A stretch of DNA of 64,000 nt, taken from positions 104,764 to 168,763 of the forward strand of contig JAFQHL010000045.1 of the NCBI GenBank assembly GCA_017397955.1. The letters are read 5' to 3'. The notes beneath the pieces are model-generated. The model made no database searches. It saw only the letters and a list, made by a program, of their open reading frames with translations, and had not been told where the DNA came from. Shown one piece after another: positions 1-64,000 of the stretch; positions within the stretch are counted from its first letter, which is position 1; every line of letters begins with the position of its first letter. Source of the stretch: Clostridia bacterium (GTDB lineage Bacteria > Bacillota > Clostridia > Oscillospirales > CAG-382). The translations under genes were made by a program, and so were the position numbers.

Positions 1-1644
1 GCGCGCTACAAATATATCATTGACCGCGCAGGGGCACGCAGGTATAAGGCGGACCCTTATGGATATTTTTCAGAAACGCTGGCAAATACCGCTTCCCGTA
101 TTTTTGATATAGAGGGCTTTGAGTGGGAAGACGAGGCGTATTTAAAATATCGTAAAGAAAATTACGGTTGCCTTGCCAAAAGCGAAACCCCCGATGTGCC
201 TATGAACATTTACGAGGTCCACCTTGGTTCTTGGCAACGCGACGAAAAGGGTGACTACCTTGATTATCGTGAGCTGGCAGACAGGCTTTCTGCTTACGTA
301 AAGCGAATGGGTTATACTCATATAGAGCTTATGCCCGTAGCAGAGCACCCCTTTGACGGTTCTTGGGGTTATCAGATTTGCGGCTACTATGCGCCTACCT
401 CTCGCTTCGGTAATCCTCACGATTTTATGTATTTTGTTAATAAAATGCACAGTGTGGGTATAGGCGTTATAATGGACTGGGTTCCTGCCCACTTTCCAAA
501 GGACGCCCACGGACTTTATGAGTTTGACGGTGGTCCTTTATACGAGTATCAGGGTTGGGATAGGCAGGAGCATAAGGAATGGGGCACCCGTTGCTTTGAC
601 GTTGCCCGCAACGAGGTTAGTTGCTTCCTCATCTCCAACGCAATGTTCTGGGCAGAAAAGTATCATATAGATGGTCTGCGTGTGGATGCCGTGTCATCTA
701 TGCTGTATTTGGATTACGGAAGAAACGCAGGCGAATGGTTGCCTAACCCCGACGGCAGCAATATCAATACCCAAAGCGTAGCATTTTTGCAAAAACTTAA
801 CGGCGAGATGAAGGGTAATTATCCCGACGTACTTATGATAGCCGAGGAGGCTACTTCCTATATAGGAATAACCCGCGGTGACGGCTTAGGGTTTAGTATG
901 AAGTGGAATATGGGGTGGATGAATGACACCTTAAAGTACATTTCCGCCGACCCGATTTACCGCAAGGATATGCACACTAAGATGAACTTTTCACTGATGT
1001 ACGCTTACAACGAGCGTTATGTATTGCCCATCTCCCACGATGAGGTGGTGCACGGTAAAAAGTCCTTAGTGGACAAGATGACGGGCAATTATCATAATAA
1101 ATTTGCAACTGCCCGCACCTATTTGGCGTATATGATGACACACCCCGGCAAAAAGCTGTTGTTTATGGGCTGTGAATTCGCACAGTTTAGGGAATGGGAC
1201 TATGAAAACAGCCTTGAATGGTTTATGTTGGACTACGATATGCACGCCCGTTTCCAACGTTACGTATCAGAGCTTAATGCTTTTTATCTGCAAGAGCCTG
1301 CATTGTGGCAACAGGACGGCAGTCCTTTGGGCTTTGAGTGGATAGACGCAGACAGGAATAACGACAACACCTATCTTTATCGCCGCTACGCTAAAAACGG
1401 TGAATATATAACGGTAGTGGTGAACTTTGCCCCCGTGGAGAGGGAATATTACATCCCCGTAAAAGAAAAAGGTGTCTATAAGGAACTTATAAACAGCGAT
1501 AACACGGACTATGGCGGCGGCGGCTGTATAAACTACGGGCTTATGTCCTCCTGTGATGACGGCTACGGACCGTACCTTAAAATAAAAATACCGCCTGCGG
1601 GCTTTACGGCAATAAAAAAATTTGAAGGGAATGATGAGGAATGA
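1..1644 (+). CDS. glgB: 1,4-alpha-glucan branching enzyme (GH13), 5' end cut by window edge
   Basis: Frame 1 is open from base 1 ([25 protein letters not shown]...), so the Met at 196 is internal. Branching-enzyme/GH13 motifs are present: [53 protein letters not shown]. The stop overlaps the glgC start (ATGA at 1641-1644). Confidence 0.95.
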
Positions 1645-2861
1645 TTAAAAAGAAAGAATGTGTGGCAATGCTTCTTGCCGGCGGACAGGGCAGCAGACTT
1701 TACCTCCTTACGCAAAGGGTGGCTAAACCTGCGGTATCCTTCGGCAGCAAATACAGAATAATAGACTTTACCCTTTCCAACTGCATCAATTCCGGTATAG
1801 ATACTGTAGGTGTTCTCACGCAGTATCAGCCTTTGGCACTTAATGAATACATAGGCAACGGTCAGCCTTGGGACCTTGACCGTACCTTTGGCGGTGTAAT
1901 GGTGCTTCCCCCTTATCAAGGACAAAAGCGTGCCGATTGGTACAAGGGCACGGCAAACGCCATTTACCAGAACCTGCACTTTTTGGATAAGTATGACCCG
2001 GATTATGTTGTTGTGCTTTCCGGTGACCATATCTATAAGATGGACTACAGCGCAATGGTAGACTATCACAAGCGTATGGGCGCGGCTTGTACCATAGCCG
2101 TAATCGATGTTCCCCTTTCCGAAGCAAGCCGCTTCGGTATAATGAACACCGATGAAAATATGCAGGTTTACGAGTTTGAAGAGAAACCCAAGAATCCCAA
2201 GAGCACATTGGCATCTATGGGCGTTTACGTGTTCTCCAAGAAACAGCTTTACGAGTATCTTATAGCTGACGAAGCAGATGAAAACAGCGATAAAGATTTT
2301 GGTAAGAACGTTATCCCCGCCATGCTTGGCGCAGGCGAAAAGTTGTTTGCTTATCCCTTTAAAGGCTATTGGAAGGATGTTGGTACCATTAACTCTCTTT
2401 GGGAAGCTAATATGGACCTGCTTGGTGACAGACCCGCACTTAACCTTAATAACGGCAATTGGCGTATTTTCGCACGTCACTCCTCCAACCCGCCCCACTT
2501 TCTCGGTTACGGCGCGCAGGTTGAAAACAGCCTTGTTACAGGCGGCTGCGAAATATACGGCACCGTTATCAACAGCGTGCTTTCCAGCGGCGTAAAGGTT
2601 GCAAAGGGCGCTGTTGTTAAGGATAGCGTTATAATGAAGGACTGCGTTATTTCCGAAAACGCCCGTGTTGAGTATTCAATAATGGACAGCGATACCGTTG
2701 TGGGCGTTAACGCCAGCGTAGGCGAAGCTAAGGATGCAGGCAAGGGAATAGCTCTTGTTGGTTTTGGTCTTAATATAAAGGCAGGCACAAAGGTGCCCGG
2801 CGGCGCAATGGTGGATGAAGCGTTCCTTGCGTCTCTTGAAGCAGGAAAGGAGGAGGCATAA
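1641..2861 (+). CDS. glgC: glucose-1-phosphate adenylyltransferase
   Basis: N-terminal [10 protein letters not shown] nucleotidyltransferase loop, [18 protein letters not shown], and a C-terminal left-handed beta-helix-like repeat region. Sits at the expected position in the glgBCDAP order. Confidence 0.95.
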
Positions 2862-2864
2862 GCT

Positions 2865-3995
2865 ATGGCAAGCGTAGTAGGTATTATTTTTTCTAACATA
2901 CACGATAAAAACGTAAGCGAGCTTACAAGAAGAAGAACCATGGCAAGCGTGCCCTTCGGTTGCAGATACAGACTTATAGACTTTACTCTTTCCAACTTGG
3001 TAAACTCAGGCATAACCCACGTTGGCGTGGTAACCCACTACAACTATCAGTCTCTTATGGACCACATCGGCACCGGTAAGGATTGGGACTTGGCAAGAAG
3101 GTCCGGCGGTATTAAAATATTGCCACCTTTCATAACCGCTTTTGCAAACACTCAGAATTCCCTTTACAATACCCGTCTTGAGGCTATGAAGAGCATGATA
3201 GAATTCATTTCTTCCTGTAAGGAAGAGTATGTTATTCTTTCCGACTGTGATATAATATGCAACATCGACCTTGGTGAAATGATAAACGCTCATATAGCAA
3301 GCGGCGCGGATATGACTATGGCTGTTAAGCGTATGTACATCACCCATGACGTTAGAAACGCTGAGGTGGTAGAGTCGGATGCGGAAGGAAGAATAACCGA
3401 TATATCTGAGGCAAACGGTATAGTTACAGGCTACAGAGACATTAACCTTAACATAATAGTAATGCAACGCAAGTATCTTGTAAATTTGATAATGGATGCT
3501 ACTGCCCACGGTTACGACAGCTTTACCAAGGATATAATCGCAAAGAATTTGGAAAACTGTGATTATCGCGTGTACCGTTACGATAATTATTTTGCGGCAG
3601 TTAATTCCCTTACCGATTATTATATGTGTAATATGGACCTTCTCAGCTCTTCTGCAAGGGATAGTCTGTTCAATGTTAAAAACCGTCCTGTTTACACAAA
3701 GATACGCAACTCCAGCCCCACCACCTATGAAGAGGGCAGTAATGTTAAAAATTCTCTTATTGCCGACGGTTGCGTTATCTATGGCACAGTTGAAAACTCC
3801 ATCCTTTTCCGTGGCGTAAAGGTTGGCAAAAATACGGTAATTAAAAATTCCATACTTATGCAGGATACTCTTGTGGGCGAAAACGTAGACCTTAACTGTG
3901 TAATTACCGATAAGGATGTTGTTATCCGCGACGGTAGAGTGCTTTCCGGTCACGAAACCAAGCCCTTCTATATAGACAAGCTTACAGTGGTATAA
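2865..3995 (+). CDS. glgD: glucose-1-phosphate adenylyltransferase regulatory subunit GlgD
   Basis: Paralog of GlgC (RTMASVPFGCRYRLIDFTLSNLVNSGI) that lacks the GGxGxRL loop. Its position between glgC and glgA is typical of Firmicutes. Confidence 0.88.
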   Translation: MASVVGIIFSNIHDKNVSELTRRRTMASVPFGCRYRLIDFTLSNLVNSGITHVGVVTHYNYQSLMDHIGTGKDWDLARRSGGIKILPPFITAFANTQNSLYNTRLEAMKSMIEFISSCKEEYVILSDCDIICNIDLGEMINAHIASGADMTMAVKRMYITHDVRNAEVVESDAEGRITDISEANGIVTGYRDINLNIIVMQRKYLVNLIMDATAHGYDSFTKDIIAKNLENCDYRVYRYDNYFAAVNSLTDYYMCNMDLLSSSARDSLFNVKNRPVYTKIRNSSPTTYEEGSNVKNSLIADGCVIYGTVENSILFRGVKVGKNTVIKNSILMQDTLVGENVDLNCVITDKDVVIRDGRVLSGHETKPFYIDKLTVV

Positions 3996-4022
3996 ACTTA
4001 TATAAAATAAGGAGGCTTTACA

Positions 4023-5459
4023 ATGAGAAAGCAAAAAATACTGTTTGTAGCTTCCGAGGCGGTGCCTTATGCATCTTCCGGCGGTTTGGGCGATGTTATA
4101 GGCTCTCTTCCCGCGGCGCTTTGCAGTGCCTCTAAGGGAGAGCTGGACGTTCGCGTAATTATGCCCCTTTACGGAAGTATGAAGGACAGCTATAGGGAAG
4201 AGCTTACTAAGGTATGCGAAACCTATATCAGCCTTTCTTGGCGCAGACAATATTTGGGTATATACAAATTGGAAAAGAACGGCGTTATATATTACTTTTT
4301 GGATAACGAGTATTATTTTAAACGCCCCACCCTTTACGGCAGTTATGATGACGGCGAACGCTATGCCTTCTTCTGCCGCGCCGTAATGGAAGCTCTGCCC
4401 ATTATAGATTTCTTCCCCGACGTGCTTCACGCACACGACTGGCAAAGTGCACTTACGGTTATCTACCTCAAGCGTCGCTATGCCCACGAGGAAGGCTACA
4501 AGGACATAAAAACCGTGTTCACCATCCACAACATTGCTTATCAGGGTGTGTACGGTCACGAGATACTAGGTGACGTATTTGACCTTGGCTATGGTGACAG
4601 GGAAATAGTTGATTATAACGGTGCCATCAACCTTATGAAGGGCGCAATAGTTTGTGCCGATACCGTAAGCACCGTAAGCCCAACTTACGCGTTGGAGATT
4701 CTTTCTCCCCGTTTTTCCAACGGTCTGCACTATGTGCTTGAGCAAAACAAGGGCAAGCTTCGCGGTATACTTAATGGTATAGATATTGACTATTATAATC
4801 CCGAAACGGATACAGAGCTGTTCGCAAATTACTCCTCCAACGACCTTGGCGGCAAAGCAGTTAACAAAAAGGAACTGCAAAAGCTGGTAGGTTTGGAAGA
4901 GAGGGAAGATATCCCCGTTGTGGCAATAATATCCCGTCTTACAGGTCACAAGGGCATAGATATAGTAATGCTTGCTGCAGAGGAGCTGCTAAAGGATAAA
5001 ATACAGCTTGTTGTGCTGGGACAGGGCGACTATACCTACGAAAATTATTTCTGGCATCTTGCAGATAGTTATAAGGGTAAGGTAAGCACTTTGCTTATGT
5101 ACAATAAGGATATGTCTAAAAAGATTTACGCAGGTGCCGATATATTCCTTATGCCTTCTAAGAGTGAGCCCTGCGGTCTTGCTCAGATGATAGCTTCCCG
5201 CTACGGCACAGTGCCTGTTGTAAGGGAAACCGGCGGACTTTACGATTCTATTAAGGACGTAGGCTTTGAAAACGGAAACGGTTTTACCTTTGCCCACTAC
5301 AGCTCCGAGGACCTTATAGGTGCCGTAAGGCGCGCGGTAAATGCATATAACGACAAAGAAAACTATAAATCCCTTGTTAAAAAAGTAATGGAAGTTGATT
5401 TTTCTTGGGACAAATCTGCTCTTGAATACATTAAAATGTATAAAGAGCTATTAGCATAA
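4023..5459 (+). CDS. glgA: glycogen synthase (GT5)
   Basis: KILFVASEAVPYASSGGLGDV (KxGGL motif), HAHDWQSAL, and a C-terminal PSKSEPCGLAQM / GGLYDSI GT-B signature. RBS GGAGG lies upstream. Confidence 0.95.
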   Translation: MRKQKILFVASEAVPYASSGGLGDVIGSLPAALCSASKGELDVRVIMPLYGSMKDSYREELTKVCETYISLSWRRQYLGIYKLEKNGVIYYFLDNEYYFKRPTLYGSYDDGERYAFFCRAVMEALPIIDFFPDVLHAHDWQSALTVIYLKRRYAHEEGYKDIKTVFTIHNIAYQGVYGHEILGDVFDLGYGDREIVDYNGAINLMKGAIVCADTVSTVSPTYALEILSPRFSNGLHYVLEQNKGKLRGILNGIDIDYYNPETDTELFANYSSNDLGGKAVNKKELQKLVGLEEREDIPVVAIISRLTGHKGIDIVMLAAEELLKDKIQLVVLGQGDYTYENYFWHLADSYKGKVSTLLMYNKDMSKKIYAGADIFLMPSKSEPCGLAQMIASRYGTVPVVRETGGLYDSIKDVGFENGNGFTFAHYSSEDLIGAVRRAVNAYNDKENYKSLVKKVMEVDFSWDKSALEYIKMYKELLA

Positions 5460-5487
5460 AAATCAGTAATTTAAGGAGATACAAAAA

Positions 5488-7908
5488 ATGACCGTTAATC
5501 GCAATCAGATTGAAGAGGCTATACAGAATAAGCTTTCTCGCTTTTTCAGTGTAGCAATTGAGGAGGCCGATGCCAACCAGATGTATAAGGCAACGGTTCT
5601 TACCGTAAGAGATATTCTTGCACAAAAGCGTAAGCTTTTCAATGCCGAAACCCGCGCGCAGGGCAAGAAAAAGGTTTATTATATGTGTATGGAGTTCCTT
5701 ATGGGTACGTCCTTACGTACAAATCTTAACAATTTGGGTATAGAAGCAGAATATAAGGACGTTTTAAAGGCGCATGGCTTCAACCTTGATGATATTTATG
5801 AGATGGAGTCTGACCCCGGCTTGGGTAACGGCGGTCTTGGCAGACTTGCAGCCTGCTTTATGGATTCGCTTTCCACCCTTTCTTATCCCGCCCGCGGCTA
5901 CTCTATTCTTTACGAATACGGTCTGTTTAAACAGAAGCTGGCAGAGGGTGAGCAGATTGAGCTGCCCGATATTTGGATGCCCGGCGGTGATGCTTGGCTT
6001 GTTCCCCGTCAGGATAAATCCTGCGTTGTACGCTTTGGCGGTACAATTACCGAAAAGTGGGATAACGGCAGATGTGAGATAATCCACGAAAACTATGAAG
6101 AAGTAGAGGCTGTTCCTTACGATATGCTTGTTTCCGGCGCAGACAGTAAGGCGATAACCACTCTTAGACTGTGGAAGGCACAGGATATCCGCAACTTTAA
6201 TATGGAGTTGTTCTCTCAAGGTCAGTATATCAAAGCCGTTGAAGAAAACACCATGGCACAGACCATTTCTAAGGTGCTTTATCCTAATGATAACCATCCC
6301 GAAGGTAAGCTTCTCCGTCTTAGTCAGCAGTATTTCCTTGTAAGCGCATCCCTTCAGAATATTATCAGCGACCATATTTCTACCTTTAAGAACCTTAACA
6401 CTCTTCCCGAAAAGGTAGCTATCCATATTAACGATACTCACCCCGCTCTTTGTATTCCCGAACTTATGCGTATACTTATGGATATGCATAACTATTCTTG
6501 GGAAGAAGCCTGGGATATGGTTGTTAAGACCGTTTCTTACACCAACCACACCGTAATGCCTGAGGCGCTTGAGTGCTGGAACGAAGGACTCTTCCGTCTT
6601 AAGCTGCCCAGACTATATATGATTATCCGTGAAATTAACGAGCGTTTCTGTGCAGATGCTTGGGAACAGTTCCCCGGCAACTGGGATAAGGTTGGCAGAA
6701 TGTCTATAATCAACCACGGTCAAATCCGTATGGCAAACCTTTCCGTTGTTGGTTCTCACCATATAAACGGCGTTTCCGAATTGCACTCCGATATACTTAA
6801 GAACAACACCTTTAAAGACTTTAACGATATGTATCCCGAAAGGTTCCTTAATGTTACCAACGGTATTGCACATCGCAGATGGCTCTGCTACTCCAACCCT
6901 CGTCTTGCCTCTCTGCTTGACGAAACTATCGGCAACGGCTATCGCACCGATGCTGCTCAGCTTTCTAAGTTCCTTAAGTATCAGGACGATAAGAGCGTTC
7001 TTAACAAGCTTGCAGATATCAAGCACGCCAACAAGGTGGACTTCTCTAATTATATCAAGCGCACTGCAGGCGTTTCTATCGACCCCGATTCTATCTATGA
7101 CGTGCAGGTTAAACGTATACATGAGTATAAGCGCCAGCTTCTCAACGCTATCCATATCATAAGCGTTTACTGCGCTCTAAAAGAAAACCCTGACCTTGAC
7201 ATTAAGCCCGTAACCTATATGTTCGGCGGTAAGGCTGCCCCCGGTTACTATATGGCTAAGGATATAATCCGTCTTATTTGCTACATCAGCGCGGATATCC
7301 AAAAGAACCCCAAAATAAGAGAAAAGCTTAACGTTTTGTTCCTTGAGAACTACAACGTAAGCCTTGCAGAAAAGCTTATCCCCACCGCCGATGTAAGTGA
7401 GCAGATTTCACTTGCAGGTAAGGAGGCAAGCGGTACCGGTAATATGAAGTTTATGATAAACGGTGCTGTTACCATCGGTACCCTTGACGGTGCGAATGTG
7501 GAAATGTGTGAAGAGGTTGGTAAGGACAACATCTTTATATTCGGTCACACTGCAGAAGAGGTTGATGAGCTTTGGAAGAAAGGCTACGCTTCTTCTTACT
7601 ACTATAACCGTAACGAATCTCTTAAGAAAGCAATTGACTATTTGCAAATCGGCTTCAACGGCAGGTCCTTCTCCGATATAGCCAATTACTTGCTGTTCTC
7701 CTACGGTATAGCAGATCCCTATATGTGTCTTGCAGACTTCGACTTCTATCAGGATGCACACAAGGATTTGGTTAAGGCTTACGAGGACAAGGAAGCCTGG
7801 AATAAGAAGAGCCTTATCAATATAGCAAAAGCAGGCAAGTTCGCGGCAGACAGAAGCATAGAGGACTATGCAAGAGATATCTGGAAGCTGGAAAAACAGC
7901 TTGACTAA
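5488..7908 (+). CDS. glgP: glycogen/maltodextrin phosphorylase (GT35)
   Basis: 806 aa; GLGNGGLGRLAACFMDS; PLP-lysine region ISLAGKEASGTGNMKFMINGA; RBS AAGGAGA upstream. Confidence 0.95.
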   Translation: MTVNRNQIEEAIQNKLSRFFSVAIEEADANQMYKATVLTVRDILAQKRKLFNAETRAQGKKKVYYMCMEFLMGTSLRTNLNNLGIEAEYKDVLKAHGFNLDDIYEMESDPGLGNGGLGRLAACFMDSLSTLSYPARGYSILYEYGLFKQKLAEGEQIELPDIWMPGGDAWLVPRQDKSCVVRFGGTITEKWDNGRCEIIHENYEEVEAVPYDMLVSGADSKAITTLRLWKAQDIRNFNMELFSQGQYIKAVEENTMAQTISKVLYPNDNHPEGKLLRLSQQYFLVSASLQNIISDHISTFKNLNTLPEKVAIHINDTHPALCIPELMRILMDMHNYSWEEAWDMVVKTVSYTNHTVMPEALECWNEGLFRLKLPRLYMIIREINERFCADAWEQFPGNWDKVGRMSIINHGQIRMANLSVVGSHHINGVSELHSDILKNNTFKDFNDMYPERFLNVTNGIAHRRWLCYSNPRLASLLDETIGNGYRTDAAQLSKFLKYQDDKSVLNKLADIKHANKVDFSNYIKRTAGVSIDPDSIYDVQVKRIHEYKRQLLNAIHIISVYCALKENPDLDIKPVTYMFGGKAAPGYYMAKDIIRLICYISADIQKNPKIREKLNVLFLENYNVSLAEKLIPTADVSEQISLAGKEASGTGNMKFMINGAVTIGTLDGANVEMCEEVGKDNIFIFGHTAEEVDELWKKGYASSYYYNRNESLKKAIDYLQIGFNGRSFSDIANYLLFSYGIADPYMCLADFDFYQDAHKDLVKAYEDKEAWNKKSLINIAKAGKFAADRSIEDYARDIWKLEKQLD

Positions 7909-7925
7909 ATCGCAAGAGGTAGTTT

Positions 7926-9806
7926 GTGTCTTTCAATGTATTAAACAGGCTGACGGAAATGGCCTACGGAAAATTCTTTCAGCCTACAGTATTTGTCAAT
8001 AAAAAAGAAACAAATCTATGTACCGCACCCAAGGGAAAAGCTATTAGCTTTTCCCTAAGGGCGTTGCGCACTTTGGGTGTTCTCAAAGCGTACCTCATTT
8101 TTACAGAGGATGGCTGTGCCGACCAAAGATACGAGGGTAAGTGGCAGAGCTTGGAAAACGGTATGGATGTATACAGCTTTGATTTATCTGTAAAACCTGC
8201 CGCAGGTCTGTATTTTTACGGTTTTGAGGTGCATACCCCCAGCGGTGTGTGGTATGTAGCAGAGGACGGCTCCAAATGCCGCCACAAAATCCATACCGAC
8301 CGCGTGCTTGTGTATAACGAGAAGTATAAAGCCCCCACTTGGCTTGACGGCGGTATTATATACCACATATTTGTGGACAGATTCTATAAGGGTGAAAAGC
8401 AAGTTCCCATAAGGGACGATGTGGTAATGTATACGGATTGGGAAAACGGTATCCCTGAATTTCCCGAATATCCGGGTGCATTTCTGCGTAACAACACCTT
8501 TTTCGGCGGTACCCTTTGGGGTGTTATAGAAAAACTGCCTTATTTGAAGGGACTTGGCGTTTCCTGTATTTATCTCAGCCCCGTATTCAAGGCGTATTCC
8601 AACCATAAATACGATACGGGTGACTATATGCAGGTGGACGAAATGTTCGGCGGCGATGATGCGCTTAAGCAGCTTTTTGCTAAGGCAAAAGAGCAGGGCA
8701 TTGGCGTAATTCTGGATGGCGTGTTTAACCACGTGGGCGACGACAGCTTGTATTTTGACCATTTTGGTAAATACGGCGGCAACGGTGCCTATTCCGGCAA
8801 GAAAAGTCCCTATTATAAGTGGTTCAGTTTTATTGATTTCCCAGATGTTTATGAGGCGTGGTGGGGCATAGGTAACCTGCCCCGCGTTAATCGCGTATCT
8901 TCCTTCCGTAAGCTTATTTACGGCAAGGGCGGCGTGGTTGAAAAGTATATGGGTATGGGCGCTTCCGGCTTCCGCCTTGACGTTGTTGATGAGCTGGAGC
9001 GGGATTTTACCGAAGGCCTTTGCGCCGCTGTTAAAAAGCATAAGGAAGATGCGTATATGGTGGGCGAAGTTTGGGAGGATGCCTCCGACAAAATAGCCTA
9101 CGATGACCGTAAACGCTATTTTCAGGGTAAACAGCTGGATGCAGTAATGAACTATCCTCTTCGCAGCGGAATCATTGAGTATGCGCTTTGGGGTAATGCA
9201 GAGTTTTTGGCAGATACGGTAAATACCCTTTACCGTCATTACCCGCCCCACAAGACTGCGTATATGATGAATGTGCTTGGCACCCATGATACGGAGCGTA
9301 TTTTGACGGTTCTTGGCGGCGACAAAGCAGATGACCGCACAAACGCAGAAAAGGCGGTTATGAAAATGAGCGCGCAACAGCGCGAAAACGCTGTTAAACG
9401 CCTTAAAATAGCCTCTTTGTTGCAAATGACCCTTCCCGGTATTCCTTGTGTGTATTACGGTGACGAGGCGGGTATGGAGGGATACAAAGACCCCTTTAAT
9501 CGCCGTCCGTACCCTTGGCACAATGTAGACGGTGATATATACGGCTGGTATAAAAAGCTTACGGAGATAAGAAAAAAAAGTGCGGCGTTTACAGCCAATG
9601 AGTTTAAAATAATTAAGCGCCACCGCGGTGTTTTTGCCTTTGTCAGAGGCGAAGGTGAGGAAAGCGTAACCGTTATCACAAACATGGGCAACGGAGATGC
9701 TACACTAAACGGAAGTTATATTTCACTTCTTAACGGAATGCAGTATAAGGACGGCTGCACTTTGCCGCCTTTCAGCGGGGATGTGCTTTTGCAAAACAAA
9801 AATTGA
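7926..9806 (+). CDS. GH13 alpha-amylase-family enzyme (neopullulanase/cyclomaltodextrinase-like) with N-terminal extra domain
   Basis: All four GH13 conserved regions are present: VILDGVFNHVG, GFRLDVVDEL, MVGEVWED, VLGTHDTERI. GTG start. Last gene of the glycogen cluster. Confidence 0.85.
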   Translation: MSFNVLNRLTEMAYGKFFQPTVFVNKKETNLCTAPKGKAISFSLRALRTLGVLKAYLIFTEDGCADQRYEGKWQSLENGMDVYSFDLSVKPAAGLYFYGFEVHTPSGVWYVAEDGSKCRHKIHTDRVLVYNEKYKAPTWLDGGIIYHIFVDRFYKGEKQVPIRDDVVMYTDWENGIPEFPEYPGAFLRNNTFFGGTLWGVIEKLPYLKGLGVSCIYLSPVFKAYSNHKYDTGDYMQVDEMFGGDDALKQLFAKAKEQGIGVILDGVFNHVGDDSLYFDHFGKYGGNGAYSGKKSPYYKWFSFIDFPDVYEAWWGIGNLPRVNRVSSFRKLIYGKGGVVEKYMGMGASGFRLDVVDELERDFTEGLCAAVKKHKEDAYMVGEVWEDASDKIAYDDRKRYFQGKQLDAVMNYPLRSGIIEYALWGNAEFLADTVNTLYRHYPPHKTAYMMNVLGTHDTERILTVLGGDKADDRTNAEKAVMKMSAQQRENAVKRLKIASLLQMTLPGIPCVYYGDEAGMEGYKDPFNRRPYPWHNVDGDIYGWYKKLTEIRKKSAAFTANEFKIIKRHRGVFAFVRGEGEESVTVITNMGNGDATLNGSYISLLNGMQYKDGCTLPPFSGDVLLQNKN

Positions 9807-9867
9807 TGTACGCGCATATACTTAAAACACAGGTGTGTAAAAATATTTAAGATAGGTTGGTGTCAAA

Positions 9868-10968
9868 ATGGATCAACTGTTCGGCGAAATATGTAAAGCG
9901 TATGAACTAAAGGGCGCTCTTTATAAATGGACCCGTTTAAAGCGCGGACATATAAATGATACATATAGGGTTGACCTGCTTGAGGACGGCAATGAAAAGT
10001 CTTACCTTTTCCAAAAGGTAAACGACTTTGTTTTTAAAAAGCCGGAGCTTATTGTTAAAAACGTAAAGGGTGTTACTGCCCACATCAGATGTAAGATGGA
10101 GGCAATGGGCATCTCCGATGTAAAAAGAAATGTTTTGAAGCTGTACGAAACCAATGGTAAAGGTCTGTACTATACCGCCGACGGGCAATGTTGGCGCGTG
10201 TTGTCTTTTGTGTACAACGCTACCACTTATGACGAATTCGACCTTAAAAAGCTGGGGGCAATAGGCAGAGGCTTCGGCGTTTTTCTTGCCCTCCTTTCGG
10301 ATTTCCCCTGTGGCGATCTCTACGAAACTATACCTGATTTTCATAATACCCCCAAACGCTTTGATGCCTTTTTTAAAGCCTATGAGGCGGATACAGAGGG
10401 TAGAGCGGCAAATATAGCAGAGGATGCGGAGTATATCCGTAGTGTTGCCTGCCATGCAGACAGATTTAATAAGCTTTATATGGAAGGTAAGCTTCCTTTG
10501 CGCGTTACCCATAACGATACCAAGGGCAATAATATAATGATGGATATTACCACAGATGAGCCTTTGGCGGTTATCGACCTTGACACTGTTATGCCCGGCT
10601 TTGCTATGCACGACTTTGGTGATGCGGTGCGTTATGCGGCAAACACCGCCGCCGAGGACGAAAAGGATCTGACAAAGGTGTCCTTGGATTTAGAGCGTTA
10701 CAAAGCATTGGCAGATGGCTTTTTGCCGCCGATGATGGGTAAGTTTACGGATGTGGAAATCCGCAATATGCCTTGGGGTGTTATACTTATAACGTTGGAA
10801 ACAGCTGTTCGTTTTTTGACCGATTATTTGCAGGGTGACGTGTATTTTAAAACAGAATACGAGGAACATAACCTTGTAAGAGGTCGTTGTCAGCTTGCAT
10901 TGGCAAAAGATGCTATGAAAAAGCTTTGCGATATGGAAAAAATAACCGAAAATTACCTTAAAATTTAG
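9868..10968 (+). CDS. APH-family phosphotransferase, N-acetylhexosamine-1-kinase-like sugar kinase
   Basis: Kinase catalytic loop HNDTKGNNIMMD followed by IDLDTVMPG (Brenner/DxD-like motifs of the aminoglycoside-phosphotransferase fold). Length of ~360 aa is as in NahK-type kinases. Substrate not determinable. Confidence 0.55.
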   Translation: MDQLFGEICKAYELKGALYKWTRLKRGHINDTYRVDLLEDGNEKSYLFQKVNDFVFKKPELIVKNVKGVTAHIRCKMEAMGISDVKRNVLKLYETNGKGLYYTADGQCWRVLSFVYNATTYDEFDLKKLGAIGRGFGVFLALLSDFPCGDLYETIPDFHNTPKRFDAFFKAYEADTEGRAANIAEDAEYIRSVACHADRFNKLYMEGKLPLRVTHNDTKGNNIMMDITTDEPLAVIDLDTVMPGFAMHDFGDAVRYAANTAAEDEKDLTKVSLDLERYKALADGFLPPMMGKFTDVEIRNMPWGVILITLETAVRFLTDYLQGDVYFKTEYEEHNLVRGRCQLALAKDAMKKLCDMEKITENYLKI

Positions 10969-11002
10969 TGTATTCTTACAAGCGCAAAATTTTTAAAAAA
11001 AC

Positions 11003-11030
11003 TTGACAATCGATTAAAAAATGATATAAT
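11003..11030 (+). promoter_or_regulatory. sigma-70-type promoter
   Basis: TTGACA (11003-11008), 16-nt spacer, TGATATAAT with extended -10 (TATAAT at 11025-11030), about 60 nt upstream of the 11088 ORF. Confidence 0.6.
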
Positions 11031-11087
11031 TAGTCTTAGAGCTGTGCAAATGTTCGGCTTTAATAGCTAAAACGGTTGGTCTGATAG

Positions 11088-11642
11088 ATGAACAATGGCA
11101 ATGTAATGGAAGAAAACGCGTTGGTTGCCTCTGCCAAAGAGGGTGACAACAATGCATTTGACTTGCTTGCAAGTCGGTATCATGGCTTTTTGAACGCCTA
11201 TATCTCTTCTTTGCCCGTGCTCCCCTCCGAAAAAGAGGATTTGATGCAAGAGGCGTTGATAGGTCTTTTGCGCGCAGTACGTAGTTATAATTCAGAAAAA
11301 GCCGGTTTTTCTACATACGTTTCCGCTTGTGTAAAAAACAGTGTTATCTCTTACTTAAGGAAGTATGGCAAGCAAAACAAGGCTTTACCTATGGAAGACG
11401 TTGTTTCCGTCGGTGGTGATTGTGACACAAACACGCCGGAGTTACAGTTTATTGATTTAGAGACCACAGCACAGTTGCAAGAAAAAGTTTTCTCGGTTCT
11501 TTCGCCTTACGAAACAAAGGTTTTTGAGATGTATTTGGCAGAAACCCCTTATGCGTTAATAGCGAAACGGCTAAACAAAAACGAGAAAAGCATCGATAAC
11601 GCTATACAGCGTATCAAATCCAAGCTGAAAAAGCTTGTTTGA
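11088..11642 (+). CDS. sigma-70 family RNA polymerase sigma factor (small, region 2 + region 4)
   Basis: Region 2-like EDLMQEALIGLLRAVRSYN...FSTYVSACVKNSVISYLRK and a C-terminal region 4 HTH (YETKVFEMYLAETPYALIAKRLNKNEKSIDNAIQRIKSKL). The start codon is uncertain (11088 or 11106). Confidence 0.8.
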   Translation: MNNGNVMEENALVASAKEGDNNAFDLLASRYHGFLNAYISSLPVLPSEKEDLMQEALIGLLRAVRSYNSEKAGFSTYVSACVKNSVISYLRKYGKQNKALPMEDVVSVGGDCDTNTPELQFIDLETTAQLQEKVFSVLSPYETKVFEMYLAETPYALIAKRLNKNEKSIDNAIQRIKSKLKKLV

Positions 11643-11694
11643 TAAATATGGGGTGACCCAAATAATCACATTATACCAAAGCGAGGTAAAAATT

Positions 11695-11967
11695 ATGTAC
11701 GAAGACAAGACCTTAGTTTGTAAGGAATGCGGCGCAGAATTCGTTTTCTCCGCTGGCGAACAGCAGTTCTATGCAGAACGTGGCTTCCAGAACGAGCCTC
11801 AGCGCTGCAAGGCTTGCCGCGATGCTAAGAAGAACGCTGCAAGAGGCCCCAGAGAATTCTTCACCACCACTTGCGCAAGCTGTGGTAAGGAAGCAAAGGT
11901 TCCCTTTAAGCCTTCCGATGACAGACCTGTTTACTGCAGCGAATGCTTTGCAGCTCAGAAGCAGTAA
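11695..11967 (+). CDS. double zinc-ribbon protein (zf-trcl-like CxxC...CxxC x2)
   Basis: MYEDKTLVCKECGAEFVFSAGEQQFYAERGFQNEPQRCKACR followed by a second CxxC...CxxC module. The preferred start is ATG 11695, preceded by GAGGTAAAAATT, rather than the ORF-track Met at 11635. Confidence 0.7.
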   Translation: MYEDKTLVCKECGAEFVFSAGEQQFYAERGFQNEPQRCKACRDAKKNAARGPREFFTTTCASCGKEAKVPFKPSDDRPVYCSECFAAQKQ

Positions 11968-12011
11968 TTTGCGAGTTTGTGGTTTATAACATAAACAATA
12001 AATAAGCACAT

Positions 12012-12044
12012 AAAAACGCAACCGATTTTCGGTTGCGTTTTTTG
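12012..12044. terminator. bidirectional rho-independent terminator
   Basis: ACGCAACCG-ATTTT-CGGTTGCGT stem-loop flanked by an A-run and a T-run, between convergent genes. Confidence 0.8.
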
Positions 12045-12059
12045 GTTATACAAAAGTAT

Positions 12060-12617
12060 TTACTGCTTAATACTGCCGTCCGCATTAAACAGGGGCAGGG
12101 GCTTGAGGTATAAAATATCATCTCTGCTTTGTGCATCACCCTCTGCAAGCACTGCCATTTTACCAACAATGTTGCCGCCCGCTTGCTTTACAAGCTCTTC
12201 AAGTGCCGCCAAAGACTCGCCCGTAGAGATAACGTCATCAACAATAAGTATCCGCTTGCCCTTCATCAGCTCGGCATCCGCCTTGTCAAGATACAGCTTC
12301 TGCTCCTTAGCCGTGGTTATAGAGCGCACATTTACTTCAAAAACGCCTGTCATATAAAGCTTAGGCGCCTTGCGTGCAAGCATATAACGCTTTTCGCCGT
12401 TTTGCCTTGCCATCTCGTGTATAATAGGTATACCCTTTGCCTCAGCGGTGATAATATAATCATGCTCAGGCGCAATTTTCAAAAGTTCTTTGGCACACTC
12501 CACAGTCAGCTCATAATCTCCAAAAACTACAAAGGCGCCGATATACAAATCATCGGTAACAGGGCAGATGGGCAGTTGCCTTTCAACCTTGCCTATAGTC
12601 ATAGGATAATAATGCAT
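12060..12617 (-). CDS. phosphoribosyltransferase family protein (purine PRTase-like)
   Basis: PRPP-binding motif RILIVDDVISTGESL; 185 aa. Confidence 0.75.
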   Translation of the reverse strand: MHYYPMTIGKVERQLPICPVTDDLYIGAFVVFGDYELTVECAKELLKIAPEHDYIITAEAKGIPIIHEMARQNGEKRYMLARKAPKLYMTGVFEVNVRSITTAKEQKLYLDKADAELMKGKRILIVDDVISTGESLAALEELVKQAGGNIVGKMAVLAEGDAQSRDDILYLKPLPLFNADGSIKQ

Positions 12618-12742
12618 TATTTCACATCCCCTATAAGTTTTTTCAAGGGTATTATATATCTCTCGCGGTCAAATGTCAATAGCCTTGACAAAACAGCAAG
12701 CTATGTATAAAATGTAGTCATAATACAAAACGAGGTAAAAGT

Positions 12743-13504
12743 ATGAATATTGCCATAATAACAGGTGCCTCCTCCGGTATGGGTATGGAGTTTGCCCGCC
12801 GTATAAGTGAAACCGTAACCTTGGATGAAATGTGGCTGATAGCCCGACGTGAGGACAAGCTTAAGGAGCTGGGGGCACAGCTTAAAATTCCATGCCGTGT
12901 GTTGCCGTTGGATTTGAGCGACTCTAGGTGCCTTGAAAGCCTTAAAGCTTTGCTAAAAGGCGAAAAACCCGTCGTGAAGGCGCTTGTTAATGCCAGTGGC
13001 TATGGCAAATTCGGTTCTTTTGAGGACATCCCCATAGAAGAGCAATTGAATATGATTGACCTTAACTGCAAAGCCCTTACCAAAATCACTTACGATGTAT
13101 TGCCGTACACAGAAAATGGAAGCCAAATATATCAGTTAGGCTCACTTTCCGCTTTTCAGCCCGTACCCTATATCGGCGTTTACGGCGCAGGCAAGGCCTA
13201 TGTTTTAAGCTTTAGCCGCGCTCTTAACCGCGAACTTAAGGGCAGGGGAATAAAGGTAATGGCGGTATGTCCCGGTTGGGTGCGGACGGAGTTTTTTGAC
13301 CGTGCCGTAAGGGATGACACCATAACTTATTATAACCGCTTCTACACCCCTGAACAGGTTGTAAATCGGGCACTGCGGGATATGAAGAAGGGCAAGGATG
13401 TTTCAATATGCGGTCTTGCCATCCGTATGCAGGTAAGAGCCACTAAACTGTTGCCCCATAAGCTTGTTATGTCAATCTGGTGCAAACAGCAAAAGAAGGG
13501 GTGA
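12743..13504 (+). CDS. SDR-family short-chain dehydrogenase/reductase
   Basis: N-terminal ITGASSGMG cofactor motif and catalytic YGAGKAY (YxxxK); RBS GAGG upstream. Confidence 0.85.
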   Translation: MNIAIITGASSGMGMEFARRISETVTLDEMWLIARREDKLKELGAQLKIPCRVLPLDLSDSRCLESLKALLKGEKPVVKALVNASGYGKFGSFEDIPIEEQLNMIDLNCKALTKITYDVLPYTENGSQIYQLGSLSAFQPVPYIGVYGAGKAYVLSFSRALNRELKGRGIKVMAVCPGWVRTEFFDRAVRDDTITYYNRFYTPEQVVNRALRDMKKGKDVSICGLAIRMQVRATKLLPHKLVMSIWCKQQKKG

Positions 13505-13509
13505 CGGAT

Positions 13510-14352
13510 TTGAAAAAAGGCTTGGTAATGGAAGGCGGCGGTATGCGCGGTCTGTTTACCGCAGGCGTAACGGATGTGCTTCTTAAAGCAGGAATAGAGT
13601 TTGACGGCGCTATAGGTGTTTCCGCAGGCGCTACCTTCGGATGCAATTTTAAATCCCGTCAACAGGGCAGGGCGTTAAGGTATAACCTCCGCTTCTGCGG
13701 TGACAAACGCTATTGCAGCTTTTATTCTCTCATTAAAACCGGCGACCTCTTCGGTGTGGATTTTTGTTATAAGCAAATCCCCGAAATCCTTGATGTTTTC
13801 GACACAGAGGCATATAACCTAAACCCAATGGATTTCTATATAGTTTGTACCGATGTAGAAAGCGGTAAGCCTGTGTATAAGCTATGCAACGATGGTGCAG
13901 AGTCCATAAAATGGATGCAGGCGTCGGCATCTCTGCCCTTGGTTGCGCGGATAGTGGAAATAGACGGCGGCAAATATCTGGACGGCGGTGTGTCCGACTC
14001 AATCCCCGTAAAGTATTTTGAAAGCATGGGCTATACCAAAAACATAGTGGTACTTACTCAGCCGCAGGGGTATGTAAAAGGTAAAAACCCCACAATGCCA
14101 CTGATAAACCTCAAGTACCGCAAATACCCCAATTTATGCAAGGCGGCAAGAGAACGCCACCTTGTGTATAACGCCACGCTGAATTACATAGCAGAGCAGG
14201 AGAAAGCGGGAAAAATGCTTGTAATCCGCCCGCCGCAAAAGTTACCTGTGGGCAGAACGGAAAAAGACCCTCAAAAGCTACAAGCCGCCTACGATATAGG
14301 CGTAAGTACAGCAAAAGCAAGACTTGAAGAAATAAAAGAGTTTATAAAGTAA
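13510..14352 (+). CDS. patatin-like phospholipase
   Basis: LVMEGGGMRG oxyanion motif, GVSAGA nucleophile elbow (GxSxG), and DGGVSD catalytic Asp motif. The likely start is TTG 13510 after GAAGGGG; the ORF-track ATG 13480 is the alternative. Confidence 0.8.
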   Translation: MKKGLVMEGGGMRGLFTAGVTDVLLKAGIEFDGAIGVSAGATFGCNFKSRQQGRALRYNLRFCGDKRYCSFYSLIKTGDLFGVDFCYKQIPEILDVFDTEAYNLNPMDFYIVCTDVESGKPVYKLCNDGAESIKWMQASASLPLVARIVEIDGGKYLDGGVSDSIPVKYFESMGYTKNIVVLTQPQGYVKGKNPTMPLINLKYRKYPNLCKAARERHLVYNATLNYIAEQEKAGKMLVIRPPQKLPVGRTEKDPQKLQAAYDIGVSTAKARLEEIKEFIK

Positions 14353-14377
14353 AGGAAGGGCAAAACACCCTTCCTTT
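14351..14377. terminator. bidirectional terminator hairpin
   Basis: AAAGGAAGGG-CAAAACA-CCCTTCCTTT perfect 10-bp stem between convergent genes. Confidence 0.75.
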
Positions 14378-14383
14378 AAACAT

Positions 14384-15253
14384 TTATTCCACTACAATAA
14401 GTTCGTATTCCCTTGTGCCGTAGCCCAATTCTGCGGCGGCTTCTATGGTGTGTACGCCGTTGCGGCTTTCCACACGCTTTAAAAAGTGGGCTTTGCCCTT
14501 ATCATCGCTTGCGTAAACCAAATCAATACAGACTTGGTCTATAGCAACGGGGTCGCTTGACACCAGAACGCCTATATCTGCTATACAGGGGTCCTCGGCA
14601 ACGGCGCAACAATCGCAGTCCACGCTCATATTTTTCATCACATTGATGTAAACAATATTGCCGTCAAAATATTTAACAACGCTCTCTGCCGCATCTGCCA
14701 TGGCTTCAAGAAAACTGTCGTGGTCGGCAGTCCATATCTTTTCGGGCTCGCCCGCACCGTGGATATACGCCTTGCCGTAAGAGGATGCCACGCCAATGGA
14801 AAGCTGTTTAAGCGCACCGCCGTATCCACCCATGGGATGCCCTTTGAAGTGGGACAGCACCAACATGCTGTCATATTTTTCTATATTTTTACCAACATAG
14901 TTCTTTTTTATAATCCTGCCGTCGGGTATCTCAAGTACCTTGTCGGGTCCTTCAGCATCCAGCAAATCCACATTGTAAAGTGCGTTCCAACCGTGGTAAT
15001 CAAAAAGTCTCAAGTGCTTTTCCGTGCTGTTGCGCTCCCCATCGTAGGCAGTATTGCACTCCACGACCGTGCCGTCCACACGGTCTATAACAGGCTTCCA
15101 AAAGTCGGGCTTTAAAAAGTTTTGGTTGCCCTTCTCACCGGAGTGTACTTTTACCGCCACATTACCTTGAAGCTCCTTGCCCAAAAGATTGTAAAGCTTC
15201 AGTACCTCCGCAGGGGTAATAGTCTTGGAAAAATAAACCTTAGCTTTGTTCAT
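14384..15253 (-). CDS. DUF362 domain protein (putative Fe-S binding)
   Basis: MNKAKVYFSKTITP...VKVHSGEKGN...VECNTAY is typical of DUF362; C-terminal Cys cluster VDCDCCAV. The start is set at the Met preceded by AAAGGAGAA (15253) rather than 15337. Confidence 0.7.
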   Translation of the reverse strand: MNKAKVYFSKTITPAEVLKLYNLLGKELQGNVAVKVHSGEKGNQNFLKPDFWKPVIDRVDGTVVECNTAYDGERNSTEKHLRLFDYHGWNALYNVDLLDAEGPDKVLEIPDGRIIKKNYVGKNIEKYDSMLVLSHFKGHPMGGYGGALKQLSIGVASSYGKAYIHGAGEPEKIWTADHDSFLEAMADAAESVVKYFDGNIVYINVMKNMSVDCDCCAVAEDPCIADIGVLVSSDPVAIDQVCIDLVYASDDKGKAHFLKRVESRNGVHTIEAAAELGYGTREYELIVVE

Positions 15254-15366
15254 GTATTTTCTCCTTTCGGTTCTTTTTAATTCATTTCTGAATTTGAAGG
15301 CGTTTTTAATTGTGCTGAATAATCCCATTTGCGGCACCTCGCTTTGCAGTTTTTCATAGCTTGACT

Positions 15367-16185
15367 CTATTTGTATCCAGCGTTCTTGCCAAGCTGATAA
15401 AACGCCACGGCAGAAGCGGCGGCAACATTCAGTGAGTCAACACCGTGATGCATTGGTATTTTTACAGTATAATCGCATTCGGCTATAGTCTTGTCAGAAA
15501 GCCCGTCACCCTCGGTTCCCATTATGACAGCAAGCTTCTTTTCGGCTGTCAGCCTTGGGTCGTCTATGGCAATGGTATTATCTTTGAGTGCCATAGCTGC
15601 GGTTTTAAAACCAAGTGCTTTTATTTCGCTAAGGCTATCGCTTTCCAAAAATGTCCATTCGATTTGGAATACGGTGCCCATGCTGACTCTTGCAGCCCGT
15701 CTGTACAGTGGGTCGGAACATCCCGGAGTGAGCAAAACGGCATCCATTCCAAGTGCCGCAGCAGAGCGGATTACTGCGCCCACATTGGTGGGGTTCATAA
15801 CTTTGTCAAGTACAACTACTCTGCTTTTGTTTTTGCAGATTTCTTTCACAGTGGGCAACTTTTTTCGTTTCATGGCACACAGCATACCTCGGGTGAGCTT
15901 AAATCCCGTAAGCTGTGTCAGAATATCAAATTCAGCTGTAAAAACGGGAACACCTGCTATTCGGGAAAGGATATGCTTGCCTTCAGCCTCGATATGCTTT
16001 TTCTCCATGAGGCAGGAAACGCTCTCGTATCCGGCATCAAGGGCGCGCTCAATAACCTTTGGACTTTCTGCTATAAACAAACCTTTTTCGGGATGTTCGT
16101 TGTTCAAGAGCTGTGCTTCGGTTAACCGTGCATATACATCCAGCTCAGGCGCAAGAAAGTCTGTTATTTCTATAATATTACTCAT
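15367..16185 (-). CDS. TrmH/SpoU-family RNA 2'-O-methyltransferase
   Basis: SpoU motifs NVGAVIRSAAALG, IMGTEGDGLS, IPMHHGVDSLNVAAASAVAFY. The start is probably MSNIIE (16185) or MENK (16197), not 16260. Confidence 0.85.
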   Translation of the reverse strand: MSNIIEITDFLAPELDVYARLTEAQLLNNEHPEKGLFIAESPKVIERALDAGYESVSCLMEKKHIEAEGKHILSRIAGVPVFTAEFDILTQLTGFKLTRGMLCAMKRKKLPTVKEICKNKSRVVVLDKVMNPTNVGAVIRSAAALGMDAVLLTPGCSDPLYRRAARVSMGTVFQIEWTFLESDSLSEIKALGFKTAAMALKDNTIAIDDPRLTAEKKLAVIMGTEGDGLSDKTIAECDYTVKIPMHHGVDSLNVAAASAVAFYQLGKNAGYK

Positions 16186-16506
16186 TTTATTCTCCATAGG
16201 GTTAAAGGAAGACCACCCAATAGGGTGGTCTTCCAGACCGCTGACAAAGGCACAGAACACGAAAAAAGAAAATATAGTTACTGTAAAGTGAAAAATTTCG
16301 GGGAAAATTTTCCCGAAATTTTTATATATTTTTATATTTTTTCGCTCAAAACGAACCTCGGCTCACAGTACTCAGTACAGCTTTCGCCTCGGTTCGTCTT
16401 GTCTGCACTCTTTCTCAGTAGTCTTTCGGTATGTAAGACCAAAAATGTAGTTTAAGGCACCGCCTTATCATACAAGCAACATATTAGATTCAAGGTTTTT
16501 GCGTTT

Positions 16507-18432
16507 TTATTGATAAATCTCCAGCTCAGACATAAAGAATATCGTGTTTGTAATACTCTTTACACCTATCTGCACACAATCAATCTGTGTTGCATCAAAA
16601 TCTGCAAAGAATGCAAGCGTCATATCATCGTACTTCATACAAACCGAATCAGCATCGAAGGTAGCAAGAACCTTCCATTCTATACTGCCGTCCGATTGTG
16701 TAACACCGCCGAGCAAGTCAAAGGCGTCGGGTGCATTCACTCTGTTAAAGAACACCCCTACACCGCTTGCGCTTACCGCGTTGGTTAGGTCATAGCCAAT
16801 CAAAGATATATACGCCTGCTCGTTGCTTGCGGCAGTTTTGCCGTTTGCGTTATAGGCATCGCCAAGGTTATTTACCTTCCAATAGGTTTCACTGCCGTCG
16901 GTTTTACCTTTGCTTCCGCGCACACCGTCGCAGGATGCTGCCATCCCCTGGATAGAGCTGTAGCCGGCGCGGCCCCAACCCGATGTTGTCTTATAAAACA
17001 CATTGCCAAGACCTGCAAGCATATAATCCTTAACGGTGCTGTAGCCTGCGGCGCTTACATCATCGTTGCTGATGTACATGTGGTTAATGCCGTTACCGTC
17101 CGTTTCCTCAAGACTGATGCTGCCGCAAAGGGTGCATTCGTGCGCCTTAAGACCTGCCGATGCAAGAGCTGAATCGTTTGCGTTGTTTAGGTATTCGGTA
17201 TTGCTGTGCTCGCCGCCGTCAAAAAGGCTGAAATTGTATTTTTCAAGATACTTATCCATAAGTGTTTGCAAACCCAGCATATCGGGCACGGAATCGAAAA
17301 CCGCGTCAAAATTAGTTGTGCCCGCGTTGTAATAACTGGAGATAAAAGCATCGGGATCGTATTTGCTGTTAATGGAAGTATCGGTACAATACTCATAGCT
17401 TTGGCCGACAGCGCTTTTACCGGTTATCGCACAATACGCCATTTGCGCGGTGATGTATCCCGAAAGCATATTTTCGTGGTGAGTATCGTTTTTGTTAACT
17501 ATAAATGTGTCCTTATTGTAGGTTTTCGTAGCGCCGGGAACCGATTCGTTCCCTTTCCAAACATCATACACAAGCTTGCCCCAGTTCACTATGCCAATGC
17601 CCTTGTCCTGTAAGGTGGAAAGGGCGTTTTTGATGTTGCTGTGTCCCGCCTGATAGGTATAAGAATGGCAGAGGTAATAGAACTCTGTTTTGGAAGACGG
17701 ATAAAGGTCTATTATTTTTTGTATATCCGATACCAAGGCGGAATTGTTTTCGCCTGCTTCAGAGATGAAAACGTAATCTATCGTGCTTAAAAAATCCTCG
17801 GTACAATCTACAAGATAATTTGTGTAAATATATTCAAGGTTTCTTCCACCCCAAACATAGTCGTAAACATTAACGCTTTCGCCGTTTGCCGTGCACAACT
17901 GCTTGAAGTATCCTTTGTCTGTTTTTGTTTGGCTGCCGTTATTTACGCAATATCCGTAATATATAAACGAGTTGCCTATAAACATTACGTTTTTGCCGTC
18001 TATAGAACGGATTGCCGCACCGTTTTCCGTATAGGACTTTTCGGTTTTATTACAAATACTGCAAGTGCGTGATGTTATTATTTTGCCCAAACAGTTATAT
18101 GTTCCGGTTTCCGCCCAGCTTGAGTAATTGTGCTGACAAACAAGCAGATTTTCACCGGATAAATGTTTTCTTACGGCGGCAATGTCCACGGTAGAAACAA
18201 CACCGTCGGAATTAACGTCCGAAGCGGCAAAGCTCGATTCCGACAAGACACACCCGCCGGTTAAGTATAATCTCAACATAACGTAATCGGTAGTGTTGAC
18301 AATACCGTCACCGTTTGTGTCACCAACTAAAATTTCACCAACATTTGCGCTGACTGATGAGGCTTGAACTGCTAAAGAAATAAAGGATAAAAGTATTGCT
18401 ATGCACAAAAATAATGAAATCCTTTTCGTCAT
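16507..18432 (-). CDS. secreted dockerin-containing protein with SGNH-like middle region and C-terminal discoidin/CBM32-like end
   Basis: A signal peptide (MTKRISLFLCIAILLSFISLAVQA) is followed directly by two dockerin Ca-binding repeats (DTNGDGIVNTTDYVMLRLYL and DVNSDGVVSTVDIAAVRKHL). A VMFIGNSFIYYG block resembles the SGNH/DUF4886 N-terminal motif. The C-terminus (...FFMSELEIYQ) resembles F5/8-type-C endings. Confidence 0.7.
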   Translation of the reverse strand: MTKRISLFLCIAILLSFISLAVQASSVSANVGEILVGDTNGDGIVNTTDYVMLRLYLTGGCVLSESSFAASDVNSDGVVSTVDIAAVRKHLSGENLLVCQHNYSSWAETGTYNCLGKIITSRTCSICNKTEKSYTENGAAIRSIDGKNVMFIGNSFIYYGYCVNNGSQTKTDKGYFKQLCTANGESVNVYDYVWGGRNLEYIYTNYLVDCTEDFLSTIDYVFISEAGENNSALVSDIQKIIDLYPSSKTEFYYLCHSYTYQAGHSNIKNALSTLQDKGIGIVNWGKLVYDVWKGNESVPGATKTYNKDTFIVNKNDTHHENMLSGYITAQMAYCAITGKSAVGQSYEYCTDTSINSKYDPDAFISSYYNAGTTNFDAVFDSVPDMLGLQTLMDKYLEKYNFSLFDGGEHSNTEYLNNANDSALASAGLKAHECTLCGSISLEETDGNGINHMYISNDDVSAAGYSTVKDYMLAGLGNVFYKTTSGWGRAGYSSIQGMAASCDGVRGSKGKTDGSETYWKVNNLGDAYNANGKTAASNEQAYISLIGYDLTNAVSASGVGVFFNRVNAPDAFDLLGGVTQSDGSIEWKVLATFDADSVCMKYDDMTLAFFADFDATQIDCVQIGVKSITNTIFFMSELEIYQ

Positions 18433-18607
18433 AGTACCATCTCCAATTCTAATTTTTATCGCTTTGATAAGTGCATGTCTTTAGTGATGTCAGCAAAGTC
18501 CTGCCCATGCATGTTCAGTGTATCATATCTCTTTTCAAATGTCAATTTTTTTTAAGGAATATAATGCCGTTTTTGTATAGTCTAAAATAAAGATCGTTCT
18601 TTACCCT

Positions 18608-18656
18608 GTTGCGGGAGCAGGAGTCAAACCTACGCCCGTTTGCGGTGCCCGAAAAA
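18608..18656 (-). repeat. displaced tRNA-fMet 3'-end fragment plus 22-nt junction core (att-like remnant)
   Basis: 18608-18634 GTTGCGGGAGCAGGAGTCAAACCTACG matches the last ~27 nt of the tRNA at 21181-21208 with 3 T-loop changes. It is followed by CCCGTTTGCGGTGCCCGAAAAA, the same core seen at 20965 and 19948. Confidence 0.75.
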
Positions 18657-18663
18657 GATGCCG

Positions 18664-19389
18664 TTATCTAGAATAATATTTCCAAAGATTTGCCAAGGAG
18701 TGTTTCGCTTTTCTGATTTTCTCTATTTCGTCGAAAGTATACAAATCGGTGACAGCAGAAGAATAGATTTCAAATTTTTTACAATCCAAATAAAAGCCAT
18801 ACTCTTTTTCACTTATATAAACAATGTTTTGTAGACTGTCTTTTACCAACTCTCCAACGAAGAATTTATAGGCAACGCCACTTTGAGGTTCCCTCATGTA
18901 TCCCAAAAGGAATACCCTGTTTTCTTCGCAATTATATTCAATAGCCTTCAAAACAACATTGTAATCACTATATAGAACTCTCTTCTTCAAAGAAAAATCT
19001 GATGTATCATATACGGAAAGTGCAGTTTTACAACTGTCGATATGTCGTTCTATATTATAAAACTCTGTGCAGTCGGGGGAAAAGCAAAAATTATCATCCT
19101 GCGAACCGTTAACTTTTGAAAAACGGAATTTTTTTATAAGTGTGTAAGATTCAAGCGAATAAACCGCAAGCCTACCTTCCGTTGACTTCACAACAAAAAT
19201 TTTTCCATCAGGTGAAATCATAGGAGAATAAGCATATCTCAAATCCTTGAATTTTGCAAGCTCTTTGCCGTCTTTGTCATATAAATAAACTGTTTGTCCT
19301 GTGCAGCCAACGGAATATTCACCGTTTGAGGTAAAGCCTACAAAGTTTCTCATCTTTACACCGTCATTCATTTGTTTTTTGAAATTCAT
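18664..19389 (-). CDS. hypothetical protein (beta-propeller-like repeats?)
   Basis: 241-aa ORF with recurring G-x-hydrophobic-S/Y-D motifs and no recognisable family. Lies inside the tRNA-flanked cassette. Confidence 0.5.
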   Translation of the reverse strand: MNFKKQMNDGVKMRNFVGFTSNGEYSVGCTGQTVYLYDKDGKELAKFKDLRYAYSPMISPDGKIFVVKSTEGRLAVYSLESYTLIKKFRFSKVNGSQDDNFCFSPDCTEFYNIERHIDSCKTALSVYDTSDFSLKKRVLYSDYNVVLKAIEYNCEENRVFLLGYMREPQSGVAYKFFVGELVKDSLQNIVYISEKEYGFYLDCKKFEIYSSAVTDLYTFDEIEKIRKAKHSLANLWKYYSR

Positions 19390-19441
19390 CGTAATCTCGG
19401 AGTAATTTTGGTTCTTATCAAATCAAGTATGCCATTTCTAA

Positions 19442-19855
19442 TTATCCATATTTTTCGATAGTTTTACGATAGTATTTACGGATCATTTCCGTTGTTTTTT
19501 TATTTTTAGGAATACAAGCTATCTCGTGAAAGGGGATCTTTGTTTTGAAATAAACAATTTCATATTCTCGCCACCACGGAAAGCATTTGTCGCAATGATC
19601 CTCAATATGTTTAATATCTTTCCAAGATAAAAATGTTTTCAAACCGAAGCAATATCTGACGGTAATGCCTTCCGATGAAAAAGTATAGCCGTTTGGCATA
19701 ATTAAAGCATAACCTAGAATTAAAATAATGCAGGTAGATATAATTGCTATAGATATACCTGTTTCTTCGCCCAAAGTCATAAATCCAAGTAGAATCAAAA
19801 CGAAAAACAGCAACACAAAAAATATCCAACGTTTGTTAATAATTGTTTTCTTCAT
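19442..19855 (-). CDS. hypothetical membrane protein (2 TM + soluble tail)
   Basis: 137 aa; N-terminal hydrophobic segments WIFFVLLFFVLILLGF and IAIISTCIILILGYALI. Confidence 0.5.
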   Translation of the reverse strand: MKKTIINKRWIFFVLLFFVLILLGFMTLGEETGISIAIISTCIILILGYALIMPNGYTFSSEGITVRYCFGLKTFLSWKDIKHIEDHCDKCFPWWREYEIVYFKTKIPFHEIACIPKNKKTTEMIRKYYRKTIEKYG

Positions 19856-19947
19856 TTGTTTTCCTTTGCAGTGTTGATTGAAGTTATTATATCAAACTTT
19901 TAACTAAAAATCAATGATATTACTTCCCTTAATTCTTTTCCCTCCGT

Positions 19948-20164
19948 CCGTTTGCGGTGCCCGAAAAAATCTTCGCATTCGTAGGTGCTTGATTTTTTCT
20001 AACGCTGCACCCAAAACTCCTCGTTGTATCCGCCGCAGGCGGCGCTTCGGAGTTTTGACCTCCGAGTTATTCGCCCTTCGGGCTCATAACCCGTCGGTCA
20101 TCGCACCAACCACACTTCAGAACCAAAACGAAAAACCACCCTGTTTGGGTGGTTTTTCGTTTTG
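19948..20164 (+). repeat. structured ~215-bp repeat, copy B (with terminal intrinsic-terminator hairpin)
   Basis: About 90% identical by eye to 20965-21179 over the first ~150 nt. Ends in the AAAAACCACCC-TGTT-TGGGTGGTTTTT hairpin (20131-20157). Confidence 0.8.
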
Positions 20165-20189
20165 AGTAGAGGTGCCGAAAAAGATGCAT

Positions 20190-20702
20190 CTATTTGTTTT
20201 TCTTTTCAAATTTCCGCAACCACTTAAATGCAGTTATAAGCTGGCGATTTATCTCGTTGCAAATTTCAACGGCAGTCTCATCATTGAATTTTTGCACAAG
20301 TCGATATCCCCTAGGGGGTACGAAATTTGCTGCATGTTTTTCGCTTACGTTATGATATATTTTTCCAAAAAAGATAGTGCGTTTAGCATATAAATCTCTA
20401 TAATAGAACCAACCGTCATACATCCCCTCCAGGCGATATCTTTCATTGGTATTCCAAACTGTCAGTTGTTCTATACCCAAGCCATCCCATTCTACATAGT
20501 TTTTATTGGGTGAATCAGGGAAAACACAAGATACCTCAATGGTAAAAGAGCCGCCCCATTTATTTGTTTGAATGCTGATGAGTTCGATGTGATCTGTGAA
20601 CGTTTTGCGAAAATGAGGGTACTTACCCTTAAACCCCTCCTCCACAAGCGGAGCGATAACTAATTTTTTTAGATAAGATTTCATTATTTCATTGTTAGTC
20701 AT
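20190..20702 (-). CDS. DUF4304-like hypothetical protein
   Basis: MTNNEIMKSYLKKLVIAPLVEEGFKGKYPHFRK...WGGSFTIEV resembles the DUF4304 N-terminus. The start is set at the Met after AAGGGGTGAAGAC. Confidence 0.55.
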   Translation of the reverse strand: MTNNEIMKSYLKKLVIAPLVEEGFKGKYPHFRKTFTDHIELISIQTNKWGGSFTIEVSCVFPDSPNKNYVEWDGLGIEQLTVWNTNERYRLEGMYDGWFYYRDLYAKRTIFFGKIYHNVSEKHAANFVPPRGYRLVQKFNDETAVEICNEINRQLITAFKWLRKFEKKNK

Positions 20703-20936
20703 GTCTTCACCCCTTGGCAATCTGTTGACACAATTATACCACCAAATCGCTTACTTTTCAATCTAAAAAAGCTTTTTGCCACGGCAAAAAGCTACATCTG
20801 ATACCTTTTCACTATTCACTATTACTTATTACTTCCAAAAAAATTCCCTTGCAGAGATTAGTGAAGAGTTAAAAGTGAAGAGTGAAGAGTGAAGAGGTAA
20901 AAAAATACCCTCGGAACAAGTCCGAGGGATTTTTCT

Positions 20937-21179
20937 GGTTGCGGGAGCAGGATTTGAACCTACGCCCGTTTGCGGTGCCCGAAAAAATCTTCGCATCCGT
21001 GGGTGCTTGATTTTTTCGACCGCGGCACCCAAAACTCCTCGCTGTATCCGCCGCAGGCGGCGCCTCGGAGTTTTGACCTCCGAGTTATTCGCCCTTCGGG
21101 CTCATAACCCGTCGGTCGTAGGTCACCAAACTTATAAATCAAAACGAAAAAACCACCCTGTAGGGGTGGTTTTTCATTT
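20937..21179 (+). repeat. 28-nt exact copy of the tRNA-fMet 3' end followed by structured repeat copy A
   Basis: 20937-20964 is identical to 21181-21208. 20965-21179 holds the core CCCGTTTGCGGTGCCCGAAAAA, long helices, an anticodon-arm look-alike (21096-21123) and a terminator hairpin (21147-21171). Confidence 0.85.
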
Positions 21180-21256
<77 letters not shown>

Positions 21257-21305
21257 AAATATATGACACGGTCAACCCCCGAGGGGAGACCCTGTATTGT
21301 TAAAA

Positions 21306-21394
21306 TGGTGCCGGAAACCGGGCTTGAACCGGTACGAGATTTGAGTCTCACGGGATTTTAAGTCCCGGGCGTCTGCCAATTCCGCCACTCCGGC
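21306..21394 (-). tRNA. tRNA-Leu (anticodon UAA), long variable arm, CCA encoded
   Basis: The reverse complement reads GCCGGAGTGGCGGAATTGGCAGACGCCCGGGACTTAAAATCCCGTGAGACTCAAATCTCGTACCGGTTCAAGCCCGGTTTCCGGCACCA. Anticodon stem CGGGA/TCCCG with loop CTTAAAA. Confidence 0.93.
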
Positions 21395-21473
21395 GTCAGC
21401 AAAGAGTATTATAACCTAAAGCCCCTCGTTTGTCAAGCCCTTTTTTAAGATTTTTGTGTTTTACTTTTCGACA

Positions 21474-22073
21474 TTATGCAAAAAGCTCCATTTTATACAG
21501 CTTGTTTATCCCTTCACAGGCGGTGTAGCCTATGTGAAACTCCGCAGGGATTTGCGGGTGTGAGACTGAGAACCGTCTGCCGTTCATCTCTGCAAAAATT
21601 GTACCGTCCTTAACCTCAACAGCCATATCAATAAGGCTTCCGTCTTCAATTTTAAAGCTTTCCGCAAGAATTTTAGTGGGTCTTACGGGGTGCTCTGTTC
21701 TTTCGGGGCAGGGGACGATGTACCATATATTACAGCCCTGCTCCCAAGCCACCACCTCAAAATGCACGCCGTAAAACAGATGCTTTTTGCCGTCCTTGCC
21801 CACAGCCTCGCTTATATCGTTGCCGAACACAATGATGGGCGCGCCGTATTTGTGGAAGTCGCACTTCGCTCTAAGCTTTGCGCTCTTATATGTATCGGCG
21901 GATATAATGCTTATGTATTCGTAGTCCTCTAATCCTTCGTCGTAGCGGTTAACAAGGCAGTTCTCCTGCTCCTCAAATGTAGGGTAGCTTTTTACAATGG
22001 GCGAGTAGACATACATAAAATCCTTCTGCCAGTCCGATGTTCCCCCAAAATCATAGCTCTTAAACATAAGCAT
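21474..22073 (-). CDS. hypothetical protein
   Basis: 199-aa ORF with host-like composition; no family recognised. Confidence 0.5.
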   Translation of the reverse strand: MLMFKSYDFGGTSDWQKDFMYVYSPIVKSYPTFEEQENCLVNRYDEGLEDYEYISIISADTYKSAKLRAKCDFHKYGAPIIVFGNDISEAVGKDGKKHLFYGVHFEVVAWEQGCNIWYIVPCPERTEHPVRPTKILAESFKIEDGSLIDMAVEVKDGTIFAEMNGRRFSVSHPQIPAEFHIGYTACEGINKLYKMELFA

Positions 22074-22080
22074 CCCTCCT

Positions 22081-22479
22081 ATGAGCTATTATATCGCAAG
22101 CGCCGCCGTTTTGCAACAGCAAATTGACATTTTCAAAGGTGAGGGTTATAATCCCTCCGTAGGAGGTGCGGCTATGGGCTGTTTAATAGAGCTTTTTTGC
22201 GAGGTCGTTTTTGAGATGTTTGGTTTTGCCTACATAAAGCTCATGACTATGATAATCCCCAAAAACAGGCTTGCTCAGGCAAAAGAAGCAAAACTGCGCA
22301 AATTTGTTACGGTCTATGCGGTAGTACTGGCGCTTGCGGTGGTGGAAGGCTTGTTAATGTTGCTTTTCGATAACCAAGGTGTAAACCGTGCAGGCGGCTG
22401 CATTGCGTATATTTCCGCAGGGCTTATAGTATTGCAGGTTATTGCAGGTCTTGTTGTCAAACTCGTTACAGACAAATAA
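22081..22479 (+). CDS. hypothetical small membrane protein
   Basis: Hydrophobic segments (VYAVVLALAVVEGLLMLLF, AYISAGLIVLQVIAGLVV). The start is uncertain (22081 or the internal Met near 22174). Confidence 0.4.
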   Translation: MSYYIASAAVLQQQIDIFKGEGYNPSVGGAAMGCLIELFCEVVFEMFGFAYIKLMTMIIPKNRLAQAKEAKLRKFVTVYAVVLALAVVEGLLMLLFDNQGVNRAGGCIAYISAGLIVLQVIAGLVVKLVTDK

Positions 22480-22506
22480 ATCATAACCGTTTGCTATTGC
22501 AGACGG

Positions 22507-22989
22507 TTATTTTGTTATAATAAGTGAAACAAGAATACTTGGCATACTGCCAAGCACACTTCCCAAAAGATAACTCCAAAACGGAAAACCTGCATTTCCC
22601 ATACACATCCCAACGGTTTTGTAAGGTATAAAACGCACACAGCACAAAACCAATGCGGTGAAAAATCCGCCGGAAGCGGGCAGGTTTACCGATGCACAGC
22701 CCGAAGCTCCTTTGTGTTTTCCAAAAAAATAAGAAAACGAAAACACCAATGCACTGCCGCAGATGCACATAATTAAGCCTTGGCGAAAGGGAAGCACCAT
22801 TCCGCAAAGGAGATATATAAACGACAGCGGCGGAAACACCCCCAAGGCACAAACACCGAAAAGCACTGCGATAACACAGGCGGCACGTATGGGCGTGGCG
22901 GCAATCAACAGCAAAAGGGGGCGGCTTTGGTCTTTGTACAGATAAAGCATAAGGGTAACAAAAACCGTGCTGAAAACCAAACGCCGCAT
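22507..22989 (-). CDS. TVP38/TMEM64 (DedA-like) family membrane protein
   Basis: 160 aa, polytopic; the pattern ...GVFPPLSFIYLLCGMVLPF...FSYFFGK resembles the SNARE-associated/TVP38 family. Confidence 0.5.
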   Translation of the reverse strand: MRRLVFSTVFVTLMLYLYKDQSRPLLLLIAATPIRAACVIAVLFGVCALGVFPPLSFIYLLCGMVLPFRQGLIMCICGSALVFSFSYFFGKHKGASGCASVNLPASGGFFTALVLCCVRFIPYKTVGMCMGNAGFPFWSYLLGSVLGSMPSILVSLIITK

Positions 22990-23095
22990 AAACTGTTTTC
23001 CTATAAAAACACCTCCCGTATTACAGCAGTTAACAATTATATGCAGCAGCGCGCCTAAATATTAAATAACGGCTTAAATTATTTGTCATATTCTA

Positions 23096-23124
23096 TTGCA
23101 ATTTGATAATTATGTTGTTATAAT
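23096..23124 (+). promoter_or_regulatory. sigma-70-type promoter of the dTDP-sugar cluster
   Basis: TTGCAA (23096-23101), 17-nt spacer, TATAAT (23119-23124). Confidence 0.6.
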
Positions 23125-23160
23125 GTAGTTTGATGAAATGGGAAAGGATGTGTCCGAATA

Positions 23161-24027
23161 ATGAAAGGTATAGTTCTTGCAGGCGGCAAGGGTACAAGGC
23201 TTTATCCCCTTACAATGGCGGTTTCCAAACAGCTTTTGCCTGTTTATGATAAACCCCTTATCTATTACCCTCTTTCCACACTTTTACTTGGCGGTATAAA
23301 TGAAATACTTATTATTTCCACACCTGCAGATATAGAGGATTACAGAACGTTGCTTGGTGACGGTTCGGGGTTTGGCGCAAAGCTTTCTTACGCTGTGCAG
23401 GAAACACCCCGCGGCTTGGCTGATGCGTTTATTATAGGCAGGAACTTTATCGGTGACGACAGCGTTTGCCTTATCCTTGGTGATAATGTGTTTTACGGGC
23501 AGGACCTTACCCGTATACTACAGCGCGCGCTTAAGCGTACGGAAGGCGCAACAATTTTCGGCTATCCCGTTAAGGACCCTCGCGCCTTTGGCGTTGTGGA
23601 GTTTGATGAGAACAAAAAGGTTGTTTCAATAGAAGAAAAACCCGCAAAACCCAAGTCCAATTATGCGGTGCCCGGTCTGTATTTCTATGACAACCGCGTG
23701 TGCGAGATTGCCGCAAACGTTAAACCTTCCCCTCGTGGTGAGATAGAGATTACTTCCATAAACAACGCATATCTTGAGATGGGGCTTCTTAATGTGGAGC
23801 TTATGGGCAGAGGTATGGCATGGCTTGATACAGGCACGCCCGACGGTCTTTTAAAGGCGGCTATGTATGTGGAAGCAGTGCAGTCCAGACAAGGCTTTTA
23901 CATAGCCTGCCTTGAAGAAATAGCGTGGAGACGAGGTCTTATCACCAAAGAGCAGCTAAAAGCAGTAGGCGAAAAGCTTAAGATGACGGAATACGGTCAG
24001 TACATACTTTCACTTGTGGAAGATTGA
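23161..24027 (+). CDS. rfbA: glucose-1-phosphate thymidylyltransferase
   Basis: [18 protein letters not shown]...[20 protein letters not shown] is the canonical RmlA N-terminus; 288 aa. Confidence 0.95.
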
Positions 24028-24041
24028 GAGGATATAACGTA

Positions 24042-25097
24042 ATGAAAAATATACTTGTAACGGGCGGCGCGGGCTTTATAGGCAGTAATTTTGTAAAGTA
24101 TATGCTTAATGAGCATAGCGAATACCGCATAGTGAACATAGATGCACTTACTTACGCAGGTAATCTTGAAAACCTTGCAGATGTTAAGGAAGGTACAAAC
24201 TACCGTTTCGTTAAATGCGATATTAGGGACAGCGCGACTGTGGAAAAGATTTTTGCGGAAGAGAATATCGACACCGTTGTTAACTTTGCGGCAGAAAGTC
24301 ATGTTGACCGCAGTATTGTGGACCCGCAGGCGTTTTTGACCACTAACGTGCTTGGCACACAAGTGCTTCTTGATGCGGCTAAAAAGTTTTGGAAGCTGAA
24401 TCCCGATGATAAGTATGACAGAAGTTTCCGCGAAGGCGTAAAGTATCTGCAGGTTTCCACCGATGAGGTTTACGGCGCGCTGGGTAAGACGGGTATGTTT
24501 ACCGAAACAACGCCACTTTCTCCCAACAGCCCCTATTCTTCCTCTAAGGCATCTGCAGACTTGTTTGTAAGAGCATATCACGAAACTTTCGGTCTGCCCG
24601 TTAATATTACCCGTTGCTCTAATAACTACGGGCCTTATCAGTTCCCGGAAAAGCTCATTCCCCTTATGTTGAATAACTGCATAAAGGGTAAGCCCTTACC
24701 GGTATACGGCGACGGCTTGCAGATTAGAGACTGGCTACACGTAAGCGACCATTGCAAGGGCATTTACACCGTTCTAGAGAAGGGTAGGGTAGGCGAGGTT
24801 TACAATATCGGCGGCAATAACGAAAAAGCTAATATAGAGATAGTAAAGCTTATAATAAAAGCGGCAGGCGCATCTGAGGAGCTTATAACTTACGTTAAAG
24901 ACCGCCCCGGTCACGACCGTCGCTACGCAATAGATAACACCAAAATCACCACAGAGCTTGGTTGGGCGCCCGAGTATACCTTTGAACAGGGTATAGCGGA
25001 AACAGTAAAATGGTACCTTGATAATCAGGAATGGACCGAGCACATCATCAGCGGTGACTATGCAAACTATTACGATAAAATGTATAAAAACGCGTAG
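24042..25097 (+). CDS. rfbB: dTDP-glucose 4,6-dehydratase
   Basis: MKNILVTGGAGFIGSNF, STDEVYG, YSSSKASADL (YxxxK). The start is set at 24042 after GAGAGGA. Confidence 0.93.
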   Translation: MKNILVTGGAGFIGSNFVKYMLNEHSEYRIVNIDALTYAGNLENLADVKEGTNYRFVKCDIRDSATVEKIFAEENIDTVVNFAAESHVDRSIVDPQAFLTTNVLGTQVLLDAAKKFWKLNPDDKYDRSFREGVKYLQVSTDEVYGALGKTGMFTETTPLSPNSPYSSSKASADLFVRAYHETFGLPVNITRCSNNYGPYQFPEKLIPLMLNNCIKGKPLPVYGDGLQIRDWLHVSDHCKGIYTVLEKGRVGEVYNIGGNNEKANIEIVKLIIKAAGASEELITYVKDRPGHDRRYAIDNTKITTELGWAPEYTFEQGIAETVKWYLDNQEWTEHIISGDYANYYDKMYKNA

Positions 25098-25114
25098 GTA
25101 GAGGTGAAAAACAA

Positions 25115-26248
25115 ATGATTCCTTTTAATCGTCCCCCTTTTGTGGGCAAGGAAACAGATTATATAAAAGAAGCTATAGCCGCAGGTAAAATATGCGGCGA
25201 CGGCGCATTTACCAAAAAGTGTAACAAGTGGATAGAGGAAAAAACTGGCACCCCCAAAGCATTGCTCACCACTTCCTGCACCCACGCTTTGGAGATGGCG
25301 GCACTGCTTGCGGATATCAAAGTCGGTGACGAGGTTATTATGCCCTCCTACACTTTTGTTTCCACCGCAGATGCTTTTGTTCAAAGAGGCGCGACAATAG
25401 TATTTGTGGATGTGCGCCCCGATACTATGAATATAGACGAAAACCTTATAGAAGCGGCAATCACACCCAAGACCAAGGCAGTTGTTCCCGTTCATTACGC
25501 AGGTGTTTCCTGTGAGATGGATACCATAAACGCCATAGCCAAAAAGCACGGGCTTTGGGTAGTTGAAGATGCGGCACAGGGTGTTATGGCAAGCTATAAA
25601 GGCAAAGCACTGGGCACTATTGGTGACTTTGGCTGTTACAGCTTCCACGAAACCAAGAATTACAGTATGGGCGAAGGCGGCGCTTTGCTTATCGGTAGAG
25701 AAGACCGAATAGAACAGGCAGAAATAATCCGCGAGAAGGGTACGGATAGAAGCCGCTTCTTCCGCGGACAGGTGGATAAATACACTTGGGTGGACTATGG
25801 CTCCTCCTATCTGCCCAGTGATATGAACGCCGCTTACCTTTATGCACAGCTTGAGGAGGCAGAAACAATTAACAATGCCCGCCTTTCTGTTTGGAACCGT
25901 TATTACAATGGGCTTAAAACCTTGGCAGATGCAGGCAAGATAGCTTTGCCGGTTATCCCGGAAGGTTGTGTTCACAACGCACATATGTTTTATATTAAAG
26001 CGGCTGACCTTGCACAAAGGACTGCGCTAATTGCCTCTCTTAAAGAAAACGGCGTGGGCAGTGCGTTCCACTATATCCCCTTGCACAGCGCACCCGCAGG
26101 CATCAAGTTCGGCAGGTTCCACGGCGAGGACAAGTATACCACGGCAGAAAGTGAAAAGTTACTACGCCTGCCCATGTATTACGGCTTGACAGACGAAGAA
26201 GTAGAAAAGGTAATTTCTTCGGTATTGGAGTTTTATAAAACAGTATGA
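25115..26248 (+). CDS. wecE: dTDP-4-amino-4,6-dideoxyhexose aminotransferase (WecE/RffA family, DegT/DnrJ/EryC1 fold)
   Basis: Near-colinear with E. coli WecE as I recall it: MIPFNRPPFVGKE..CGDGAFTKKC..W, EVIMPSYTFVSTA, VDVRPDTMNIDE, SFHETKNY (PLP Lys), IREKGTDRSRFFRGQVDKYTW, NAHMFYIK. Confidence 0.85.
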   Translation: MIPFNRPPFVGKETDYIKEAIAAGKICGDGAFTKKCNKWIEEKTGTPKALLTTSCTHALEMAALLADIKVGDEVIMPSYTFVSTADAFVQRGATIVFVDVRPDTMNIDENLIEAAITPKTKAVVPVHYAGVSCEMDTINAIAKKHGLWVVEDAAQGVMASYKGKALGTIGDFGCYSFHETKNYSMGEGGALLIGREDRIEQAEIIREKGTDRSRFFRGQVDKYTWVDYGSSYLPSDMNAAYLYAQLEEAETINNARLSVWNRYYNGLKTLADAGKIALPVIPEGCVHNAHMFYIKAADLAQRTALIASLKENGVGSAFHYIPLHSAPAGIKFGRFHGEDKYTTAESEKLLRLPMYYGLTDEEVEKVISSVLEFYKTV

Positions 26249-27354
26249 AAAAGATTGCAATAATAGGCGCAAACAGTTTTCAGAACAGGCTCATATTAAA
26301 GGCTAAAGAAATGGGCTACGAAACCCATGTTTTTGCTTGGCAATGCGGCGATGTGGGTGAGACTACTGCGGATTTTTTCTACCCCATAAGCATAGTGGAA
26401 AAAGAGCAGATATTGGAAGAATGTAGAAAAATAAAGCCCGACGGTGTTGCTTCCATAGCATCGGATTTGGCGGTTATTACCGTAAACTATGTGGCAGAAG
26501 CTTTGGGGCTCACCTGTAACGACTATAAGGATAGCATTATATGTACCAACAAGTACGAAATGCGCCGTGCCTTTATGGCAGGCGGCGTACCTGTACCAAA
26601 GTTTTTAAAAGTAAGCACTACTCCTGCGGAAGAAGAGCTTGCAGGCTTCAGTTATCCTCTTATAGTTAAACCTACCGACCGTAGCGGCAGTAGAGGCATA
26701 ACTAAGATAAACTCTTACAGCGAGCTTGCCGCAGCAGTAGAGGCTTCTGTTTGCCACAGCTTTGAGAAATGCGCGGTTATTGAAGAATTTATAGAGGGCA
26801 ACGAGTACAGCTGTGAGTGTGTTTCATATAACGGTAAGCACCATTTTCTTGCCCTTACAAAGAAGTATACCACGGGCGCACCTCATTTTATAGAGACAGG
26901 GCACTGCCAACCATCCGACATTCCGGCGGAATATCAGAGCGGCATAGTTAAAAGCATATTCAAAGCCCTTGACAGTCTTAATATCAAAAACGGCGCATCA
27001 CATTCCGAGTTCAAATTGCTCACAGGCGGCGATATACGCATAATAGAGATAGGCGCACGCATGGGCGGTGACTGTATCGGCAGTGACCTTGTGTACCTTT
27101 CCACGGGCGTGGATTTTGTGGGCGCGGTAGTGGATATCGCCTGCGGTAACGCCCCCGACCTTGAGCCCAAGCACGCACCTCAAAAAGCGGTCATACGCTT
27201 CCTGTTTGATGAGGCAGACCTTGCGCTAGTTGACGAGGCAAAGGCGGACAGCACTAAGAATATTGTGTTTGTAAGCGATATTGACAAGGAGAATATGGGC
27301 AAGGTTACAGACAGCTCTACCCGTATGGGTTATTACATTTATACACAAGCATAA
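26245..27354 (+). CDS. ATP-grasp domain protein (carboxylate-amine ligase-like)
   Basis: Rossmann-like pre-ATP-grasp N-terminus; YPLIVKPTDRSGSRGI, EEFIEGNEYSCE, IIEIGARMGGD. The start overlaps the wecE-like stop (ATGA). Confidence 0.75.
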   Translation: MKKIAIIGANSFQNRLILKAKEMGYETHVFAWQCGDVGETTADFFYPISIVEKEQILEECRKIKPDGVASIASDLAVITVNYVAEALGLTCNDYKDSIICTNKYEMRRAFMAGGVPVPKFLKVSTTPAEEELAGFSYPLIVKPTDRSGSRGITKINSYSELAAAVEASVCHSFEKCAVIEEFIEGNEYSCECVSYNGKHHFLALTKKYTTGAPHFIETGHCQPSDIPAEYQSGIVKSIFKALDSLNIKNGASHSEFKLLTGGDIRIIEIGARMGGDCIGSDLVYLSTGVDFVGAVVDIACGNAPDLEPKHAPQKAVIRFLFDEADLALVDEAKADSTKNIVFVSDIDKENMGKVTDSSTRMGYYIYTQA

Positions 27355-27404
27355 GCGGAAGCAAATCCGCTGAGCATAAATTAAACACCTTTAAGGAGGA
27401 AAGT

Positions 27405-27773
27405 ATGGGAAAATTCGTAGTAAGAGAAACAGCAACAGGTGTAAAGTTTGACCTTAAAGCAGGCAACGGTGAAGTTATTGCAACCTCCGAAGTTTACACC
27501 ACAAAAGCCGCTTGTCTTAACGGTGTTGAAAGCGTTAAGAACAACTGTGTTGGCGAAATTGAAGACCAGACCGTAGAAAACTTTGAAAAAGTAAAGCATC
27601 CCAAGTTTGAGCTTTATCAGGACAAAGCAGGTGAATATCGTTTCCGCCTTAAGGCAAAAAACGGCGAGGTTATAGCTACCTCGGAAGGTTATAAGACCAA
27701 GGCAAGCTGTGAAAACGGTATAGCAAGCGTTAAGAAAAACGCGCCGGACGCAGAAGTTGCAGAAGCTGAATAG
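27405..27773 (+). CDS. YegP-family protein (DUF1508 tandem repeat)
   Basis: Two copies of the F.L.A.NGEVIATSE.Y..K..C.NGI.SVK repeat; RBS AAGGAGGA. Confidence 0.85.
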   Translation: MGKFVVRETATGVKFDLKAGNGEVIATSEVYTTKAACLNGVESVKNNCVGEIEDQTVENFEKVKHPKFELYQDKAGEYRFRLKAKNGEVIATSEGYKTKASCENGIASVKKNAPDAEVAEAE

Positions 27774-27784
27774 TTAAAATAAAC

Positions 27785-27810
27785 AGGACTGAGCTTTTAT
27801 GTTCAGTCCT
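27785..27810. terminator. terminator hairpin between convergent genes
   Basis: AGGACTGA-N10-TCAGTCCT followed by a T-rich tract. Confidence 0.6.
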
Positions 27811-27819
27811 TCACTTTTG

Positions 27820-28815
27820 TTATTCAAATATCTCTTTAAGTTTCGCGTTATCTTCATTGCTCAAAAAGTAGTTGCCTTGGATGTAGCCGCTTCCCAAATT
27901 GGGCTGATATTCAAAACTTACAGCAAGCCCGTTTTTAAGTGACAGCTTGACTTGGATTGCTGTTTGCTGCTTTTTGTCCAGCTTTTTGTATTCCTCGCGT
28001 GCATCACAAAGCCAGTCTGGGTCGCCGGAAAGGTTGCTTTCCCGAATATACGGCTTAAGCTTTGTAATTATCTCCGTTACGGCGGCAATCTCCTCGTAAT
28101 CTGTTACTATGGATGCTTTTTGAACTTCCATAAGAGTACCTGTGGGCACCTGTGTAATATAGCTTAGGAGTTCTACATCCTCGGCACTGTGTGCGCCCTT
28201 AACCTCAAGCACTTCGGCAATACTGTGACCTTCTTCGGAAAAACCGCAAAACTCAAACAGATTGCGGTGTCCGTTCCCTTCTACAATAATAAGCCCTTGG
28301 CAGTCAATGGGCGCGTACCAAAAGACATCACAGCCCCTCAGATTCGGCTCCTGTGAGCAAGGGCTGTTATCTGCCTTATCCCACGCACCTATCTCCTTGA
28401 CGGCGCCGAGCTTTTCCCCGTAAGCGGCAGCATCGAGCCTGCCATCCTTTACAAAAGCGCGGCATTCTGTTTCCCCAAGCTGTGTATACACCATGTTGCC
28501 CTGCAGAATAATTTCCACATGCCGTAGCTCGTCTTCCGCAAACCAATCCTCCCCGTCCGATGGGGGCGTGGCTGCAAAGGGGGAGAGCATACCGTCTTCT
28601 GTAGACACAGCAGGCGCAGAAAGCGTTTCATCGTTTGGCGGTGTTTTGCGGTCGCCTCCGATTAAAAGTAAACAGACAGCTACTGTAATGCAGGCACAGG
28701 CGGCAATAGACGCATATTTCCAAAACTTAGGCATAGACCTTTTTACAGGCTCCGCTTCGTTTATGTGACTGTCGTCGATATCTCCGATAAGCTGTAATAA
28801 ACGCTTATTTTTCAT
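27820..28815 (-). CDS. putative anti-sigma factor (single-pass membrane protein)
   Basis: Translationally coupled to the upstream ECF sigma gene. Short cytoplasmic N-terminus, one TM segment (ASIAACACITVAVCLLLIGG), large extracytoplasmic domain. Confidence 0.6.
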   Translation of the reverse strand: MKNKRLLQLIGDIDDSHINEAEPVKRSMPKFWKYASIAACACITVAVCLLLIGGDRKTPPNDETLSAPAVSTEDGMLSPFAATPPSDGEDWFAEDELRHVEIILQGNMVYTQLGETECRAFVKDGRLDAAAYGEKLGAVKEIGAWDKADNSPCSQEPNLRGCDVFWYAPIDCQGLIIVEGNGHRNLFEFCGFSEEGHSIAEVLEVKGAHSAEDVELLSYITQVPTGTLMEVQKASIVTDYEEIAAVTEIITKLKPYIRESNLSGDPDWLCDAREEYKKLDKKQQTAIQVKLSLKNGLAVSFEYQPNLGSGYIQGNYFLSNEDNAKLKEIFE

Positions 28816-29372
28816 ATTTCAATCCCTTCCTTTTCCAATAAAGCTTTTAGCTTTTTTCTGCCGCGGTGCAACAATGTTGCAACCTTTGAATGAGTAAAAC
28901 CGTACATATCCGCAATTTCAGCAACCGAGCTCATATACCAATACCGCCGCACAAACACCCGTCGCATATCAGTGGGCAAGCCTTCAAGGAAACCGTTAAG
29001 CAGTTGCTTTATGGCAATATCATCGGCAATCCGTCCGCCGTCGCTGTTTGCGGGGATGCATTCCGCAAGCTCTTCAAGGCAAAGGGCTGCCTGCCCGCCG
29101 CCGCGCTTTTCTGCCGACCGCTTTTCGTATAGTTTAAGTGACAGGTTGCGCGTTATTTTGCCTATAAAGGTTCTAAGTAGTTTTGGGCGTTGGGGCGGAA
29201 TACAGTTCCAAGTGTTCAAATAAGCTTCGTTTACGCACTCCTCAGCATCCTCGCGGTTTTCAAGTATCCCGTATGCAATGCTGTAGCAGTACTTTCCGTA
29301 TTTGTATGCGGTTGCTTTTATAGCTTTTTCATTTCTAAGCAGGTAAAGCTCAACTATTTTGTCGTCATTCAC
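28812..29372 (-). CDS. ECF-type sigma-70 family sigma factor
   Basis: Region 2 (EDAEECVNEAYLNTWN) and region 4 (SSVAEIADMYGFTHSKVATLLHRGRKKLK). Confidence 0.85.
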   Translation of the reverse strand: MNDDKIVELYLLRNEKAIKATAYKYGKYCYSIAYGILENREDAEECVNEAYLNTWNCIPPQRPKLLRTFIGKITRNLSLKLYEKRSAEKRGGGQAALCLEELAECIPANSDGGRIADDIAIKQLLNGFLEGLPTDMRRVFVRRYWYMSSVAEIADMYGFTHSKVATLLHRGRKKLKALLEKEGIEI

Positions 29373-29511
29373 GGATTTTCACATCCTTTCGTAAAGGCCC
29401 CTTACACTATAATACACCGATTTTGTGTGGCAAATATTACAAAGATATTGCAAAAAAATTTATTTGTGATAAACTAATAACGGTGGTGTGTTACACCAAA
29501 GGAGGCGTAAA

Positions 29512-30015
29512 ATGAATATAGATTTTCAGAATCCTGAATATTTAAATCTTATAAAAAGCATACGGCGCAAAAGGAAGTGCGTTATGGCGGTAATGGTTAT
29601 TTCCATACTCGCCTGCTTACCCACAGACATAAGCTTTGGTGATACGGTGATAATTGATAAGGCGTTTTCACCTTGGATTTCCGTACTGCTTGTTTTACTT
29701 TGTCTTTTCCTCGGTATTGTAGCTTATGCGGCTGTGTCTATACCCTTGCAAACAGCAATGGACAAAGATTGTGACCCGGAAAAGCATCTCGTTTTAAATG
29801 CGGCATTAACCTCAAAAACGGGTATTGATAATGTGTACGCAACGGATTATCTGTATTTGGGTTATTTTACTGAAGCGCTTGAATACGCTATGCGTATGAC
29901 CTCCAACGCTAATCCTCAAGTGTCTGTTATAGGCTGGTTCAACAAGGCCAGATGCGCTTTCATGCTTGAAACCACTTTTGTCAAGGGCAAAGTGTGTATG
30001 TTTACAATTTCTTAA
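29512..30015 (+). CDS. hypothetical membrane protein, possibly a 3'-truncated gene fragment
   Basis: Start after GGAGGCGTAAA. Two TM segments followed by a helical region. Composition changes abruptly to AT-rich right at its 3' end (~29990). Confidence 0.5.
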   Translation: MNIDFQNPEYLNLIKSIRRKRKCVMAVMVISILACLPTDISFGDTVIIDKAFSPWISVLLVLLCLFLGIVAYAAVSIPLQTAMDKDCDPEKHLVLNAALTSKTGIDNVYATDYLYLGYFTEALEYAMRMTSNANPQVSVIGWFNKARCAFMLETTFVKGKVCMFTIS

Positions 30016-30238
30016 CACTTGTGAGGTTAATGTCAAAAATGCTTTCCAAAAGTGTACTTATTCAATTGAATAAAGAAGAACTTACAAACATTCACGCATC
30101 TACAAAAAAGGCGGAAAAAGATTTAGGAAATTTAGAAATAGTCGATAAAACCTATTGCATTTTCACTCAATTTATGTTATAATTGTTATGCGGATAGTAA
30201 CATTTGAAATCCGACACTTTATAATTGGAGGTGGCATC

Positions 30239-30343
30239 ATGAATATTCGTATCAACAAACTGTCTGATTTTATGCGAAATCATATTTTGTACCGCTCCCG
30301 GTTATGGGGAGGACAAAGTAAACGTCTTAAGATGAGCGCATAA
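30239..30343 (+). CDS. candidate 34-aa small ORF
   Basis: GGAGGTGG RBS 7 nt before the ATG. The ORF (MNIRINKLSDFMRNHILYRSRLWGGQSKRLKMSA) is followed by the AGCGCATAAG...CTTATGCGCT stem and TTTTT. Confidence 0.3.
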   Translation: MNIRINKLSDFMRNHILYRSRLWGGQSKRLKMSA

Positions 30344-30446
30344 GTCGGACGATTGATAGTAATTGTCTGCTTATGCGCTTTTTGACTTTATAAGATAATA
30401 TCAACTTAAAAATTTCAAAATCTTTATTAAGGAGAAAGGATTAGTT

Positions 30447-32354
30447 ATGTTCAAGAGAGTAATATCTGTCATTTTGACATTAGTACTTTTGTCTTGTCCG
30501 TTAACGGCGAACGGTGCTACTATTGAAGCAATCGGCACTAATCAGTTTGCATTAACGATTGTTGATGGCGACACGACAAATAAAGATATGTCGGGAATTG
30601 AAATTGATGTATATTCATCAGTTCTATCTTCGTATGATCCTACTTCAGAGGTATCTGAATATACTCACACCTATGCTTTTTCTGTAAATACAGATTCGAG
30701 AGGCAAGGTGAATTTCACTCGTCCATCTGGAAATTTTTTGATCATGATAGATTTGGCGACATTGCCAAAAAATACGGGAATTGATGTCCAAACAAAATTT
30801 TATAGAAATAACATTCACGATGATGTTTTGTATGTGACAGAGATCGATGATGTTGTTTTAGAATTGAACGAGATGGCTGAAAATGGAGTTTCTGTTATAG
30901 CGCTTGATAAGCAAGATGATGTGATAAATGCCCATTATACCATAGAAGAAACTACTGAAAAACTTTCCACCGCATCTTTGCTATATTCATCTTCGCAAAT
31001 CCTGTCGGGCAAAGTGTACATTGGGGACTTCGTAGAATCTTACAGTTATGAAGTAGAATACGACGATGAACAAAAGATGTCAATAGTCGAAACCGCTATT
31101 AAAAAGAATAGTATTACTAAAACCGAAGCACTAAATTATTATATTGACTATTTTGAAGAGCATGGAAGAAGTCCGGAATTATACGAAAGGGTTTCATCGT
31201 TAACCTCCGATTCTGCTTGGTTTGAAACACTTTCTTCTGCTCAACAGAGTGATGTTAATGTAATATTGTCTGCTCCGTCGTATAACAAAGAGTATGAAGT
31301 AGGCAATTTTATAATTCGCTATAATTCATCATCCTCTACTGTTCCGACATATATTCAATCCGTTATGACGGCGCTTCAAGCTTCAGACTCAAGTTTGGTT
31401 ACTGGGTTATCACTTAATAGACCCAAATCAAATTGGCTTGGAACTGCGAAATATCATATCTATGTTACAAGTGACTATTCCAGCTCTGCTGCGTATACTC
31501 AACCAGAAACTCATTTAGGAATTCGAACCTCATACATTGTAATTCCTAACATAACCGATTTGACACAAAGTTTGGACGATTTTATGCAAGGCACTGTAGC
31601 ACACGAGTATCTGCATGCAATAACACATGATTATCGGAGCTCAGGCGAATTACCATCTTGGTTTAAAGAAGCATGGGCAGACTGGGCGGCAGTGCGAGTA
31701 TTTGGGATTGATGCAACAGATACATGGAGAGTTAACAACTACCTTAACAATACATGGAAATCATTGACAAGCAATGAAATTACTTACGGTAAGTTCTTAT
31801 ATCCGCTTTATATAAGACAAGTACACGGTGGCGATACTACTGTAGCAAATGTTATCAAAAATTTGTCATCGACCGCTGATGTTAAGACAGCTATAACTAA
31901 TGCATTACCCGGTAGCAATACTTTTGACTCGATCTTTCCCGCATATATGCGATTTAATTATGCTCCTAAAACATTTTATTCAACGAATTTATCTGGCTGG
32001 AGCGATCGACCATTTTTGTCGTCTGATTATCCATTAGACGGATATCCCAATAATGCTGGAGTATGGAACGTTAACCCATATGCAGCTCATTATAGGGAAT
32101 TTGCTGTGCCAACAGGAAGCACATATCACTTGGATATAACCATAAATTTGACGGAAAGTTCATCTACTTTTTCTGGCAAACTGCTTATGAATGGTTCTTC
32201 CGGCGTAATAACCAATTGGAACTTTACCGTTTCTGGAACACTTGTTACATATTCAACAAATATCGGTGCATCTTATGTCAAAGGTGGTTTAATGCTTGTT
32301 GATTCTGGCAACGATGACGTTACGGGTTACAGAATAACTATTACAAGAAGTTAA
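30447..32354 (+). CDS. secreted protein with HExxH zinc-metalloprotease motif (gluzincin-like)
   Basis: Signal peptide (MFKRVISVILTLVLLSCPLTANGA). VAHEYLHAITHDY, with downstream acidic residues (GELPSWFKEAWADW) as candidate third ligand. AT-rich codon usage. Confidence 0.6.
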   Translation: MFKRVISVILTLVLLSCPLTANGATIEAIGTNQFALTIVDGDTTNKDMSGIEIDVYSSVLSSYDPTSEVSEYTHTYAFSVNTDSRGKVNFTRPSGNFLIMIDLATLPKNTGIDVQTKFYRNNIHDDVLYVTEIDDVVLELNEMAENGVSVIALDKQDDVINAHYTIEETTEKLSTASLLYSSSQILSGKVYIGDFVESYSYEVEYDDEQKMSIVETAIKKNSITKTEALNYYIDYFEEHGRSPELYERVSSLTSDSAWFETLSSAQQSDVNVILSAPSYNKEYEVGNFIIRYNSSSSTVPTYIQSVMTALQASDSSLVTGLSLNRPKSNWLGTAKYHIYVTSDYSSSAAYTQPETHLGIRTSYIVIPNITDLTQSLDDFMQGTVAHEYLHAITHDYRSSGELPSWFKEAWADWAAVRVFGIDATDTWRVNNYLNNTWKSLTSNEITYGKFLYPLYIRQVHGGDTTVANVIKNLSSTADVKTAITNALPGSNTFDSIFPAYMRFNYAPKTFYSTNLSGWSDRPFLSSDYPLDGYPNNAGVWNVNPYAAHYREFAVPTGSTYHLDITINLTESSSTFSGKLLMNGSSGVITNWNFTVSGTLVTYSTNIGASYVKGGLMLVDSGNDDVTGYRITITRS

Positions 32355-32505
32355 GTTAAATGACCAATGGGGTGATTGTTTTGTGTAAAAATAAAACAAT
32401 TGCCCCTACTTTTTTATGAAAACGAGACGGAATTTGTAACCTTCACCTATTATTTTTCGCTATAGAAGGTGAAAGCACATAGATAAGTAAAAAAGGGGGG
32501 GCAAT

Positions 32506-33069
32506 GTGTTGGATGATAAACAAATTGTGAATCTGTACTTCGAGCGCAATGAAGAAGGAATAAGACAGACATCGCTCAAGTATGGTATTCGACTACGTAA
32601 CATCGCAAATGGGATCTTGAATAATTACGAAGAAGCTGAGGAGTGTGAAAATGATACCTACATACAAGCTTGGAATTTAATTCCACCCAATGATCCGAGC
32701 GAATATTTTTTTCCTTTCTTGGCAAAAACCATTAGACATATTTGCTTGGATATATGTAAAAAAAGACAGTCAAAGAAAAGATATGTTCAATATGTTGAAC
32801 TGTCAAAAGAGCTCGAAGAGTGTCTATCGTCTCCGAATGATGTAGAGGAATACATCGATTACATTGAATTGTGCAAAGTAATCAGTGACTTTCTAAACAT
32901 TCAAACAGATGAAAAAAAATTTATTTTTCTCAGACGATATTGGTTTTTTGATAATATTTGTGAGATTGCAAAAAAGGCAGAGATATCCGAAAGCAAAGTA
33001 AAAACTACTTTACATCGATTAAGAAATGAATTAAAGATTTATCTACAAGAGGAGGGGTACGTATTATGA
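32506..33069 (+). CDS. ECF-type sigma factor (paralog of 28812-29372)
   Basis: The N-terminus aligns with the other ECF sigma (MLDDKQIVNLYFERNEEGIRQ...EEAEECENDTYIQAWNLIPPNDP versus MNDDKIVELYLLRNEKAIKA...EDAEECVNEAYLNTWNCIPPQRP). Region 4 HTH at the C-terminus. Confidence 0.85.
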   Translation: MLDDKQIVNLYFERNEEGIRQTSLKYGIRLRNIANGILNNYEEAEECENDTYIQAWNLIPPNDPSEYFFPFLAKTIRHICLDICKKRQSKKRYVQYVELSKELEECLSSPNDVEEYIDYIELCKVISDFLNIQTDEKKFIFLRRYWFFDNICEIAKKAEISESKVKTTLHRLRNELKIYLQEEGYVL

Positions 33070-33785
33070 AAGGTGATAAATTGTTGGTAGGAATGACTCA
33101 CATAGACAATAATCTGATTGATTTTGCTGAGTCATATAAAATGAGAAAAAGAATAAGTTATAAAACAATTCTATCGATAGCTGCTTCATTTTGTCTTGTT
33201 ATGAGCATAGTCATTATTTTTGCAACCAATTTTCAGAACGCCAAATATGAATATGGCGAAGACGGCAAAATCAATATTTCATCGATACCTGGCGCTATTC
33301 AAATTAACACTTCCAACAAAGTGTTTTTAGCAGACAATGGGAATATTTATCCGCCAGAAGAATTTATTGATGTGCATAAAAATAACGGTAGCACCATTGT
33401 CTATGGCTCAGTAAAAAATGTGAAAACCGTAAGCATTACTGATGGCGATTTGATTTGGTATATTACCACATTTGAGATTGATGTAATTGATGCCATCAAA
33501 AAAGTTGATAAGTCTTCTACAGTAAAAGCAACTTCTATAAGCTGTTATGAAAAAGGCAACCCCAATTTTATTGGCAGTCTCTCAAGTAACATAAAGATTG
33601 ATAAAAACACTACAGGTCTATTTCTTCTAAAGAACTCACCAGCCGATAAATATGAGATTAACGGAGAAAAGTATTCCGCAGATCAGTTCGCGAGTTATTA
33701 TGCTATGAGTCAGTACGATTGTGATGGAAAAAATTTTGATTATTATGGCACAACCATTGAAGTGGATAAACTTAGATCTCCATGA
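33066..33785 (+). CDS. putative anti-sigma factor (single-pass membrane protein)
   Basis: 4-nt overlap with the sigma gene; one TM segment (ILSIAASFCLVMSIVIIFA). Confidence 0.55.
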   Translation: MKGDKLLVGMTHIDNNLIDFAESYKMRKRISYKTILSIAASFCLVMSIVIIFATNFQNAKYEYGEDGKINISSIPGAIQINTSNKVFLADNGNIYPPEEFIDVHKNNGSTIVYGSVKNVKTVSITDGDLIWYITTFEIDVIDAIKKVDKSSTVKATSISCYEKGNPNFIGSLSSNIKIDKNTTGLFLLKNSPADKYEINGEKYSADQFASYYAMSQYDCDGKNFDYYGTTIEVDKLRSP

Positions 33786-34051
33786 CTTCACGCTCGAATT
33801 ATTAGCCTATCTTACTGAGTGATTAGTTAGCGTTTAGGAATTATGCTACTTAACCGCCTTATCTATCACAAAAAATTCTTGAAATCTTTGGTATTCGTTG
33901 AAGTATGAAGTTTTTATTTTGCTCTTTCGCGCTTATCTGTGTAGTAGCTGTGCTCTACAAGTAAAGTGATATTGCAGATTATATTACTGCTCCTATCATT
34001 CACAACGATCTGTGTGACGAAACAGCAGAAAAGTTAGCGAACAAATAATAT

Positions 34052-34079
34052 GACCCTCGTGCCAACTTGCACGAGGGTC
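34052..34079 (-). terminator. terminator after relaxase gene
   Basis: GACCCTCGTGC-CAACTT-GCACGAGGGTC 11-bp stem immediately 3' of the mobA stop. Confidence 0.65.
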
Positions 34080-34085
34080 TCTCTA

Positions 34086-35450
34086 TTATCTCTCATCACG
34101 ATCATCTTTCTTTTTCCTTCCTCTGATCCAACTCGGTGTAGGAACAGTTTGCTTATTAGGTTCTTGCTTTTCAATATTCGCAGGCTGTTCACCAAGCCGC
34201 TTGGCAACTGCATTTTTGCTTGCGCGGAAAAAGGCATCTTCGCAATAGCCGTAGATATCGGATATGCGCTTCTTCGCCGTTTCTTCTTTCTGCGGACGGA
34301 TGCCCATACGCTTCTCGTTTAGCTTTTCTTGGTCAAGGTCTGCCGCTTTTGCTTGCAGTGCGCGGTAGCTCTGCATCTGCTTCTGAATAGCGTTCTCGTC
34401 GGGATAGCCGTTGAGACGGTCATATTCAAGAGCAAGCATATTCACGCGCACTTCCTCCATTTCGTCGGCAATGCGGTCAACAATGGCAAATATGCTCTTG
34501 ACGAGATACTTGATAGCCTCCATAATATTCCGCAAGAAGCTGTTGTCCTTCCGTATCTGCCGGTTGATCTCACGGCGCTCGGATATAAAGCCCTTGCGTT
34601 CCATTGCGATGGCAATAACGCCTTCGTGAATGGTCGGTTGTTCGATCTGCCCCCGATCTTTATGACTTCGGTGGTCGATGCGCTCTTCAAGCTCACATCC
34701 CTCAAGCTCGCGGTTGACGTAACGCGCCCACATCTTTCTCCAATACAAAATCTGTTCTTCGCTGTTCCATTGCTCGGAGATAGGGTTCTGTCTGCCGTAC
34801 TTACTGCTCTTGGGATATTTGTTCACACGCTCCAAGCCTTCCGCTTTTGATGGCGGGAGGTATTCTTTTTTCTTGCCGATCTTGTAAAGGTATTGTTTCT
34901 CCCAACCGTCCTTTTGTGCTTGTAAAAACTCCGCCGCCGTAAAGCCACGCTCCTCTCCGTTACGAACACAGAGATATTCCTTTTCGGTCTTGTGCTGCCA
35001 AGTACCGTCCTTATTCAGCGGTCGCACCGTCAGCATAATATGCGCGTGAGGATTATGACCATCGGTATCGTGATAACAGACGTGAGCGCACATACCTTTG
35101 GCGACGCACTCCTTTTCAACGAAGTATTGTAGTAAGAACTCATTGGTTTCTTGTGACAACTCTTTCGGGAGGGCAACGATCAACTCCCGCGCCAAGCGGC
35201 TGTCCTTGGATTTCTCACTTGCTTCAACGGCGTTCCATAACACACTTCTGTCTGCCCATTCCTTTGGAGCGTTCTCGGGAAGGAATATCTGCTCCCACAC
35301 AAGACCTCGCTTTCGGGTGTAATCGTGGGTAATGCCGTCGTAATCGTTATAGATACGGGAACAGCTCATATAGGCGGCTGCCGCCACCGCAGAGCGTCCC
35401 GTACCTCTTGTGATGACTTTTGCTTCAAGATGGTATATGGCGATAGGCAA
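34086..35450 (-). CDS. MobA/MobL-family (MOBQ) relaxase
   Basis: MPIAIYHLEAKVITRGTGRSAVAAAAYMS (catalytic Tyr region) and HNPHAHIMLTVRP (HxH metal motif). Confidence 0.9.
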   Translation of the reverse strand: MPIAIYHLEAKVITRGTGRSAVAAAAYMSCSRIYNDYDGITHDYTRKRGLVWEQIFLPENAPKEWADRSVLWNAVEASEKSKDSRLARELIVALPKELSQETNEFLLQYFVEKECVAKGMCAHVCYHDTDGHNPHAHIMLTVRPLNKDGTWQHKTEKEYLCVRNGEERGFTAAEFLQAQKDGWEKQYLYKIGKKKEYLPPSKAEGLERVNKYPKSSKYGRQNPISEQWNSEEQILYWRKMWARYVNRELEGCELEERIDHRSHKDRGQIEQPTIHEGVIAIAMERKGFISERREINRQIRKDNSFLRNIMEAIKYLVKSIFAIVDRIADEMEEVRVNMLALEYDRLNGYPDENAIQKQMQSYRALQAKAADLDQEKLNEKRMGIRPQKEETAKKRISDIYGYCEDAFFRASKNAVAKRLGEQPANIEKQEPNKQTVPTPSWIRGRKKKDDRDER

Positions 35451-35768
35451 TCACCTCTTTTCAGCGCGATAGGATTTCTGTCTGCAACCATTAGAGCAAT
35501 ACTGCGCGTCGGTGCGCTTGGAAGAAAAGATCTTTCCGCAGACCTTGCAGATATGCTCCGAGTGATGCGCTAACTTTCTTTCCTCTGTCCGTTTGCGCTC
35601 GGCTTCGGCACAACAAGCATCACTGCAATATTTACGGAAATTACAGATCGTGTAATATTCCTTGCCGCATTCAAGGCAGACGTGCTTGCGGACGGTGTAC
35701 CACTTCTTGTCCTCATACCTTGCCCTCAAAAAATCTTGGTTCTCATATTCCCACTGTGCATTTGACAT
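35451..35768 (-). CDS. cysteine-rich double zinc-ribbon protein (relaxase-coupled)
   Basis: Two C-x2-C-G...(K/Q)YCS-x2-C modules. The stop abuts the mobA ATG. The start is set at MSNAQWEY after AAGGAG. Paralog of 38112-38522. Confidence 0.65.
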   Translation of the reverse strand: MSNAQWEYENQDFLRARYEDKKWYTVRKHVCLECGKEYYTICNFRKYCSDACCAEAERKRTEERKLAHHSEHICKVCGKIFSSKRTDAQYCSNGCRQKSYRAEKR

Positions 35769-35862
35769 ACTACTTGCTCCTTTCTTGTGTAACGATTGTA
35801 AAGATATTGGCGCGTCGCGACGACACATAACCTCGTAGAGCGCACGTCTGCCGCAGGCAGTA

Positions 35863-35899
35863 CACCGCCGACTTTGTCGGTGGTGAGTAAGTGCGCCCT
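35863..35899 (+). promoter_or_regulatory. oriT (MOBQ/RSF1010-type): inverted repeat plus nick-region consensus
   Basis: CACCGCCGAC-TTT-GTCGGTGGTG (35863-35885) is followed by AG-TAAGTGCGCCCT (35888-35899). This matches the R1162/RSF1010 arrangement (IR followed by TAAGTGCGCCCT) as I recall it. A degenerate second copy AGTAAGCGCCCC lies at 35911-35922. Confidence 0.7.
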
Positions 35900-35945
35900 T
35901 CGGGAAAGAAAGTAAGCGCCCCGGTCTCCCGAGACGCTTTTTCCG

Positions 35946-36155
35946 TTATTCTGCTTTCTTGGATATAGCGCATAGCCGGTTCTCCAATTCCTCAAGATCG
36001 GCTACATTTTTTACCCAAGGAAAGACTTTTTCAAGAATCGCGCCCTCTTGAATGAGCCGCCTTGTACGCGCTTTTTGTTCTTTGGAGCGATTTCTCATCT
36101 GTGCTTGCTCCAAGCGGTGTTGCTCTTGAATGAGCTTTTTCTGTTCGTCTAACAT
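35946..36155 (-). CDS. DUF3847 protein (relaxase-associated coiled-coil)
   Basis: MLDEQKKLIQEQHRLEQAQMRNRSKEQKARTRRLIQEGAILEKVF. The start is set after GGAGGAA. DUF3847 plus MobA/MobL adjacency is common in Firmicute mobilizable elements. Confidence 0.7.
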   Translation of the reverse strand: MLDEQKKLIQEQHRLEQAQMRNRSKEQKARTRRLIQEGAILEKVFPWVKNVADLEELENRLCAISKKAE

Positions 36156-36256
36156 TTTTACGTTTCCTCCGTGATTGCATTTTTCATAGGTTTTGATATC
36201 ATCGTTCGCTCCGCATTCGGTCTTTGTGATTGCAAAAACGCCCTTTTTTGATATCA

Positions 36257-36583
36257 TCAAAAGGATTTCAAAAATCCCAAAAGGACTTGATCATCTACGT
36301 TTTCTTCCTCATCCATACTGGCAGGAGAGACGGGAGTGGCATACTGTAATGCCGAAAGTATTCTTTCAACAAAAGCATCCTCTTTCTCCCGTGTCTCAAA
36401 ATACGGATCGTTTTCAAGCCTTGCCTTGCGCTCATAAAAATCATTGACCGCCCGAGACACAAGCGCAGCGTATGAGCTGTATTTCGAACGGTCACGGTTT
36501 TGAAGATAATCGTAGGCTTTTCTTTCTTCCTCGTTGGCAAGATCAAAACGTAGGCAAAGCGGCTTTATATCTTGCTTTGCCAT
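36257..36583 (-). CDS. putative ParR-like partition adaptor
   Basis: The 108-aa gene is translationally coupled to parM-like (TGATG overlap), in the position of parR in parMRC loci. No motif-level support. Confidence 0.4.
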   Translation of the reverse strand: MAKQDIKPLCLRFDLANEEERKAYDYLQNRDRSKYSSYAALVSRAVNDFYERKARLENDPYFETREKEDAFVERILSALQYATPVSPASMDEEENVDDQVLLGFLKSF

Positions 36584-37521
36584 CAGAGCTTACCGCCGTT
36601 CTGCTTCATTTTCAGTTTGGTCAAGAACTCATATCCCTTTGCCGTGGCGCAAATATCATCCTTTATAACCACTCGATTGGGATCGTACTGACCGAAATTC
36701 TTTATCAGACAACCACCGCCGCCTACAACGTAGAGCTTCATAAGGTCGGGGTTATATTCGTGCTCTCGGAGCTTGCGGAAGATGCCCTCAACATATTCAA
36801 TGGCAACGCTGCGAATGACCATCAAATATTTCTCGGCAATATCAAGAGTGCCAAAGCGAAGGACACCCTCGATGATCGTATCATCGGGAACAGAACCAAA
36901 GCGGCGCATAAGCTGTTCGCGGATGTTCAGTACACATTGATGTGTGCCGTATTTCTCGGTAAACATCTTTTCGACTATCGGGCGGTGATCGTTGATATAC
37001 ATTACGTTCATTGTTCCGTTGCCGATGTCACAGATCATATTCACACCGCGAAACTCGCCCATTTGGTTGGTAACTGCCGCGAAGCCCTGCGGTAAAATAT
37101 CAGCACCTACGAAGTCCACGTGAAAAGTTCTTTTCTTAAAAACAAAATCCACGTGAGGCTCTCGGAGAAGATAAGCCTTGAACTCGTCCTTTTGCTCACT
37201 TACCCAAGTCAGAGGAAGTCCCGCAGCAAGATAGACCGACGCGCTCTCCAAGTTCCTTGCATAAAGCTCACGGGCAACAGCGGCAAGGGTGAGGATATAA
37301 TAGTCATCGTCGTTCTGCTTCTCGGGAATAAACTCCTTGTGTCCCTCCCCGATGATATAATACCGCCCGTTATAGACAAGCATATTGCTTGTAAAGGTCG
37401 GCTCGGTGTCATAGGCTTTCACGCTTGTGCGGAAACAAGCGGATGCAGTTTTGATGTTCCCATAGCCGTGGTCGATGCCGATCACGATGGGCGTCCCGGA
37501 TTGATTTTTGTTTACGTTCAT
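36583..37521 (-). CDS. ParM/StbA-family actin-like segregation ATPase
   Basis: Actin-fold motifs are present: IVIGIDHGYGNIKT (phosphate 1), MICDIGNGTMNV (phosphate 2), LYVVGGGG (adenosine). Confidence 0.8.
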   Translation of the reverse strand: MNVNKNQSGTPIVIGIDHGYGNIKTASACFRTSVKAYDTEPTFTSNMLVYNGRYYIIGEGHKEFIPEKQNDDDYYILTLAAVARELYARNLESASVYLAAGLPLTWVSEQKDEFKAYLLREPHVDFVFKKRTFHVDFVGADILPQGFAAVTNQMGEFRGVNMICDIGNGTMNVMYINDHRPIVEKMFTEKYGTHQCVLNIREQLMRRFGSVPDDTIIEGVLRFGTLDIAEKYLMVIRSVAIEYVEGIFRKLREHEYNPDLMKLYVVGGGGCLIKNFGQYDPNRVVIKDDICATAKGYEFLTKLKMKQNGGKL

Positions 37522-37645
37522 AATGATTTCTCCTTTTTCTTTTTACGGGGCATTATTTGTCCCTCTTAATCTTTAATTATCCCTTGCATAACATTTCAAG
37601 GGCTTTTTGTGATATAATTGTAAAAACAATTATGGGGGTATTAGA

Positions 37646-37987
37646 ATGGCGAACACGAATGACTATTTAGACCACTTGTTGAAAGGTTTGAACTATCAAA
37701 AGCAGATCGTAATAAAACAACTCGACAAAATAGATATTGCACCACCCGATGCTTTGACGCTATTTGAAGAATGGCAACAACAAATTATAGAATACGCAAT
37801 CGCCAATCCGCCGGTCTATTATCTAAAGTCACTCATTCTTCTTCAAGATACAAACCAACACATTCAAAGCATTTCATACTCCTACTGCAATGAATTTGAA
37901 TATACAGATTATGTGTCTGCTTCGATTTGTTGGAATGAAGAAGATTATAATAGCCTAACCCGATCTAAATCAGTGGTCAAAATTTGA
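37646..37987 (+). CDS. hypothetical protein
   Basis: 113-aa ORF divergent from parM-like; no family recognised. Confidence 0.4.
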   Translation: MANTNDYLDHLLKGLNYQKQIVIKQLDKIDIAPPDALTLFEEWQQQIIEYAIANPPVYYLKSLILLQDTNQHIQSISYSYCNEFEYTDYVSASICWNEEDYNSLTRSKSVVKI

Positions 37988-38111
37988 CCACTGATCCGTA
38001 ATTTTCAGTGGGCGAATTTCGCCCGTTGATTTCAAAGTGTCAAAATGACCCTTTGCTCCTTGATTTCATCGGGTGTTTTCCGCCCGATGATTTTTACATA
38101 AGAAAAGCGAC

Positions 38112-38522
38112 CTATGATCTCTCACGAGTCGCAATCCTTTTCTGTTCCGTTACGGATAAGCAAGTGTTCTTTGTGACTACTTGGTTATCCGTAACACTTT
38201 TACGGTATGCTTTCTGTCTGCAAGCGTTGGAGCAATAAACACCGTCCGATCTTGTCGGCGTAAAGACCTTGCCGCAGACCTTACAAACGCGGTCTTTCCG
38301 CGCTTCACGCGCCCGCTCTGATAATTCCTTGCGATAGCCGCGATTTCCACACAGATGGTAAAGACAATACTTTTTTGTACTGATCTGCGTGTAAAACTCT
38401 CTGCCGCAGCCCTTGCAGATGATCTTTCTGACCGCTAAATTCGGCTTTTTACCCGATATTTTCTCTTGATACCAAGCCTTCAGCGTCTCTTGGTTTTGGT
38501 ATTCCCATTCGCTGTTTCCCAT
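38112..38522 (-). CDS. cysteine-rich double zinc-ribbon protein (paralog of 35451-35768)
   Basis: MGNSEWEYQNQETLKAWY..., CKGCGREF...KKYC and CKVCGKVF...VYCSNACRQKAYR. Same architecture as the relaxase-coupled copy. Confidence 0.65.
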   Translation of the reverse strand: MGNSEWEYQNQETLKAWYQEKISGKKPNLAVRKIICKGCGREFYTQISTKKYCLYHLCGNRGYRKELSERAREARKDRVCKVCGKVFTPTRSDGVYCSNACRQKAYRKSVTDNQVVTKNTCLSVTEQKRIATRERS

Positions 38523-38545
38523 TTTAATTTCACCTCCAATCAGAA

Positions 38546-38585
38546 AAGCGACCTGCCTTTTACAGCAGATCGCTTGATTTGTTTA
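38546..38585 (-). repeat. 40-bp perfect direct repeat (copy 1) containing a terminator hairpin
   Basis: AAGCGACCTGCCTTTTACAGCAGATCGCTTGATTTGTTTA is identical to 40406-40445. The hairpin AAGCGA.CTGC/GCAG.TCGCTT is followed by T-rich sequence on the minus strand and sits directly after the AbiEii stop. Confidence 0.85.
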
Positions 38586-39548
38586 TTATCTTGCATCTTT
38601 ATCTTTATTTTCTCGCGTTTTCCACAATGCCATCGGATGCGCCTTTAGACGTTCTAATGCTTCTCCCTCAAAAATAATCTCGGGACAATACTGTCCTTTT
38701 TTGAAGTTCTCCAAGAAGGAGATATCTTTATCCGTAAGATAAAGGTTTTTATCGAGAAAAGCCTTAACAGCATCCTTAGCGGCATTCAGCTCAAAGGCAT
38801 CGCGATCACGAATCACGGGTTTTAGATCGGTCATAATCTTATGCGGTGTAATCGTTTCCATCGCCCGATAATCAATCTTGGTTATCGGGGTGTCTGTCGC
38901 CACAGCCAAGTAGAACACCACGCTTTGGCGATACAAGGCAAGTTCGTCCTCGGAAAAGAGATCGTGACTTACCATATAATTCATATCGTAAAGATCTCTC
39001 GCCGCGCCACGAGTGAGAAGCGCCACCGTCTTTGTGGCGTAAATCTCAATCGGAGATACAGTGTTGACATCAAAGCCTCCGTCTACAATATCGTTTGGCA
39101 TTTTGATCTTCTGTGTGGGCAGAACGTGGGAACGAAGCGAATAATTGATCTCGATCTTGATATTATCCTTCATTCCTCCGGCGTTGGTATATTCAAACAC
39201 ATAGGAATAAAGACTGTGATAGGTTTTGGATTTCGGGCTCAGCGTATAACCCGAAGCGGTCATATACTTTAAGAGCTTATCTCCTATGGTTGCTCTGAAG
39301 GACATCATTTCCGTTCTTCCTACGTTAGCGCAAAAATCAAGGTCGATATCAACGGACAGACGAGGAAGATTGAAGAACAATAGATTGATGGCAGTACCGC
39401 CCTTTAGAGCAAGTTTGTTTCTAAAAAGCTCACTGCTATCGAAAAATTTCAATATTTCGCAAAGTCGTAACACCTTTTCAAAGGTATCTCTTACGACCGA
39501 AAGTTCTTTTGCCTTACGCGCAAGCTCGGTTTTATCATATATCGGCAT
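38586..39548 (-). CDS. AbiEii/AbiGii-family nucleotidyltransferase toxin (DUF1814)
   Basis: 320 aa; LALKGGTAINL...SVDIDL is the N-terminal NTase pattern. Overlaps the upstream AbiEi-like gene by 14 nt. Confidence 0.8.
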   Translation of the reverse strand: MPIYDKTELARKAKELSVVRDTFEKVLRLCEILKFFDSSELFRNKLALKGGTAINLLFFNLPRLSVDIDLDFCANVGRTEMMSFRATIGDKLLKYMTASGYTLSPKSKTYHSLYSYVFEYTNAGGMKDNIKIEINYSLRSHVLPTQKIKMPNDIVDGGFDVNTVSPIEIYATKTVALLTRGAARDLYDMNYMVSHDLFSEDELALYRQSVVFYLAVATDTPITKIDYRAMETITPHKIMTDLKPVIRDRDAFELNAAKDAVKAFLDKNLYLTDKDISFLENFKKGQYCPEIIFEGEALERLKAHPMALWKTRENKDKDAR

Positions 39549-40302
39549 CTATATCACCTCCGGATAGGTTGTTCCATAAATTTTTAGGATAGGTTAAGCG
39601 CCATTTATTACTGAAATCCATATCCGCGCCCTGCATATCTTTGAGCAAATATCTTGAACTGTTTCCCGCGCGCACCTTACATATACGGAAGAATTCGTCT
39701 GATAGGTCAAAATTGTTACGGAAATGCTCAAATATAAAGCCAGCCTTCTGATAAAGAAAACACTTGCCATAGGCTTCAAGATAGGAAAGCATTTTGCTCT
39801 CGTTTAATATGGGGATTGCAGATATACACTGTATCAGTTCTTCAAAGCCCATATCCTTTTCAAAATCGTTGACAGAATCCAAAACCGTCCGTTCAAGATC
39901 TGTGATCCTCTCGCCGCGCGATGTGGTTTCTATACCTACACCAACGCTTGCAGGTACTCTCGTGAATACGTTACCTCCAAACTCAAAGGTATTGAACTTA
40001 CTCTCAGAGGACACGAATACACGATATGATACTTGATTGGCATAACCGTGATATTCAAACGCGGAATGATGAGATATAACGGCGGTTTCGGTTAACTTTG
40101 TGCCGATCAGATACTTGTTGGCAACGGGTTCTTTGTCAAGCGGATTGATTGCTGAATACAATCCCTTTCGTATCTGCACGACCGCGCCGTGCTTGGTATA
40201 ATACAATAGCATTGAAGCTGCCGTTACGTTATTACCCGTCAAAGCAACTGCTTCATCAAACGAAAAACAACCAAGTTGTAGCAATTTTTCCGTATATTTC
40301 AT
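39535..40302 (-). CDS. AbiEi-family antitoxin / transcriptional regulator (type IV TA)
   Basis: N-terminal wHTH-like region and a C-terminal AbiEi_4-like domain; paired with AbiEii. The start is set at MKYTEKLL after AAGGAGGA. Confidence 0.75.
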   Translation of the reverse strand: MKYTEKLLQLGCFSFDEAVALTGNNVTAASMLLYYTKHGAVVQIRKGLYSAINPLDKEPVANKYLIGTKLTETAVISHHSAFEYHGYANQVSYRVFVSSESKFNTFEFGGNVFTRVPASVGVGIETTSRGERITDLERTVLDSVNDFEKDMGFEELIQCISAIPILNESKMLSYLEAYGKCFLYQKAGFIFEHFRNNFDLSDEFFRICKVRAGNSSRYLLKDMQGADMDFSNKWRLTYPKNLWNNLSGGDIDADI

Positions 40303-40334
40303 AAAAAACATCCTCCTTTCGATTCATTGTTTAT

Positions 40335-40387
40335 ATTATACTCGATTATCGGTTGTTTGTCAATATGTTTGAGAACATTTCAAACAT
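40335..40387 (-). promoter_or_regulatory. abiE promoter with adjacent inverted-repeat operator candidate
   Basis: On the minus strand: TTGACA (40363-40358), 17-nt spacer, TATAAT (40340-40335). Immediately upstream lies ATGTTTGA-N7-TCAAACAT (40365-40387). Confidence 0.7.
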
Positions 40388-40405
40388 AAAATTCTGATAA
40401 AAACT

Positions 40406-40445
40406 AAGCGACCTGCCTTTTACAGCAGATCGCTTGATTTGTTTA
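40406..40445 (-). repeat. 40-bp perfect direct repeat (copy 2), terminator after recombinase gene
   Basis: Identical to 38546-38585; lies 3' of the serine recombinase stop (40497). Confidence 0.85.
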
Positions 40446-40496
40446 ATATTTACTTGATAATAGCGGTATTTTCAATACCTTTGGGCAATACTTAAA

Positions 40497-42389
40497 TTAA
40501 GCGCTCGGTACTTGTCTGACCTCAAAGGGCAGCGTCGGGGGATTATCCTTCATATCCTCCGCGAAGCTCTCGATGATATCCGCTTGGGTTTGAGCAAACT
40601 GTGCGGCTTTCTTCGCCTTTTCCTCCGCGCGTATTCTCTTACGACGGGCAAGCTCCTTGTCTCTGCGTTTGCGGTACAGTTCCTTCCAATACCGATCCTT
40701 CTCCATCTGCTCCAATTCCTCGGGTGTAGGTTCGGGCGCGGGAATACTGATATTGCCGACAAAGTTCAAATAGATCTCGACCTCTTGGATACGCTCTCCT
40801 GTGGAACGGTCGGGGGCGTGAACTACGATCTTGTCGATAAACTCGTTTATCATCGGCTTTGTAAGCTCGGAGAAGTCTGTGTACTTGGCGGCAAGAGACA
40901 GAAAAGCGTCGATGTTAACGCTGTCTTTCTCAAACTGTTCTACCGCATTTTCCGCTTCGGATATGGATATTTTGAGTTCCTTCTGCTCCTGCTCATAGCC
41001 GCTTGAGAGCATATCGAACTTTTCCTCGGATATTTTACCGACAGCGTAGGATTCGTAAAGACGTTTATAGAGAACGTCCAATTCCTCATAGCGCCGCTTG
41101 TCCTTGTTCAGCTTACGCTTTAATTCCTTTGCGGTGTTGTCTTGCTGTACCGCCGACGCTTCACGAACACGGGCAATAAAGTCATCCTTGTTGGCAATGG
41201 CGTATTGGCTGACCGTTCTGACGGTAAATAATACGATCTCTCTTAAAGAATTGGTACTGATATGATGTGCAAAGCATCCCTTGCCCTTATTCTTCTTGGA
41301 TAACTTATAAGTTGAGCAATTATACGCATCCGTTCCCGAATGCTTCGTTCCAATCGAATCCGTAAAAGGACGCGAGCGTTGGTTATACATCTTCTCACCG
41401 CAATCGGCGCAATAGACAAGTCCCGTAAATGGATTGGATTCTTCAATCGTATCACAGCGTCGGGGCGTTCCCAAGAGCTTTTGGCACAACTGCCAAGTTT
41501 CAAGGTCAATGATGGGTTCTTGAGTCCCTTCAAATACTGCCCACTTTTCGGGTGGGTTCTGAATACTTTTCTTATCCTTGTAGGATTTGCTTGTGGTACG
41601 GAAGTTGACAGTATATCCAAGATAGTCGGGCTTGGTCAGTATATGCTTGACCATCGTGCCACTCCACTTATATGGGTCTAACACATCAAGGCGATTCTTA
41701 TATACACCATTACTCCGCTTGGCTTGATAATAGCCGGGTGTTTCGATCTTATCCGCTTGCAGTTGCTTGGCGATCATCTGTATGCCTTTGCCCTCAATGC
41801 AAAGCCGATAGATGCGTCTGACGACCTCTGCCGCTTCTTCATCCACAAGCCAATGATGCTTGTCCTCGGGGTCTTTCTTGTACCCATAGGGCGCGTGAGA
41901 GGAAATATGCTTTCCCGAATTGCCGATGACCTGCTTGGTGGCTCTGATCTTGCGGCTGCAATCTCGCAAGTACCATTCATTCATCACGTTCAAAAAAGGT
42001 GCGAACTCGCTACTTCCTTGATTATCACTATCCACTCCGTTGGCAATGGCGATAAAGTGGATGTCCTTCTGCCCGAAATAGATCTCGGTGTAATAACCGA
42101 CTTCAAGGTAATTACGACCGATACGGCTCATATCCTTCGTGATGACCATACCGACCTTACCTGCTTCAATGTCCTCGATCAGACGTTTCCAATCGGGTCT
42201 GTCGAAGCTGCCGCCGCTGTAACCGTCATCGGTGTAGTGGACGATATTGGTGTAGCCGTTCTGTTCGCAATAGGTTTCGAGCATTTTCTTTTGATTCACG
42301 ATGGAATTGCTATCGCCAAGCTGCTCGTCGTCTCTCGATAGTCTTTCATAAAGGGCAGTAATCAATCCGTCAATCTGCTTGTTGTTCAT
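40497..42389 (-). CDS. large serine recombinase (TnpX-like)
   Basis: N-terminal resolvase domain (ALYERLSRDDEQ...SNSIVNQKKML...GYSGGSFDRPDW...VITKDMSRIGRN), recombinase domain, Cys-rich zinc ribbon (CADCGEKMY...YNCSTY), and a long coiled-coil tail; 630 aa. Confidence 0.92.
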   Translation of the reverse strand: MNNKQIDGLITALYERLSRDDEQLGDSNSIVNQKKMLETYCEQNGYTNIVHYTDDGYSGGSFDRPDWKRLIEDIEAGKVGMVITKDMSRIGRNYLEVGYYTEIYFGQKDIHFIAIANGVDSDNQGSSEFAPFLNVMNEWYLRDCSRKIRATKQVIGNSGKHISSHAPYGYKKDPEDKHHWLVDEEAAEVVRRIYRLCIEGKGIQMIAKQLQADKIETPGYYQAKRSNGVYKNRLDVLDPYKWSGTMVKHILTKPDYLGYTVNFRTTSKSYKDKKSIQNPPEKWAVFEGTQEPIIDLETWQLCQKLLGTPRRCDTIEESNPFTGLVYCADCGEKMYNQRSRPFTDSIGTKHSGTDAYNCSTYKLSKKNKGKGCFAHHISTNSLREIVLFTVRTVSQYAIANKDDFIARVREASAVQQDNTAKELKRKLNKDKRRYEELDVLYKRLYESYAVGKISEEKFDMLSSGYEQEQKELKISISEAENAVEQFEKDSVNIDAFLSLAAKYTDFSELTKPMINEFIDKIVVHAPDRSTGERIQEVEIYLNFVGNISIPAPEPTPEELEQMEKDRYWKELYRKRRDKELARRKRIRAEEKAKKAAQFAQTQADIIESFAEDMKDNPPTLPFEVRQVPSA

Positions 42390-42402
42390 TCTTGAACTCC
42401 TT

Positions 42403-42621
42403 TCAAGCAGGACGGCTCATTTGTGGTGACTCTATTATACCACACTTTTCGCCGTTTGTCGATACCTCATTTTTAATCATTCGTAAAATTTTATCCTCCA
42501 TCGTTTCTTTTGCGGTCTCGCTGAAGAAAACCTTCAGCTTGTAGGTGGTGCTCCCGATGCGGCGGGTGATGACGTTTTCCTTCAAATTGTTATTCTTTTC
42601 GTTCAATAGGCTTTCCTCCAA
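42403..42621 (-). CDS. TnpW-like transposon-encoded small protein
   Basis: RRIGSTTYKLKVFFSETAKETMEDKILRMIKNE is the pattern of TnpW-family proteins; sits directly upstream of the recombinase. Confidence 0.65.
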   Translation of the reverse strand: MEESLLNEKNNNLKENVITRRIGSTTYKLKVFFSETAKETMEDKILRMIKNEVSTNGEKCGIIESPQMSRPA

Positions 42622-43029
42622 AATTCAAATTTAGATTGGTCGCCGATCTGAGCGCGTCTGTCAGCCTCCTTACGCTTCGTTATTTGCGTCTGTGATCGAC
42701 TTATGTAAAGCCCTGCAACCGCATTTGCAGGGGAAATATCCACGTGGACACGATGTCCACTCGGGTTATATAGCGCGTTACGGATAATCTGTCTGTGTGG
42801 TGTGGGTCATTTTGACCCATACCACGCTCTCCGATTAAACGTAACAGCATACTTTTTATGTATCCGTGCGCTGTTCTCCTATCCCATTCTCTGCGACGTA
42901 TTCCGTATTGGCGTGCTCGGTCAAAAGACTGTCTTGGCACACATCGCCTACGGTAATATCCACACGGCGTTATTCGATTTTCAAGGAACGTAAATGTATA
43001 AGGCTAAATTGTGGGGGCAGTGTTCAAGT

Positions 43030-44250
43030 TACCTCTCACTATTTAGTTGGGAACTTTCTCGGCAAAAATTAGCCATCGACCAAGAAATAAATATCCCTCT
43101 AAGTGGTAGGCAGCGAGAATGGCTAAAACCCGCCACAAAATCAAAAAAATATTTTATGACCTCATCTAATAGGACAAAAATACGCGAATTGTATAGTGTC
43201 TGTAAAAATTCCTCTCTATTAGGTAGCCAGCGAAATTGGTAAAAACCCGACACGATTTCAAAATATCCCCCTAAGTAGTAGGCAGCGAAAAGGGCAAAAA
43301 GACAACCATAGCCTCAAAAAACTCTCCTTCACTTGACAACGGACATTTTTTCATTGAAATCGGGGGTAGGTAAACTCACCACTCTCAAATTTTCTCTCCT
43401 ACTATTCGTTGCTGACTTTTTGGGAAAATTTTGCGTGCCTTTCTAATATTCGTTACTGACTTTTTTGCAAAATAATAGCCTGAGAACATCAAAAAAATCC
43501 CCCTCTAAGTGGTAGCCGGCGAAACGACCCAAAAAGGGCAAGATTTTCAGAAAAAATTTTACTCCTCAATAGGTAGGCAGCGAGAACGGCTAAAACCCGA
43601 CATTTCCTCTAATATTTAGTTGGGAACTTTTTTGTCGTTTGAGCCAAACTTTTTTGAAAATAAAAGTCCCTCTAAGTGGTAGCCAGCGAGAAGCCTTGAT
43701 TTTTGCACTTTTGTGTAAATTTGTCCCTCTAATTGGTAGGCAGCGAAATCGCAGAAAAAGGGCAAGATTCTGAAAAAATATTTATCCCCTCAATAGGTAG
43801 CCGGCGAAAACGCGTAAAACCCGCCACTTTTTTCGTTTCTATTTTATTACCGTATCGAAAACGGCAAAATTGTCCTACGAAAACAAGCTCTCAATTGGTA
43901 GCCATCGAAAACCCCAATTTTATACCCCTCACTATTACGTTGCTTACTTTTTTTGAATTTGGCCGAAAATTTTTTCAAAAAAATTGAAGAAAATTTTTGC
44001 TCCCTTAAGTAGTAGGCGATAAGAATGGAGAAAACTCGACACTTCCTCTAATATTTAGTTGGGAACTTTTTTCACGTTTGGACGAAAAATACTTTGAAAA
44101 ATATGTCCCTCTAATTGGTAGGCAGCGAGAAGCCGCGATTTTTGCACTTTTCAGAAAAATTGTCCTCTACTTTTTAGTTGGGAACTTTTTTGAGAAATTT
44201 TGCGTGATACTTACAAATAATTTATCCTTCTAAGTAGTAGGCAGCGAAAA
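43030..44250 (+). repeat. non-coding array of ~20 degenerate 25-29-nt direct repeats (two motif classes) with recurring inter-repeat segments
   Basis: Class A CCCTCTAAGTGGTAGSCAGCGARAA starts at 43095, 43211, 43267, 43499, 43562, 43667, 43724, 43785, 43887, 44001, 44106 and 44225. Class B CCTCTAATATTTAGTTGGGAACTTTTTT starts at 43032, 43394, 43438, 43606, 43925, 44045 and 44164. Mean period is ~60 bp. No credible ORF. Confidence 0.9.
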
Positions 44251-44295
44251 GGGCAAAAATATAAGGCTGTTCGTAAAAAACAGCCTAAAAATTGA

Positions 44296-44330
44296 AAACG
44301 GCGGTGGAATTTTGTTTTCCACCGCCGTTT
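44296..44330 (-). terminator. rho-independent terminator after the 44343-45705 operon
   Basis: AAACGGCGGTGGAA-TTTTGT-TTCCACCGCCGTTT 14-bp stem. A second hairpin AGGCTGTT-N8-AACAGCCT lies at 44264-44287. Confidence 0.8.
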
Positions 44331-44342
44331 AAGGTCATTTAT

Positions 44343-44840
44343 TCAATTTGTTTCCATAACTCTTGCACAAGCCTCGGGTTCATATTTTATGCTTTCAATC
44401 ATTCGCTTGATGTTGTCTCGTTTCATAAAAGCTTCAATCTGATCTCGTTGTTCGTCGTTTTCAACCTCGTGTGTGATTGCTAAAACAAACCCGTTTTGTC
44501 CTTCACTGTTCATCGGATAGCCGAGTCGTTCTTCGTAGTATTCGTAAGACCACCCGCCGTTCCGATAGAAAGAAGCATAACCACTCATTCCATTACGTTC
44601 AACGGGAAAGATATTCCCGACGTTCTCATTTTCATCGTAAGCGAGGATCTGCGCTATTTCTCCATACGGAGATTTATCAAATTCTTCTGCTCCTATATCG
44701 ATCTGAAATCTTCCATCGTAGGTTTCGACTATAATCGTATCGGGGGATACAACGGACGGATCGGAAACAAAACACATATCCTCGGGCAATTCAAACGAAA
44801 AGCTCTGAGTATATAATCTTCCGTTTTTTATGTATAACAT
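44343..44840 (-). CDS. hypothetical protein
   Basis: 165-aa ORF whose start abuts the stop of the sigma-like gene; no family recognised. Confidence 0.5.
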   Translation of the reverse strand: MLYIKNGRLYTQSFSFELPEDMCFVSDPSVVSPDTIIVETYDGRFQIDIGAEEFDKSPYGEIAQILAYDENENVGNIFPVERNGMSGYASFYRNGGWSYEYYEERLGYPMNSEGQNGFVLAITHEVENDEQRDQIEAFMKRDNIKRMIESIKYEPEACARVMETN

Positions 44841-45479
44841 TTATTTTTCTTCCTTCCTGTTCGGTATAAATTTGTTCCAATTCGTATTGGTAATGCCGAG
44901 GTTTTCAAGCTCCACGGCAACCTCTACGATAGACTTTTTTCCCAAGTCCTTGATGCCCATGATCTCGTCCTCGGTAAGTTCAACAATGTCCTTTACCGTC
45001 TCATATCCTTTGGCGATAAGGCGGTTTATCGGTCTTACTGAAATATTCAATTCACTGATTCGACGCTGATACTTATCTTCACTGTAACGCTCTTCCTTTT
45101 CCAGCGCTATTTCTTTACATCTTTCCTCGTAGGTATGCTTACCGTACTTTATGTATCCAATCAACGGGGGATGATGAAGTTTAGAGATAGATCTATGCTC
45201 TAAGGTGCGGATGCGTTCTCCCGTAACGTCAAACTCTTTTGCGATAGCAGTATAGGTCATTTTCCGTGCGTAACGCATTTCGATAACTTTCTGATCGCGC
45301 GGCGGCAACGTAGAGAGCGCATATTCAAGTCCGGCAACCATATCCTCGGTTATATTATCCACGGGAATCTGTACGTTGAACCATTTATCTGTTGCAAGCG
45401 TTAAAAACAGATTGCGTGGGTATGGCTCCTTGTATGCTGCTTTAAGTATATTTTTTGTTTCATTATCCAATGCTTTCAT
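44841..45479 (-). CDS. sigma-70 region-4-like HTH protein with RpoA-CTD-like helix-hairpin-helix tail
   Basis: LPPRDQKVIEMRYARKMTYTAIAKEFDVTGERIRTLEHRSISKL (region 4 HTH), then LNISVRPINRLIAKGYETVKDIVELTEDEIMGIKDLGKKS (alpha-CTD-like). Confidence 0.7.
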   Translation of the reverse strand: MKALDNETKNILKAAYKEPYPRNLFLTLATDKWFNVQIPVDNITEDMVAGLEYALSTLPPRDQKVIEMRYARKMTYTAIAKEFDVTGERIRTLEHRSISKLHHPPLIGYIKYGKHTYEERCKEIALEKEERYSEDKYQRRISELNISVRPINRLIAKGYETVKDIVELTEDEIMGIKDLGKKSIVEVAVELENLGITNTNWNKFIPNRKEEK

Positions 45480-45705
45480 CCTCCTTGATCACTTTTATAC
45501 ATTCCTTGCACAAGCAGTATTTCGACTTGGCAGGGATAACGGCACCACAGCTATGACATACTGTTTGCTTCGGCGTTAAGACGATAGCTCCGTCCTTGAC
45601 CTCCATATCAAGATCGCATTTCGTATCGACACTCAATGCCTTTCTAAATTCTATCGGAAGAACGATCCTTCCAAGCTCATCAATCTTTCTTGTAATTACC
45701 AACAT
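45463..45705 (-). CDS. AbrB/MazE/SpoVT-family DNA-binding protein with C-terminal CxxC pairs
   Basis: ITRKIDELGRIVLPIEFRKAL swapped-hairpin motif; C-terminal CHSCG...CLCKEC. Confidence 0.75.
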   Translation of the reverse strand: MLVITRKIDELGRIVLPIEFRKALSVDTKCDLDMEVKDGAIVLTPKQTVCHSCGAVIPAKSKYCLCKECIKVIKEDESIG

Positions 45706-45816
45706 TTTGTTTCTCCTTCGCCTTCATATTATTTTACCATATTTTTTACCATTTGAAAATGGCATAGCAGTTCAATTTTTGCTGGCTCAGCAGTTCATTG
45801 ATGCTTTTATTCTCGT

Positions 45817-45958
45817 TGTCGAATAATGACGAAGGGTGCTTTGCGTTTCGACATAATATTACCCACCTTTCTATCGTGTTACGATTGCTCTTATCGCTAC
45901 GCTCACATTATAGCATAGGCGTATTGTCGAATTATGTTATAATCTCGTGTCGAAATAA
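45817..45958. promoter_or_regulatory. cluster of four TGTCGAA heptamers (operator candidates) in the regulator intergenic region
   Basis: TGTCGAATAAT at 45817, inverted TTCGACATAAT at 45847, TGTCGAATTAT at 45925, TGTCGAAATAA at 45948. Confidence 0.45.
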
Positions 45959-45982
45959 AAAAATCTGCGATTTCTCGCAGAT
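45955..45982 (-). terminator. terminator after XRE gene
   Basis: On the minus strand, ATCTGCGA-GAAA-TCGCAGAT is followed by TTTTTTT. Confidence 0.75.
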
Positions 45983-46008
45983 TATGTGGATAAGCTATTC
46001 AATTTCGT

Positions 46009-46338
46009 TTATTTTCTTCTTGCCGTTCTCAAAAGAGCATCGAGCACTTCAAAGATTCTTTGCTGTTCTTCAGCAGGAAGTGTTGCGATCTCGTCGGAAA
46101 GGCGAGAGGTGCGGTTCACGTAACCGTTCTTTATGACATCACGGAAAAGGTCGTCAGCCGTAATGTCAAGACAGTCGATGATCTGAACCAACAATTCCAA
46201 CTTGATGTTGTATGCACCGCGCTCCAACGCACTCATATAGTTCGGAGAAATACCGATCATCTCGGCAAGCTTCTCTTGGGGAATCTTTTTCTGTTTGCGA
46301 ATTTCTTTAATTCGGCGTCCGATCTCCTGTTCAATCAT
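46009..46338 (-). CDS. XRE-family HTH transcriptional regulator
   Basis: IGRRIKEIRKQKKIPQEKLAEMIGISPNYMSALERG is a canonical HTH_3. Confidence 0.85.
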   Translation of the reverse strand: MIEQEIGRRIKEIRKQKKIPQEKLAEMIGISPNYMSALERGAYNIKLELLVQIIDCLDITADDLFRDVIKNGYVNRTSRLSDEIATLPAEEQQRIFEVLDALLRTARRK

Positions 46339-46354
46339 AGTTTCACCTCCAATT

Positions 46355-46435
46355 CAATCGGTATAGCATAAGTATAATTGTTTTCCGATTGATTTAGAAG
46401 TAAGGTCTCCGATAGGAGCAATCGGAAACCGATAG
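46355..46435. promoter_or_regulatory. CAATCGG/CCGATWG palindromic motif set upstream of the XRE gene (operator candidates)
   Basis: CAATCGG at 46355-46361 and its complement CCGATTG at 46385-46391; CCGATAG at 46409-46415; CAATCGG-AAA-CCGATAG at 46419-46435. Confidence 0.45.
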
Positions 46436-46555
46436 ACAATGCCGCTTTTCGATTAGAAAATTGAAATTTGTAATGTCCGCTCAGCATTGTCTTGTTGATC
46501 GTCTTTATATTATATCATAAAAATGTTAAACTTTCCACCACGATAAATAGCAAGA

Positions 46556-46586
46556 CGGCGGTGGAAAATGTGTTATTCTCCACCGC
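46556..46586 (-). terminator. terminator hairpin after 46603-47016
   Basis: GGCGGTGGA-N13-TCCACCGCC. The stem sequence is related to the 44296-44330 terminator. Confidence 0.6.
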
Positions 46587-46602
46587 CGCAGCGTTATTGG
46601 CT

Positions 46603-47016
46603 TTATTCAGTTGTATCGTCACCGATAGCCGCCAAAGTGTTTGCGATCAATGTCTCGGTAGAAACGCCGTATTTAACCGCATTTTCATAAGAGCCGTCCA
46701 TCGTAACGATAGAAACCTTAGACTCATCAAGTGCATCCGCAACCGCGTTAAGCTCCGAAGGAGTACCAACCACTCTGTTGGAGGATGCCATTACGATGGT
46801 CTTAGTATCTGTGTTCTTTGCGTACTCAATGGCTTTTTTTAACGCATCGAGGCTTTCCGCACGGCTACCAATTGTGCTGACGGTCTCGCTGACGTCATAG
46901 CCTTGCTGCTTGCAATAGCTTTGAACCTTTTGCACTTGTCTCTCCAAGCACTCTGCCGCGCCGTCGTGATTGCTTTCTCTTACGTAAACAACCACTTGTT
47001 TATTTTCAGAAGTCAT
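46603..47016 (-). CDS. resolvase-N-terminal-domain-only protein (TnpY-like)
   Basis: VVVYVRESNHDG...LERQVQKVQSYCKQQGYDV resembles a serine-recombinase catalytic domain, but there is no DNA-binding domain; 137 aa. Confidence 0.5.
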   Translation of the reverse strand: MTSENKQVVVYVRESNHDGAAECLERQVQKVQSYCKQQGYDVSETVSTIGSRAESLDALKKAIEYAKNTDTKTIVMASSNRVVGTPSELNAVADALDESKVSIVTMDGSYENAVKYGVSTETLIANTLAAIGDDTTE

Positions 47017-47102
47017 AAGACAGCTCCTTTCTCATTGATAAATCGAACGTATTTATTATACCATAAAAATTTGAAAAAATCCAGTTCTTTATCACATTTT
47101 TA

Positions 47103-47384
47103 TTACGAATATATTTGAAACGTATAAACGCTATTCTTTGTCGTGAAGATCAGATAATCTTCGCGGTATTCATACGTTCCGCAGCTTGTTTGAAGATAGC
47201 GTCCGTCTCGGCTTTCGATATACATAAATTTCTCGCCGGGGTGTTTGTGTTCGCTTTCAAACATTCCAAGTATACCTTCCATTCCGACGTATCTCATTCG
47301 CCAAGACCATTCGTTTTCCTCAGCCTCGGTGATGGGAATGATCTCTATGAGCTTGGCGATATATGCGTTTACCTTTTTAGCCAT
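47103..47384 (-). CDS. hypothetical protein
   Basis: 93-aa ORF within the co-oriented element operon. Confidence 0.45.
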   Translation of the reverse strand: MAKKVNAYIAKLIEIIPITEAEENEWSWRMRYVGMEGILGMFESEHKHPGEKFMYIESRDGRYLQTSCGTYEYREDYLIFTTKNSVYTFQIYS

Positions 47385-47396
47385 AGCTTGTCCTCC

Positions 47397-47678
47397 TTAA
47401 AGCGTATCACGATGTTCACCGCTCAACACTTCAAGCATAATCCGAGCGCCGAGCCTAAAGGCGTACGTAAATATCTCTCGCTCGTTGATCTCGGACAGCT
47501 CTGACCAACAATCGTCAAACCTTTGCAGAATGTCCTTCTGCTTTTCGTCAAGGGTTGCGGATAGGTTGTCGTGATGGGTGGCAATGTAGCCGATAAGCTC
47601 CTTTGTTTCCTTCGTGGCGATTCTGCAATCGCTGTTCGGAGAGATATTGCCGTACCATAATTCGTTCAGTACCGTCAT
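47397..47678 (-). CDS. DUF6809-like small protein
   Basis: LNELWYGNISPNSD...FDDCWSELSEINEREIFTYAFRLGARIMLEV is a pattern seen next to TnpV in clostridial elements (from memory). Confidence 0.5.
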   Translation of the reverse strand: MTVLNELWYGNISPNSDCRIATKETKELIGYIATHHDNLSATLDEKQKDILQRFDDCWSELSEINEREIFTYAFRLGARIMLEVLSGEHRDTL

Positions 47679-48025
47679 CTGTAGATCACCTCCCGCAGCA
47701 CAAACTCCTTGGCGCAGGCGCGGACGTTATTCATTTCTTGCACCCAGCGCATTTGATCTGTAGCCTTGAGTTCCTCGGTGATGCCATTCTTTTTGACAAG
47801 TCCCGCAACGATTGATTCCATCTGTGCAACCGCTTGCTCATCAATGCTGTGAAGGTGCTCGTTGAGCCTACCTTCTGCTAAAAGGGTGGTGTAAGTCCCG
47901 CGTCGGTGGTTTTTGAGAAACGCGAGATGCAGGTTGCCGTACTTGCCGATCTTATAGTCGGTCTGTTCGGGCAGTTCAAGCTCGGGGTAAAACTGATCCC
48001 CGATTTGTTTGTAGCGCAGTTCCAT
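47675..48025 (-). CDS. TnpV-like transposon-encoded protein
   Basis: MELRYKQIGDQFYPELELPEQ...IGKYGNLHLAFLKNHRRGTYTTLL..GRLNEHL..IDEQA...KATDQMRWVQEMNNVRACAKEFVLREVIY matches the TnpV family pattern. Confidence 0.8.
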   Translation of the reverse strand: MELRYKQIGDQFYPELELPEQTDYKIGKYGNLHLAFLKNHRRGTYTTLLAEGRLNEHLHSIDEQAVAQMESIVAGLVKKNGITEELKATDQMRWVQEMNNVRACAKEFVLREVIYR

Positions 48026-48296
48026 ACTGTATTCCTTTCTTTGCTGTAATGGATTAGTGGGTTTCTCAGCAGTTGAGAATAGCTTTTATTGCTCCTTTCC
48101 TCATAACTGCCGTTCTATTCACCACAAATGAGCCGTCACAGCTATGTATTTATTAGGTTCTGCGTGACGTACACACATTACCCTTTATAGAATACAATAT
48201 GGGGATACAGAAGGACTGCATCAAAGTACCCTTTGTTTTTCAAACTCTTTGTCTGACCCTAAAATTCCTGCAAAAAGTGCACGGAATTTTAAGAAA

Positions 48297-48554
48297 ATGG
48301 AACTATTATTAAATCTGATGTGCGCTGTTGCCGATAACGACACGGACCGCATAGAAGAACTGCGCATCAAAGCCGAAACTTGGAATACTTCCGTAGCTAC
48401 CGCAGGCTTTGTGAATTATATTAAGGGCATATCCGCCGTAGAAACAGATGACAAGGTAGAAGCCGTATACAGATTCAAGCTTGTTACGGAAAATTGCCCC
48501 AAAACCGTTTTTGCAAGACTGTCTGCTGAAAAGATTGAATCTTTAAACATATAG
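48297..48554 (+). CDS. hypothetical small protein or 3' fragment of an interrupted gene
   Basis: The ORF is open from 48168, with a first ATG at 48297 (MELLLNLMCAV...). Host-like composition resumes here. Confidence 0.35.
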   Translation: MELLLNLMCAVADNDTDRIEELRIKAETWNTSVATAGFVNYIKGISAVETDDKVEAVYRFKLVTENCPKTVFARLSAEKIESLNI

Positions 48555-48556
48555 GC

Positions 48557-48590
48557 AAAAAATTTCGCCCGCTGTGCGGGCGAAATTTTT
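48557..48590. terminator. bidirectional terminator
   Basis: AAAAAATTTCGCCCGC-TGT-GCGGGCGAAATTTTT between convergent genes. Confidence 0.8.
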
Positions 48591-50889
48591 ACGCTTTTGT
48601 TTTTTCAAGGTCCTTCTTGCGAATTTCCACACGCCTTACCTTGCCGCTGATGGTCTTGGGCAGCTCTTCCACAAACTCCACAATTCTGGGGTATTTGTAG
48701 GGCGCGGTGTGGGTCTTTACATATTCCTGAATTTCCTTCTTCAAGGCATCCGTGCCGACGGTATTCTTGGTAAGCACTATGGTCGCCTTTACAATCTGTC
48801 CGCGTACTTCATCGGGTACGGGGGTGATTGCACATTCCAACACATAAGGAAGCTCCATAATAACGCTTTCAATTTCAAAGGGCCCGATGCGATAGCCGCT
48901 GGACTTGATAACATCGTCGATACGACCCACATACCACAGATATCCGTCTTCGTCCATGGTTGCCTGGTCGCCTGTGTGGTAGAATCCGTCGTGCCATACT
49001 TCGTTTGTTTTTTCTTCATCAAGATAATAGCCAATGAACAATCCGCAGGGTGCGCCGTCCTTGGTGCGGATACAAATCTCGCCCGCATCACCGGTCTTAC
49101 ATTCGTTGCCGTCGGGGTCAAGAATTACCACATCGTACAAAGGACTTGCTTTACCCATAGAGCCAATCTTGGGTGTAGAGCCCACAAAGTTTGCGATGGA
49201 GAGCGTTGTTTCCGTTTGTCCAAAGCCTTCCATAATGGTAAGCCCAGTTGCCTTCTTAAACTGGTTGAACACTTCGGGGTTAAGCGCCTCACCTGCTGTG
49301 GTAGCGTACTGAATAGAGGAGAGGTCGTACTTAGAGAGGTCTTCCTTGATGAAGAATCTATACATCGTGGGCGGTGCACAGAATGTGGTAATACCGTACT
49401 TTTTAAAGAGGGGAAGAATATCGTCGGGATGGAACCTGTCAAAGTCGTAGGTGAAAACACCTGCTTCGCAGAGCCACTGACCGTAGAGCTTGCCCCAAAG
49501 TGCCTTACCCCAGCCTGTATCGGAGATAGTGAAGTGCAAGCCGTCACGCTTAACATTGTGCCAATGCTTGGCGGTGGGGTAGTGACCCAACGCATATTTG
49601 TAGGAATGGGTTGCAATACGGGGGTAACCCGTAGTACCCGATGTAAACAGCATAAGCATGGGGTCGTTACCGCAGGGGGTATCTTCCTTGCGGTAGAAAT
49701 GGGTACTGAAACGCTCCATTTCCACATTAAAGTCGTTCCAGCCGTCTTTTTTGCCGCCCACAAGAATCTTTATCATTTCGGGGAACTCTGCTGCCGCTTT
49801 TTCTGCTTCTTCCGATACAGTGCCGTCTGCTGTACAAACAATGGCCTTTACCTTGGCGGCTTTATACCTATAGGTAAAATCGTGCTCGACAAGCTGGTTA
49901 GTAGCGGGGATGGCAATAGCGCCAATCTTGTGCAGTGCAAGCATACAGAACCAGAACTGATAATGACGCTTGAGCACCAGCATAACCGTATCACCGCGCT
50001 TTATACCAAGGGATTCAAAGTAGTTTGCGGTCTTAGCGGAGTACTTCTTCATATCGCTGAAAGTGAATCTACGCTCGGTTTTATCACCTGCAACCCACAT
50101 CATAGCAAGCTTGTCGGGGGTCTTTTCCGCAATAGCATCAACGCAGTCAAAGGCAAAGTTGAATTTATCCTCGTTTTTGAAGCTTATGCCGTTGAATACG
50201 CCCTGTTCGTCGTAGGTGGATGTAATAAAGTTGTCGGCAACGGTTTTAACCTCGGTTTCTTCCTTAACAGCCTTTGCGGCGATAAAGGGCGCTTCGGGAT
50301 AAGTCTCGCTGTAATCCCCGTCCTGAGGATTAAGTACCACTGCGTGGAACTCACAGCCGCCCTCGCTTACGGCAATCATACCATGAGGGATAATACTGTT
50401 GTAAAAAATAGAGTCGCCTTCGTTAAGTACGCTTATGTGGTTGCCAACCTGTACTTTAAGGGAGCCTTTTACGATAACATCAAATTCTTGTCCGTTGTGG
50501 GAATTAAGCTTAATGGCTTTGTTTTGCTCTTCTTCCATGTAAGGCATTTTAACCAAAAAAGGCTCTGCCAATTTATCCTTGAATTTAGGTGCAAGGTTGT
50601 AATAAACCCCTGCCTGCTTTTTAATTATCTCAAGTCCTTCGCCTTTTCTCGTAATGGCAAAGGAGGTAAGTGTGGTACTTGTACCTTCTATAATATCAAC
50701 AACCTCGACATTACATGCCTTGGCACATTTGTAAATGAATGTAAAGCTAAAATCGGTTTCGCCCTGTTCAAGGAGTTTGTAGTCCTCAACAGATACGCCC
50801 GTAAGCTTTGCCAGCTCTTCTTGGGAATACCCCTTAGCTTCACGCAGGTCTTTAATTCTACCTGCAACATCTTTCAAATTGAACTCCAT
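48589..50889 (-). CDS. tripartite fusion: XRE-type HTH + cupin + AMP-forming acyl-adenylate/acyl-CoA ligase
   Basis: Residues 1-65 form an HTH_3 (IKDLREAKGYSQEELAKLTGVSVEDYKLLEQG). Residues ~110-190 form a cupin (GQEFDVIVKGSLKVQVG...GDSIFYNSIIPHG). The rest is an ANL-superfamily ligase (LMLFTSGTTGYPRIA, GYYHTGD, SSGYRIGPFEIE, PKTISGKVRR). Confidence 0.85.
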   Translation of the reverse strand: MEFNLKDVAGRIKDLREAKGYSQEELAKLTGVSVEDYKLLEQGETDFSFTFIYKCAKACNVEVVDIIEGTSTTLTSFAITRKGEGLEIIKKQAGVYYNLAPKFKDKLAEPFLVKMPYMEEEQNKAIKLNSHNGQEFDVIVKGSLKVQVGNHISVLNEGDSIFYNSIIPHGMIAVSEGGCEFHAVVLNPQDGDYSETYPEAPFIAAKAVKEETEVKTVADNFITSTYDEQGVFNGISFKNEDKFNFAFDCVDAIAEKTPDKLAMMWVAGDKTERRFTFSDMKKYSAKTANYFESLGIKRGDTVMLVLKRHYQFWFCMLALHKIGAIAIPATNQLVEHDFTYRYKAAKVKAIVCTADGTVSEEAEKAAAEFPEMIKILVGGKKDGWNDFNVEMERFSTHFYRKEDTPCGNDPMLMLFTSGTTGYPRIATHSYKYALGHYPTAKHWHNVKRDGLHFTISDTGWGKALWGKLYGQWLCEAGVFTYDFDRFHPDDILPLFKKYGITTFCAPPTMYRFFIKEDLSKYDLSSIQYATTAGEALNPEVFNQFKKATGLTIMEGFGQTETTLSIANFVGSTPKIGSMGKASPLYDVVILDPDGNECKTGDAGEICIRTKDGAPCGLFIGYYLDEEKTNEVWHDGFYHTGDQATMDEDGYLWYVGRIDDVIKSSGYRIGPFEIESVIMELPYVLECAITPVPDEVRGQIVKATIVLTKNTVGTDALKKEIQEYVKTHTAPYKYPRIVEFVEELPKTISGKVRRVEIRKKDLEKTKA

Positions 50890-50947
50890 AGTTTTTTGCT
50901 CCTTTCGTTTCCGCTTGCTTCGTTATGAAGCATAAATTTTCGGATTT

Positions 50948-51290
50948 GAATAAAACAAAACAGACCCATCTCAAATATACTTTGAGACGGGTGCAATTAT
51001 ACATATAAAATCACACTCGCGGTACCACTCAAATTGCGGACAAATAATCCGCCACTTTGCAGGCTCTAACAAGCCCTTGCTTTAACGCAGCATTACGGAA
51101 GAAGCCTACTGACCGCTTGGGTGTTCAGCCCTCCAACTCGGAAGTGATGGGTCATTGGAAAACTCTGCCATTGGCTCGCAGCAACCGCCAACTCTCTTAA
51201 GGCTCGGTAATCCGACCGTCTTCGTCATAGTTGTTTGTGATATTCAAATTTCTTGTTATGCATTATACTCGCGCAAAAACTGTTTGTCAA
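50948..51290 (-). promoter_or_regulatory. promoter plus T-box leader (tRNA-sensing riboswitch); specifier unresolved (Pro/Thr/His registers)
   Basis: All on the minus strand. Promoter: TTGACA (51290-51285), 17 nt, TATAAT (51267-51262). Stem I has GA-motif, AGAGAG and GCTGCGAG elements; an F-box-like GCGTTA is present. The T-box sequence AATTTGAGTGGTACCGCG lies at 51035-51018. The terminator ACCCGTCTCAAA/TTTGAGATGGGT (50992-50964) is followed by a U-tract. Confidence 0.85.
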
Positions 51291-51321
51291 TAGTTTTTTG
51301 TGAAAAAATTAAATTTTTTTG

Positions 51322-53781
51322 TTATTTCTTAAGCCCCAAAATTTCGGCAGAGTCATCACGCATTTTGTATTTAAGAATCTTGCCCGCCGCATTCATGGGG
51401 AACTCGTCCACAAACAGGAAATAACGGGGAACCTTGTGGCGTGCTATGTAAGCGTTGCCAAACTCTTTCATCTCCGCTTCCGTTGCAGTCTCTCCCTTGT
51501 GCAATATTATCCATGCACAGCATTCCTCCCCGTACTTTTCGTCGGGAACGCCAACCACCTGTACATCGCGCACCTTGGGGTTGGTAAGATAAAACTCTTC
51601 TATCTCGCGAGGGTACAGATTTTCACCGCCGCGGATAATCATATCTTTAAGACGCCCCGTTACCTTGTAGTATCCGTCGGGTGTGCGACAACATATATCG
51701 CCGCTGTGCAACCAGCCGTCCGCATCTATAGCCTGTGCGGTAGCCTCCGGCATCTTATAGTAACCCTTCATAATATTAAAGCCGCGGGCTACAAATTCGC
51801 CACTCTCGCCGTCGGGTAACTCTTCTCCTGTTTCAGGGTCGATAACCTTACACTCCACACCGGGGAAAGGACTGCCTACGGTTTCCACACGGTGGTCAAG
51901 GTCTTCGTTAACCTCACCCATGGTACAGCCTGGGGACGCTTCTGTCTGCCCGTAAACGGAGATAATCTCTCGCATATTCATTTCGTCTGCGGCGCGGCGC
52001 ATAAGGTCGGCAGGGCAGTTTGCACCTGCCATAATGCCCGTACGCATATAGGAAAAATCCGTCTTTGCAAAATCGGGGTGGTTAAACATGGCAATAAACA
52101 TAGTAGGTACGCCGTTAAAGCAGGTTATATGCTCGTCATTAACGCAAGCCAAGGACGACTTAGGTGAAAAATAGGGGATAGGGCAAAGTGTGCCGCCGTG
52201 TGTCATCATGGAGGTCATGGAAAGCACCATGCCAAAGCAGTGGAACATTGGCACCTGTATCATCATACGGTCGGCAGTGGAAAGGTCCATCCTGTCGCCT
52301 ATGGTCTTGCCGTTGTTTACAATATTGCGGTGGGTGAGCATAACCCCTTTGGGGAAACCTGTTGTGCCGGAGGTGTACTGCATATTACAAACGTCGTCGG
52401 GTTTAACAAGGGATGCGCGCCTGCGTACCTCCTCCACAGGAACAAGGGAGGAGCGGGAAAGCATTTGTTCCCAAGTAAGACAGCCTTCCATGGAAAAACC
52501 TACGGTAACAACGTTACGCAGGAAGGGTAAAGCCTTAGAGTAAAGGGGCTTACCGGGTGTAAGACTTTCAAGCTCCGGACAAAGCTGCTTAATAATCTCC
52601 TTATAGTTGATGTCCTTGCAGTACTCAATCATCACAAGTGTATGAGTGTCTGACTGCTTTAACAAATACTCTATCTCGTGTATCTTATAAGCAGTGTTAA
52701 CAGTTACCAGAACAGCACCGATTTTAGTGGTTGCCCAGAAAGTAATAAACCATTCGGGCACGTTGGTTGCCCATACCGCCACATGGTCGCCCGCCTTCAC
52801 GCCCAAGGAAATAAGGGCGGCGGCACATTCGTCAACATCGCGGCGGAACTGCTTATAGGTTCTGGTATAGTCAAGGGTAGGGTACTTAAAGGCGTACTGG
52901 TCCGGGTAGGTTTCAGCCATAGTGTCAAGTACGTCACCAAAAGTAGCATCAATAACGTCGTATTTCTTCCACACAAAGGTGCCAGTTTTTGCCCTGTTGT
53001 AATAAGCGCGGTCGTAATTCTTCTTTTTGCGGCCAAGGGATGAAACGTAGTTTGCAAAATGGGTAAGCACTATATCCGCATCGTTTATTTCCTCGTTCCA
53101 AGCGGCACAAATAAAGCCGTCAAAATTAAGGGAGGAGAGGGCATTGATAAGCTTTTCTACGGGCAGTTCGCCTTCGCCTATAAGTACTGTCTTCCCGTCC
53201 TTCATATCGCCCAACCGTACATACTTGATATACGCACCCAGCGTTTTAATGGTGGTTTCAGCCGTCTCTCCTTCGCCGAAATATGTGCCTCTCACATTCC
53301 ATGAAGCACCTATTACCGCAGATGAGAAGAAGTTTATAATATCTATAACATTTTCCGTATTTGCCAAGTAGCCTACAGTCTCAAAGAGGATACCCACATC
53401 AGCGGATTCAGCACGCTTTATGGCCTTGCTCAGCTTTTCCTTCAGCAATTCGTAGGGCGCTTCCTCCTCTATACGAACGATGATGTTTTCAATTCCTGCG
53501 CTTGCCGCCATATCCACATATTTAAGTACTGCATCGGCAGTTGCATCCTCGCTGTCCAAGGGATGAGGATAGCTCAATGCGGAAACAGCAAGCCCGCGGT
53601 TTACAAGCTTTCTTTTGGAGTCCGCCGTACGGTCGCGGCGCAGAATACTGTCGTGGTGGGTGCTGCGCTCGTTTATTGCATCGTAAATCTCAAAGCCCGC
53701 AAATCCGTAGTCATAAGCATAACGGCAAAGCTCTATAAAGGAGGGACGATTTACGTACTTTGTAGAAAAAACAATTTTCAT
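51322..53781 (-). CDS. fusion: xylose-isomerase-like TIM-barrel domain + AMP-forming fatty-acyl-CoA ligase
   Basis: The N-terminal ~260 aa look like a sugar-phosphate isomerase/epimerase-type TIM barrel (FAGFEIYD..., ILFETVG..., VRLGD). The C-terminal ~550 aa form an ANL ligase (MQYTSGTTGFPKGVMLTH, GWLHSGD, IRGGENLYPREIE, PMNAAGKILK). The start is set at MKIVFS (53781), 1 nt after the upstream stop and preceded by GAGGAGGAG. Confidence 0.85.
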   Translation of the reverse strand: MKIVFSTKYVNRPSFIELCRYAYDYGFAGFEIYDAINERSTHHDSILRRDRTADSKRKLVNRGLAVSALSYPHPLDSEDATADAVLKYVDMAASAGIENIIVRIEEEAPYELLKEKLSKAIKRAESADVGILFETVGYLANTENVIDIINFFSSAVIGASWNVRGTYFGEGETAETTIKTLGAYIKYVRLGDMKDGKTVLIGEGELPVEKLINALSSLNFDGFICAAWNEEINDADIVLTHFANYVSSLGRKKKNYDRAYYNRAKTGTFVWKKYDVIDATFGDVLDTMAETYPDQYAFKYPTLDYTRTYKQFRRDVDECAAALISLGVKAGDHVAVWATNVPEWFITFWATTKIGAVLVTVNTAYKIHEIEYLLKQSDTHTLVMIEYCKDINYKEIIKQLCPELESLTPGKPLYSKALPFLRNVVTVGFSMEGCLTWEQMLSRSSLVPVEEVRRRASLVKPDDVCNMQYTSGTTGFPKGVMLTHRNIVNNGKTIGDRMDLSTADRMMIQVPMFHCFGMVLSMTSMMTHGGTLCPIPYFSPKSSLACVNDEHITCFNGVPTMFIAMFNHPDFAKTDFSYMRTGIMAGANCPADLMRRAADEMNMREIISVYGQTEASPGCTMGEVNEDLDHRVETVGSPFPGVECKVIDPETGEELPDGESGEFVARGFNIMKGYYKMPEATAQAIDADGWLHSGDICCRTPDGYYKVTGRLKDMIIRGGENLYPREIEEFYLTNPKVRDVQVVGVPDEKYGEECCAWIILHKGETATEAEMKEFGNAYIARHKVPRYFLFVDEFPMNAAGKILKYKMRDDSAEILGLKK

Positions 53782-53782
53782 A

Positions 53783-55171
53783 TTACTCCTCCTCAAACAC
53801 AATCTTGTTCAGGGCGTTGATATATGCTCTTATACTTGCCGCAACAATATCTGCTGAAATACCGTTGCCTGAATAAAGCTTGCCGTTGTTTCTGAGCCTT
53901 ACCAAAGCAGAGCCCAAAGCCTCTTTGCCTTCGGTTACGGATTGCACCTGAAAATCGTCCAGCTCATAGTGATAACCTATGCACTGCTCAATGGCACGGA
54001 AGGCAGAGTCAATAGGACCGTCCCCTGTGCTTACACCGCAAATAATGTCGTCGTTGAATCTTAGTGTTACCTGTGACATAGAGCTTGTAAGGTTACTGCT
54101 GTTTGTGGTGTAGCTTTCAAGGTGATAGGTAGAGGGCGCCTGCATAGCGGCGCTTGCAATAAGCGCGTCAAGCTCCTTTGCGCCTACGGCATCCTTCTTT
54201 TGACATACCTGTATAAGCGCCTTGTGCACTTTGCCGCAATCGGCCTCGGAAAGGTCGTAACCCAAAACACTTGCCGCCTGCGCTACTTGTGCAATGGTAC
54301 TGTCACAGTCAAGCAAAATCTTTTTCTTTTCGCTTACGGTGCTTTCGCTTTCGTAAACCTCGTGGTTTATTTTTGCAAGCATATCGTCAATACTAGCATG
54401 TATTTTTGTATTATTAAGCCCTGTTCCTATACCCAGTCGGTCAGAACAAACTTTAAGGGCATCTGCAATCTCACCCGTCAAAAGAGCATCGCCGCCCGCC
54501 ATAGAGCATTTAACACCGTCTGCGCCGTTGGCAACAGCGGCTATTGCAGAAGCTACCGCCATATTTATCTTATCGGAAACCTGCACGTATACGGGCACGT
54601 TTACAGCCGCTTTTACCGCTTGGGTCAGCGCGACAATCTCTTCTGGCAGAGATATTCCTGCATCATCACACAGTGTAATAAGGGTTGCGCCGTTAGCTAC
54701 CGCTTCTTTGGCTGCATTAACTACAAAGTCTGCTTCTGCGCGTGTAGCATCAAGGGCAGAAAACTCAACGTCCTCAGTAAGCCCTTTTGCAGCCTTTACA
54801 AGCTCTGCAATCTTTGCCAACATTTTGTCCGCCTTAATGTGGTAATTGTACTCCATTTGAACGGTAGAAACAGGAAGCTCTATCTGTAAACGGGGGCTTT
54901 TTGCCGATTTAATGCACTCCCATGCATCAACTACAGAGGCAACCGTAGAGCCTACGGGGATGGCAACCGTGGCGTTTTGCACATTCTGCGCTACAGTTTT
55001 ATATACAATGGAATCCTCACGCAGACTCTTAATGGGTGCAAGCTCCACGCTGTCGGCGCCGATAAGGTCGGCACAAACGGCAATAGCGGTTTTTTCGCGG
55101 AAAAGCAGGGCAACCTGGCGGTCTGCGGAAAGCTTTTTAAGTGTAATGTCGGATACATTGATTTTTCTCAT
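53783..55171 (-). CDS. LeuA/HMGL-like protein with degenerate catalytic motifs and retained LeuA C-terminal regulatory (dimerisation) domain
   Basis: Colinear by eye with 2-isopropylmalate synthase, but DTTLRDGEQ is replaced by SDITLKKLSADRQ and HxHNDxGxAxAN by VQVSDKINMAVAS. The C-terminal TGDGPIDSAFRAIE...VTEGKEALG...GISADIVAASIRAYINALNK resembles the LeuA_dimer domain. Confidence 0.65.
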   Translation of the reverse strand: MRKINVSDITLKKLSADRQVALLFREKTAIAVCADLIGADSVELAPIKSLREDSIVYKTVAQNVQNATVAIPVGSTVASVVDAWECIKSAKSPRLQIELPVSTVQMEYNYHIKADKMLAKIAELVKAAKGLTEDVEFSALDATRAEADFVVNAAKEAVANGATLITLCDDAGISLPEEIVALTQAVKAAVNVPVYVQVSDKINMAVASAIAAVANGADGVKCSMAGGDALLTGEIADALKVCSDRLGIGTGLNNTKIHASIDDMLAKINHEVYESESTVSEKKKILLDCDSTIAQVAQAASVLGYDLSEADCGKVHKALIQVCQKKDAVGAKELDALIASAAMQAPSTYHLESYTTNSSNLTSSMSQVTLRFNDDIICGVSTGDGPIDSAFRAIEQCIGYHYELDDFQVQSVTEGKEALGSALVRLRNNGKLYSGNGISADIVAASIRAYINALNKIVFEEE

Positions 55172-55214
55172 TTTCTAAAACCCTTTCACAAATAAAATTG
55201 GTGCCTTGGAATAT

Positions 55215-55540
55215 CAACAAAAAAACGTCCCCGTCCCCTTGTCGAATCAAAGAGACGAAAACGTTAAACACAATTTAACTTTCCGCGGTACCACTCTTCT
55301 TCATCCAGTAAAGGATGCACTCAGATGCCAACACATCTTTACTCTGTAACGGGAGCTACCCGTCTGTCATTACACCTAAAACAGGTTCACAACAGCCGCT
55401 CCGCGGTGAGTTCAGCAAGCTTTTCCCAATGTCTCACACCGACCGACATCTCTCTCAAGGCGAAAACACCTGCGTACTATTCCGCATCACTGCGTTTACT
55501 AATTGCTTGGAATTTTATCACAAGAAAATTTCTTTGTCAA
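55215..55540 (-). promoter_or_regulatory. promoter plus T-box leader, specifier CUC (leucine)
   Basis: All on the minus strand. Promoter: TTGACA (55540-55535), 17 nt, TAAAAT (55517-55512). Stem I has GATGCGGAAT-AGTA, AGAGAG and GGTGTGAG. The specifier loop is GAA-CTC-A (55413-55407), and CCGTTA is the F-box. The T-box sequence GAGTGGTACCGCGG lies around 55284-55297. A terminator (55265-55224) is followed by a U-tract. Confidence 0.88.
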
Positions 55541-55627
55541 GAGTTTTTTAAAGTTTTTTATCTTAAAACATAAAAAAACAGCATACGGACATACTGTTTA
55601 TATGCCAAAAAAGGAGATAACGATACT

Positions 55628-56062
55628 ATGATAGAACAAGATACCGTAAAGCTGCTGCGTGAATGTGACGCCGGCGTAAAGATGGGTGTAAGCTCTATTG
55701 ACGATGTGTTGGATTACGTAAAATCCGACAGCCTGAAACAACAGCTTATCCATTGTAAAGACGAGCATATAAAGCTTAATCGTGAACTGCAAAGCCTTCT
55801 TGACAGATATCACGACGACGGAAAAGATCCCAATCCCATTGCCAAGGGGATGTCTTATATCAAGACAAATGCAAAGCTGGCTATGGAAAAGAGCGATGCC
55901 ACCGTGTCTGACCTTATTACCGACGGTTGCAATATGGGTGTAAAATCTCTAAGTCGTTATTTAAATCAGTATAAAGCGGCAGATGAATCCTCCAAAAATA
56001 TAGCTAAACGTCTTATTGATTCAGAGGCAAATTTGGCGGAGCAGTTAAGAAGCTACCTTTAA
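55628..56062 (+). CDS. hypothetical all-helical protein (four-helix-bundle-like)
   Basis: 144 aa with heptad-like helical composition; RBS AAGGAGA. Confidence 0.5.
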   Translation: MIEQDTVKLLRECDAGVKMGVSSIDDVLDYVKSDSLKQQLIHCKDEHIKLNRELQSLLDRYHDDGKDPNPIAKGMSYIKTNAKLAMEKSDATVSDLITDGCNMGVKSLSRYLNQYKAADESSKNIAKRLIDSEANLAEQLRSYL

Positions 56063-56135
56063 ATTTTCCAAAAAAACATTGCAACTGCACACCGATTGTT
56101 GTATAATTAAAATGACTTAAGGAGGTGCAGTTGCA

Positions 56136-57017
56136 ATGCAAAACAATATTTCCGAAAAGGCATTGTCTATAATCAAAAAAATGCAACAGAATGAGCTTAC
56201 GGAAAGTGTAATTTACAAAAAAATTGCCGCTTTTGCCAAGGGTAAGGAAAACAAACAAACTCTACATAGACTTGCAGCAGAAGAAAAAGCTCACTACGAA
56301 ATATGGAAAAACTACACTGGGATAGAGATGAAGCCCCAGAAGGGTAAAGTGCTTAAGTACACCCTTATCGCCCGTATTTTCGGCTTTACCTTTGCGGTTA
56401 AGCTTATGGAGAAGGGTGAGGAGGCGGCACAGAAGGAATATACCGCTCTTGCAGAAGAAGTGCCCGAAAGTCAGCATATTAAGGAGCAGGAGGAGGAGCA
56501 TGAGCAGTCTCTTCTTGCAATGCTTGACGAGGAGCGACTTAAGTACGTGGGCAGTATGGTACTGGGGCTTAACGATGCGCTTGTAGAGCTGGCGGGTAGT
56601 CTTGCAGGATTTACTTTTGCTTTACAAAATACAGGGCTTGTAGCTCTTTCGGGTTTGATAGTGGGTATCTCGGCTACATTTTCTATGGCATCCAGTGAGT
56701 TTCTTTCGGCTAAAAGTGAGGGCAGGGACGATGCCTTTAAGTCCTGCTCCTATACGGGCGTAGCATACCTTATAACCGTTGTGTTGCTTATCTTGCCTTA
56801 TTTGCTGTTTGAAAGCACTCAGTATATCCCCGCACTTGTATGTATGTTGCTTATCATAGTGGCTATCATTGCGGCGTTTACATATTATACTTCCGTTGCT
56901 CAGGACCGTCCCTTTGCTTCACGATTTTTTGAGATGGCATGTATCAGTATCGGCGTGGCGGTAATATCCTTCGGCGTCGGTATCCTTGCCAAAAAGCTTC
57001 TCGGCGTAGATGTTTAA
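56136..57017 (+). CDS. VIT1/CCC1-family Fe/Mn transporter with N-terminal ferritin/rubrerythrin-like domain
   Basis: N-terminal E..H pairs (ELTESVIYKKIA...AAEEKAHYEIW...QEEEHEQSL) and a C-terminal VIT membrane domain (GLNDALVELAGSLAG...). Confidence 0.75.
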   Translation: MQNNISEKALSIIKKMQQNELTESVIYKKIAAFAKGKENKQTLHRLAAEEKAHYEIWKNYTGIEMKPQKGKVLKYTLIARIFGFTFAVKLMEKGEEAAQKEYTALAEEVPESQHIKEQEEEHEQSLLAMLDEERLKYVGSMVLGLNDALVELAGSLAGFTFALQNTGLVALSGLIVGISATFSMASSEFLSAKSEGRDDAFKSCSYTGVAYLITVVLLILPYLLFESTQYIPALVCMLLIIVAIIAAFTYYTSVAQDRPFASRFFEMACISIGVAVISFGVGILAKKLLGVDV

Positions 57018-57259
57018 CAATGAGTATTCATATACTAATAAAAATAGGCTTATATATTCCTTTTGCGGGCATAGCCGCCATAGTTGTTGCTTTAATTGTT
57101 TAACACCTAAGCTCAAATGTAAAGGCTTAGACAAAAAATGCAGACTTGTTGTGGTGTATCTGCAGTTATAGCGGCGGCTGTTGTCTGGCTGATATTGTTG
57201 CTTGTAATATGCATTGTATTTTGGAATATTATCAGTTTTACTTAACAGGATTTTAAAGT

Positions 57260-58441
57260 ATGTATTCTTTACTTATAGCTGTTATATATTTAGCATTTAT
57301 CGGTCTGGGTCTGCCCGACTCGCTTCTCGGCTCTGCTTGGCCCAAAATGATTACAGAGCTGGATTCGCCTCTTTCCTACGCAGGCATAGTTTCAACTATC
57401 ATAGCCTTGGGCACCATCGTGTCAAGTCTTCTTTCCGATAGGCTTACCTTAAAGCTTGGTGCAGGAAAAGTAACACTGATAAGCGTGGGTATAACCGCCG
57501 CGGCACTTTTCGGCTTTTCTCTGTCTACCTCTTTTGTGTGGCTTTGTGTGCTTGCTGTACCCTACGGTTTGGGCGCAGGCGCTGTGGATGCAGCACTTAA
57601 CAACTATGTGGCGCTTCACTACTCTTCGCGATATATGAGCTGGCTTCATTGCTTTTGGGGCGTGGGCGCAACCGTCGGACCTTACATAATGGGCTATGCT
57701 ATATCAGCAGATAAAGGTTGGCGTTTCGGCTACGCTTCGGTTGCCTGCATACAGGCGATTATTGTTGCTTTCTTGTTTTTTTCTTTACCGCTTTGGAAAA
57801 ACAGAAGGGCAGAGGAAAAGGGGGTAGAAGAAGCCCCTATCGGTATAAAAGATGCACTGAAAATTAAAGGTGTTAAACCCATTTTGCTCGCCTTTTTTGC
57901 CTATTGCGGTGCGGAGACAACTGCAGGCCTTTGGGCAAGCAGTTACCTCGTTATTGGCAAAGGTGTGTCGGTTGAAATCGCCGCAGGTTTTGCTTCTCTG
58001 TTTTATTTGGGAATAACGGCAGGACGATTTATCATTGGCTTTTTTGCCGACCGTGTTGGTGACAAAAATATGATACGACTTGGCACGGCGGTAATGGCAT
58101 TGGGGCTTGCTTTGGTGCTGTCACCCATGGATAACAACGAATTTGCTCTTGCAGGGCTTACGGTAATAGGCTTTGGAGCGGCGCCCGTTTATCCTGCAAT
58201 AATACACGCAACACCCAAAAATTTTGGAAAAGAAAACAGCCACGCTATAGTGGGAATCCAAATGGCAAGCGCGTATTGCGGCAGTGTTATTGCACCACCT
58301 TTGTTTGGCATAATAGCTCAAAAAATAGGTATGGGGCTGTATCCGTATTATTTGGTTCTGTTTGTGCTGTTGATGTTTGTTATGACCGAGTGTGTTAATA
58401 AGACTTGCACAAAACAGCCCAAGCATAAGCCCTTGTTATAG
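57260..58441 (+). CDS. MFS transporter
   Basis: 393 aa, ~12 predicted TM segments; loop motif LSDRLTLKLG between TM2 and TM3. Confidence 0.8.
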   Translation: MYSLLIAVIYLAFIGLGLPDSLLGSAWPKMITELDSPLSYAGIVSTIIALGTIVSSLLSDRLTLKLGAGKVTLISVGITAAALFGFSLSTSFVWLCVLAVPYGLGAGAVDAALNNYVALHYSSRYMSWLHCFWGVGATVGPYIMGYAISADKGWRFGYASVACIQAIIVAFLFFSLPLWKNRRAEEKGVEEAPIGIKDALKIKGVKPILLAFFAYCGAETTAGLWASSYLVIGKGVSVEIAAGFASLFYLGITAGRFIIGFFADRVGDKNMIRLGTAVMALGLALVLSPMDNNEFALAGLTVIGFGAAPVYPAIIHATPKNFGKENSHAIVGIQMASAYCGSVIAPPLFGIIAQKIGMGLYPYYLVLFVLLMFVMTECVNKTCTKQPKHKPLL

Positions 58442-58556
58442 CTTATAAAAGCATAAAAAACGGCTTTAATACATATTAGAACGTAAAACTGTTTGGACAA
58501 ACAGTTTAATTGTGTTATAGTCAAAATGAATACAATATTTTTGGAGGGACGTTGTA

Positions 58557-59444
58557 TTGAAAGTAAAGAATATGCTGAAAGATTTGAATAATTTAAAATG
58601 GCAAAACTTTATTATGCTGTTTATAGCAGGCTGTGTTAACGCTTTCGGCGTAACGGTGTTTTTGGCACCGGTTAAGCTTTACGACAGCGGTATTTCCGGT
58701 ACCTCCATTTTGCTTTCGCAAATAACGCCGGAATACTTGTCTTTGTCTTTCTTCCTCGTTATCCTAAATATACCGTTATTTCTCTTTGGGCTTAAAAAGC
58801 AAGGTGTGGCGTTTACCGTATATTCAATTTTTACGGTAATCGTATATTCCGTTGGCTCGTGGCTTATAACCGATGTGTTACCCATAGATGTAAGTATCGC
58901 ATCACCTCTTGCCGGTGAGGATTTGTTACTTTGTGCTCTGTTCGGCGGTATGATTTCCGGGGTGGGAAGCGGTTTAACTATACGGTACGGAGGCGCAATA
59001 GACGGCGTAGAGGTTATGGCGGTTATCTTTGCAAAAAGGTTGGGGGTAACCGTTGGTACTTTTGTAATGGTATATAATGTGCTTTTGTATGTTGTATGCG
59101 GTGTTGTTATCAACAGTTGGATTTTGCCGTTGTACTCCATTGTTACATACGCCGCCGGTCTGAAAACCGTTGACTTCGTAGTTGAAGGTTTTGACCGTTC
59201 AAAGGAGGTTATGATAATCACAAGCAAGCCTGAGGAGATAAGTATGTCTCTTATGGAAGCCTTTGAGTGCGGAACTACAAAGATAAGCGCCCTCGGAGGT
59301 TATTCTAACACGGAAAAGACAATCATTTATTTTGTCGTTAACCGTTTTCAAATTTCAAAGATGAAAAGTATAATATACAATATCGACTCTAAGGCATTTG
59401 TCACAATAAGTGATGTGGCGGATGTGTTTAAGAGCAATGATTGA
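58557..59444 (+). CDS. YitT-family membrane protein (DUF2179 C-terminal domain)
   Basis: GVTVFLAPVKLYDSGISG, GGMISGVGSGLTIRYGG, and a C-terminal soluble DUF2179-like end (...TISDV). Confidence 0.8.
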   Translation: MKVKNMLKDLNNLKWQNFIMLFIAGCVNAFGVTVFLAPVKLYDSGISGTSILLSQITPEYLSLSFFLVILNIPLFLFGLKKQGVAFTVYSIFTVIVYSVGSWLITDVLPIDVSIASPLAGEDLLLCALFGGMISGVGSGLTIRYGGAIDGVEVMAVIFAKRLGVTVGTFVMVYNVLLYVVCGVVINSWILPLYSIVTYAAGLKTVDFVVEGFDRSKEVMIITSKPEEISMSLMEAFECGTTKISALGGYSNTEKTIIYFVVNRFQISKMKSIIYNIDSKAFVTISDVADVFKSND

Positions 59445-59485
59445 CAACGGTTTTTGTATAAATTGCATAAAAACAGCAAAAGCTG

Positions 59486-59514
59486 TTGCATTTATGCATT
59501 TTATGTGCTATAAT
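59486..59514 (+). promoter_or_regulatory. sigma-70-type promoter of putP
   Basis: TTGCAT (59486-59491), 17-nt spacer, TGCTATAAT (TATAAT at 59509-59514). Confidence 0.6.
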
Positions 59515-59556
59515 AATACATCTTTACAGCACTAAACAGTTAAAGGAGAATTGTTA

Positions 59557-61092
59557 ATGGAATTAGTTGCTTTTATTGCTTATTTTGCATTGATTCTTGC
59601 AATAGGCGTTTTCTTCTTCCTCCGTTCTAAGAGTGGGGACGAAAAAGAGTATTTCCTAGGCGGTCGTTCTATGGGGCCGTGGGTAACGGCTATGAGTGCA
59701 CAGGCATCCGATATGTCAGGTTGGTTGCTTATGGGCTTCCCGGGCGCTATTTTAGCGTTGGGTATGGGTCAGGTTTGGATAGGCATCGGTCTCGGCCTCG
59801 GTACTGCGGCTAACTGGATACTTGTGGCAAAGCGTTTGCGCCGCTTCTCCCGTGCATCCGGTGACTCTATTACACTTCCTCAGTATCTTACAAACCGATT
59901 TGCTTCACAAAACCCGTTGCTTAAAATAGTTTGTGCAGTAATCTTTTTAATAAGCTTTACCATTTATGTTGCTTCCGCTTTTGTTGCGGGAAAAGGCGTT
60001 ATGTGTGCGGTTATCCCTTCGTTGGCAGATAAGCCAATGATTGCAATGGGCATTTTTGCCGTACTCATACTTGTATACACCTTCCTCGGCGGTTATAAAG
60101 CTGTTTGCTGGACAGACTTTTTCCAAGGTCTGCTTATGCTGGTAGCTATTCTTGCAGTGCCTATAGTTATGTCTTTTGGCGACTTTAACTCTGTTTATAA
60201 CGGCAGTTTCGGTATTGACGTAAACGGTGAAGCAATCAAGGCTTTCGGCTCCAATCCCTTTGTGGCACCTTGGCAGGAGATTGTAACAGGTCTTGCGTGG
60301 GGGCTTGGTTATTTCGGTATGCCTCATATAATCGTAAGATTTATGGGCATACAAAAACCCTCAATGGTTAAAAAATCCGCAACCGTTGCAATTACTTGGG
60401 TTGTTCTTTCCCTTGGTGCAGCTATTGCAATCGCAATTTTGGGCAGAACATATATTATGTCTGACGGTCTTTCTTTGGCAGGTGTTTTACTTAATAACGG
60501 TGCACAGGAAAACATTTTCATCACCGTTGTTCAAGATATATTCCCCGGCTTTATTGCAGGCTTGTTGTTGGCGGCAATAGTTGCTGCGGCAATGTCTACC
60601 GCAGACTCTCAGTTGCTTGTTGCTTCTTCCGCGTTTACCAGCGACCTTTATAAACCTATGATTCGTAAAGAAAAAGCTACCGACAAAGAAGTTTTGTGGG
60701 TTGGTAGAACAGTGGTTGTTATCGTTGCTGTTATTGCGTTTATTATCGCTGCGTTGGGTGAAAGCGGTAAGGCTGATTGGGCAAACAGCATAATGAATTT
60801 GGTTTCAAATGCATGGGGGCTTTTCGGCGCCGCATTCGGTCCTGTAGTTATTCTGTCTCTATTTTGGCGCAAGATGAACTATGCAGGTGCTTGTGCAGGC
60901 GTTATCGTCGGCGCTATAGTGGATATTGTTTGGCTCGTTACCCTTACATCCTCCACAGGCGTTTACGAGCTGCTTCCCGGCTTCATCGCAGGCTTTATAG
61001 CAACCGTTATTGTAACTCTTGTAACAAAGGCACCCGGTGCTGAGGTTATAGCGATATTTGATTCCGCAACTGACACAAGCATCGACGACTAA
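59557..61092 (+). CDS. putP: sodium:proline symporter (SSS family)
   Basis: YFLGGRSMGPWVTAMSAQASDMSGWLLMGFPG signature; ~13 TM segments. ATG 59557 follows AGGAGA. Confidence 0.85.
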   Translation: MELVAFIAYFALILAIGVFFFLRSKSGDEKEYFLGGRSMGPWVTAMSAQASDMSGWLLMGFPGAILALGMGQVWIGIGLGLGTAANWILVAKRLRRFSRASGDSITLPQYLTNRFASQNPLLKIVCAVIFLISFTIYVASAFVAGKGVMCAVIPSLADKPMIAMGIFAVLILVYTFLGGYKAVCWTDFFQGLLMLVAILAVPIVMSFGDFNSVYNGSFGIDVNGEAIKAFGSNPFVAPWQEIVTGLAWGLGYFGMPHIIVRFMGIQKPSMVKKSATVAITWVVLSLGAAIAIAILGRTYIMSDGLSLAGVLLNNGAQENIFITVVQDIFPGFIAGLLLAAIVAAAMSTADSQLLVASSAFTSDLYKPMIRKEKATDKEVLWVGRTVVVIVAVIAFIIAALGESGKADWANSIMNLVSNAWGLFGAAFGPVVILSLFWRKMNYAGACAGVIVGAIVDIVWLVTLTSSTGVYELLPGFIAGFIATVIVTLVTKAPGAEVIAIFDSATDTSIDD

Positions 61093-61188
61093 ATTTATCA
61101 GATAACAATCTAAATGGGCCGCCCCGTATTTCAATACGGGACTGCCCATTTCTGTACTCCATCATATACTGTATACGGAGGTGGCGAA

Positions 61189-61878
61189 ATGACCGCATTT
61201 TTTGACAGCCTTTTGAATTTTGAAAAGGATTTGAATATGCTTACTGTTGCATTTAGAATCCTGCTTGCCGTGATTTTTGGCGGCGTAATAGGTATAGAAC
61301 GTGGCAGACATGGAAGTCAGGCAGGACTTCGCACCCATATTCTTGTGTGTCTCGGTGGTACTATGACCGCGCTTGTTGGTGCTTACAGCACTGAGCTTTT
61401 GGGCTATGGCGGTGATCCGTTCAGAATCGCCGCACAGGTCGTTTCCGGCATCGGTTTTCTGGGCGCAGGTATGATTGTTGTTAAAAACGATAAAATGATA
61501 ACGGGGCTGACTACCGCCGCCATAATGTGGACAACTGCAATTATAGGCATCGCACTTGGTATCGGTTTTTATAGCGGGGCCTTTTTGGCAATGCTTGCCT
61601 GTGTATTTACTGCGGCTGTGCTTACCCGTATTGAACACAAGAGAAAAAAGACCATGCGTATCTACATTGAGGTAAACCAGCTTGATTTGCTTGAGGAAAT
61701 AACAGAGCATTTGAAAAGATTATTGCCACCGGATGCTTACGTGGAGGTAACGGCTCCAAAAAGTGCCACGGCAGGAAATATGGGCGTAGTGGTTATCAGT
61801 GCTCGCGTTGCAGATACTGATGCGCTGAAGGCGCAAATTAAAGCTCACGGCGGCATACATTTTATAATCATTGAATAG
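61189..61878 (+). CDS. MgtC/SapB-family membrane protein
   Basis: RILLAVIFGGVIGIERGRHGSQAGLRTHILVCLG signature. The start is set at the ATG after GGAGGTGG. Confidence 0.8.
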   Translation: MTAFFDSLLNFEKDLNMLTVAFRILLAVIFGGVIGIERGRHGSQAGLRTHILVCLGGTMTALVGAYSTELLGYGGDPFRIAAQVVSGIGFLGAGMIVVKNDKMITGLTTAAIMWTTAIIGIALGIGFYSGAFLAMLACVFTAAVLTRIEHKRKKTMRIYIEVNQLDLLEEITEHLKRLLPPDAYVEVTAPKSATAGNMGVVVISARVADTDALKAQIKAHGGIHFIIIE

Positions 61879-61982
61879 CGGACAAGCACGGGGGCGGTTT
61901 TACCGTCCCCGTAAATATATTAAAAAGCTGTCTTAGAGGTCATTGACCTCTAAGACAGCTTTGATTTTTGTAAGGGGGTGAT

Positions 61983-62231
61983 TTATGCTAGCAAGAAAAA
62001 CAGAAAATACAGAATCATATACAGAATACACAAGCCGCATATAACCACAAGCATGGGCACAAACATCATCTTCATAGCCCCAAAAAATGTCTGTGACTGA
62101 GCTTTTAAGCTCTTTATAGGTGCTGTCCCCTTATACTCGAATTTTGGCTTGCTGTCAAGCTTTGACATATCGGCAACGCTACTGCCGTCATCATAGTATA
62201 CAATCTTTTCCTTCTTTTTCTTTTTGCCCAT
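61983..62231 (-). CDS. small membrane protein
   Basis: 82 aa with a C-terminal TM segment (FVPMLVVICGLCILYMILYFLFFLLA); lies directly downstream of oppF. Confidence 0.45.
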   Translation of the reverse strand: MGKKKKKEKIVYYDDGSSVADMSKLDSKPKFEYKGTAPIKSLKAQSQTFFGAMKMMFVPMLVVICGLCILYMILYFLFFLLA

Positions 62232-62234
62232 AAT

Positions 62235-63242
62235 TTACTCTCCTTCAAGTAAATGGCAGGATGCAAAGTGTCCGTTTTCGTATTCCTTGTATTCAGGTGT
62301 TACCTCAGAGCAAATAGGCTTTGCATAGGGGCAACGAGTATGGAAACGGCACCCCTTGGGCGGGTTTGCAGGGGAGGGGATATCGCCCTTAAGCACTATT
62401 CTTTGCATCTTAACGTCAGGGTCGGGATAGGGGATTGCGGAGAACAATGCCTTTGTATAAGGGTGCAAGGGATTGGCAAAAATATCTTCCTTGCTGCCGT
62501 ACTCCACAATACTGCCAAGGTACATAACACCTATTTTATCGGAGATAAACTTAACTACCGAAAGGTCGTGGGATATAAACAGGTAGGTAAGGTTCAAATC
62601 CTTTTGCAACCCCTTGAGTAGGTTAATAATCTGTGCCTGAATGGAAACATCCAGCGCGGAAACAGGCTCATCACACACAACAAGTTCAGGCTTTACGGAA
62701 AGTGCACGGGCTATACAAATACGCTGGCGCTGACCGCCTGAAAACTCGTGAGGATATCTTTCGTAGTAATAATCCCTAAGTCCGCATTTCTCCATAAGCT
62801 CCAGTACATAGGATTTGATTTGGTCCTTGGGGACTATGCTGTGCACCTGCACAGGCTCGGAAAGAATGCCGCCAACAGTACTGCGTGGAGGCAAAGAGGA
62901 ATAGGGGTCTTGGAATATTATTTGCATCTTCTTGCGTATCTCGCGCATCTGGGAGGGCTTAAGCTTTGTAATATCCTTGCCGTTAAACAAAACCTGCCCG
63001 CCCGTAGGTTCGTGCAGTTTAAGTATAGTTCTGCCCATGGTAGTCTTGCCGCAACCGGACTCACCAACAATACCCAGTGTTTCGCCGCGCTTCAGCTTAA
63101 AGGAAACATTGTCAACCGCCACAAGCTCGGAGGTAACCTTGCCCGTGATAGTCTTCTTTAAAGGAAAGCTCTTTCTAAGGTTACGGACCTCTAAGATAAT
63201 ATCGTCATCGGGGATGTTGTTAACAGTCTTGTTCTCATCCAT
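62235..63242 (-). CDS. oppF: oligopeptide/dipeptide ABC transporter ATP-binding protein
   Basis: Walker A GESGCGKTT, signature FSGGQRQR, Walker B LVVCDEPVSALD, and a C-terminal oligo_HPY Cys motif. The start at 63242 overlaps the oppD stop. Confidence 0.88.
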   Translation of the reverse strand: MDENKTVNNIPDDDIILEVRNLRKSFPLKKTITGKVTSELVAVDNVSFKLKRGETLGIVGESGCGKTTMGRTILKLHEPTGGQVLFNGKDITKLKPSQMREIRKKMQIIFQDPYSSLPPRSTVGGILSEPVQVHSIVPKDQIKSYVLELMEKCGLRDYYYERYPHEFSGGQRQRICIARALSVKPELVVCDEPVSALDVSIQAQIINLLKGLQKDLNLTYLFISHDLSVVKFISDKIGVMYLGSIVEYGSKEDIFANPLHPYTKALFSAIPYPDPDVKMQRIVLKGDIPSPANPPKGCRFHTRCPYAKPICSEVTPEYKEYENGHFASCHLLEGE

Positions 63243-64000
63243 TGTTTTTTGCCTCCTCCCCGTAAATATGACACGCCACAAAGTGGGTGGGGCTGACCTG
63301 AATCATATCGGGATATTCACCGCCGCATTTTGCTGTGCAACGGGAGCATCGTTCTTTGAAATAGCAATGGTTTGGCATATTTATGGGGTTTGGTACATTG
63401 CCGGGGATATTGTAAAGAGTGTCGCTGTCGGAATCCAATGTAGGCTTGGACTTCTGCAAGCCGATGGTGTAGGGGTGCATGGGATTATGGAAAATCTCAT
63501 CAACAGTACCTTTTTCAATAACTCTGCCTGCGTACATAACAACCACATAATCTGCCATCTCCGCAATAATACCAAGGTCGTGAGTTATCAGCAGAATAGA
63601 GCCGTCGATTTTTGTTTTCAAATCCCTCAGCAGGTCAAGTATCTGTGCTTGAATTGTAACGTCAAGAGCAGTGGTAGGCTCGTCGGCAATAATAAGGCGC
63701 GGGTTGCTTACCAATGCCATAGCTATCATAACGCGCTGACGCATACCGCCCGAAAGCTCGTGAGGGAACGCGTTATAAACGCGCTCCGGCATTGCAATAC
63801 CTACAAGATTAAGCATTTCCATAGACTTTGCCTTTGCGCTCTCTGCGGTAGCCTCGGGGTTATGTATAAAGCTCACCTCGTCAAGCTGTTGCCCTATGGT
63901 GAACACAGGGTTAAGGGAGGTCATAGGCTCTTGGAAAATCATAGCAATCTCTTTGCCGCGTATACGGTGTATTTCGTGTATGGGCATTTTTGCTATGTCA
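63235..64000 (-). CDS. oppD: oligopeptide/dipeptide ABC transporter ATP-binding protein, 5' end beyond window
   Basis: Signature LSGGMRQR and Walker B LIIADEPTTALD. The reading frame is open to the window edge, and Walker A is not in the window. Confidence 0.88.
   Translation of the reverse strand, partial: DIAKMPIHEIHRIRGKEIAMIFQEPMTSLNPVFTIGQQLDEVSFIHNPEATAESAKAKSMEMLNLVGIAMPERVYNAFPHELSGGMRQRVMIAMALVSNPRLIIADEPTTALDVTIQAQILDLLRDLKTKIDGSILLITHDLGIIAEMADYVVVMYAGRVIEKGTVDEIFHNPMHPYTIGLQKSKPTLDSDSDTLYNIPGNVPNPINMPNHCYFKERCSRCTAKCGGEYPDMIQVSPTHFVACHIYGEEAKNNG

Follow-up and report, generated by a model that had tools for sequence, protein, structure and literature searches.

The two copies of a repeat of about 215 nt that stand beside the initiator tRNA gene in this DNA have, in our judgement, an even chance of being insertions of a non-coding, non-autonomous mobile DNA module, akin to REPINs and integron attC sites, that a candidate enzyme moves in trans. 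They belong to a family found at many other loci, apparently a large one without a published description, made up of small mobile modules of hairpin-forming, non-coding DNA in gut Clostridia. An enzyme whose gene lies elsewhere in the genome would recognise the conserved arms of the first of two hairpins (H1), most likely on folded single-stranded or cruciform DNA, and would then insert, delete or recombine the module as DNA. Insertion would be clean, leaving the target unduplicated, and the module lacks terminal inverted repeats. In the window, that is, the whole stretch of 64,000 nt that was analysed, the units may have landed in displaced tRNA-fMet fragments left beside the tRNA by island integration.

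The direct repeat spans 159 nt (19941-20099 in copy B and 20959-21117 in copy A) at 94% identity, bearing out the first-pass annotation, which had put it at about 90% over some 150 nt, and a second shared block, the terminal hairpin, follows at 20131-20164 and 21148-21181 with 91% identity. Of the terminators usable on either strand that had been assigned to both copies, that of copy A (21148-21174) holds for both strands; the hairpin of copy B is present but falls below the pass mark in a simple terminator scan. A third, truncated copy, absent from that annotation, lies at 18603-18657, where a degenerate tRNA 3' fragment is followed by CCCGTTTGCGGTGCCCGAAAAA.

The unit itself is a conserved core of 115-125 nt with two hairpins (19946-20069 in B and 20964-21087 in A). 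H1 consists of two highly conserved inverted arms flanking a variable spacer of 15-40 nt; the 5' arm, box L, reads (C)CGTTTGCGGTGCCCGAAAAAA, and the 3' arm reads TTTTTTCG-ACCGC-GGCAC, with a 5-nt bulge that is near-invariant (at least 95% conserved). H2 is a long hairpin with a conserved 5-nt bulge (TKNAT), a 5-bp apical stem and a 3-nt loop; its stem sequence varies by copy and can be wholly different between copies, with the pairing kept. Units start with (G/C)(T/C)TTGCGG and finish with the 3' strand of H2, with or without CCC. One locus (L007) holds two full copies of box L in inverted orientation, and some units carry genes inside the H1 spacer. Copy B is decayed by two substitutions at positions otherwise invariant in the family (TTTTTTCTAACGC versus TTTTTTCGACCGC). 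The features of the region are the following.

18603-18634, + strand: antisense copy of the 3' end of tRNA-fMet, degenerate, matching the 35-nt repeat family D9 at 80%; of the displaced att-type fragments it is the leftmost, and it bounds the island array on that side
18635-18663, + strand: box L stub, reading CCCGTTTGCGGTGCCCGAAAAA, next GATGC and then cargo; the H1 3' arm and H2 are missing
18664-19855, - strand: cargo of cassette 1, two small genes of 241 and 137 aa (open reading frames)
19946-20069, + strand: unit B, slightly decayed (box L, H1, H2); covariance model R1, 106.6 bits, E = 6e-27, and alignments
20070-20164, + strand: variable 3' part of copy B, an antisense plus sense tRNA-fMet look-alike (H3), then hairpin T1 at 20131-20164
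20165-20189, + strand: degenerate box L stub GAGTAGAGGTGCCGAAAAAGATGC, read from the sequence, adjoining the stop codon of the cargo gene that follows
20190-20935, - strand: cassette 2, comprising a DUF4304 gene at 20190-20720 with its promoter at 20761-20733, a promoter module that is conserved and, at 20908-20928, a bidirectional terminator
20936-20964, + strand: exact antisense copy of the tRNA-fMet 3' end, 29 nt (positions 76 to 47), 0 mismatches and 0 expected by chance; displaced att-type direct repeat
20964-21087, + strand: unit A (box L, H1 with the ACCGC bulge, H2); covariance model R1, 115.6 bits, E = 2e-29, and folds
21076-21123, + strand: H3 of copy A, made of an antisense piece of tRNA-fMet (positions 47 to 35, at 21076-21088), a short turn and the sense look-alike
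21148-21174, both strands: T1 of copy A, a bidirectional intrinsic terminator with a 12-bp stem, common to the tRNA operon
21180-21256, - strand: intact initiator tRNA-fMet (C1:A72 mismatch, three G-C anticodon-stem pairs); ARAGORN, and RF00005 at 62.6 bits

The family extends well beyond this locus. An exact 19-mer occurs at 60 genome loci, about 55 of them in Oscillospiraceae, Acutalibacteraceae, Faecousia or other Clostridia MAGs, with up to five contigs of one MAG carrying it and many loci lying at contig ends; the two-arm pattern recovers at least 120 metagenome loci. The covariance model gave 44 + 98 strong units, and with pattern scans about 140 units beyond those of the window were collected, the sources being genomes of some 45 Oscillospirales species and metagenomes of human gut and rumen. 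It had been asked whether copies always adjoin tRNA-fMet, and they do not: any tRNA lies within 600 nt of only 28 of 167 units, and 13 of these 28 are tRNA-fMet. Units occur at fMet, Pro, Ser, Glu, Asn and Leu tRNAs and at secA, and mostly away from any tRNA or direct repeat. Rfam 15 at the gathering threshold returned, over the whole window, a T-box and two tRNAs only; at E <= 10 over the region it gave chance-level terminator-like matches only, and over units in 17 related loci no match, in keeping with the earlier remark that this is not a known Rfam family. A full-text literature search found no description of the element. A search for the same locus through exact flanking proteins returned only two sub-kilobase contigs or none. 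Phage, plasmid or viral origin was rejected: copy B gave one 30-nt chance match by blastn against a phage collection and none against a plasmid collection, and exact-pattern scans of viral contigs gave no match.

The fold and its covariation are real. As RNA, copy A folds with z = -5.85 (+ strand) and -5.79 (- strand) relative to shuffled sequence, and as DNA with z = -4.1 and -3.9, respectively. Both strands fold equally well, with a slight edge for the - strand in minimum free energy. Every helix previously drawn for copy A is present in its minimum-free-energy fold, and compensatory changes across about 130 distinct relatives, aligned with the outer stem of H2 not placed in register, back the helices: in two alignments 98.3% and 97.8% of cells are paired, changes on both sides of a pair occur at 11 and 10 pairs, none of 500 shuffles reaches the covariation score, and slid controls are only 36-69% paired. 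What had looked like a switch, the alternative pairing of CTCGGAG with CTCCGAG, is a product of the junction between H2 and the antisense tRNA fragment, absent from close relatives such as L018 and from the rest of the family. A preference for the + strand was indicated by G-U pairs in alignment A5 (13 GU to 3 AC) but not in alignment A6 (9 to 11), and since the larger independent set lacks the G-U excess, that claim was dropped. A functional RNA would show equally strong covariation, which counts against reading the module as DNA.

Presence and absence of the unit form a clean polymorphism. Occupied sites can be compared with empty ones for L136 (against L177 and L116) and for L069 (against L166 and L113), and the difference is one clean block of 113-118 nt whose termini are unrelated, with no more than 1 nt duplicated; the empty sites are paralogous or orthologous copies of another repeat rather than the same locus in a sister strain, and precise deletion fits them as well as insertion. 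Units also stand in tandem (with a 113-nt period in L032, and in L009, L029, L014 and L043) and are nested inside H2 (L008, L022, L025, L049). From presence, absence and arrangement only, we infer that the units are probably mobile. Their orientation relative to the local gene majority, a weak proxy for replication, is the same in 31 cases and opposite in 21 (p = 0.21), so that on this proxy a replication-strand bias is not significant; the lack of a bias such as single-strand transposons are known for counts against the mobile module. Pairing of the outer stem of H2 as a guide with the target flank, hinted at in L069, was rejected, the stem lying wholly inside the insert on careful alignment. 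At about 7 loci, direct repeats of 42-66 nt of a gene end (secA, tRNA-Glu, tRNA-Ser or tRNA-Pro) start 0-5 nt past the unit, an exact adjacency that a plain insertion model fails to explain.

The tRNA-fMet gene is an integration hotspot, and box L, the conserved 22-nt 5' arm, marks the joints there at which gene cassettes come and go. The chromosomal flank common to the window and a relative (L028) stops just upstream of 18603; the exact 29-nt direct repeat pair lies at 20936-20964 and 21180-21208, and a tRNA-Leu gene stands at 21306-21394 on the - strand. Cassette boundaries coincide with box L. Stubs like that at 18635-18663 are present in L018 (470-495 and 1787-1811), L047 and L028, and the same three loci have the degenerate box L motif after T1. 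Cassette 1, with its own predicted - strand promoter (19914-19886) and products that have weak Pfam matches only, lies in a block (18616-19968) that is 96.5% identical to L018, against 78% in the adjacent tRNA region. The last position of this block, 19968, is exactly where box L has its 3' end, and at that joint L018 has an extra RtcB-bearing giant unit made of box L, cargo, a degenerate H1 3' arm and H2; the same cargo is bounded by box L variants in L028. The gene of cassette 2 matches Pfam DUF4304 (E = 1e-9), and in L014 the same promoter module precedes a different gene, whereas in L047 no gene follows it. The first-pass annotation tied the repeat to the islands, and its association with the island junctions is upheld. 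The order of displaced fragment, unit, inverted pseudo-tRNA, terminator and tRNA is conserved at tRNA-fMet in many species, which could mean that it has a function there and counts against a mobile module.

The resemblance to the tRNA anticodon arm, noted earlier in inverted orientation, is real: the arms at 21091-21123 and 21202-21234 make up an inverted repeat of 33 nt with 88% complementarity, the 16-mer TCGGGCTCATAACCCG is present 3 times where 0.01 would be expected, and the sense look-alike of copy A (21096-21123) corresponds to positions 29 to 53 of tRNA-fMet. The variable 3' part copies the neighbouring tRNA, which is fMet here and Pro, Ser or Glu at other loci, and because the look-alike matches whichever tRNA adjoins, it is att-site or pseudo-tRNA debris. 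ARAGORN and Rfam find true tRNAs only and no cloverleaf in the look-alike, and its anticodon stem is degraded in most relatives, position 31 being mutated and the stem broken. The look-alike combines an antisense fragment that has been displaced with a pseudo-copy of tRNA-fMet in inverted orientation and is not a working RNA part, and H3 is tRNA debris outside the conserved core. Of the tRNA-derived structured RNA once suggested, the tRNA derivation applies to the variable 3' part, but not to the conserved H1-H2 core.

No nearby recombinase accompanies the units. All-against-all clustering of neighbouring ORFs yielded no family in more than 7 of 55 loci and then none in more than 6 of 175; Pfam scans of these ORFs found no integrase or transposase, and no recombinase in 175 loci. 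Windows of up to about 14 kb around units held no RAYT gene, and no TnpA gene was seen near them. A recurrent neighbour of 643 aa is a housekeeping ABC-F ATPase, and the sole recombinase among the 30 larger window ORFs scanned, out of 57 in all, is a large serine recombinase that lies 19 kb off in another element. An oriT of the window's MobA/MobL relaxase was set aside; box L and the likely oriT near 35.5 kb share the GGTGC core only. Group I and II introns, retrons, bridge RNAs and omega RNAs were rejected: the size of the unit does not fit them, there is no reverse transcriptase, recombinase or TnpB close by, and Rfam gives no match.

It is against this background that other explanations have to be weighed. 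One of them, which we consider improbable, is that the unit is an arm or accessory site beside the crossover of a tyrosine integrase targeting tRNA and other gene ends, and so part of the attachment-site machinery of small integrative elements, much like cis-mobilizable elements whose integrase has been lost. The exact 29-nt repeat of the tRNA 3' end that flanks copy A fits this, as do repeats of 42-48 nt, reaching the anticodon loop, that flank the same arrangement in about 12 relatives, and the position of the unit between two gene-end copies in L017, L059, L016, L042, L031 and L057. In L017 and L059 the gene-joined copy stops no more than 3 nt from the gene boundary, in L016 and L042 it extends 13-35 nt beyond it, and the secA copies of L017 differ at synonymous sites only, as expected if one of them came from another genome. 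However, about 80% of units have neither a flanking direct repeat nor a tRNA nearby, the unit faces the crossover by its 3' end at some loci and by its 5' end at others, and one conserved unit is found with at least 8 different target genes, so that many integrase specificities would be required. No integrase was present at any locus examined, and double-stranded protein-binding arms would not need compensatory changes in a hairpin.

The architecture of H1 brings to mind an integron-like platform, in which H1 would be an attC-like site folded as a single strand, with a dedicated recombinase other than IntI exchanging box L-bounded cassettes at tRNA-fMet; we give this little chance of being right. 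H1 does have two paired boxes, a near-invariant (at least 95%) extrahelical bulge and a variable terminal structure. Box L bounds promoter-bearing cassettes in the window and in L018, L028 and L047, the near-identity of cassette 1 between genomes with a divergent tRNA region suits exchange, and the cargo is of the typical accessory kind (RtcB, DUF4304, a SocA/Panacea antitoxin, an HTH-methyltransferase). On the other side, the R'' and R' core motifs (RYYYAAC and GTTRRRY) are missing from the ends on either strand, no array has an integrase close by, the majority of units stand alone without cargo, and cassette ends are heterogeneous: the far end of cassette 1 lacks the H1 3' arm, and L014 has the same gene without the stub.

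A structured ncRNA is a very unlikely explanation, whether as a + strand small RNA gene ending at the shared terminator or as a cis-acting element in read-through transcripts, with the tRNA-like 3' part as decoy or guide: the strong covariation with variable stem sequences, folding z-scores of about -5.8, conserved bulges and loops, the terminator at the 3' end in the tRNA-fMet arrangement and the likeness of the 3' part to the adjacent tRNA at several loci would all suit it, but promoter signals are absent from the + strand upstream of either copy, unit A sits between the bidirectional terminators 20908-20928, directly upstream, and 21148-21174, no upstream sequence is conserved across the family, units are oriented at random with respect to genes, wobble pairs favour neither strand consistently and the fold is equally good on both, most relatives have a degraded anticodon stem in the look-alike, Rfam has no matching family, and units come in tandem, nested and in several copies, occupying some sites and missing from others that are otherwise alike. 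As far as such signals can be read from the DNA, the evidence argues against the expressed ncRNA put forward by the first-pass annotation; of its two alternatives, a structured RNA or a recombination scaffold, the scaffold is the one closer to the data.

The preferred reading, a module moved in trans, may also be part of something larger, although we regard this as a long shot. The unit could be the recognition module of an undescribed system in which a hairpin-dependent enzyme acting in trans moves both non-coding modules and cassettes (with RtcB, immunity-like and toxin-antitoxin genes), placing them at gene ends that match the 40-65-nt target copy beside the unit; gut Clostridia would then have an integron-like cassette platform, addressed by homology, with tRNA-fMet at its centre. 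Should the mobile module hold, a widespread structured element in Clostridia that are abundant in gut and rumen (Oscillospiraceae, Acutalibacteraceae, Faecousia) would have been missed by annotation resources, one that breaks assemblies, marks the joints of accessory-cassette exchange beside tRNA-fMet and could be mistaken for an ncRNA in covariation screens. Its conserved arms would point to a candidate enzyme that recognises hairpin DNA, and its identification would account for the movement of small cassettes in hosts that are hard to culture and might add a new site-specific DNA-insertion activity.

Among known systems, the REP, REPIN and BIME elements of proteobacteria are mobilised by RAYT, a Y1 HUH transposase. 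Like them, the units are short non-coding intergenic repeats, many per genome, that form mosaics with other hairpin modules, and their enzyme would likewise be encoded elsewhere; H1, moreover, is built as a REPIN is, a hairpin of two conserved inverted arms around a variable spacer. Unlike REPINs, the unit is larger (115-125 nt), has an obligatory second hairpin, H2, with a freely varying stem, lacks a GTAG-type 5' tetranucleotide, resides in Oscillospirales (Firmicutes), can carry genes in its spacer and is enriched at tRNA ends, with no RAYT at any locus.

In integron attC sites, R'' (RYYYAAC) and R' (GTTRRRY) stand at the ends of an imperfect palindrome of 57-141 nt. The likeness lies in structure being kept more than sequence, in paired boxes, conserved extrahelical bases and a variable terminal structure, and in sites that bound arrayed accessory-gene cassettes, promoter-bearing or promoterless. 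The unit differs in lacking the R'' and R' motifs, the tyrosine recombinase IntI and co-oriented attC arrays, in the high sequence conservation of its arms, in its second hairpin and in being mostly solitary, and the array here is at a tRNA gene, not at attI.

With tRNA-targeting islands and CIMEs the region shares direct repeats of the tRNA 3' end flanking the inserts with the intact tRNA on one side, inserts stacked beside one tRNA, the absence of an integrase and an insert that gives the tRNA a new terminator; it differs in that the smallest inserts are only about 215-260 nt and in that the same core goes with many target genes and also lies far from tRNAs and repeats, unlike a site-specific element. 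MITEs derive from DDE transposons and have terminal inverted repeats and a short target-site duplication, and MITEs and the BOX, RUP and Correia-type repeats (Gram-positive bacteria, Neisseria) can affect the expression of neighbouring genes. The unit resembles these in being modular, strongly folding, intergenic and in the range of 100-200 nt, but it has no terminal inverted repeats or target-site duplication when tested for them, and no sequence similarity to them. From palindrome-associated non-autonomous elements of the IS200/IS605 type it differs in the dissimilarity of H1 and H2, in a left flank that is loosely CCN only in place of a fixed 4-5-nt target, in showing no orientation bias by the weak proxy used (31 versus 21, p = 0.21) and in having no TnpA nearby; as in these elements, there are subterminal hairpins and neither terminal inverted repeats nor target duplication, and tandem insertion can take place after a sequence resembling the element's own 3' end.

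The sequence of about 215 nt noted in the first-pass annotation is present in two copies, copy A (20965-21179) and copy B (19948-20164), and a truncated third copy, overlooked there, lies to their left:

19941-20099 / 20959-21117: main repeat block, 159 nt, 94% identity
20131-20164 / 21148-21181: terminal hairpin block, 91% identity
19946-20069 and 20964-21087: the unit (conserved core of two hairpins, H1 and H2; 115-125 nt), as it stands in copies B and A
18603-18657: third copy, truncated
20936-20964: exact 29-nt copy of the tRNA-fMet 3' end, directly left of copy A
21180-21256, - strand: intact initiator tRNA-fMet, directly right of copy A

The helices proposed earlier are found in the minimum-free-energy fold, and both strands of the repeat fold equally well, with much greater stability than shuffled sequences, as RNA (z = -5.85 and -5.79 for the two strands) and, for the core, as DNA (z = -4.1 and -3.9). 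Searching Rfam (15) returned no family matching the repeat, as the annotation had anticipated, and phage collections, plasmid collections and viral contigs gave no match either.

The repeat belongs to a family that is widespread and strongly structured. Box L, the conserved 22-nt 5' arm of H1 (CCCGTTTGCGGTGCCCGAAAAA), is identical across all three window copies, and is unchanged in the third even though the adjoining tRNA fragment there has diverged. A scan of one genome per species with 19 nt of box L as the pattern gave 60 genome loci, about 55 of them in Oscillospiraceae, Acutalibacteraceae, Faecousia and other Clostridia MAGs from ruminant and other guts; a single MAG holds up to five contigs with a match, and contig ends are frequent among the matches. 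A second pattern requiring both H1 arms, applied to metagenomes, added at least 120 loci from human gut and rumen. With a covariance model built on 40 copies, 44 strong full-length units were detected among the genome loci, at least 98 among the metagenome loci listed, and in the window only the two known copies. Copy B, with substitutions at two positions that are otherwise invariant in the family and a score below that of copy A, looks slightly decayed. The family is absent from Rfam 15, the literature searches turned up no description of the element, and the finding is of more interest than a local repeat.

In H1, box L pairs with TTTTTTCG-ACCGC-GGCAC, and the resulting two paired boxes, with a near-invariant 5-nt bulge (at least 95% conserved) between them, enclose a variable spacer of 15-40 nt that usually carries its own small hairpin. 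H2 is a long hairpin whose outer stem differs wholly in sequence from copy to copy (CAAAACTCC/GGAGTTTTG in the window; CAAACCGCCCTGC/GCAGGGCGGTTTG, TAAATCAGC/GCTGATTTA and others elsewhere), with a conserved 5-nt bulge TKNAT, a single bulged C and a covarying 5-bp apical stem on a 3-nt loop (CCGCC/GGCGG, CTGCC/GGCAG, CTCGC/GCGAG, CGTCC/GGACG). Two independent alignments have standard pairs in 98.3% and 97.8% of cells and changes on both sides of 11 and 10 pairs; none of 500 shuffles matched the covariation score, and pairing falls to 36-69% when partners are slid as a control. Invariance of the basal pairs, in part imposed by the search patterns, is no evidence either way. The covariation that appeared weak from two copies is strong across the family.

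The inverted look-alike of tRNA-fMet is real, a 33-nt inverted repeat of the anticodon-to-T-stem region with 88% complementarity. It belongs to H3, the variable part 3' of H2, whose likeness follows the adjacent tRNA, be it tRNA-Pro (L030, L037, L042; L-numbers denote relative loci), the T-arm of tRNA-Ser (L012, L031), tRNA-Glu (L059) or, at many loci, tRNA-fMet. In the window, an antisense tRNA-fMet continues across the unit (positions 76 to 47, unit, positions 47 to 35), followed by a 3-nt turn and a sense look-alike of positions 29 to 53. A related order occurs in about 12 other species (displaced fragment from 76 to 35, 11-nt leader, unit, decayed inverted pseudo-tRNA, terminator, intact tRNA), and the look-alike anticodon stem is broken in their copies. 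The look-alike is att-site or pseudo-tRNA debris outside the conserved core; of the proposed tRNA-derived structured RNA, the resemblance of H3 to its neighbour stands, and the core is not tRNA-derived. The CTCGGAG/CTCCGAG pairing taken for a switch is a product of the junction between H2 and the antisense tRNA fragment, and does not occur in close relatives, L018 among them. As to whether copies always sit beside tRNA-fMet, 28 of the 167 units listed have a tRNA within 600 nt, 13 of them next to tRNA-fMet and 25 on the strand opposite the tRNA; units are enriched beside tRNAs without being confined to them.

Box L lies at the joints between cassettes. Within the window, a full or degenerate box L (18635, 19948, ~20170, 20965) precedes each cargo block, each block has its own - strand promoter, and the stop codon of each block's last gene abuts ...GCATCTTTTTCGG(G)CACC. 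Cassette 1 comprises two small genes with no assigned function. The stretch 18616-19968 is 96.5% identical to L018 (451-1805), from a MAG assigned to a different species, against ~78% in the neighbouring tRNA-Leu/fMet region, and this difference suggests recent horizontal transfer of cassette 1. The high-identity block stops exactly at the box L 3' end, where L018 has an additional element in which box L is followed by an RtcB gene, then a degenerate H1 3' arm, an H2 variant and ATTGCCC; this is a unit with a gene in its spacer, in tandem before an ordinary unit. L028 holds cargo as in the cassette 1/L018 array, bounded by box L variants. The RtcB RNA-ligase gene is cargo in a unit-bounded cassette by tRNA-fMet in both (L018 1806-3308, L028 6340-7760); the presence of an RNA-repair or tRNA-ligase gene at a tRNA hotspot may be fortuitous. 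Cargo elsewhere includes DUF4304, SocA/Panacea antitoxin, MerR/DUF1836, Band 7 and HTH-methyltransferase proteins. Further, a promoter module (20765-20905, also in L014 and L047) is conserved upstream of different cargo genes; it consists of a hairpin AGCTTTTTGCC..GGCAAAAAGCT, heptamer-like direct repeats CACTATTCACTATTACTTATTAC and then opposite-sense GTGAAGAG repeats, and may be a regulatory or operator region travelling with the cassettes.

Elsewhere in the window, 33000-44340 looks like an integrated mobilizable, plasmid-like element, and an ordinary T-box leader lies further right:

34086-35450, - strand: MobA/MobL relaxase
35467-35549 / 38203-38285: 83-nt repeat with GGTGCGCTT, just upstream of the relaxase gene
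36583-37521, - strand: ParM-like actin
38546-38589 / 40406-40449: 44-nt repeat, 98% identical, AAGCGACCTGCCTTTTACAGCAGATCGCTT..., a terminator-like hairpin
38586-39548, - strand: AbiEii toxin
40497-42389, - strand: large serine recombinase, then a 1.9-kb non-coding repeat region
55248-55499, - strand: T-box leader (Rfam, 125 bits), upstream of a LeuA-like gene (53783-55171)

The 83-nt repeat may be the oriT. The region 42400-44340 (~1.9 kb) lacks ORFs of at least 120 aa and matches no Rfam family; scattered through it are at least 11-14 copies of TCCCTCTAAGTGGTAGGCAGCGA(G/A)AA at irregular spacings of 55-234 nt, and it also holds four copies of TCCTCTAATATTTAGTTGGGAACTTTTTT. These repeats may serve the neighbouring element as replication iterons or, read on the - strand, form a GGA-rich sponge RNA.

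That the unit is an expressed non-coding RNA, as first proposed, is a low-probability reading that lacks support. No promoter-like site was found on the + strand upstream of copy A or copy B, and the good promoters of the region, that of the tRNA operon and one per cassette, are all on the - strand; copy A is flanked by two bidirectional terminators (20908-20928 and 21148-21174). The family-wide comparison showed no conserved sequence upstream of the unit. The fold is equally compatible with either strand, since orientation relative to neighbouring genes is random (31 vs 21, p = 0.21), free energy slightly favours the other (-) strand, and there is no stable G-U excess: the + strand excess of the first alignment (13 to 3) is absent in the second (9 to 11). 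Folding of either strand is typical of a DNA palindrome or single-stranded DNA site.

The best-supported reading, which we hold with about even confidence, is that the unit is a non-autonomous mobile DNA module. Another composite repeat exists with and without it (L136 against L177 and L116; L069 against L166 and L113), the difference being a clean 113-118-nt block that starts at (C)CGCCTTGCGG and stops where the H2 3' strand ends, with a duplication of at most 1 nt and termini that are not inverted repeats. Tandem units share a CCC joint (L032, with a 113-nt period, L009, L014, L029, L043), other modules are nested within H2 (L008, L022, L025, L049), and some MAGs have the unit as part of a mosaic of hairpin repeats. 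Such mosaics occur in one Acutalibacteraceae MAG (L008, L011, L021, L040, L056) and many human-gut contigs (e.g. L068, L074, L145, L177); the partner repeats (among them CCCTCAGTCA/TGACTGAGGG, GGGAGCC...GGCTCCC and CCCCTCCCCCGTGGCGGGGGAGGGG) are multi-copy and uncharacterised. No integrase, transposase or other recurrent protein was found near units in 175 loci; an enzyme acting in trans would move or recombine the module, recognising the conserved hairpin arms.

At some seven loci a 42-66-nt copy of a gene end (secA, tRNA-Glu, tRNA-Ser or tRNA-Pro) stands on each side of the unit. The first copy belongs to the intact gene, ends at most 3 nt from the gene boundary in L017 and L059 or runs 13-35 nt into flanking sequence in L016 and L042, and is followed by a non-conserved leader of ~39 nt; the second begins 0-5 nt past the unit. 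In L017 the secA copies differ at synonymous positions only, as expected if one came from another genome. Plain insertion does not account for these duplications, which look like Campbell-type or site-specific integration of a ~215-nt circle of unit, leader and gene-end copy. Beside the unit in L054, the tRNA-fMet (~4040-4085) is a 3' half ending in the anticodon loop, followed by an island that begins with a HATPase_c_3 protein, so the unit-bearing mini-insert is also found at the distal (attL) end of a large island. The mobile-module reading does not explain the conserved multi-species arrangement at tRNA-fMet or the origin of the inverted pseudo-tRNA there. In kind, the nearest known elements are REPINs, attC sites and IS200/IS605-type derivatives, although the unit departs from each in some defining features.

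Follow-up and report, generated by a model that had tools for sequence, protein, structure and literature searches.

Operator and iteron arrays such as the Rco operators of pLS20, the Cox/Apl boxes of P2/186, and the titrating incA iterons of P1 place numerous short, co-oriented sites by the promoter of key mobile-element genes; in these systems copy number matters and RNA structure is not required. Their sites are 7 to 22 bp long, recur at 10 to 33 bp, and have the cognate protein encoded beside them. In a 64,000-nucleotide stretch of Clostridia DNA (hereafter the window), we analyzed a comparable array whose cores are ~25 to 30 bp long, lie 38 to 127 bp apart, fall into two classes, and extend over 1.2 kb, and with which a cognate protein does not co-occur.

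Other described systems resemble the window array in part. The parC sites of ParMR (type II) systems are likewise direct repeats on an element with ParM and ParR, but parC lies immediately upstream of parM and is always found with parMR, whereas the window array is missing from 46 parM-bearing relatives and present where parM was not found. Iteron origins combine 17- to 22-bp repeats at ~22- or 33-bp spacing with an AT-rich unwinding region. CRISPR arrays share the ~60-bp period, the single orientation, and the repeat-spacer look; in the window, however, copies are 60 to 82% identical to a reference copy and fall into two classes, and the "spacers" recur and measure 10 to 100 nt. A Pfam scan of 20 proteins (19 of the host element plus the open reading frame at 48,249 to 48,554 past its right end) found no Cas domain, so that repeat identity, spacers, and gene content all agree with the first-pass annotation that the period is CRISPR-like and the architecture is not. 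ToxI-like arrays are also noncoding direct repeats placed after a terminator and before a gene, but their 34- to 45-nt repeats are near-identical and are followed by a ToxN/AbiQ-type endoribonuclease toxin, whereas the window array precedes tnpW and a recombinase gene. Leaders of the pemK type, reportedly first described by Weinberg et al. in 2017, show in metagenome loci the same succession of array, structured leader, and recombination genes; the window leader has different hairpins, and the pemK model does not span the repeats.

The array is carried by a Tn4451-like integrative mobilizable element at approximately 34,075 to 48,200 of the window. Pfam identified TnpV, TnpW, a TnpX-like large serine recombinase with DUF4368, and a Mob relaxase, and these together with an oriT place the element in the Tn4451 family, with a gene order that we take to be unlike that of Tn4451. 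The oriT occupies 35,863 to 35,900 on the plus strand, where an inverted repeat (35,863 to 35,884) precedes a perfect match to the MOBQ nick consensus TAAGTGCGCCCTT at 35,888 to 35,900. This is the sole perfect site, and the array contains no such arrangement of an inverted repeat followed by TAAGTGCGCCCT. No Rep domain was found among the 19 proteins of the element, and a genome scan using a neighboring 165-aa protein gave no confirmed match. The array and its surroundings comprise the following features.

36,583-37,521: parM, encoding an actin-like ParM (a small ParR-like protein is also encoded by the element)
40497..42389, minus strand: large serine recombinase, TnpX-like (Resolvase, Recombinase, Zn_ribbon_recom, and DUF4368 domains)
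42403..42621, minus strand: tnpW (Pfam TnpW); gene callers begin at the ATG at 42,606
42622..42954, minus strand: structured leader of the tnpW operon (folding z = -2.6 and -4.0)
42775..42848, minus strand: long imperfect hairpin in the leader, with compensatory changes in 4 pairs
42955..42984, minus strand: predicted sigma-70-like promoter of the tnpW-recombinase operon (consensus match)
43030..44262, plus strand: the array, 19 units; the motif strand is opposite to every gene of the element
44264..44286, minus strand: intrinsic terminator 2 of the upstream operon (9-bp stem, T-run)
44296..44330, minus strand: intrinsic terminator 1 of the upstream operon (14-bp stem, T-run), the distal module boundary

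The array is a noncoding series of 19 cores in one fixed orientation, 12 of class A and 7 of class B or its CGTT variant B2. The class A core GGTAGSCRGCGARA, allowing up to 2 mismatches, had 11 matches within 43,105 to 44,249, all on the plus strand, and 1 elsewhere in the 64 kb, where ~2 were expected; none of 100 shuffles attained 12. All 4 matches to the class B core TTTAGTTGGGAACTTTT fell within the array (0.4 expected). Profile hidden Markov models (HMMs) built from the copies and searched with nhmmer recovered the 12 A and 7 B/B2 units in 43,029 to 44,254 and gave no match with an E value below 0.8 in the rest of the 64 kb. The class A consensus reads TCCCTCTAAkTGG followed directly by TAGsCrGCGArAA, and a representative class B unit (43602..43634) reads TCCTCTAATATT followed by TAGTTGGGAACTTTTTT. 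The units, all on the plus strand, are listed with their nhmmer scores.

43029..43060: class B, promoter-proximal (22.9 bits; core ~63 bp from the -35 hexamer)
43091..43123: class A, then tail T1 (33.6 bits)
43209..43239: class A, then tail T1 (25.7 bits)
43263..43295: class A, then tail T4 (31.0 bits)
43318..43372: unique intra-array segment, TCCTTCACTTGACAACGGACATTTTTTCATTGAAATCGGGGGTAG; L238 matches it exactly from TCCTTCAC to GGGGGTAG
43393..43423: class B2, the CGTT variant (17.1 bits)
43435..43467: class B2 (16.2 bits)
43498..43526: class A, then tail T2 (26.9 bits)
43559..43590: class A, then tail T1 (27.4 bits)
43602..43634: class B (23.6 bits)
43666..43696: class A, then tail T3 (31.2 bits)
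43722..43752: class A, then tail T2 (33.0 bits)
43782..43814: class A, then tail T1 (28.7 bits)
43887..43915: class A, degenerate (22.2 bits)
43922..43953: class B2 (18.6 bits)
43998..44030: class A, weak, then a T1-like tail (9.4 bits, E = 0.1)
44042..44072: class B (23.0 bits)
44103..44134: class A, then tail T3 (32.9 bits; missing in L238)
44161..44192: class B (22.3 bits; missing in L238)
44223..44254: class A, then a T2-like tail, the final unit before the terminators (30.3 bits)

The first-pass annotation had described two co-oriented motif classes in noncoding DNA with recurring tails, and the HMMs, core matches, and reading-frame check bore this out. Its copy numbers were recovered by the HMMs, while the weak copy that it had placed at 43,160 fell below detection; its three tail families were found where it had located them. 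The segments between cores recur as 3 to 4 families, and four recurring tail types (T1 to T4) can be told apart; T4, AAAAAGACAACCAT, is common to the arrays of F. hattorii and of metagenome loci. Repeat finding gave the same families and higher-order duplications (43,540 to 43,726 versus 43,979 to 44,165, 76%; 43,501 to 43,605 versus 43,725 to 43,829, 79%). Tandem Repeats Finder reported nothing in the region, and the array is therefore not a strict tandem array.

Core to core, the unit order with spacings in base pairs is B-63-A-117-A-55-A-127-B-44-B-63-A-61-A-43-B-63-A-57-A-61-A-101-A-38-B-76-A-43-B-63-A-56-B-63-A. Across five distinct arrays (the identical L241 and L242 being excluded), the B-to-A spacing was 62 to 65 bp at 13 of 22 junctions and exactly 63 bp at 8. 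This spacing, which equals 6.0 helical turns, spans at least three unrelated tail types; the other spacings showed no helical phasing, and the array gave no 10.5-bp signal of A-tract phasing or DNA curvature.

No open reading frame longer than 84 aa overlaps the array, and stops occur in all frames. Gene callers placed no gene across the array on 13 other contigs (gene calls are absent there in L001 to L010, L238, and L240 to L242); the only extra calls, in L236 and L237 (119 and 72 aa), fall largely within the leader and reach the promoter-proximal unit marginally if at all. Of the spacings between successive units, 18 in all, 8 are divisible by 3, and the 63-bp B units account for five of these. 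Relatives carried no intact gene at the same position, as they might have if the array were a decayed repeat-protein gene. A small open reading frame with a stop codon retained at the variable N4 and a Shine-Dalgarno-like GAGGG after it was rejected, having an in-frame stop 7 codons upstream and inconsistent start distances.

Searches for a known counterpart were negative. Rfam (release 15) gave no match at E ≤ 1 over 40,000 to 47,000 and no relevant match on the whole window, the region had no blastn match in plasmid or phage collections, and a literature search on the motif sequences returned nothing relevant. A two-core pattern scanned against viral contigs gave 19 matches, all attributable to chance in GC-rich contigs. 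Likeness to a tRNA D-arm (TGGTAG, TTGGGA) was discarded since the D-stem cannot form, and likeness of the class A core to the 5′ end of mobA was a chance one in relatives, missing from the window's mobA. Compared by eye, the DnaA box, Spo0A box, cre, LexA box, IHF, and sigma-54 consensus sequences gave partial matches only. For a CodY-box-like motif, 5 of 9 window matches fell in the array, at 2 to 3 mismatches in AT-rich sequence.

On one side the array is flanked by the terminators of the upstream operon, on the other by a conserved promoter-like site. The hairpins at 44,264 to 44,330, noted earlier as its right-hand boundary, proved to be intrinsic-terminator-like for the minus strand, and terminator 1 is kept in L238 despite a different upstream gene. 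The predicted tnpW promoter consists of a -35 TTGAAA (42,984 to 42,979), an 18-nt spacer, and a -10 GATATT (42,960 to 42,955), a block conserved in five lineages (the window, L238, L236, L237, and L239). In L239, which has no array, the -35 is TTGACA and a terminator directly adjoins the pair. The array had been assigned to the leader of the tnpW-recombinase operon; it is instead upstream of the predicted promoter and outside the leader. The interval from 42,864 to 43,060 is ~99% identical to L238, exceeding the identity of coding DNA. The long leader hairpin is single copy in the window and a tandem duplicate in relatives; Rfam at E ≤ 10 returned, for the leader, chance microRNA-like matches to this hairpin only, and a 561-nt search for pemK (RF02913) at E ≤ 10 found no match in the window.

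Comparison of close relatives drew on seven distinct array-bearing contigs and more than 20 identical copies. The array travels with the tnpW-recombinase module rather than with the neighbors on the upstream side. In L238, whose recombinase is 97% identical, 18 units follow a Metallophos gene and a homologue of the 93-aa protein; L240 to L242 (98%) carry 17, and in L236 and L237 (76%) ~12 units come after HipA/HTH genes. Copy number thus varies, as had been asked of relatives, and unit order differs among the arrays. Apparent length variants in L004 and L008 proved to be scaffold gaps filled with N. The array is missing in 80 relatives with recombinases 55 to 67% identical and in L239, L243, and L244, and is therefore dispensable. 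Alignable columns of the array diverge by 0.125 in the comparison of the window with L238; the value for 4-fold degenerate sites of the recombinase and parM genes is 0.21 to 0.24. These columns thus change at about half the neutral rate, and the array is under purifying selection; in L236, units and tail types are still recognizable although 4-fold sites are saturated at 0.52. Cores (0.142) are no better conserved than tails (0.110), the difference not being significant, which is the opposite of what sites plus free spacers would predict. The array is conserved and under selection but fast-rearranging, its unit number shifting between near-identical elements.

The array occurs independently of parMR and the XRE/AbrB/sigma-like cassette. 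An association with the ParMR and sigma-like gene set had been suggested, and the sigma-r4/alpha-CTD-like, AbrB-like, and XRE proteins had been named as possible binders; the array does not track those genes. L238 and L236 have arrays without the cassette genes, and the four-gene cassette is also found elsewhere without arrays.

Conservation beyond close relatives, another expectation of the first-pass annotation, was also found. Distant homologues of the array lie upstream of other recombination modules: a version with 3 to 5 class A units in the same orientation is present in 96 of 120 gut-metagenome loci and in F. hattorii, upstream of Xis and a tyrosine integrase or of a RepA_N-like protein and a serine recombinase. 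The class A core adjoins tyrosine integrases in L166-type loci, and in L161-type loci the module directly follows the relaxase gene and precedes a 113-aa protein that is RepA_N-like in sequence pattern. In the 96 metagenome loci, the pemK motif (RF02913; 57 bits in L166) lies directly downstream of the distant array and precedes xis-int or the RepA_N-like gene and recombinase. A literature search on pemK returned nothing relevant, and the main text of Weinberg et al. (PMC5737381) does not mention it.

Several readings of the array were weighed. Action as an RNA, either a long multiunit noncoding RNA of the plus strand or a minus-strand sponge of an RNA-binding protein or 30S, maybe in ~60-nt pieces, is unlikely. 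The single orientation of all units, a plus strand that is A-rich here and not in the flanks, a tail T3 that is ~93% complementary to GAAAAGGGCAAAAAT (inverted repeats), and constraint on cores and tails alike are consistent with it, and for the sponge variant, itself unlikely, nearly every core reads ..TTAGAGGGA.. or ..TAGAGGAA.. on the minus strand, giving that RNA ~19 Shine-Dalgarno-like GGA/GAGG motifs. However, no sigma-70-like promoter enters the array beyond chance expectation on either strand, and read-through from the upstream operon would be blocked by the two strong terminators; in L166-type relatives no promoter could be placed, so part of that array could be transcribed. In an alignment of 60 distant relatives (95% conserved), each strand of the array had 0 to 2 compensatory pairs, and consistent pairing was not seen among the window-type copies. 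No partner that compensates the core's S (G/C) position is present among the copies, a T3/T2 mismatch is kept in L236 rather than compensated, and the copies are far too divergent for a ToxI-like array. A local hairpin pairing the S position with a downstream GCC/GGC fit four L166 units and failed in the window copies. The processed multiunit RNA proposed earlier thus found no support in promoter, Rfam, or covariation searches. Quite unlikely is a role as single-stranded DNA, in which the repeats and adjoining hairpins would recruit primase, RNA polymerase, or single-strand-binding factors in the recipient or during rolling-circle replication, like a single-strand origin or initiation site. 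The MOBQ nick consensus is on the plus strand, so the motif strand, from which all genes of the element are transcribed, would be the transferred strand, an assignment made by homology to the MOBQ nick site. As single-stranded DNA, 42,622 to 43,035 folds better than shuffles (z = -4.0), and in L077 a hairpin tip with 27 of 28 nt identical lies ~150 nt from the oriT nick. The place of the L161-type module directly after the relaxase gene also fits, the single-strand origin of ICEBs1 being presumably in a similar place. Against this, the array holds no conserved hairpins, and known single-strand origins are single structured elements of 150 to 300 nt rather than 19 unstructured repeats. The core CGAGAA is like part of the ssoA RSB box, TTATGCCGAGAAAATTT (PMC4598088), but a likeness of 6 to 7 nt is too short to carry meaning, and CGAGAA alone is common to the cores and ssoA RSB/CS-6.

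The cores could instead be degenerate terminal recombinase-binding motifs that titrate the serine recombinase or TnpV/TnpW, giving an excision feedback that scales with array size upstream of the recombinase promoter; we regard this as quite improbable. In 46 of 52 relatives, tnpV is preceded at a distance of 145 to 155 nt by a conserved motif, CCCTYTAYA-N3-TAM (window copy, 48,181 to 48,195), which ends ~8 nt short of the element-host junction and is co-oriented with and similar to the shared 5′ half of the cores, CCYTCTAM-N4-TAS, to which the L022-type end is an exact match. The left end of the element (~34,073 to 34,090), CTCTCTATTATC, is likewise close to the array unit at 43,210, CTCTCTATTAGG. 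The similarity is nevertheless weak: these ends are homologous to each other and hence not independent trials, and the best position weight matrix scores were 13 bits for two ends and 4 to 8 for most, against 8.8 bits for a reverse-strand control. Two positions of the pattern are not matched by the end in the window itself, and a recombinase-specific site should not be shared with tyrosine integrases, beside which the class A core also occurs. An evolvable counting device derived from degenerate terminal motifs, in which ~19 decoy half-sites would load the serine recombinase or TnpV/TnpW and array length would set the amount of recombinase needed before the true ends synapse and excision follows, is similarly improbable; we place on the same footing a variant in which the repeats, being strand specific, would work solely on the single strand transferred to a new host. 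A maintenance site, either a parC-like ParR centromere or replication iterons of the excised circle, had been considered earlier and seems highly improbable, even though direct repeats are typical of both, the element encodes ParM and a ParR-like protein, and the L161-type module precedes its RepA_N-like protein. Of 80 related elements without the array, 46 have a ParM homologue and 39 a ParR homologue, and ParM matches none of the 120 metagenome loci, 96 of which have the distant array. The window parM is 5.5 kb away, and the array HMMs gave no motif match in 37,522 to 37,680, where TCCCT sites had been taken as a weak sign of a parC-like role. The absence of a Rep gene from the element and a spacing of 38 to 127 bp, unlike that of 17- to 22-bp iterons or known parC sites, speak against an origin. 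Absence of function, with a short regulatory or terminal sequence growing like a minisatellite by drift and unequal recombination, is very unlikely. It would fit the rapid unit turnover at 97 to 98% recombinase identity, the higher-order duplications, the equal conservation of cores and tails, and the absence of the array from most relatives. It is at odds with the halved rate of change relative to 4-fold sites, with the same five or six submotifs and 63-bp B-to-A spacing in lineages with saturated silent sites, and with retention of the distant version in at least 96 metagenome loci and two other element families.

A protein-binding array, also entertained by the first-pass annotation, is still the best-supported reading, the array most likely serving as a platform on which a DNA-binding protein docks. 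That it is specifically a double-stranded-DNA platform setting the expression of the excision genes is a plausible if tentative proposal; protein binding, promoter activity, and an effect on recombinase expression are what we infer from the arrangement. Along the direction of transcription, two terminators would be followed by the ~1.2-kb array, the promoter, the hairpin leader, and tnpW with the recombinase gene, the array serving as a selectively maintained, noncoding, cis-acting DNA module of the Tn4451-like element. The cores would be double-stranded sites for the protein, with class B and class A cores forming dyads ~63 bp apart. In the flanks that were fetched, no element-encoded protein is common to all contexts; the nearest to an exception, the relaxase and serine-recombinase families, are found in some of the loci only. 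The binding protein would not be element specific and so might be a host factor or provide a function common to these elements. Its multiple bound copies could assemble, immediately on the upstream side of the promoter, into a large nucleoprotein complex, which would insulate and set the expression of the excision and integration genes, and gain or loss of units would tune the size of that complex.

Resistance and defense genes are spread by the integrative mobilizable elements of gut Clostridia. The analysis delineates a portable noncoding module of terminators, repeat array, promoter, and structured leader placed before serine and tyrosine recombinase genes. If the array is a regulatory platform, it would give access to the control of excision and to a host factor common to many elements; if an RNA or single-stranded DNA is what acts, it would represent a new class of repeat-based element function.

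The repeats at 43,030-44,262 are non-coding, as the first-pass annotation held, the longest open reading frame overlapping them being ≤84 amino acids, and their motif recurs on the plus strand only. Profile HMMs made from the copies placed 12 class A and 7 class B or B2 units (B2 being the CGTT variant) at 43,029-44,254 and found nothing comparable elsewhere in the 64-kb window. The class A core, GGTAGSCRGCGARA, has 12 matches in the window, 11 of them in the array (~2 expected), and all four window matches to the class B core fall in the array (0.4 expected). The tail families were recovered where that annotation had put them, and a repeat search of the region returned the same families together with two higher-order duplications of 76 to 79% identity. 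Tandem Repeats Finder made no call on the array, because its units vary in length and are only 60 to 80% alike. CodY-box-like sequences (AATTTTCWGAAAATT, 2 to 3 mismatches) occur at 43542-44160 in this AT-rich region, where five of their nine window matches lie in the array, all on the plus strand.

Several known categories were considered and rejected. The array is not a CRISPR locus, having divergent repeats, recurring spacers, and no Cas domains among the 20 proteins scanned; nor is it a ToxI-like array or a member of an Rfam family. It is not a decayed gene: the homologous position was searched in the relatives for an intact reading frame and none was found, and the units do not keep to lengths divisible by three.

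The element bearing the array is, by its sequence, a Tn4451-like integrative mobilizable element. The genes neighboring the array are all on the minus strand and, according to Pfam, encode a MobA/MobL relaxase, DUF3847, an actin-like ParM with a small ParR-like partner, AbiEii/AbiEi, TnpW, and a 630-amino-acid large serine recombinase with DUF4368. Right of the array come genes for a 165-amino-acid protein, a sigma70-r4/alpha-CTD fusion, AbrB/MazE-like and XRE proteins, followed by a protein consisting of a resolvase catalytic domain only, DUF6809, and TnpV. The left end is at ~34,075, a few bases from the mobA stop codon, and the right end is placed near 48,200 because a related element, compared in seven copies, passes there into different flanks. 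The host part of the window also holds a T-box leader and two tRNA genes (55248-55499, minus strand; 21183-21394, minus strand).

Features of the element in window coordinates
35451-35828 and 38112-38522, minus strand: two paralogous Cys-rich (zinc-ribbon-like) small proteins
35,863-35,900, plus strand: oriT, a textbook MOBQ site, with inverted repeat CACCGCCGAC-TTT-GTCGGTGGTG and then the nick consensus AGTAAGTGCGCCCTT (TAAGTGCGCCCTT)
42775-42848, minus strand: long imperfect hairpin in the tnpW leader, with compensatory changes at 4 pairs among 9 distinct copies
42,984-42,955, minus strand: predicted sigma-70-like promoter (-35 TTGAAA, 18-nt spacer, -10 GATATT)
44343-46338, minus strand: portable four-gene cassette (XRE, AbrB/MazE-like, sigma70-r4/alpha-CTD fusion, 165-amino-acid protein)
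46603-47016, minus strand: 137-amino-acid protein, a serine-recombinase (resolvase) catalytic domain alone, without a DNA-binding domain
48181-48195, plus strand: terminal motif CCCTYTAYA-N3-TAM, ending ~8 nt before the element-host junction

The oriT lies between the DUF3847 gene and the genes for the Cys-rich 125-amino-acid protein and mobA, and each of 50 related loci has its 12-mer once. With the nick region placed there, the array was rejected as an oriT. By homology, the plus strand, which bears the array motif, would be the transferred strand. The terminal motif is found ~145 to 155 nt upstream of tnpV in 46/52 related loci and probably belongs to the right-end recombinase site. Homologues of the Cys-rich proteins are present in 54 of 80 related loci, and a 682-amino-acid recombinase in L022, a Faecalibacterium hattorii locus, has a similar module as its C-terminal extension. 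In L091-L096, other contigs with the four-gene cassette, different cargo follows it (restriction-modification methylase or LexA-like genes), without the array. The 165-amino-acid cassette protein has only 22 database relatives and no Pfam match. The sigma-like, AbrB-like, and XRE proteins had been proposed as binding partners; the array is not tied to their genes.

Read in the direction of transcription, the terminators come first, then the array, a conserved block, tnpW, and the recombinase. The terminators are the two right-hand hairpins of the first-pass annotation (44,264-44,330), which are good intrinsic terminators on the minus strand. The block with the predicted promoter is conserved in an alignment of five lineages, and in L239, a close relative lacking the array, a terminator abuts the same promoter, there with TTGACA. 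The array thus lies upstream of the promoter and is not part of the leader, where it had originally been assigned. The leader itself is rich in hairpins (z = -2.6 and -4.0), and 42,864-43,060 is ~99% identical to L238, another close relative, versus 93.7% for coding DNA. The long leader hairpin is single in the window and tandemly duplicated in L238 (3656-3810), L236, L237, and L242; its tip recurs (27/28 nt identical) in an unrelated locus, L077 (13444-13471), at ~150 nt from the oriT nick. The hairpin may serve as a regulatory RNA structure or as a single-stranded-DNA signal.

Public metagenome assemblies carry the identical element, with its array, on 24 contigs (the index lists 36 blocks). 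Apparent length variants in two of these contigs, L004 (4636-4735) and L008 (approximately 1151-1250), are scaffold gaps, runs of N in or beside the array; assemblers break on the repeat, so copy numbers from short reads should be treated with care. No array was found in 80 genome loci with recombinases 55 to 67% identical. Closer relatives were found via the protein database and their units counted.

Array units in close relatives, by recombinase identity
L240-242: recombinase 98%, 17 units
L238: recombinase 97%, 18 units
L236 / L237: recombinase 76%, 12 / at least 11 units
L239: recombinase 75%, 0 units
L243, L244: recombinase 68%, 0 units; one isolated A-type match in L243

Unit order differs even within the 97 to 98% group, and the alignment of the window with L238 contains clean unit-level indels, such as an A+B pair at 44,101-44,220 missing from L238. 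The genes upstream of the array vary (in L238 Metallophos plus a small gene, in L236 HipA/HTH, in the window and L240 the XRE-AbrB-sigma-165aa cassette); the array is thus part of the tnpW-recombinase module. In the comparison of the window with L238, divergence is 0.21 to 0.24 at 4-fold degenerate sites, 0.125 at alignable array columns, and 0.063 in the leader. Cores (0.142) are not more conserved than tails (0.110), and constraint seems to cover the whole unit, not a short binding core alone. Although L236 has reached saturation at silent sites (0.52), its A and B cores, tails T1 to T3, and B-to-A spacing are still recognizable. Over five distinct arrays, 13 of 22 junctions place the next A core 62 to 65 bp from a B core, 8 of them at exactly 63 bp, while the intervening sequence is of at least three unrelated types.

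L022 carries diverged class A units whose tail, CGAAAA-N5-AAAAGACAACCAT, is shared with the window unit at 43,263. Scanning metagenomes with this 19-base tail pattern yielded at least 120 loci, and 96 of the 120 listed have 3 to 5 class A units at conserved spacings. This distant region of ~700 nt is ≥95% conserved over 60 distinct sequences while flanking genes vary, which may reflect recent spread. Adjoining the distant repeats, and on the same strand as the genes that follow, is a pemK RNA motif (RF02913, 57 bits):

L166:6594-6658, minus strand: pemK RNA motif in a metagenome locus, with an equivalent position in ~96 metagenome loci

A larger conserved stem surrounds the motif, which has no match in the window. 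The motif precedes genes for Xis and a tyrosine integrase or for a RepA_N-like protein of 113 amino acids, past which lies a serine recombinase (c7) or, elsewhere, a topoisomerase-like gene (c8). Upstream of the distant array there is often a relaxase operon that has a terminator of its own. The general layout of upstream operon, terminator, repeats, structured leader, and recombination genes is repeated. L166:6780-7260 also contains a tandem 11-mer pair (AATTGTAATTG / AATTGTAATTC) and three copies of ATTAACAGAAA, which are candidate binding sites. At L022:1-1760, a second Tn4451-like element (recombinase 59% identical) lies next to the array-pemK-RepA_N-like module; the insertion targets of seven copies of it resemble each other (TTGG..ATGGA.TTGCTCTCGCC).

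We tentatively favor the array being a platform of protein-binding sites on double-stranded DNA, placed upstream of the promoter of the recombinase operon, because its repeats are co-oriented and alike in sequence without structure, the B-to-A spacing is fixed at six helical turns, it is sited between terminators and promoter, it combines purifying selection with unit turnover, and it recurs in front of unrelated recombinases. A neutral minisatellite is, beside that selection, very unlikely. No A-tract phasing was detected in the array. An RNA function is unlikely; the minus strand has ~19 Shine-Dalgarno-like GGA motifs, and tail T3 (ATTTTTGCACTTTT; 43699-43712, 44138-44152) is ~93% complementary to the T2-like GAAAAGGGCAAAAAT (43286-43300, 44246-44260), but a 60-sequence alignment of the distant relatives supports no RNA structure in either strand, promoters leading into the array do not exceed chance, Rfam support is absent, and the central A.G mismatch of the T3/T2-like pair is kept in L236, so that the pairing lacks covariation support.

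The same absence of structure weighs against single-stranded-DNA function on the transferred strand, a quite unlikely reading even though its strand logic is consistent and the adjoining hairpins resemble single-strand signals. Equally improbable are decoy sites for the recombinase or a partner: the terminal motif resembles the shared 5' half of the cores in the same orientation, but this similarity is weak and the same core lies beside tyrosine integrases. A centromere tied to ParMR, suggested at first pass, did not hold up, with ParM present in 46/80 array-less relatives, the motif absent upstream of parM, and no ParM among the 120 listed metagenome loci; a centromere or iterons are highly unlikely. 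As for what would bind a double-stranded platform, the core is shared by TnpW-serine recombinase, Xis-tyrosine integrase, and RepA_N-like contexts, and no element-encoded protein is common to all of them within the fetched flanks, so a host factor or some very general function of the elements would be the likelier binder.

We found no description of the array in the literature or databases searched. It resembles in kind the operator/iteron arrays of mobile elements but differs from all of these in the size of its units, its two-class composite architecture, its length, and its lack of a cognate protein. The array is real, selected, widespread, and testable, and its function, as read from sequence, would be to set or insulate expression of the excision/integration genes.

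Follow-up and report, generated by a model that had tools for sequence, protein, structure and literature searches.

An isoleucine-type T-box leader in front of an HTH-cupin-acyl-CoA ligase fusion gene predicted to activate 2-methylbutyrate in gut Clostridia

In a 64,000-nucleotide stretch of a Clostridia bacterium genome (hereafter the window) one gene codes for a protein that joins an HTH domain, a cupin and a complete ANL ligase, and the gene is preceded by a T-box leader. The locus raises the question of which amino acid this leader responds to, what the ligase provides for that amino acid and whether the HTH-cupin part acts on DNA, as a first-pass annotation had supposed by comparing the protein with the biotin ligase/repressor BirA.

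The promoter, leader, terminator and ORF are all on the minus strand (Table 1). The independent promoter claimed by the first-pass annotation is indeed a perfect one, and its -35 and -10 boxes are kept across the aligned orthologous promoter regions (n = 69), as is the GAAAGGA of the ribosome-binding site among orthologues. The three-domain protein described there also stands, as an uninterrupted ORF with all four Pfam domains: an acidic HTH-like part (aa 1-70) is followed by a cupin (aa ~75-190), a linker and a Macs-type AMP-forming acyl-CoA ligase (aa ~216-766). The fusion is genuine and not a frameshift artefact, because an identical 766-aa protein is present on 5 other contigs and the best relatives are also full-length fusions, in every one of the best 120 proteins and best 80 genomes listed. 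Relatives amount to more than 8000 database proteins and were found in at least 516 species genomes.

Table 1 Features of the locus, in transcription order, with positions counted from the first nucleotide of the window.
Feature	Position	Strand	Details and basis
Sigma-70 promoter	51262..51290	-	TTGACA (51290..51285), 17 nt, TATAAT (51267..51262); 12/12 against consensus
5' half of long-range complementarity, AUUUGAAUAUCACAAA	51234..51249	-	Starts 13 nt past the -10 box
T-box leader (Stem I, Stem II, IIA/B region, Stem III, antiterminator)	50980..51237	-	RF00230 covariance model
Specifier loop 3' side, GACCC-AUC-A	51145..51153	-	AUC (Ile) 51148..51146; purine A 51145; covariance-model register
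Stem II apical loop (GAA...AGUA S-turn region), GAACACCCAAG	51116..51126	-	RF00230 model positions 113-125
T-box sequence, AATTTGAGTGGTACCGCG / AAUUUGAGUGGUACCGCG	51018..51035	-	UGGU bulge 51027..51024; read directly and covariance model
Intrinsic terminator	50951..50992	-	12-bp hairpin 50992..50964 and U-tract
3' half of long-range complementarity, UUUGUUUUAUUCAAAU	50944..50959	-	Overlaps terminator U-tract
Ribosome-binding site, GAAAGGAG	50899..50906	-	9 nt 5' of ATG at 50889; read directly
CDS, 766 aa, HTH::cupin::ANL ligase	48589..50889	-	Unbroken ORF; HTH_3, Cupin_2, AMP-binding, AMP-binding_C
N-terminal HTH_3 (aa 12-64) and Cupin_2 (aa 125-184)	50320..50889	-	Pfam
Ligase part, aa 216-766	48592..50244	-	AMP-binding 252-622, AMP-binding_C 672-750
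Bidirectional terminator hairpin at CDS 3' end	48558..48590	.	15-bp stem, T-runs on both sides

The leader in front of the fusion is a second, independent T-box of the window. When aligned to the RF00230 covariance model it gave a full-length match (model positions 1-219, 92.7 bits, E 4.4e-21) in which both Stem I and the antiterminator are modelled. The gathering score of this model is 93 bits and the leader was missed by 0.3 bit in the gathering scan of the whole window; T-box leaders of related split and tandem-paralogue loci score from 66.6 to 117.1 bits. Compensatory changes affect 14 of the 23 pairs of Stem I in the alignment of orthologous leaders, and the stem contains the K-turn (UGA.../...CGA), the segment GACCC-AUC-A, the AG bulge (AGAGAG) and the distal loop (GGCGGUUGCUGCGAGCC). 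The T-box sequence and the terminator were found as first annotated. The core motif reads TGGTACCGCG in 76 of 77 orthologous leaders and TGGTACCACG in the remaining one (L032), and the T-box sequence is identical across all 45 leaders displayed in the orthologue alignment. The antiterminator 3' strand, CCCGUCUCA, doubles as the 5' arm of the terminator, the two structures being mutually exclusive. An extra insertion of ~35 nt, which had been noticed in Stem I by comparison with the Leu T-box upstream, disappears in the model alignments, where both Stem I segments measure ~102 nt. That Leu T-box is adjoined by a ligase of another type.

In the specifier loop, the AGUA half of the S-turn is absent, the corresponding positions of the model being deleted in the RF00230 alignment (GACG----GU), and in its place RNAalifold pairs GG with CC or CU immediately 5' of the specifier codon. 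This variant loop is common to the whole group of leaders.

Read in the register of the covariance model, the specifier codon is AUC, for isoleucine. This is compatible with the UGGU bulge, which is complementary to the tRNA 3' end ACCA and predicts the discriminator A73, the one carried by bacterial tRNA-Ile. ATC was found as specifier in 78 of 78 orthologous leaders, with variable flanking bases; the helix directly below, GAAG/CUUC, is replaced by GAGG/CCUC in 11 sequences. The first-pass annotation had taken GGCT-GAACACCCAAG-CGGT as the specifier region, and its hesitation among His, Pro and Thr arose because this was the wrong loop. Actually, the stretch belongs to Stem II and is hypervariable in sequence and length among orthologues, and CAC, CCC, CCA or ACC within it were rejected as specifiers. 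The doubt that it expressed about His was correct, given the A73 predicted by the bulge, and the induction by amino-acid starvation that it proposed is supported, with isoleucine as the amino acid that it had left unassigned. Displacing the register was also rejected: by -1 the codon would be CAU or UAU and not conserved, and by +1 it would be UCN (Ser) here and UAG in the homologous Val-type leaders, which keep the register used here. Serine is moreover a misfit at the discriminator, as its tRNAs carry G73, not A73. A tRNA-Ile gene with which to compare A73 and anticodon was sought in the window and across 60 related loci, and none was found.

A search with a Stem I model provided 112 related leaders, among which the specifier follows the type of the downstream gene with zero exceptions. 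The codon was ATC in 27 of 27 a-type (Ile-type) fusions, in both window-type fusions (2/2) and in the split pairs (4/4), GTA or GTC in all 62 b-type (Val-type) fusions and CTC in front of the LeuA-like genes (4/4).

The ligase part has AMP-binding (197.4 bits) and AMP-binding_C (76.5 bits) domains and the core motifs of the ANL family, FTSGTTGYPR, GFGQTET, GRIDDVIKSSG and LPKTISGK (TSGTTGxP, GQTE, GRxDDxxK and PKTxSGK in the family). In the alignment with S. enterica Acs, G557 occupies the position of Trp414 and G461 that of Val310, reportedly a pocket position (Gulick 2003; Ingram-Smith 2006). Only 3 of the 766 positions separate Ile-type from Val-type proteins, and G461 (Ala in the Val-type) is the only one of them in the ligase. 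The other two, K54R and K106R, are in the N-terminal part, and since nothing else separates the types there, the cupin pocket shows no sign of discriminating between Ile and Val. The ligase part is closely similar to MacsMa (PDB 3ETC; 679 bits, 56% identity over 528 columns), whose Trp259, the tryptophan of AKYW, aligns with W443 and which prefers 2-methylbutyrate as substrate (PMC10455477). The best NCBIfam model was MbcS (NF047394), a ligase selective for 2-methylbutyrate/isobutyrate (PMC10026030), at 450.5 bits against a curated cut-off of 850, making the protein a relative of this family and not an equivalog. By homology, the gene encodes an AMP-forming acyl-CoA ligase for short/medium-chain acids, of the MacsMa/MbcS type, which most likely converts 2-methylbutyrate, ATP and CoA to 2-methylbutyryl-CoA.

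The gene neighbourhoods suggest the fate of such a CoA ester. In relatives, the Val-type paralogue opens an operon that continues with a CbiA-like gene, a ferredoxin, VOR alpha, beta and gamma subunits and IlvE, all on one strand with gaps mostly of -1 to 62 nt. VOR and IlvE accompany it in 27 of the 49 loci having enough downstream sequence, and in one of them (L090) a Glu dehydrogenase gene follows as well. The surroundings of the window-type gene are variable among 80 orthologous genome loci, with LeuA-like and TIM::ANL genes upstream in only 22-24 of them. Neither in the window nor in these 80 loci is a VOR gene next to the Ile-type gene, and an IlvE-like gene is present in L066 only; neither VOR nor ilvE genes were found anywhere in the 64-kb window. 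The link to the pathway is therefore one of homology to sister clades.

We consider it likely that at this locus an Ile T-box switches on a 2-methylbutyrate-activating ligase for the rebuilding of isoleucine. Transcription would start at the consensus promoter and by default halt at the leader terminator. Uncharged tRNA-Ile would pair with AUC in Stem I and, through its ACCA end, with UGGU, so that the antiterminator takes shape and transcription continues into the gene; this dependence on tRNA is proposed by analogy with the T-box family. The gene would be a monocistronic unit turned on by isoleucine starvation. The 2-methylbutyryl-CoA would then be converted to 2-oxo-3-methylvalerate by reductive carboxylation, catalysed by a 2-oxoacid:ferredoxin oxidoreductase of the VOR type, and IlvE would transaminate this product to isoleucine. 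This substrate and pathway are proposed on the basis of homology, the correlation of specifier and paralogue and the operon context in relatives. 2-Methylbutyrate and isobutyrate are precursors of Ile and Val, respectively, in the rumen (PMC7356843).

The activated acid might have another destination. Besides isoleucine, 2-methylbutyryl-CoA also primes anteiso fatty acids, and the CoA ester may not serve isoleucine alone. That it would mainly be such a primer when Ile is scarce, in an MbcS-like salvage, seems to us quite improbable, even if MbcS is the top-scoring curated family, in S. aureus FabH is fed through MbcS with 2-methylbutyrate and isobutyrate (PMC10026030, PMC11167679), anteiso primers would be expected to run short under Ile starvation as well and the Ile-type gene of the window clade is unlinked to VOR or ilvE. 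In surveys, the targets of T-boxes are tRNA ligases and the synthesis and transport of amino acids (PMC2494555, PMC3766115), and the Ile-type gene stands in tandem with the Val-type one in 29 of 48 loci. The co-transcription of the latter with VOR and IlvE, and in L090 with Glu dehydrogenase, is sensible only for amino-acid synthesis under Val starvation. As for the N-terminal module, the BirA-like logic of the first-pass annotation would have it bind an operator and repress its own or other genes, with the adenylate, the acyl-CoA or another cupin ligand as co-repressor or inducer, adding a second control at the DNA level. HTH_3 (42.8 bits) and Cupin_2 (34.9 bits) are both over the Pfam cut-offs, the module is 34-50% identical to stand-alone XRE-cupin proteins of ~185 aa and resembles 1Y9Q, annotated as a transcriptional regulator, and in Pseudomonas XRE-cupin proteins repress metabolic operons locally (PMC7901475). 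There is also a conserved element just 3' of the -10 box, a possible position for a repressor. However, this element pairs with a copy past the terminator and accepts only those changes that G.U pairing allows (19 A>G, 2 A>T), one locus (L061) has a compensatory variant of the pair and five others are devoid of both halves, with the same HTH sequence in all. By its pattern of changes this element, the only repeated one near the leader, resembles an RNA helix, and it shows no co-variation with the HTH; an HTH operator was rejected as the main reading of the TTTGAATA pair. A comparable 5'/3' closing helix was sought in the Leu T-box and in other clades and was not found. Furthermore, the 69 aligned orthologous promoter regions contain no conserved palindrome or operator, the HTH region has a net charge of -5 over 72 aa, and net acidity (-2 to -12) extends to every one of the 150 best representatives of the family, which share with it a conserved x-E-E/D-Y at the canonical base-contact positions of helix 3. 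The module is also under T-box control and translationally coupled to, or fused with, an enzyme. Repression of the BirA kind is thus left unsupported and we regard it as unlikely.

An AF2 model of the module (pLDDT 84.5) has five helices and a cupin barrel, and the closest folds in Foldseek include HppE (best, E 2e-11), 1Y9Q and HEPD/MPnS. HppE, HEPD and MPnS are enzymes that use the same two-domain fold, and their HTH-like and cupin pair is presumably not a DNA binder. The 68 members compared, fused and stand-alone, all have H131, E135 and H169, in an H-x3-E...H spacing reminiscent of the HppE iron ligands. The cupin could then be a second catalytic domain, a 2-His-1-Glu metalloenzyme modifying the acid, the acyl-adenylate or the CoA ester in a two-step enzyme, something that we find very hard to believe. 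The identity to HppE is only 18-23% with TM-scores of ~0.35, and Glu135 and the His169 of PHG have counterparts in the regulator-annotated 1Y9Q (His131 falls outside the aligned stretch). The reductive-carboxylation route requires no extra chemistry, and chemistry of the HppE type relies on peroxide or oxygen, whereas the carriers live in the gut as strict anaerobes.

Of six stand-alone HTH-cupin genes that were examined, five are followed after 4-125 nt by a gene for a 547-553-aa ligase, and four of these five pairs have an AUC T-box. The split form occurs behind an Ile T-box in cultured Oscillospiraceae, and its cultured carriers include Hydrogenoanaerobacterium saccharovorans, Ligaoa zhengdingensis and Zongyangia hominis. 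Judging from gene arrangement, the module is always co-expressed with the ligase, fused to it or as the adjacent upstream gene. Most likely it acts on the enzyme, by sensing a ligand or metal, oligomerising or exerting feedback, rather than on DNA, which is the weakest step of our argument. Tentatively, the acidic HTH-cupin might even represent a novel type of partner that regulates ANL ligases, sensing a metal or ligand via H131/E135/H169 and gating or assembling the ligase without binding DNA. It would belong to an undescribed three-armed regulon of gut Clostridia, in which Ile, Val and Leu T-boxes each drive their own branched-acid ligase and feed a shared VOR and IlvE.

The dependence of cellulolytic and other Clostridia of gut and rumen on branched-chain volatile fatty acids, which they carboxylate to Val, Ile and Leu, has been known since the 1960s; to our knowledge, the activating enzymes and their regulation are poorly defined at the gene level. 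The locus and its relatives give a testable gene set of candidate Ile- and Val-specific Macs-type ligases, a four-subunit VOR and IlvE, with the T-box specifier, which sorts the paralogues without exception among the 112 leaders, as a built-in functional label. If the three-armed regulon were true, the riboswitch specifier would in effect annotate the substrate of each ligase. In addition, the known T-box regulon is extended to acyl-CoA ligases, and a very widespread uncharacterised HTH-cupin::ligase family is exposed, with thousands of proteins in hundreds of species, whose "DNA-binding" domain probably does something else. Our literature search found nothing linking T-boxes to acyl-CoA ligases or VOR, or dealing with HTH-cupin::ligase fusions. 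The cultured carriers of the split form make experiments feasible.

Compared with known T-boxes (RF00230), including the Ile-specific ileS and ilv leaders of Firmicutes, the leader has in common the K-turn, specifier loop, AG bulge, distal loop, Stem II/III, 14-nt T-box with UGGN bulge and competing terminator and antiterminator. Its AUC is also the usual specifier in ileS leaders. It differs in the missing half of the canonical S-turn, in the 5'/3' closing helix added in the window clade and in controlling an acyl-CoA ligase gene instead of a tRNA ligase, canonical ilv or transporter gene. MacsMa of Methanosarcina acetivorans shares the pocket tryptophan and has Gly at the Acs Trp414 position (G557 here), but it is archaeal, with no riboswitch associated and no HTH-cupin as far as the 3ETC chain shows. 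MbcS of Staphylococcus aureus is poor on isovalerate, a selectivity that mirrors the pair of Ile and Val paralogues found here; in contrast, it feeds lipid primers, is unfused to an HTH-cupin and has no reported T-box. The XRE-cupin factors (PuuR, ErfA, PsdR, DbuR and 1Y9Q) share both Pfam domains and their order with the module, to which members of ~185 aa are 30-40% identical, whereas the module is enzyme-fused or the product of a first operon gene, with an acidic HTH, E/D on helix 3 and no operator found. BirA, too, is a single polypeptide in which an adenylate-forming enzyme is joined to a fold of the DNA-binding type, but its winged helix and class II aaRS-like domain are unrelated in fold to the HTH-cupin-ANL protein. 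Finally, the predicted chemistry is that of the branched-chain acid carboxylation pathway of the rumen, reportedly defined by labelling by Allison and co-workers in the 1960s-70s (isobutyrate to Val, 2-methylbutyrate to Ile, isovalerate to Leu), and the source habitat is similar, these genes coming from ruminant hindgut and faecal MAGs. That pathway is known from labelling and not from genes, whereas the present loci offer a candidate gene set with an amino-acid-specific RNA control.

The 766-aa protein of the window carries four Pfam domains, HTH_3 (residues 12-64), Cupin_2 (125-184), AMP-binding (252-622) and AMP-binding_C (672-750). An identical protein is encoded on five other contigs, and among the more than 8000 database proteins that match it the best 120 all share its domains, at 86-91% identity. 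Together with the intact reading frame, this rules out a frameshift or an assembly artefact, and the three-domain fusion described in the first-pass annotation is genuine. The architecture was also searched for in other genomes, where it recurs: relatives are present in at least 516 species-representative genomes, and the leaders of relatives could be read. The best 80 genome carriers are ruminant hindgut or faecal MAGs belonging to Acutalibacteraceae, Oscillospiraceae and unclassified Clostridia. A wider search, in which the first 240 residues were compared with 1.84 billion cluster representatives, gave additional full-length fusion clusters at 37-49% identity and numerous stand-alone HTH-cupin proteins ~190 aa long.

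The promoter, T-box and terminator previously proposed ahead of the gene were all borne out. The antiterminator holding AAUUUGAGUGGUACCGCG has a 3' strand that doubles as the 5' arm of the terminator hairpin. A T-box scan of the whole window listed the Leu T-box alone because this leader scores 0.3 bit under the Rfam gathering score. Between the T-box sequence and the terminator there is an AT-rich insertion of ~17 nt, GUGAUUUUAUAUGUAUAAUU (~50996..51013, minus strand), missing from the orthologous leaders displayed in the alignment.

Coordinates of the features in the window and of two Val-type operons in related loci
Feature	Position	Strand	Evidence or remark
Sigma-70 promoter TTGACA-17-TATAAT, perfect consensus	51290..51262	-	read in sequence
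Complementary pair AUUUGAAUAucACAAA / UUUGUuuUAUUCAAAU	51234..51249 and 50944..50959	-	just after -10 box / overlapping terminator U-tract
T-box leader, Rfam model matched full-length	50980..51237	-	92.7 bits, E 4.4e-21
Specifier codon AUC	51148..51146	-	covariance-model register
Intrinsic terminator closing leader, 12-bp hairpin + U-tract	50992..50964	-	fold/sequence
Ribosome-binding site GAAAGGAG	upstream of ATG at 50889	-	read in sequence
Fusion ORF, 766 codons, uninterrupted, bidirectional hairpin at its end	50889 to 48589	-	
Leu T-box	55248..55499	-	whole-window gathering-score scan
LeuA-like gene	53783..55171	-	under Leu T-box (CUC, 125 bits)
TIM-barrel::ANL ligase gene	51322..53802	-	same Leu T-box operon, upstream of fusion gene
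Mobile-element block directly downstream of fusion gene	~39535..48025		TnpV, TnpW, small resolvase, MazE, sigma-70 r4, AbiEii
Large serine recombinase, 630 aa, in mobile-element block	40497..42389		
Val-type operon, locus L090	7305..11675		
Val-type operon, locus L092	7296..10570		

The specifier had first been placed at GAACACCCAAG (51126..51116), with the amino acid left unassigned. Covariance-model alignment shows that this stretch is really the apical part of Stem II (GAA...AGUA), and it varies freely among orthologues in both sequence and length. The specifier loop lies on the 3' side of Stem I and reads GACCC-AUC-A, followed by the helix CUUC, paired with GAAG, that adjoins the K-turn. 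ATC is invariant in the leaders of the window and of 77 genome loci (78/78), the three bases 5' of it being variable (CCC, CTT, CCT and others) and the base 3' of it mostly A, otherwise C or G. RNAalifold on the 78 sequences found compensatory changes in 14 of the 23 pairs of Stem I, and in 11 sequences the helix immediately under the specifier loop is GAGG/CCUC instead of GAAG/CUUC. AUC is an isoleucine codon, and the UGGU bulge of the T-box predicts the discriminator A73, which is present in bacterial tRNA-Ile; the amino acid assigned to this T-box is isoleucine. No tRNA-Ile gene was found in the window or in 60 related loci. Nor does Stem I have the ~35-nt insertion formerly ascribed to it, its length being ~102 nt both here and in the Leu T-box of the window. 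Throughout this leader group the specifier loop is missing AGUA, one half of the canonical S-turn (51211..51230 and 51145..51153, minus strand, in the window). RNAalifold pairs a 5'-side GG with the CC/CU immediately 5' of the codon, a pairing that shows 20 G.U variants and points to a small 2 x 5 internal loop and hence to a structural variant of Stem I.

We searched a Stem I covariance model against 88 loci, of which 80 had come from scanning metagenomes with the Val-type protein as query, taking as specifier the three bases preceding one base and the lower helix. The specifier sorted with the downstream gene without exception. ATC preceded the a-type fusions (27/27), the window-type fusions (2/2) and the split pairs, in which HTH-cupin and ligase are two genes (4/4); we call the ligases of both fusion groups Ile-type. 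GTA or GTC was found before the b-type, or Val-type, fusions (62/62) and CTC before the LeuA-like gene (4/4). The register is fixed, since a +1 shift in the b-type leaders reads the stop codon UAG. Some other loci contain tandem fusion paralogues with one T-box apiece, the first AUC and the second GUA or GUC.

Residues 239-761 match PDB 3ETC, the acyl-CoA ligase MacsMa of Methanosarcina acetivorans (679 bits, 56% identity). MacsMa favours 2-methylbutyrate; its pocket has an alternative tryptophan, Trp259, and a glycine in place of the pocket tryptophan of Acs (PMC10455477). Both residues are kept in the window ligase, as W443 and G557. The top curated family is the S. aureus ligase MbcS, at 450 bits and so short of the 850 required of an equivalog. 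MbcS acts selectively on 2-methylbutyrate and isobutyrate, isovalerate being a poor substrate (PMC10026030). When 82 window-type, 35 a-type and 85 b-type proteins were aligned, only three positions, K54R, K106R and G461A, were conserved within each group, with one residue common to both Ile groups and another in the Val group. G461 (motif DTGW-G-K, nt 49507..49509) is the only ligase position that separates the two types, being Gly in Ile-type proteins, as in MacsMa, and Ala in Val-type ones. In the alignment its counterpart in S. enterica Acs is Val310, which presumably lines the acyl pocket. A glycine for the C5 acid and an alanine for the C4 acid fits a pocket-size rule, a pattern that is suggestive only and makes G461 a candidate for the residue behind C5 versus C4 selectivity. 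The best-supported prediction from sequence is that the fusion would activate 2-methylbutyrate for isoleucine synthesis upon isoleucine starvation. No VOR (2-oxoacid:ferredoxin oxidoreductase) or ilvE gene was found in the window, so the pathway assignment of this gene rests on homology and specifier logic.

Downstream of the Val-type paralogue, in the same orientation, are genes for a CbiA/ParA-like protein, a small 4Fe-4S ferredoxin, POR_N/PFOR_II, TPP_enzyme_C and POR-gamma proteins and an Aminotran_4 protein (the branched-chain aminotransferase IlvE), with intergenic gaps mostly of -1 to 62 nt. The three POR/TPP proteins and the ferredoxin constitute a four-subunit oxidoreductase of the VOR type. 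This ligase-VOR-IlvE arrangement was present in 27 of the 49 loci with enough downstream sequence, and the L090 operon additionally contains a glutamate dehydrogenase gene. The CbiA/ParA-like gene (221 aa) always lies between the ligase and the ferredoxin (68 aa) in L090, L092 and 27 metagenome loci; one guess is a putative role in Fe-S delivery. AMP-forming ligases work one way only, from acid to CoA ester, and induction under valine starvation is sensible for synthesis only, which indicates that the Val-type operon encodes valine synthesis. The route would run from isobutyrate through isobutyryl-CoA and 2-oxoisovalerate to valine.

A gene for an AMP-forming ligase of 547-553 aa was found 4-125 nt downstream of 5 of the 6 stand-alone HTH-cupin genes examined, and carriers of such pairs include the cultured Hydrogenoanaerobacterium saccharovorans, Ligaoa zhengdingensis and Zongyangia hominis. 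An AUC T-box lies ahead of four of the pairs. Their recurrence indicates that the fusion is a joined version of a conserved two-gene operon. Locus L094 (4001..6251) contains a split pair with a 5-nt gap and no detectable T-box in the 263 nt upstream, so the pair can exist outside T-box control.

The HTH-cupin module is homologous to XRE-cupin regulators, and a BirA-like combination of enzyme and regulator had been suggested for the fusion. The first 72 residues have a net charge of -5, and all of the best 150 family representatives are acidic here (-2 to -12). The start of helix 3, the base-contact site in XRE proteins, carries a conserved x-E-E/D-Y (V33, E34, D35 and Y37 in the window protein), and no conserved palindrome was found in the aligned promoters of orthologues. 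An AlphaFold model from 68 sequences (pLDDT 84.5) has five helices together with a cupin barrel. In the PDB it matches, best first, HppE, 1Y9Q (a structural-genomics 'regulator'), HEPD and MPnS, indicating that this two-domain fold is used by both enzymes and regulators. No variation occurs at H131, E135 and H169 in fused or stand-alone members, and we take their H-x3-E...H spacing to be that of the HppE iron site. Nearly no cupin positions are Ile- or Val-specific, which argues against the cupin telling the two amino acids, or the acids, apart. The first-pass annotation was largely right about the leader and the fusion, its specifier having been misplaced in the Stem II loop and its BirA analogy being unsupported by the acidic HTH, the helix 3 residues, the promoters and the enzyme-shared fold. 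Given these features, and since the module is always produced with the ligase under a shared T-box, we favour a putative role on the enzyme (sensing, assembly or feedback).

The complementary segments flanking the leader, of which the one after the -10 box is conserved, would, if paired, enclose the entire T-box; a helix between them is part of the predicted MFE fold. Comparison of 70 orthologues gave 19 A>G changes in the 3' core, each producing a G.U pair, versus 2 A>T; in loci L039 and L046 an A-U pair is replaced by U-A, and in L061 the pair differs yet stays complementary (ACAAUUGA/UCAAUUGU). Both halves are absent in five loci, and the helix was not found in the Leu T-box or in other clades. 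It resembles an RNA helix that closes read-through transcripts, perhaps with a role in processing or stability.

The LeuA-like protein of the adjacent operon is divergent (462 aa, under every LeuA equivalog cut-off), and its neighbour (819-826 aa, PRK12583-like) joins a xylose-isomerase-like TIM barrel to an ANL ligase. Both recur beside the Ile/Val ligase-VOR-IlvE cluster in loci L087, L092, L115, L129, L132, L143, L146, L173, L175 and L176, and the TIM::ANL protein may be a candidate Leu/isovalerate arm of the same system. The mobile-element block, at which synteny with other loci ends, probably represents an integrated element. Otherwise the neighbourhood of the window-type gene is unconserved across 80 orthologous loci. 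Recurrent in the flanks of L003-L082 were a PaaK-like ligase with an ACT-pair protein (12 loci), an ACT plus metallo-beta-lactamase-fold protein (12 loci, in 8 of which it directly follows the gene in the same orientation) and SSF symporters (7 loci). The window also contains a glycogen cluster (branching enzyme, GlgC/D, GlgA, phosphorylase and amylase) and a dockerin-bearing protein (196..10968 and 16507..18432), consistent with a fibre-associated gut anaerobe of Oscillospiraceae type.

Each part of this system is of a known kind: the T-box, the Macs ligase and the XRE-cupin fold. As far as the searched literature shows, their combination is new, with branched-acid ligases placed under amino-acid-specific T-boxes, linked to VOR and IlvE and accompanied by a widespread acidic HTH-cupin partner. 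The chemistry predicted for the Val-type operon is the same as that of the reductive-carboxylation route of the rumen, known from labelling and here proposed from genes. In that route isoleucine can derive from 2-methylbutyrate and valine from isobutyrate (PMC7356843).
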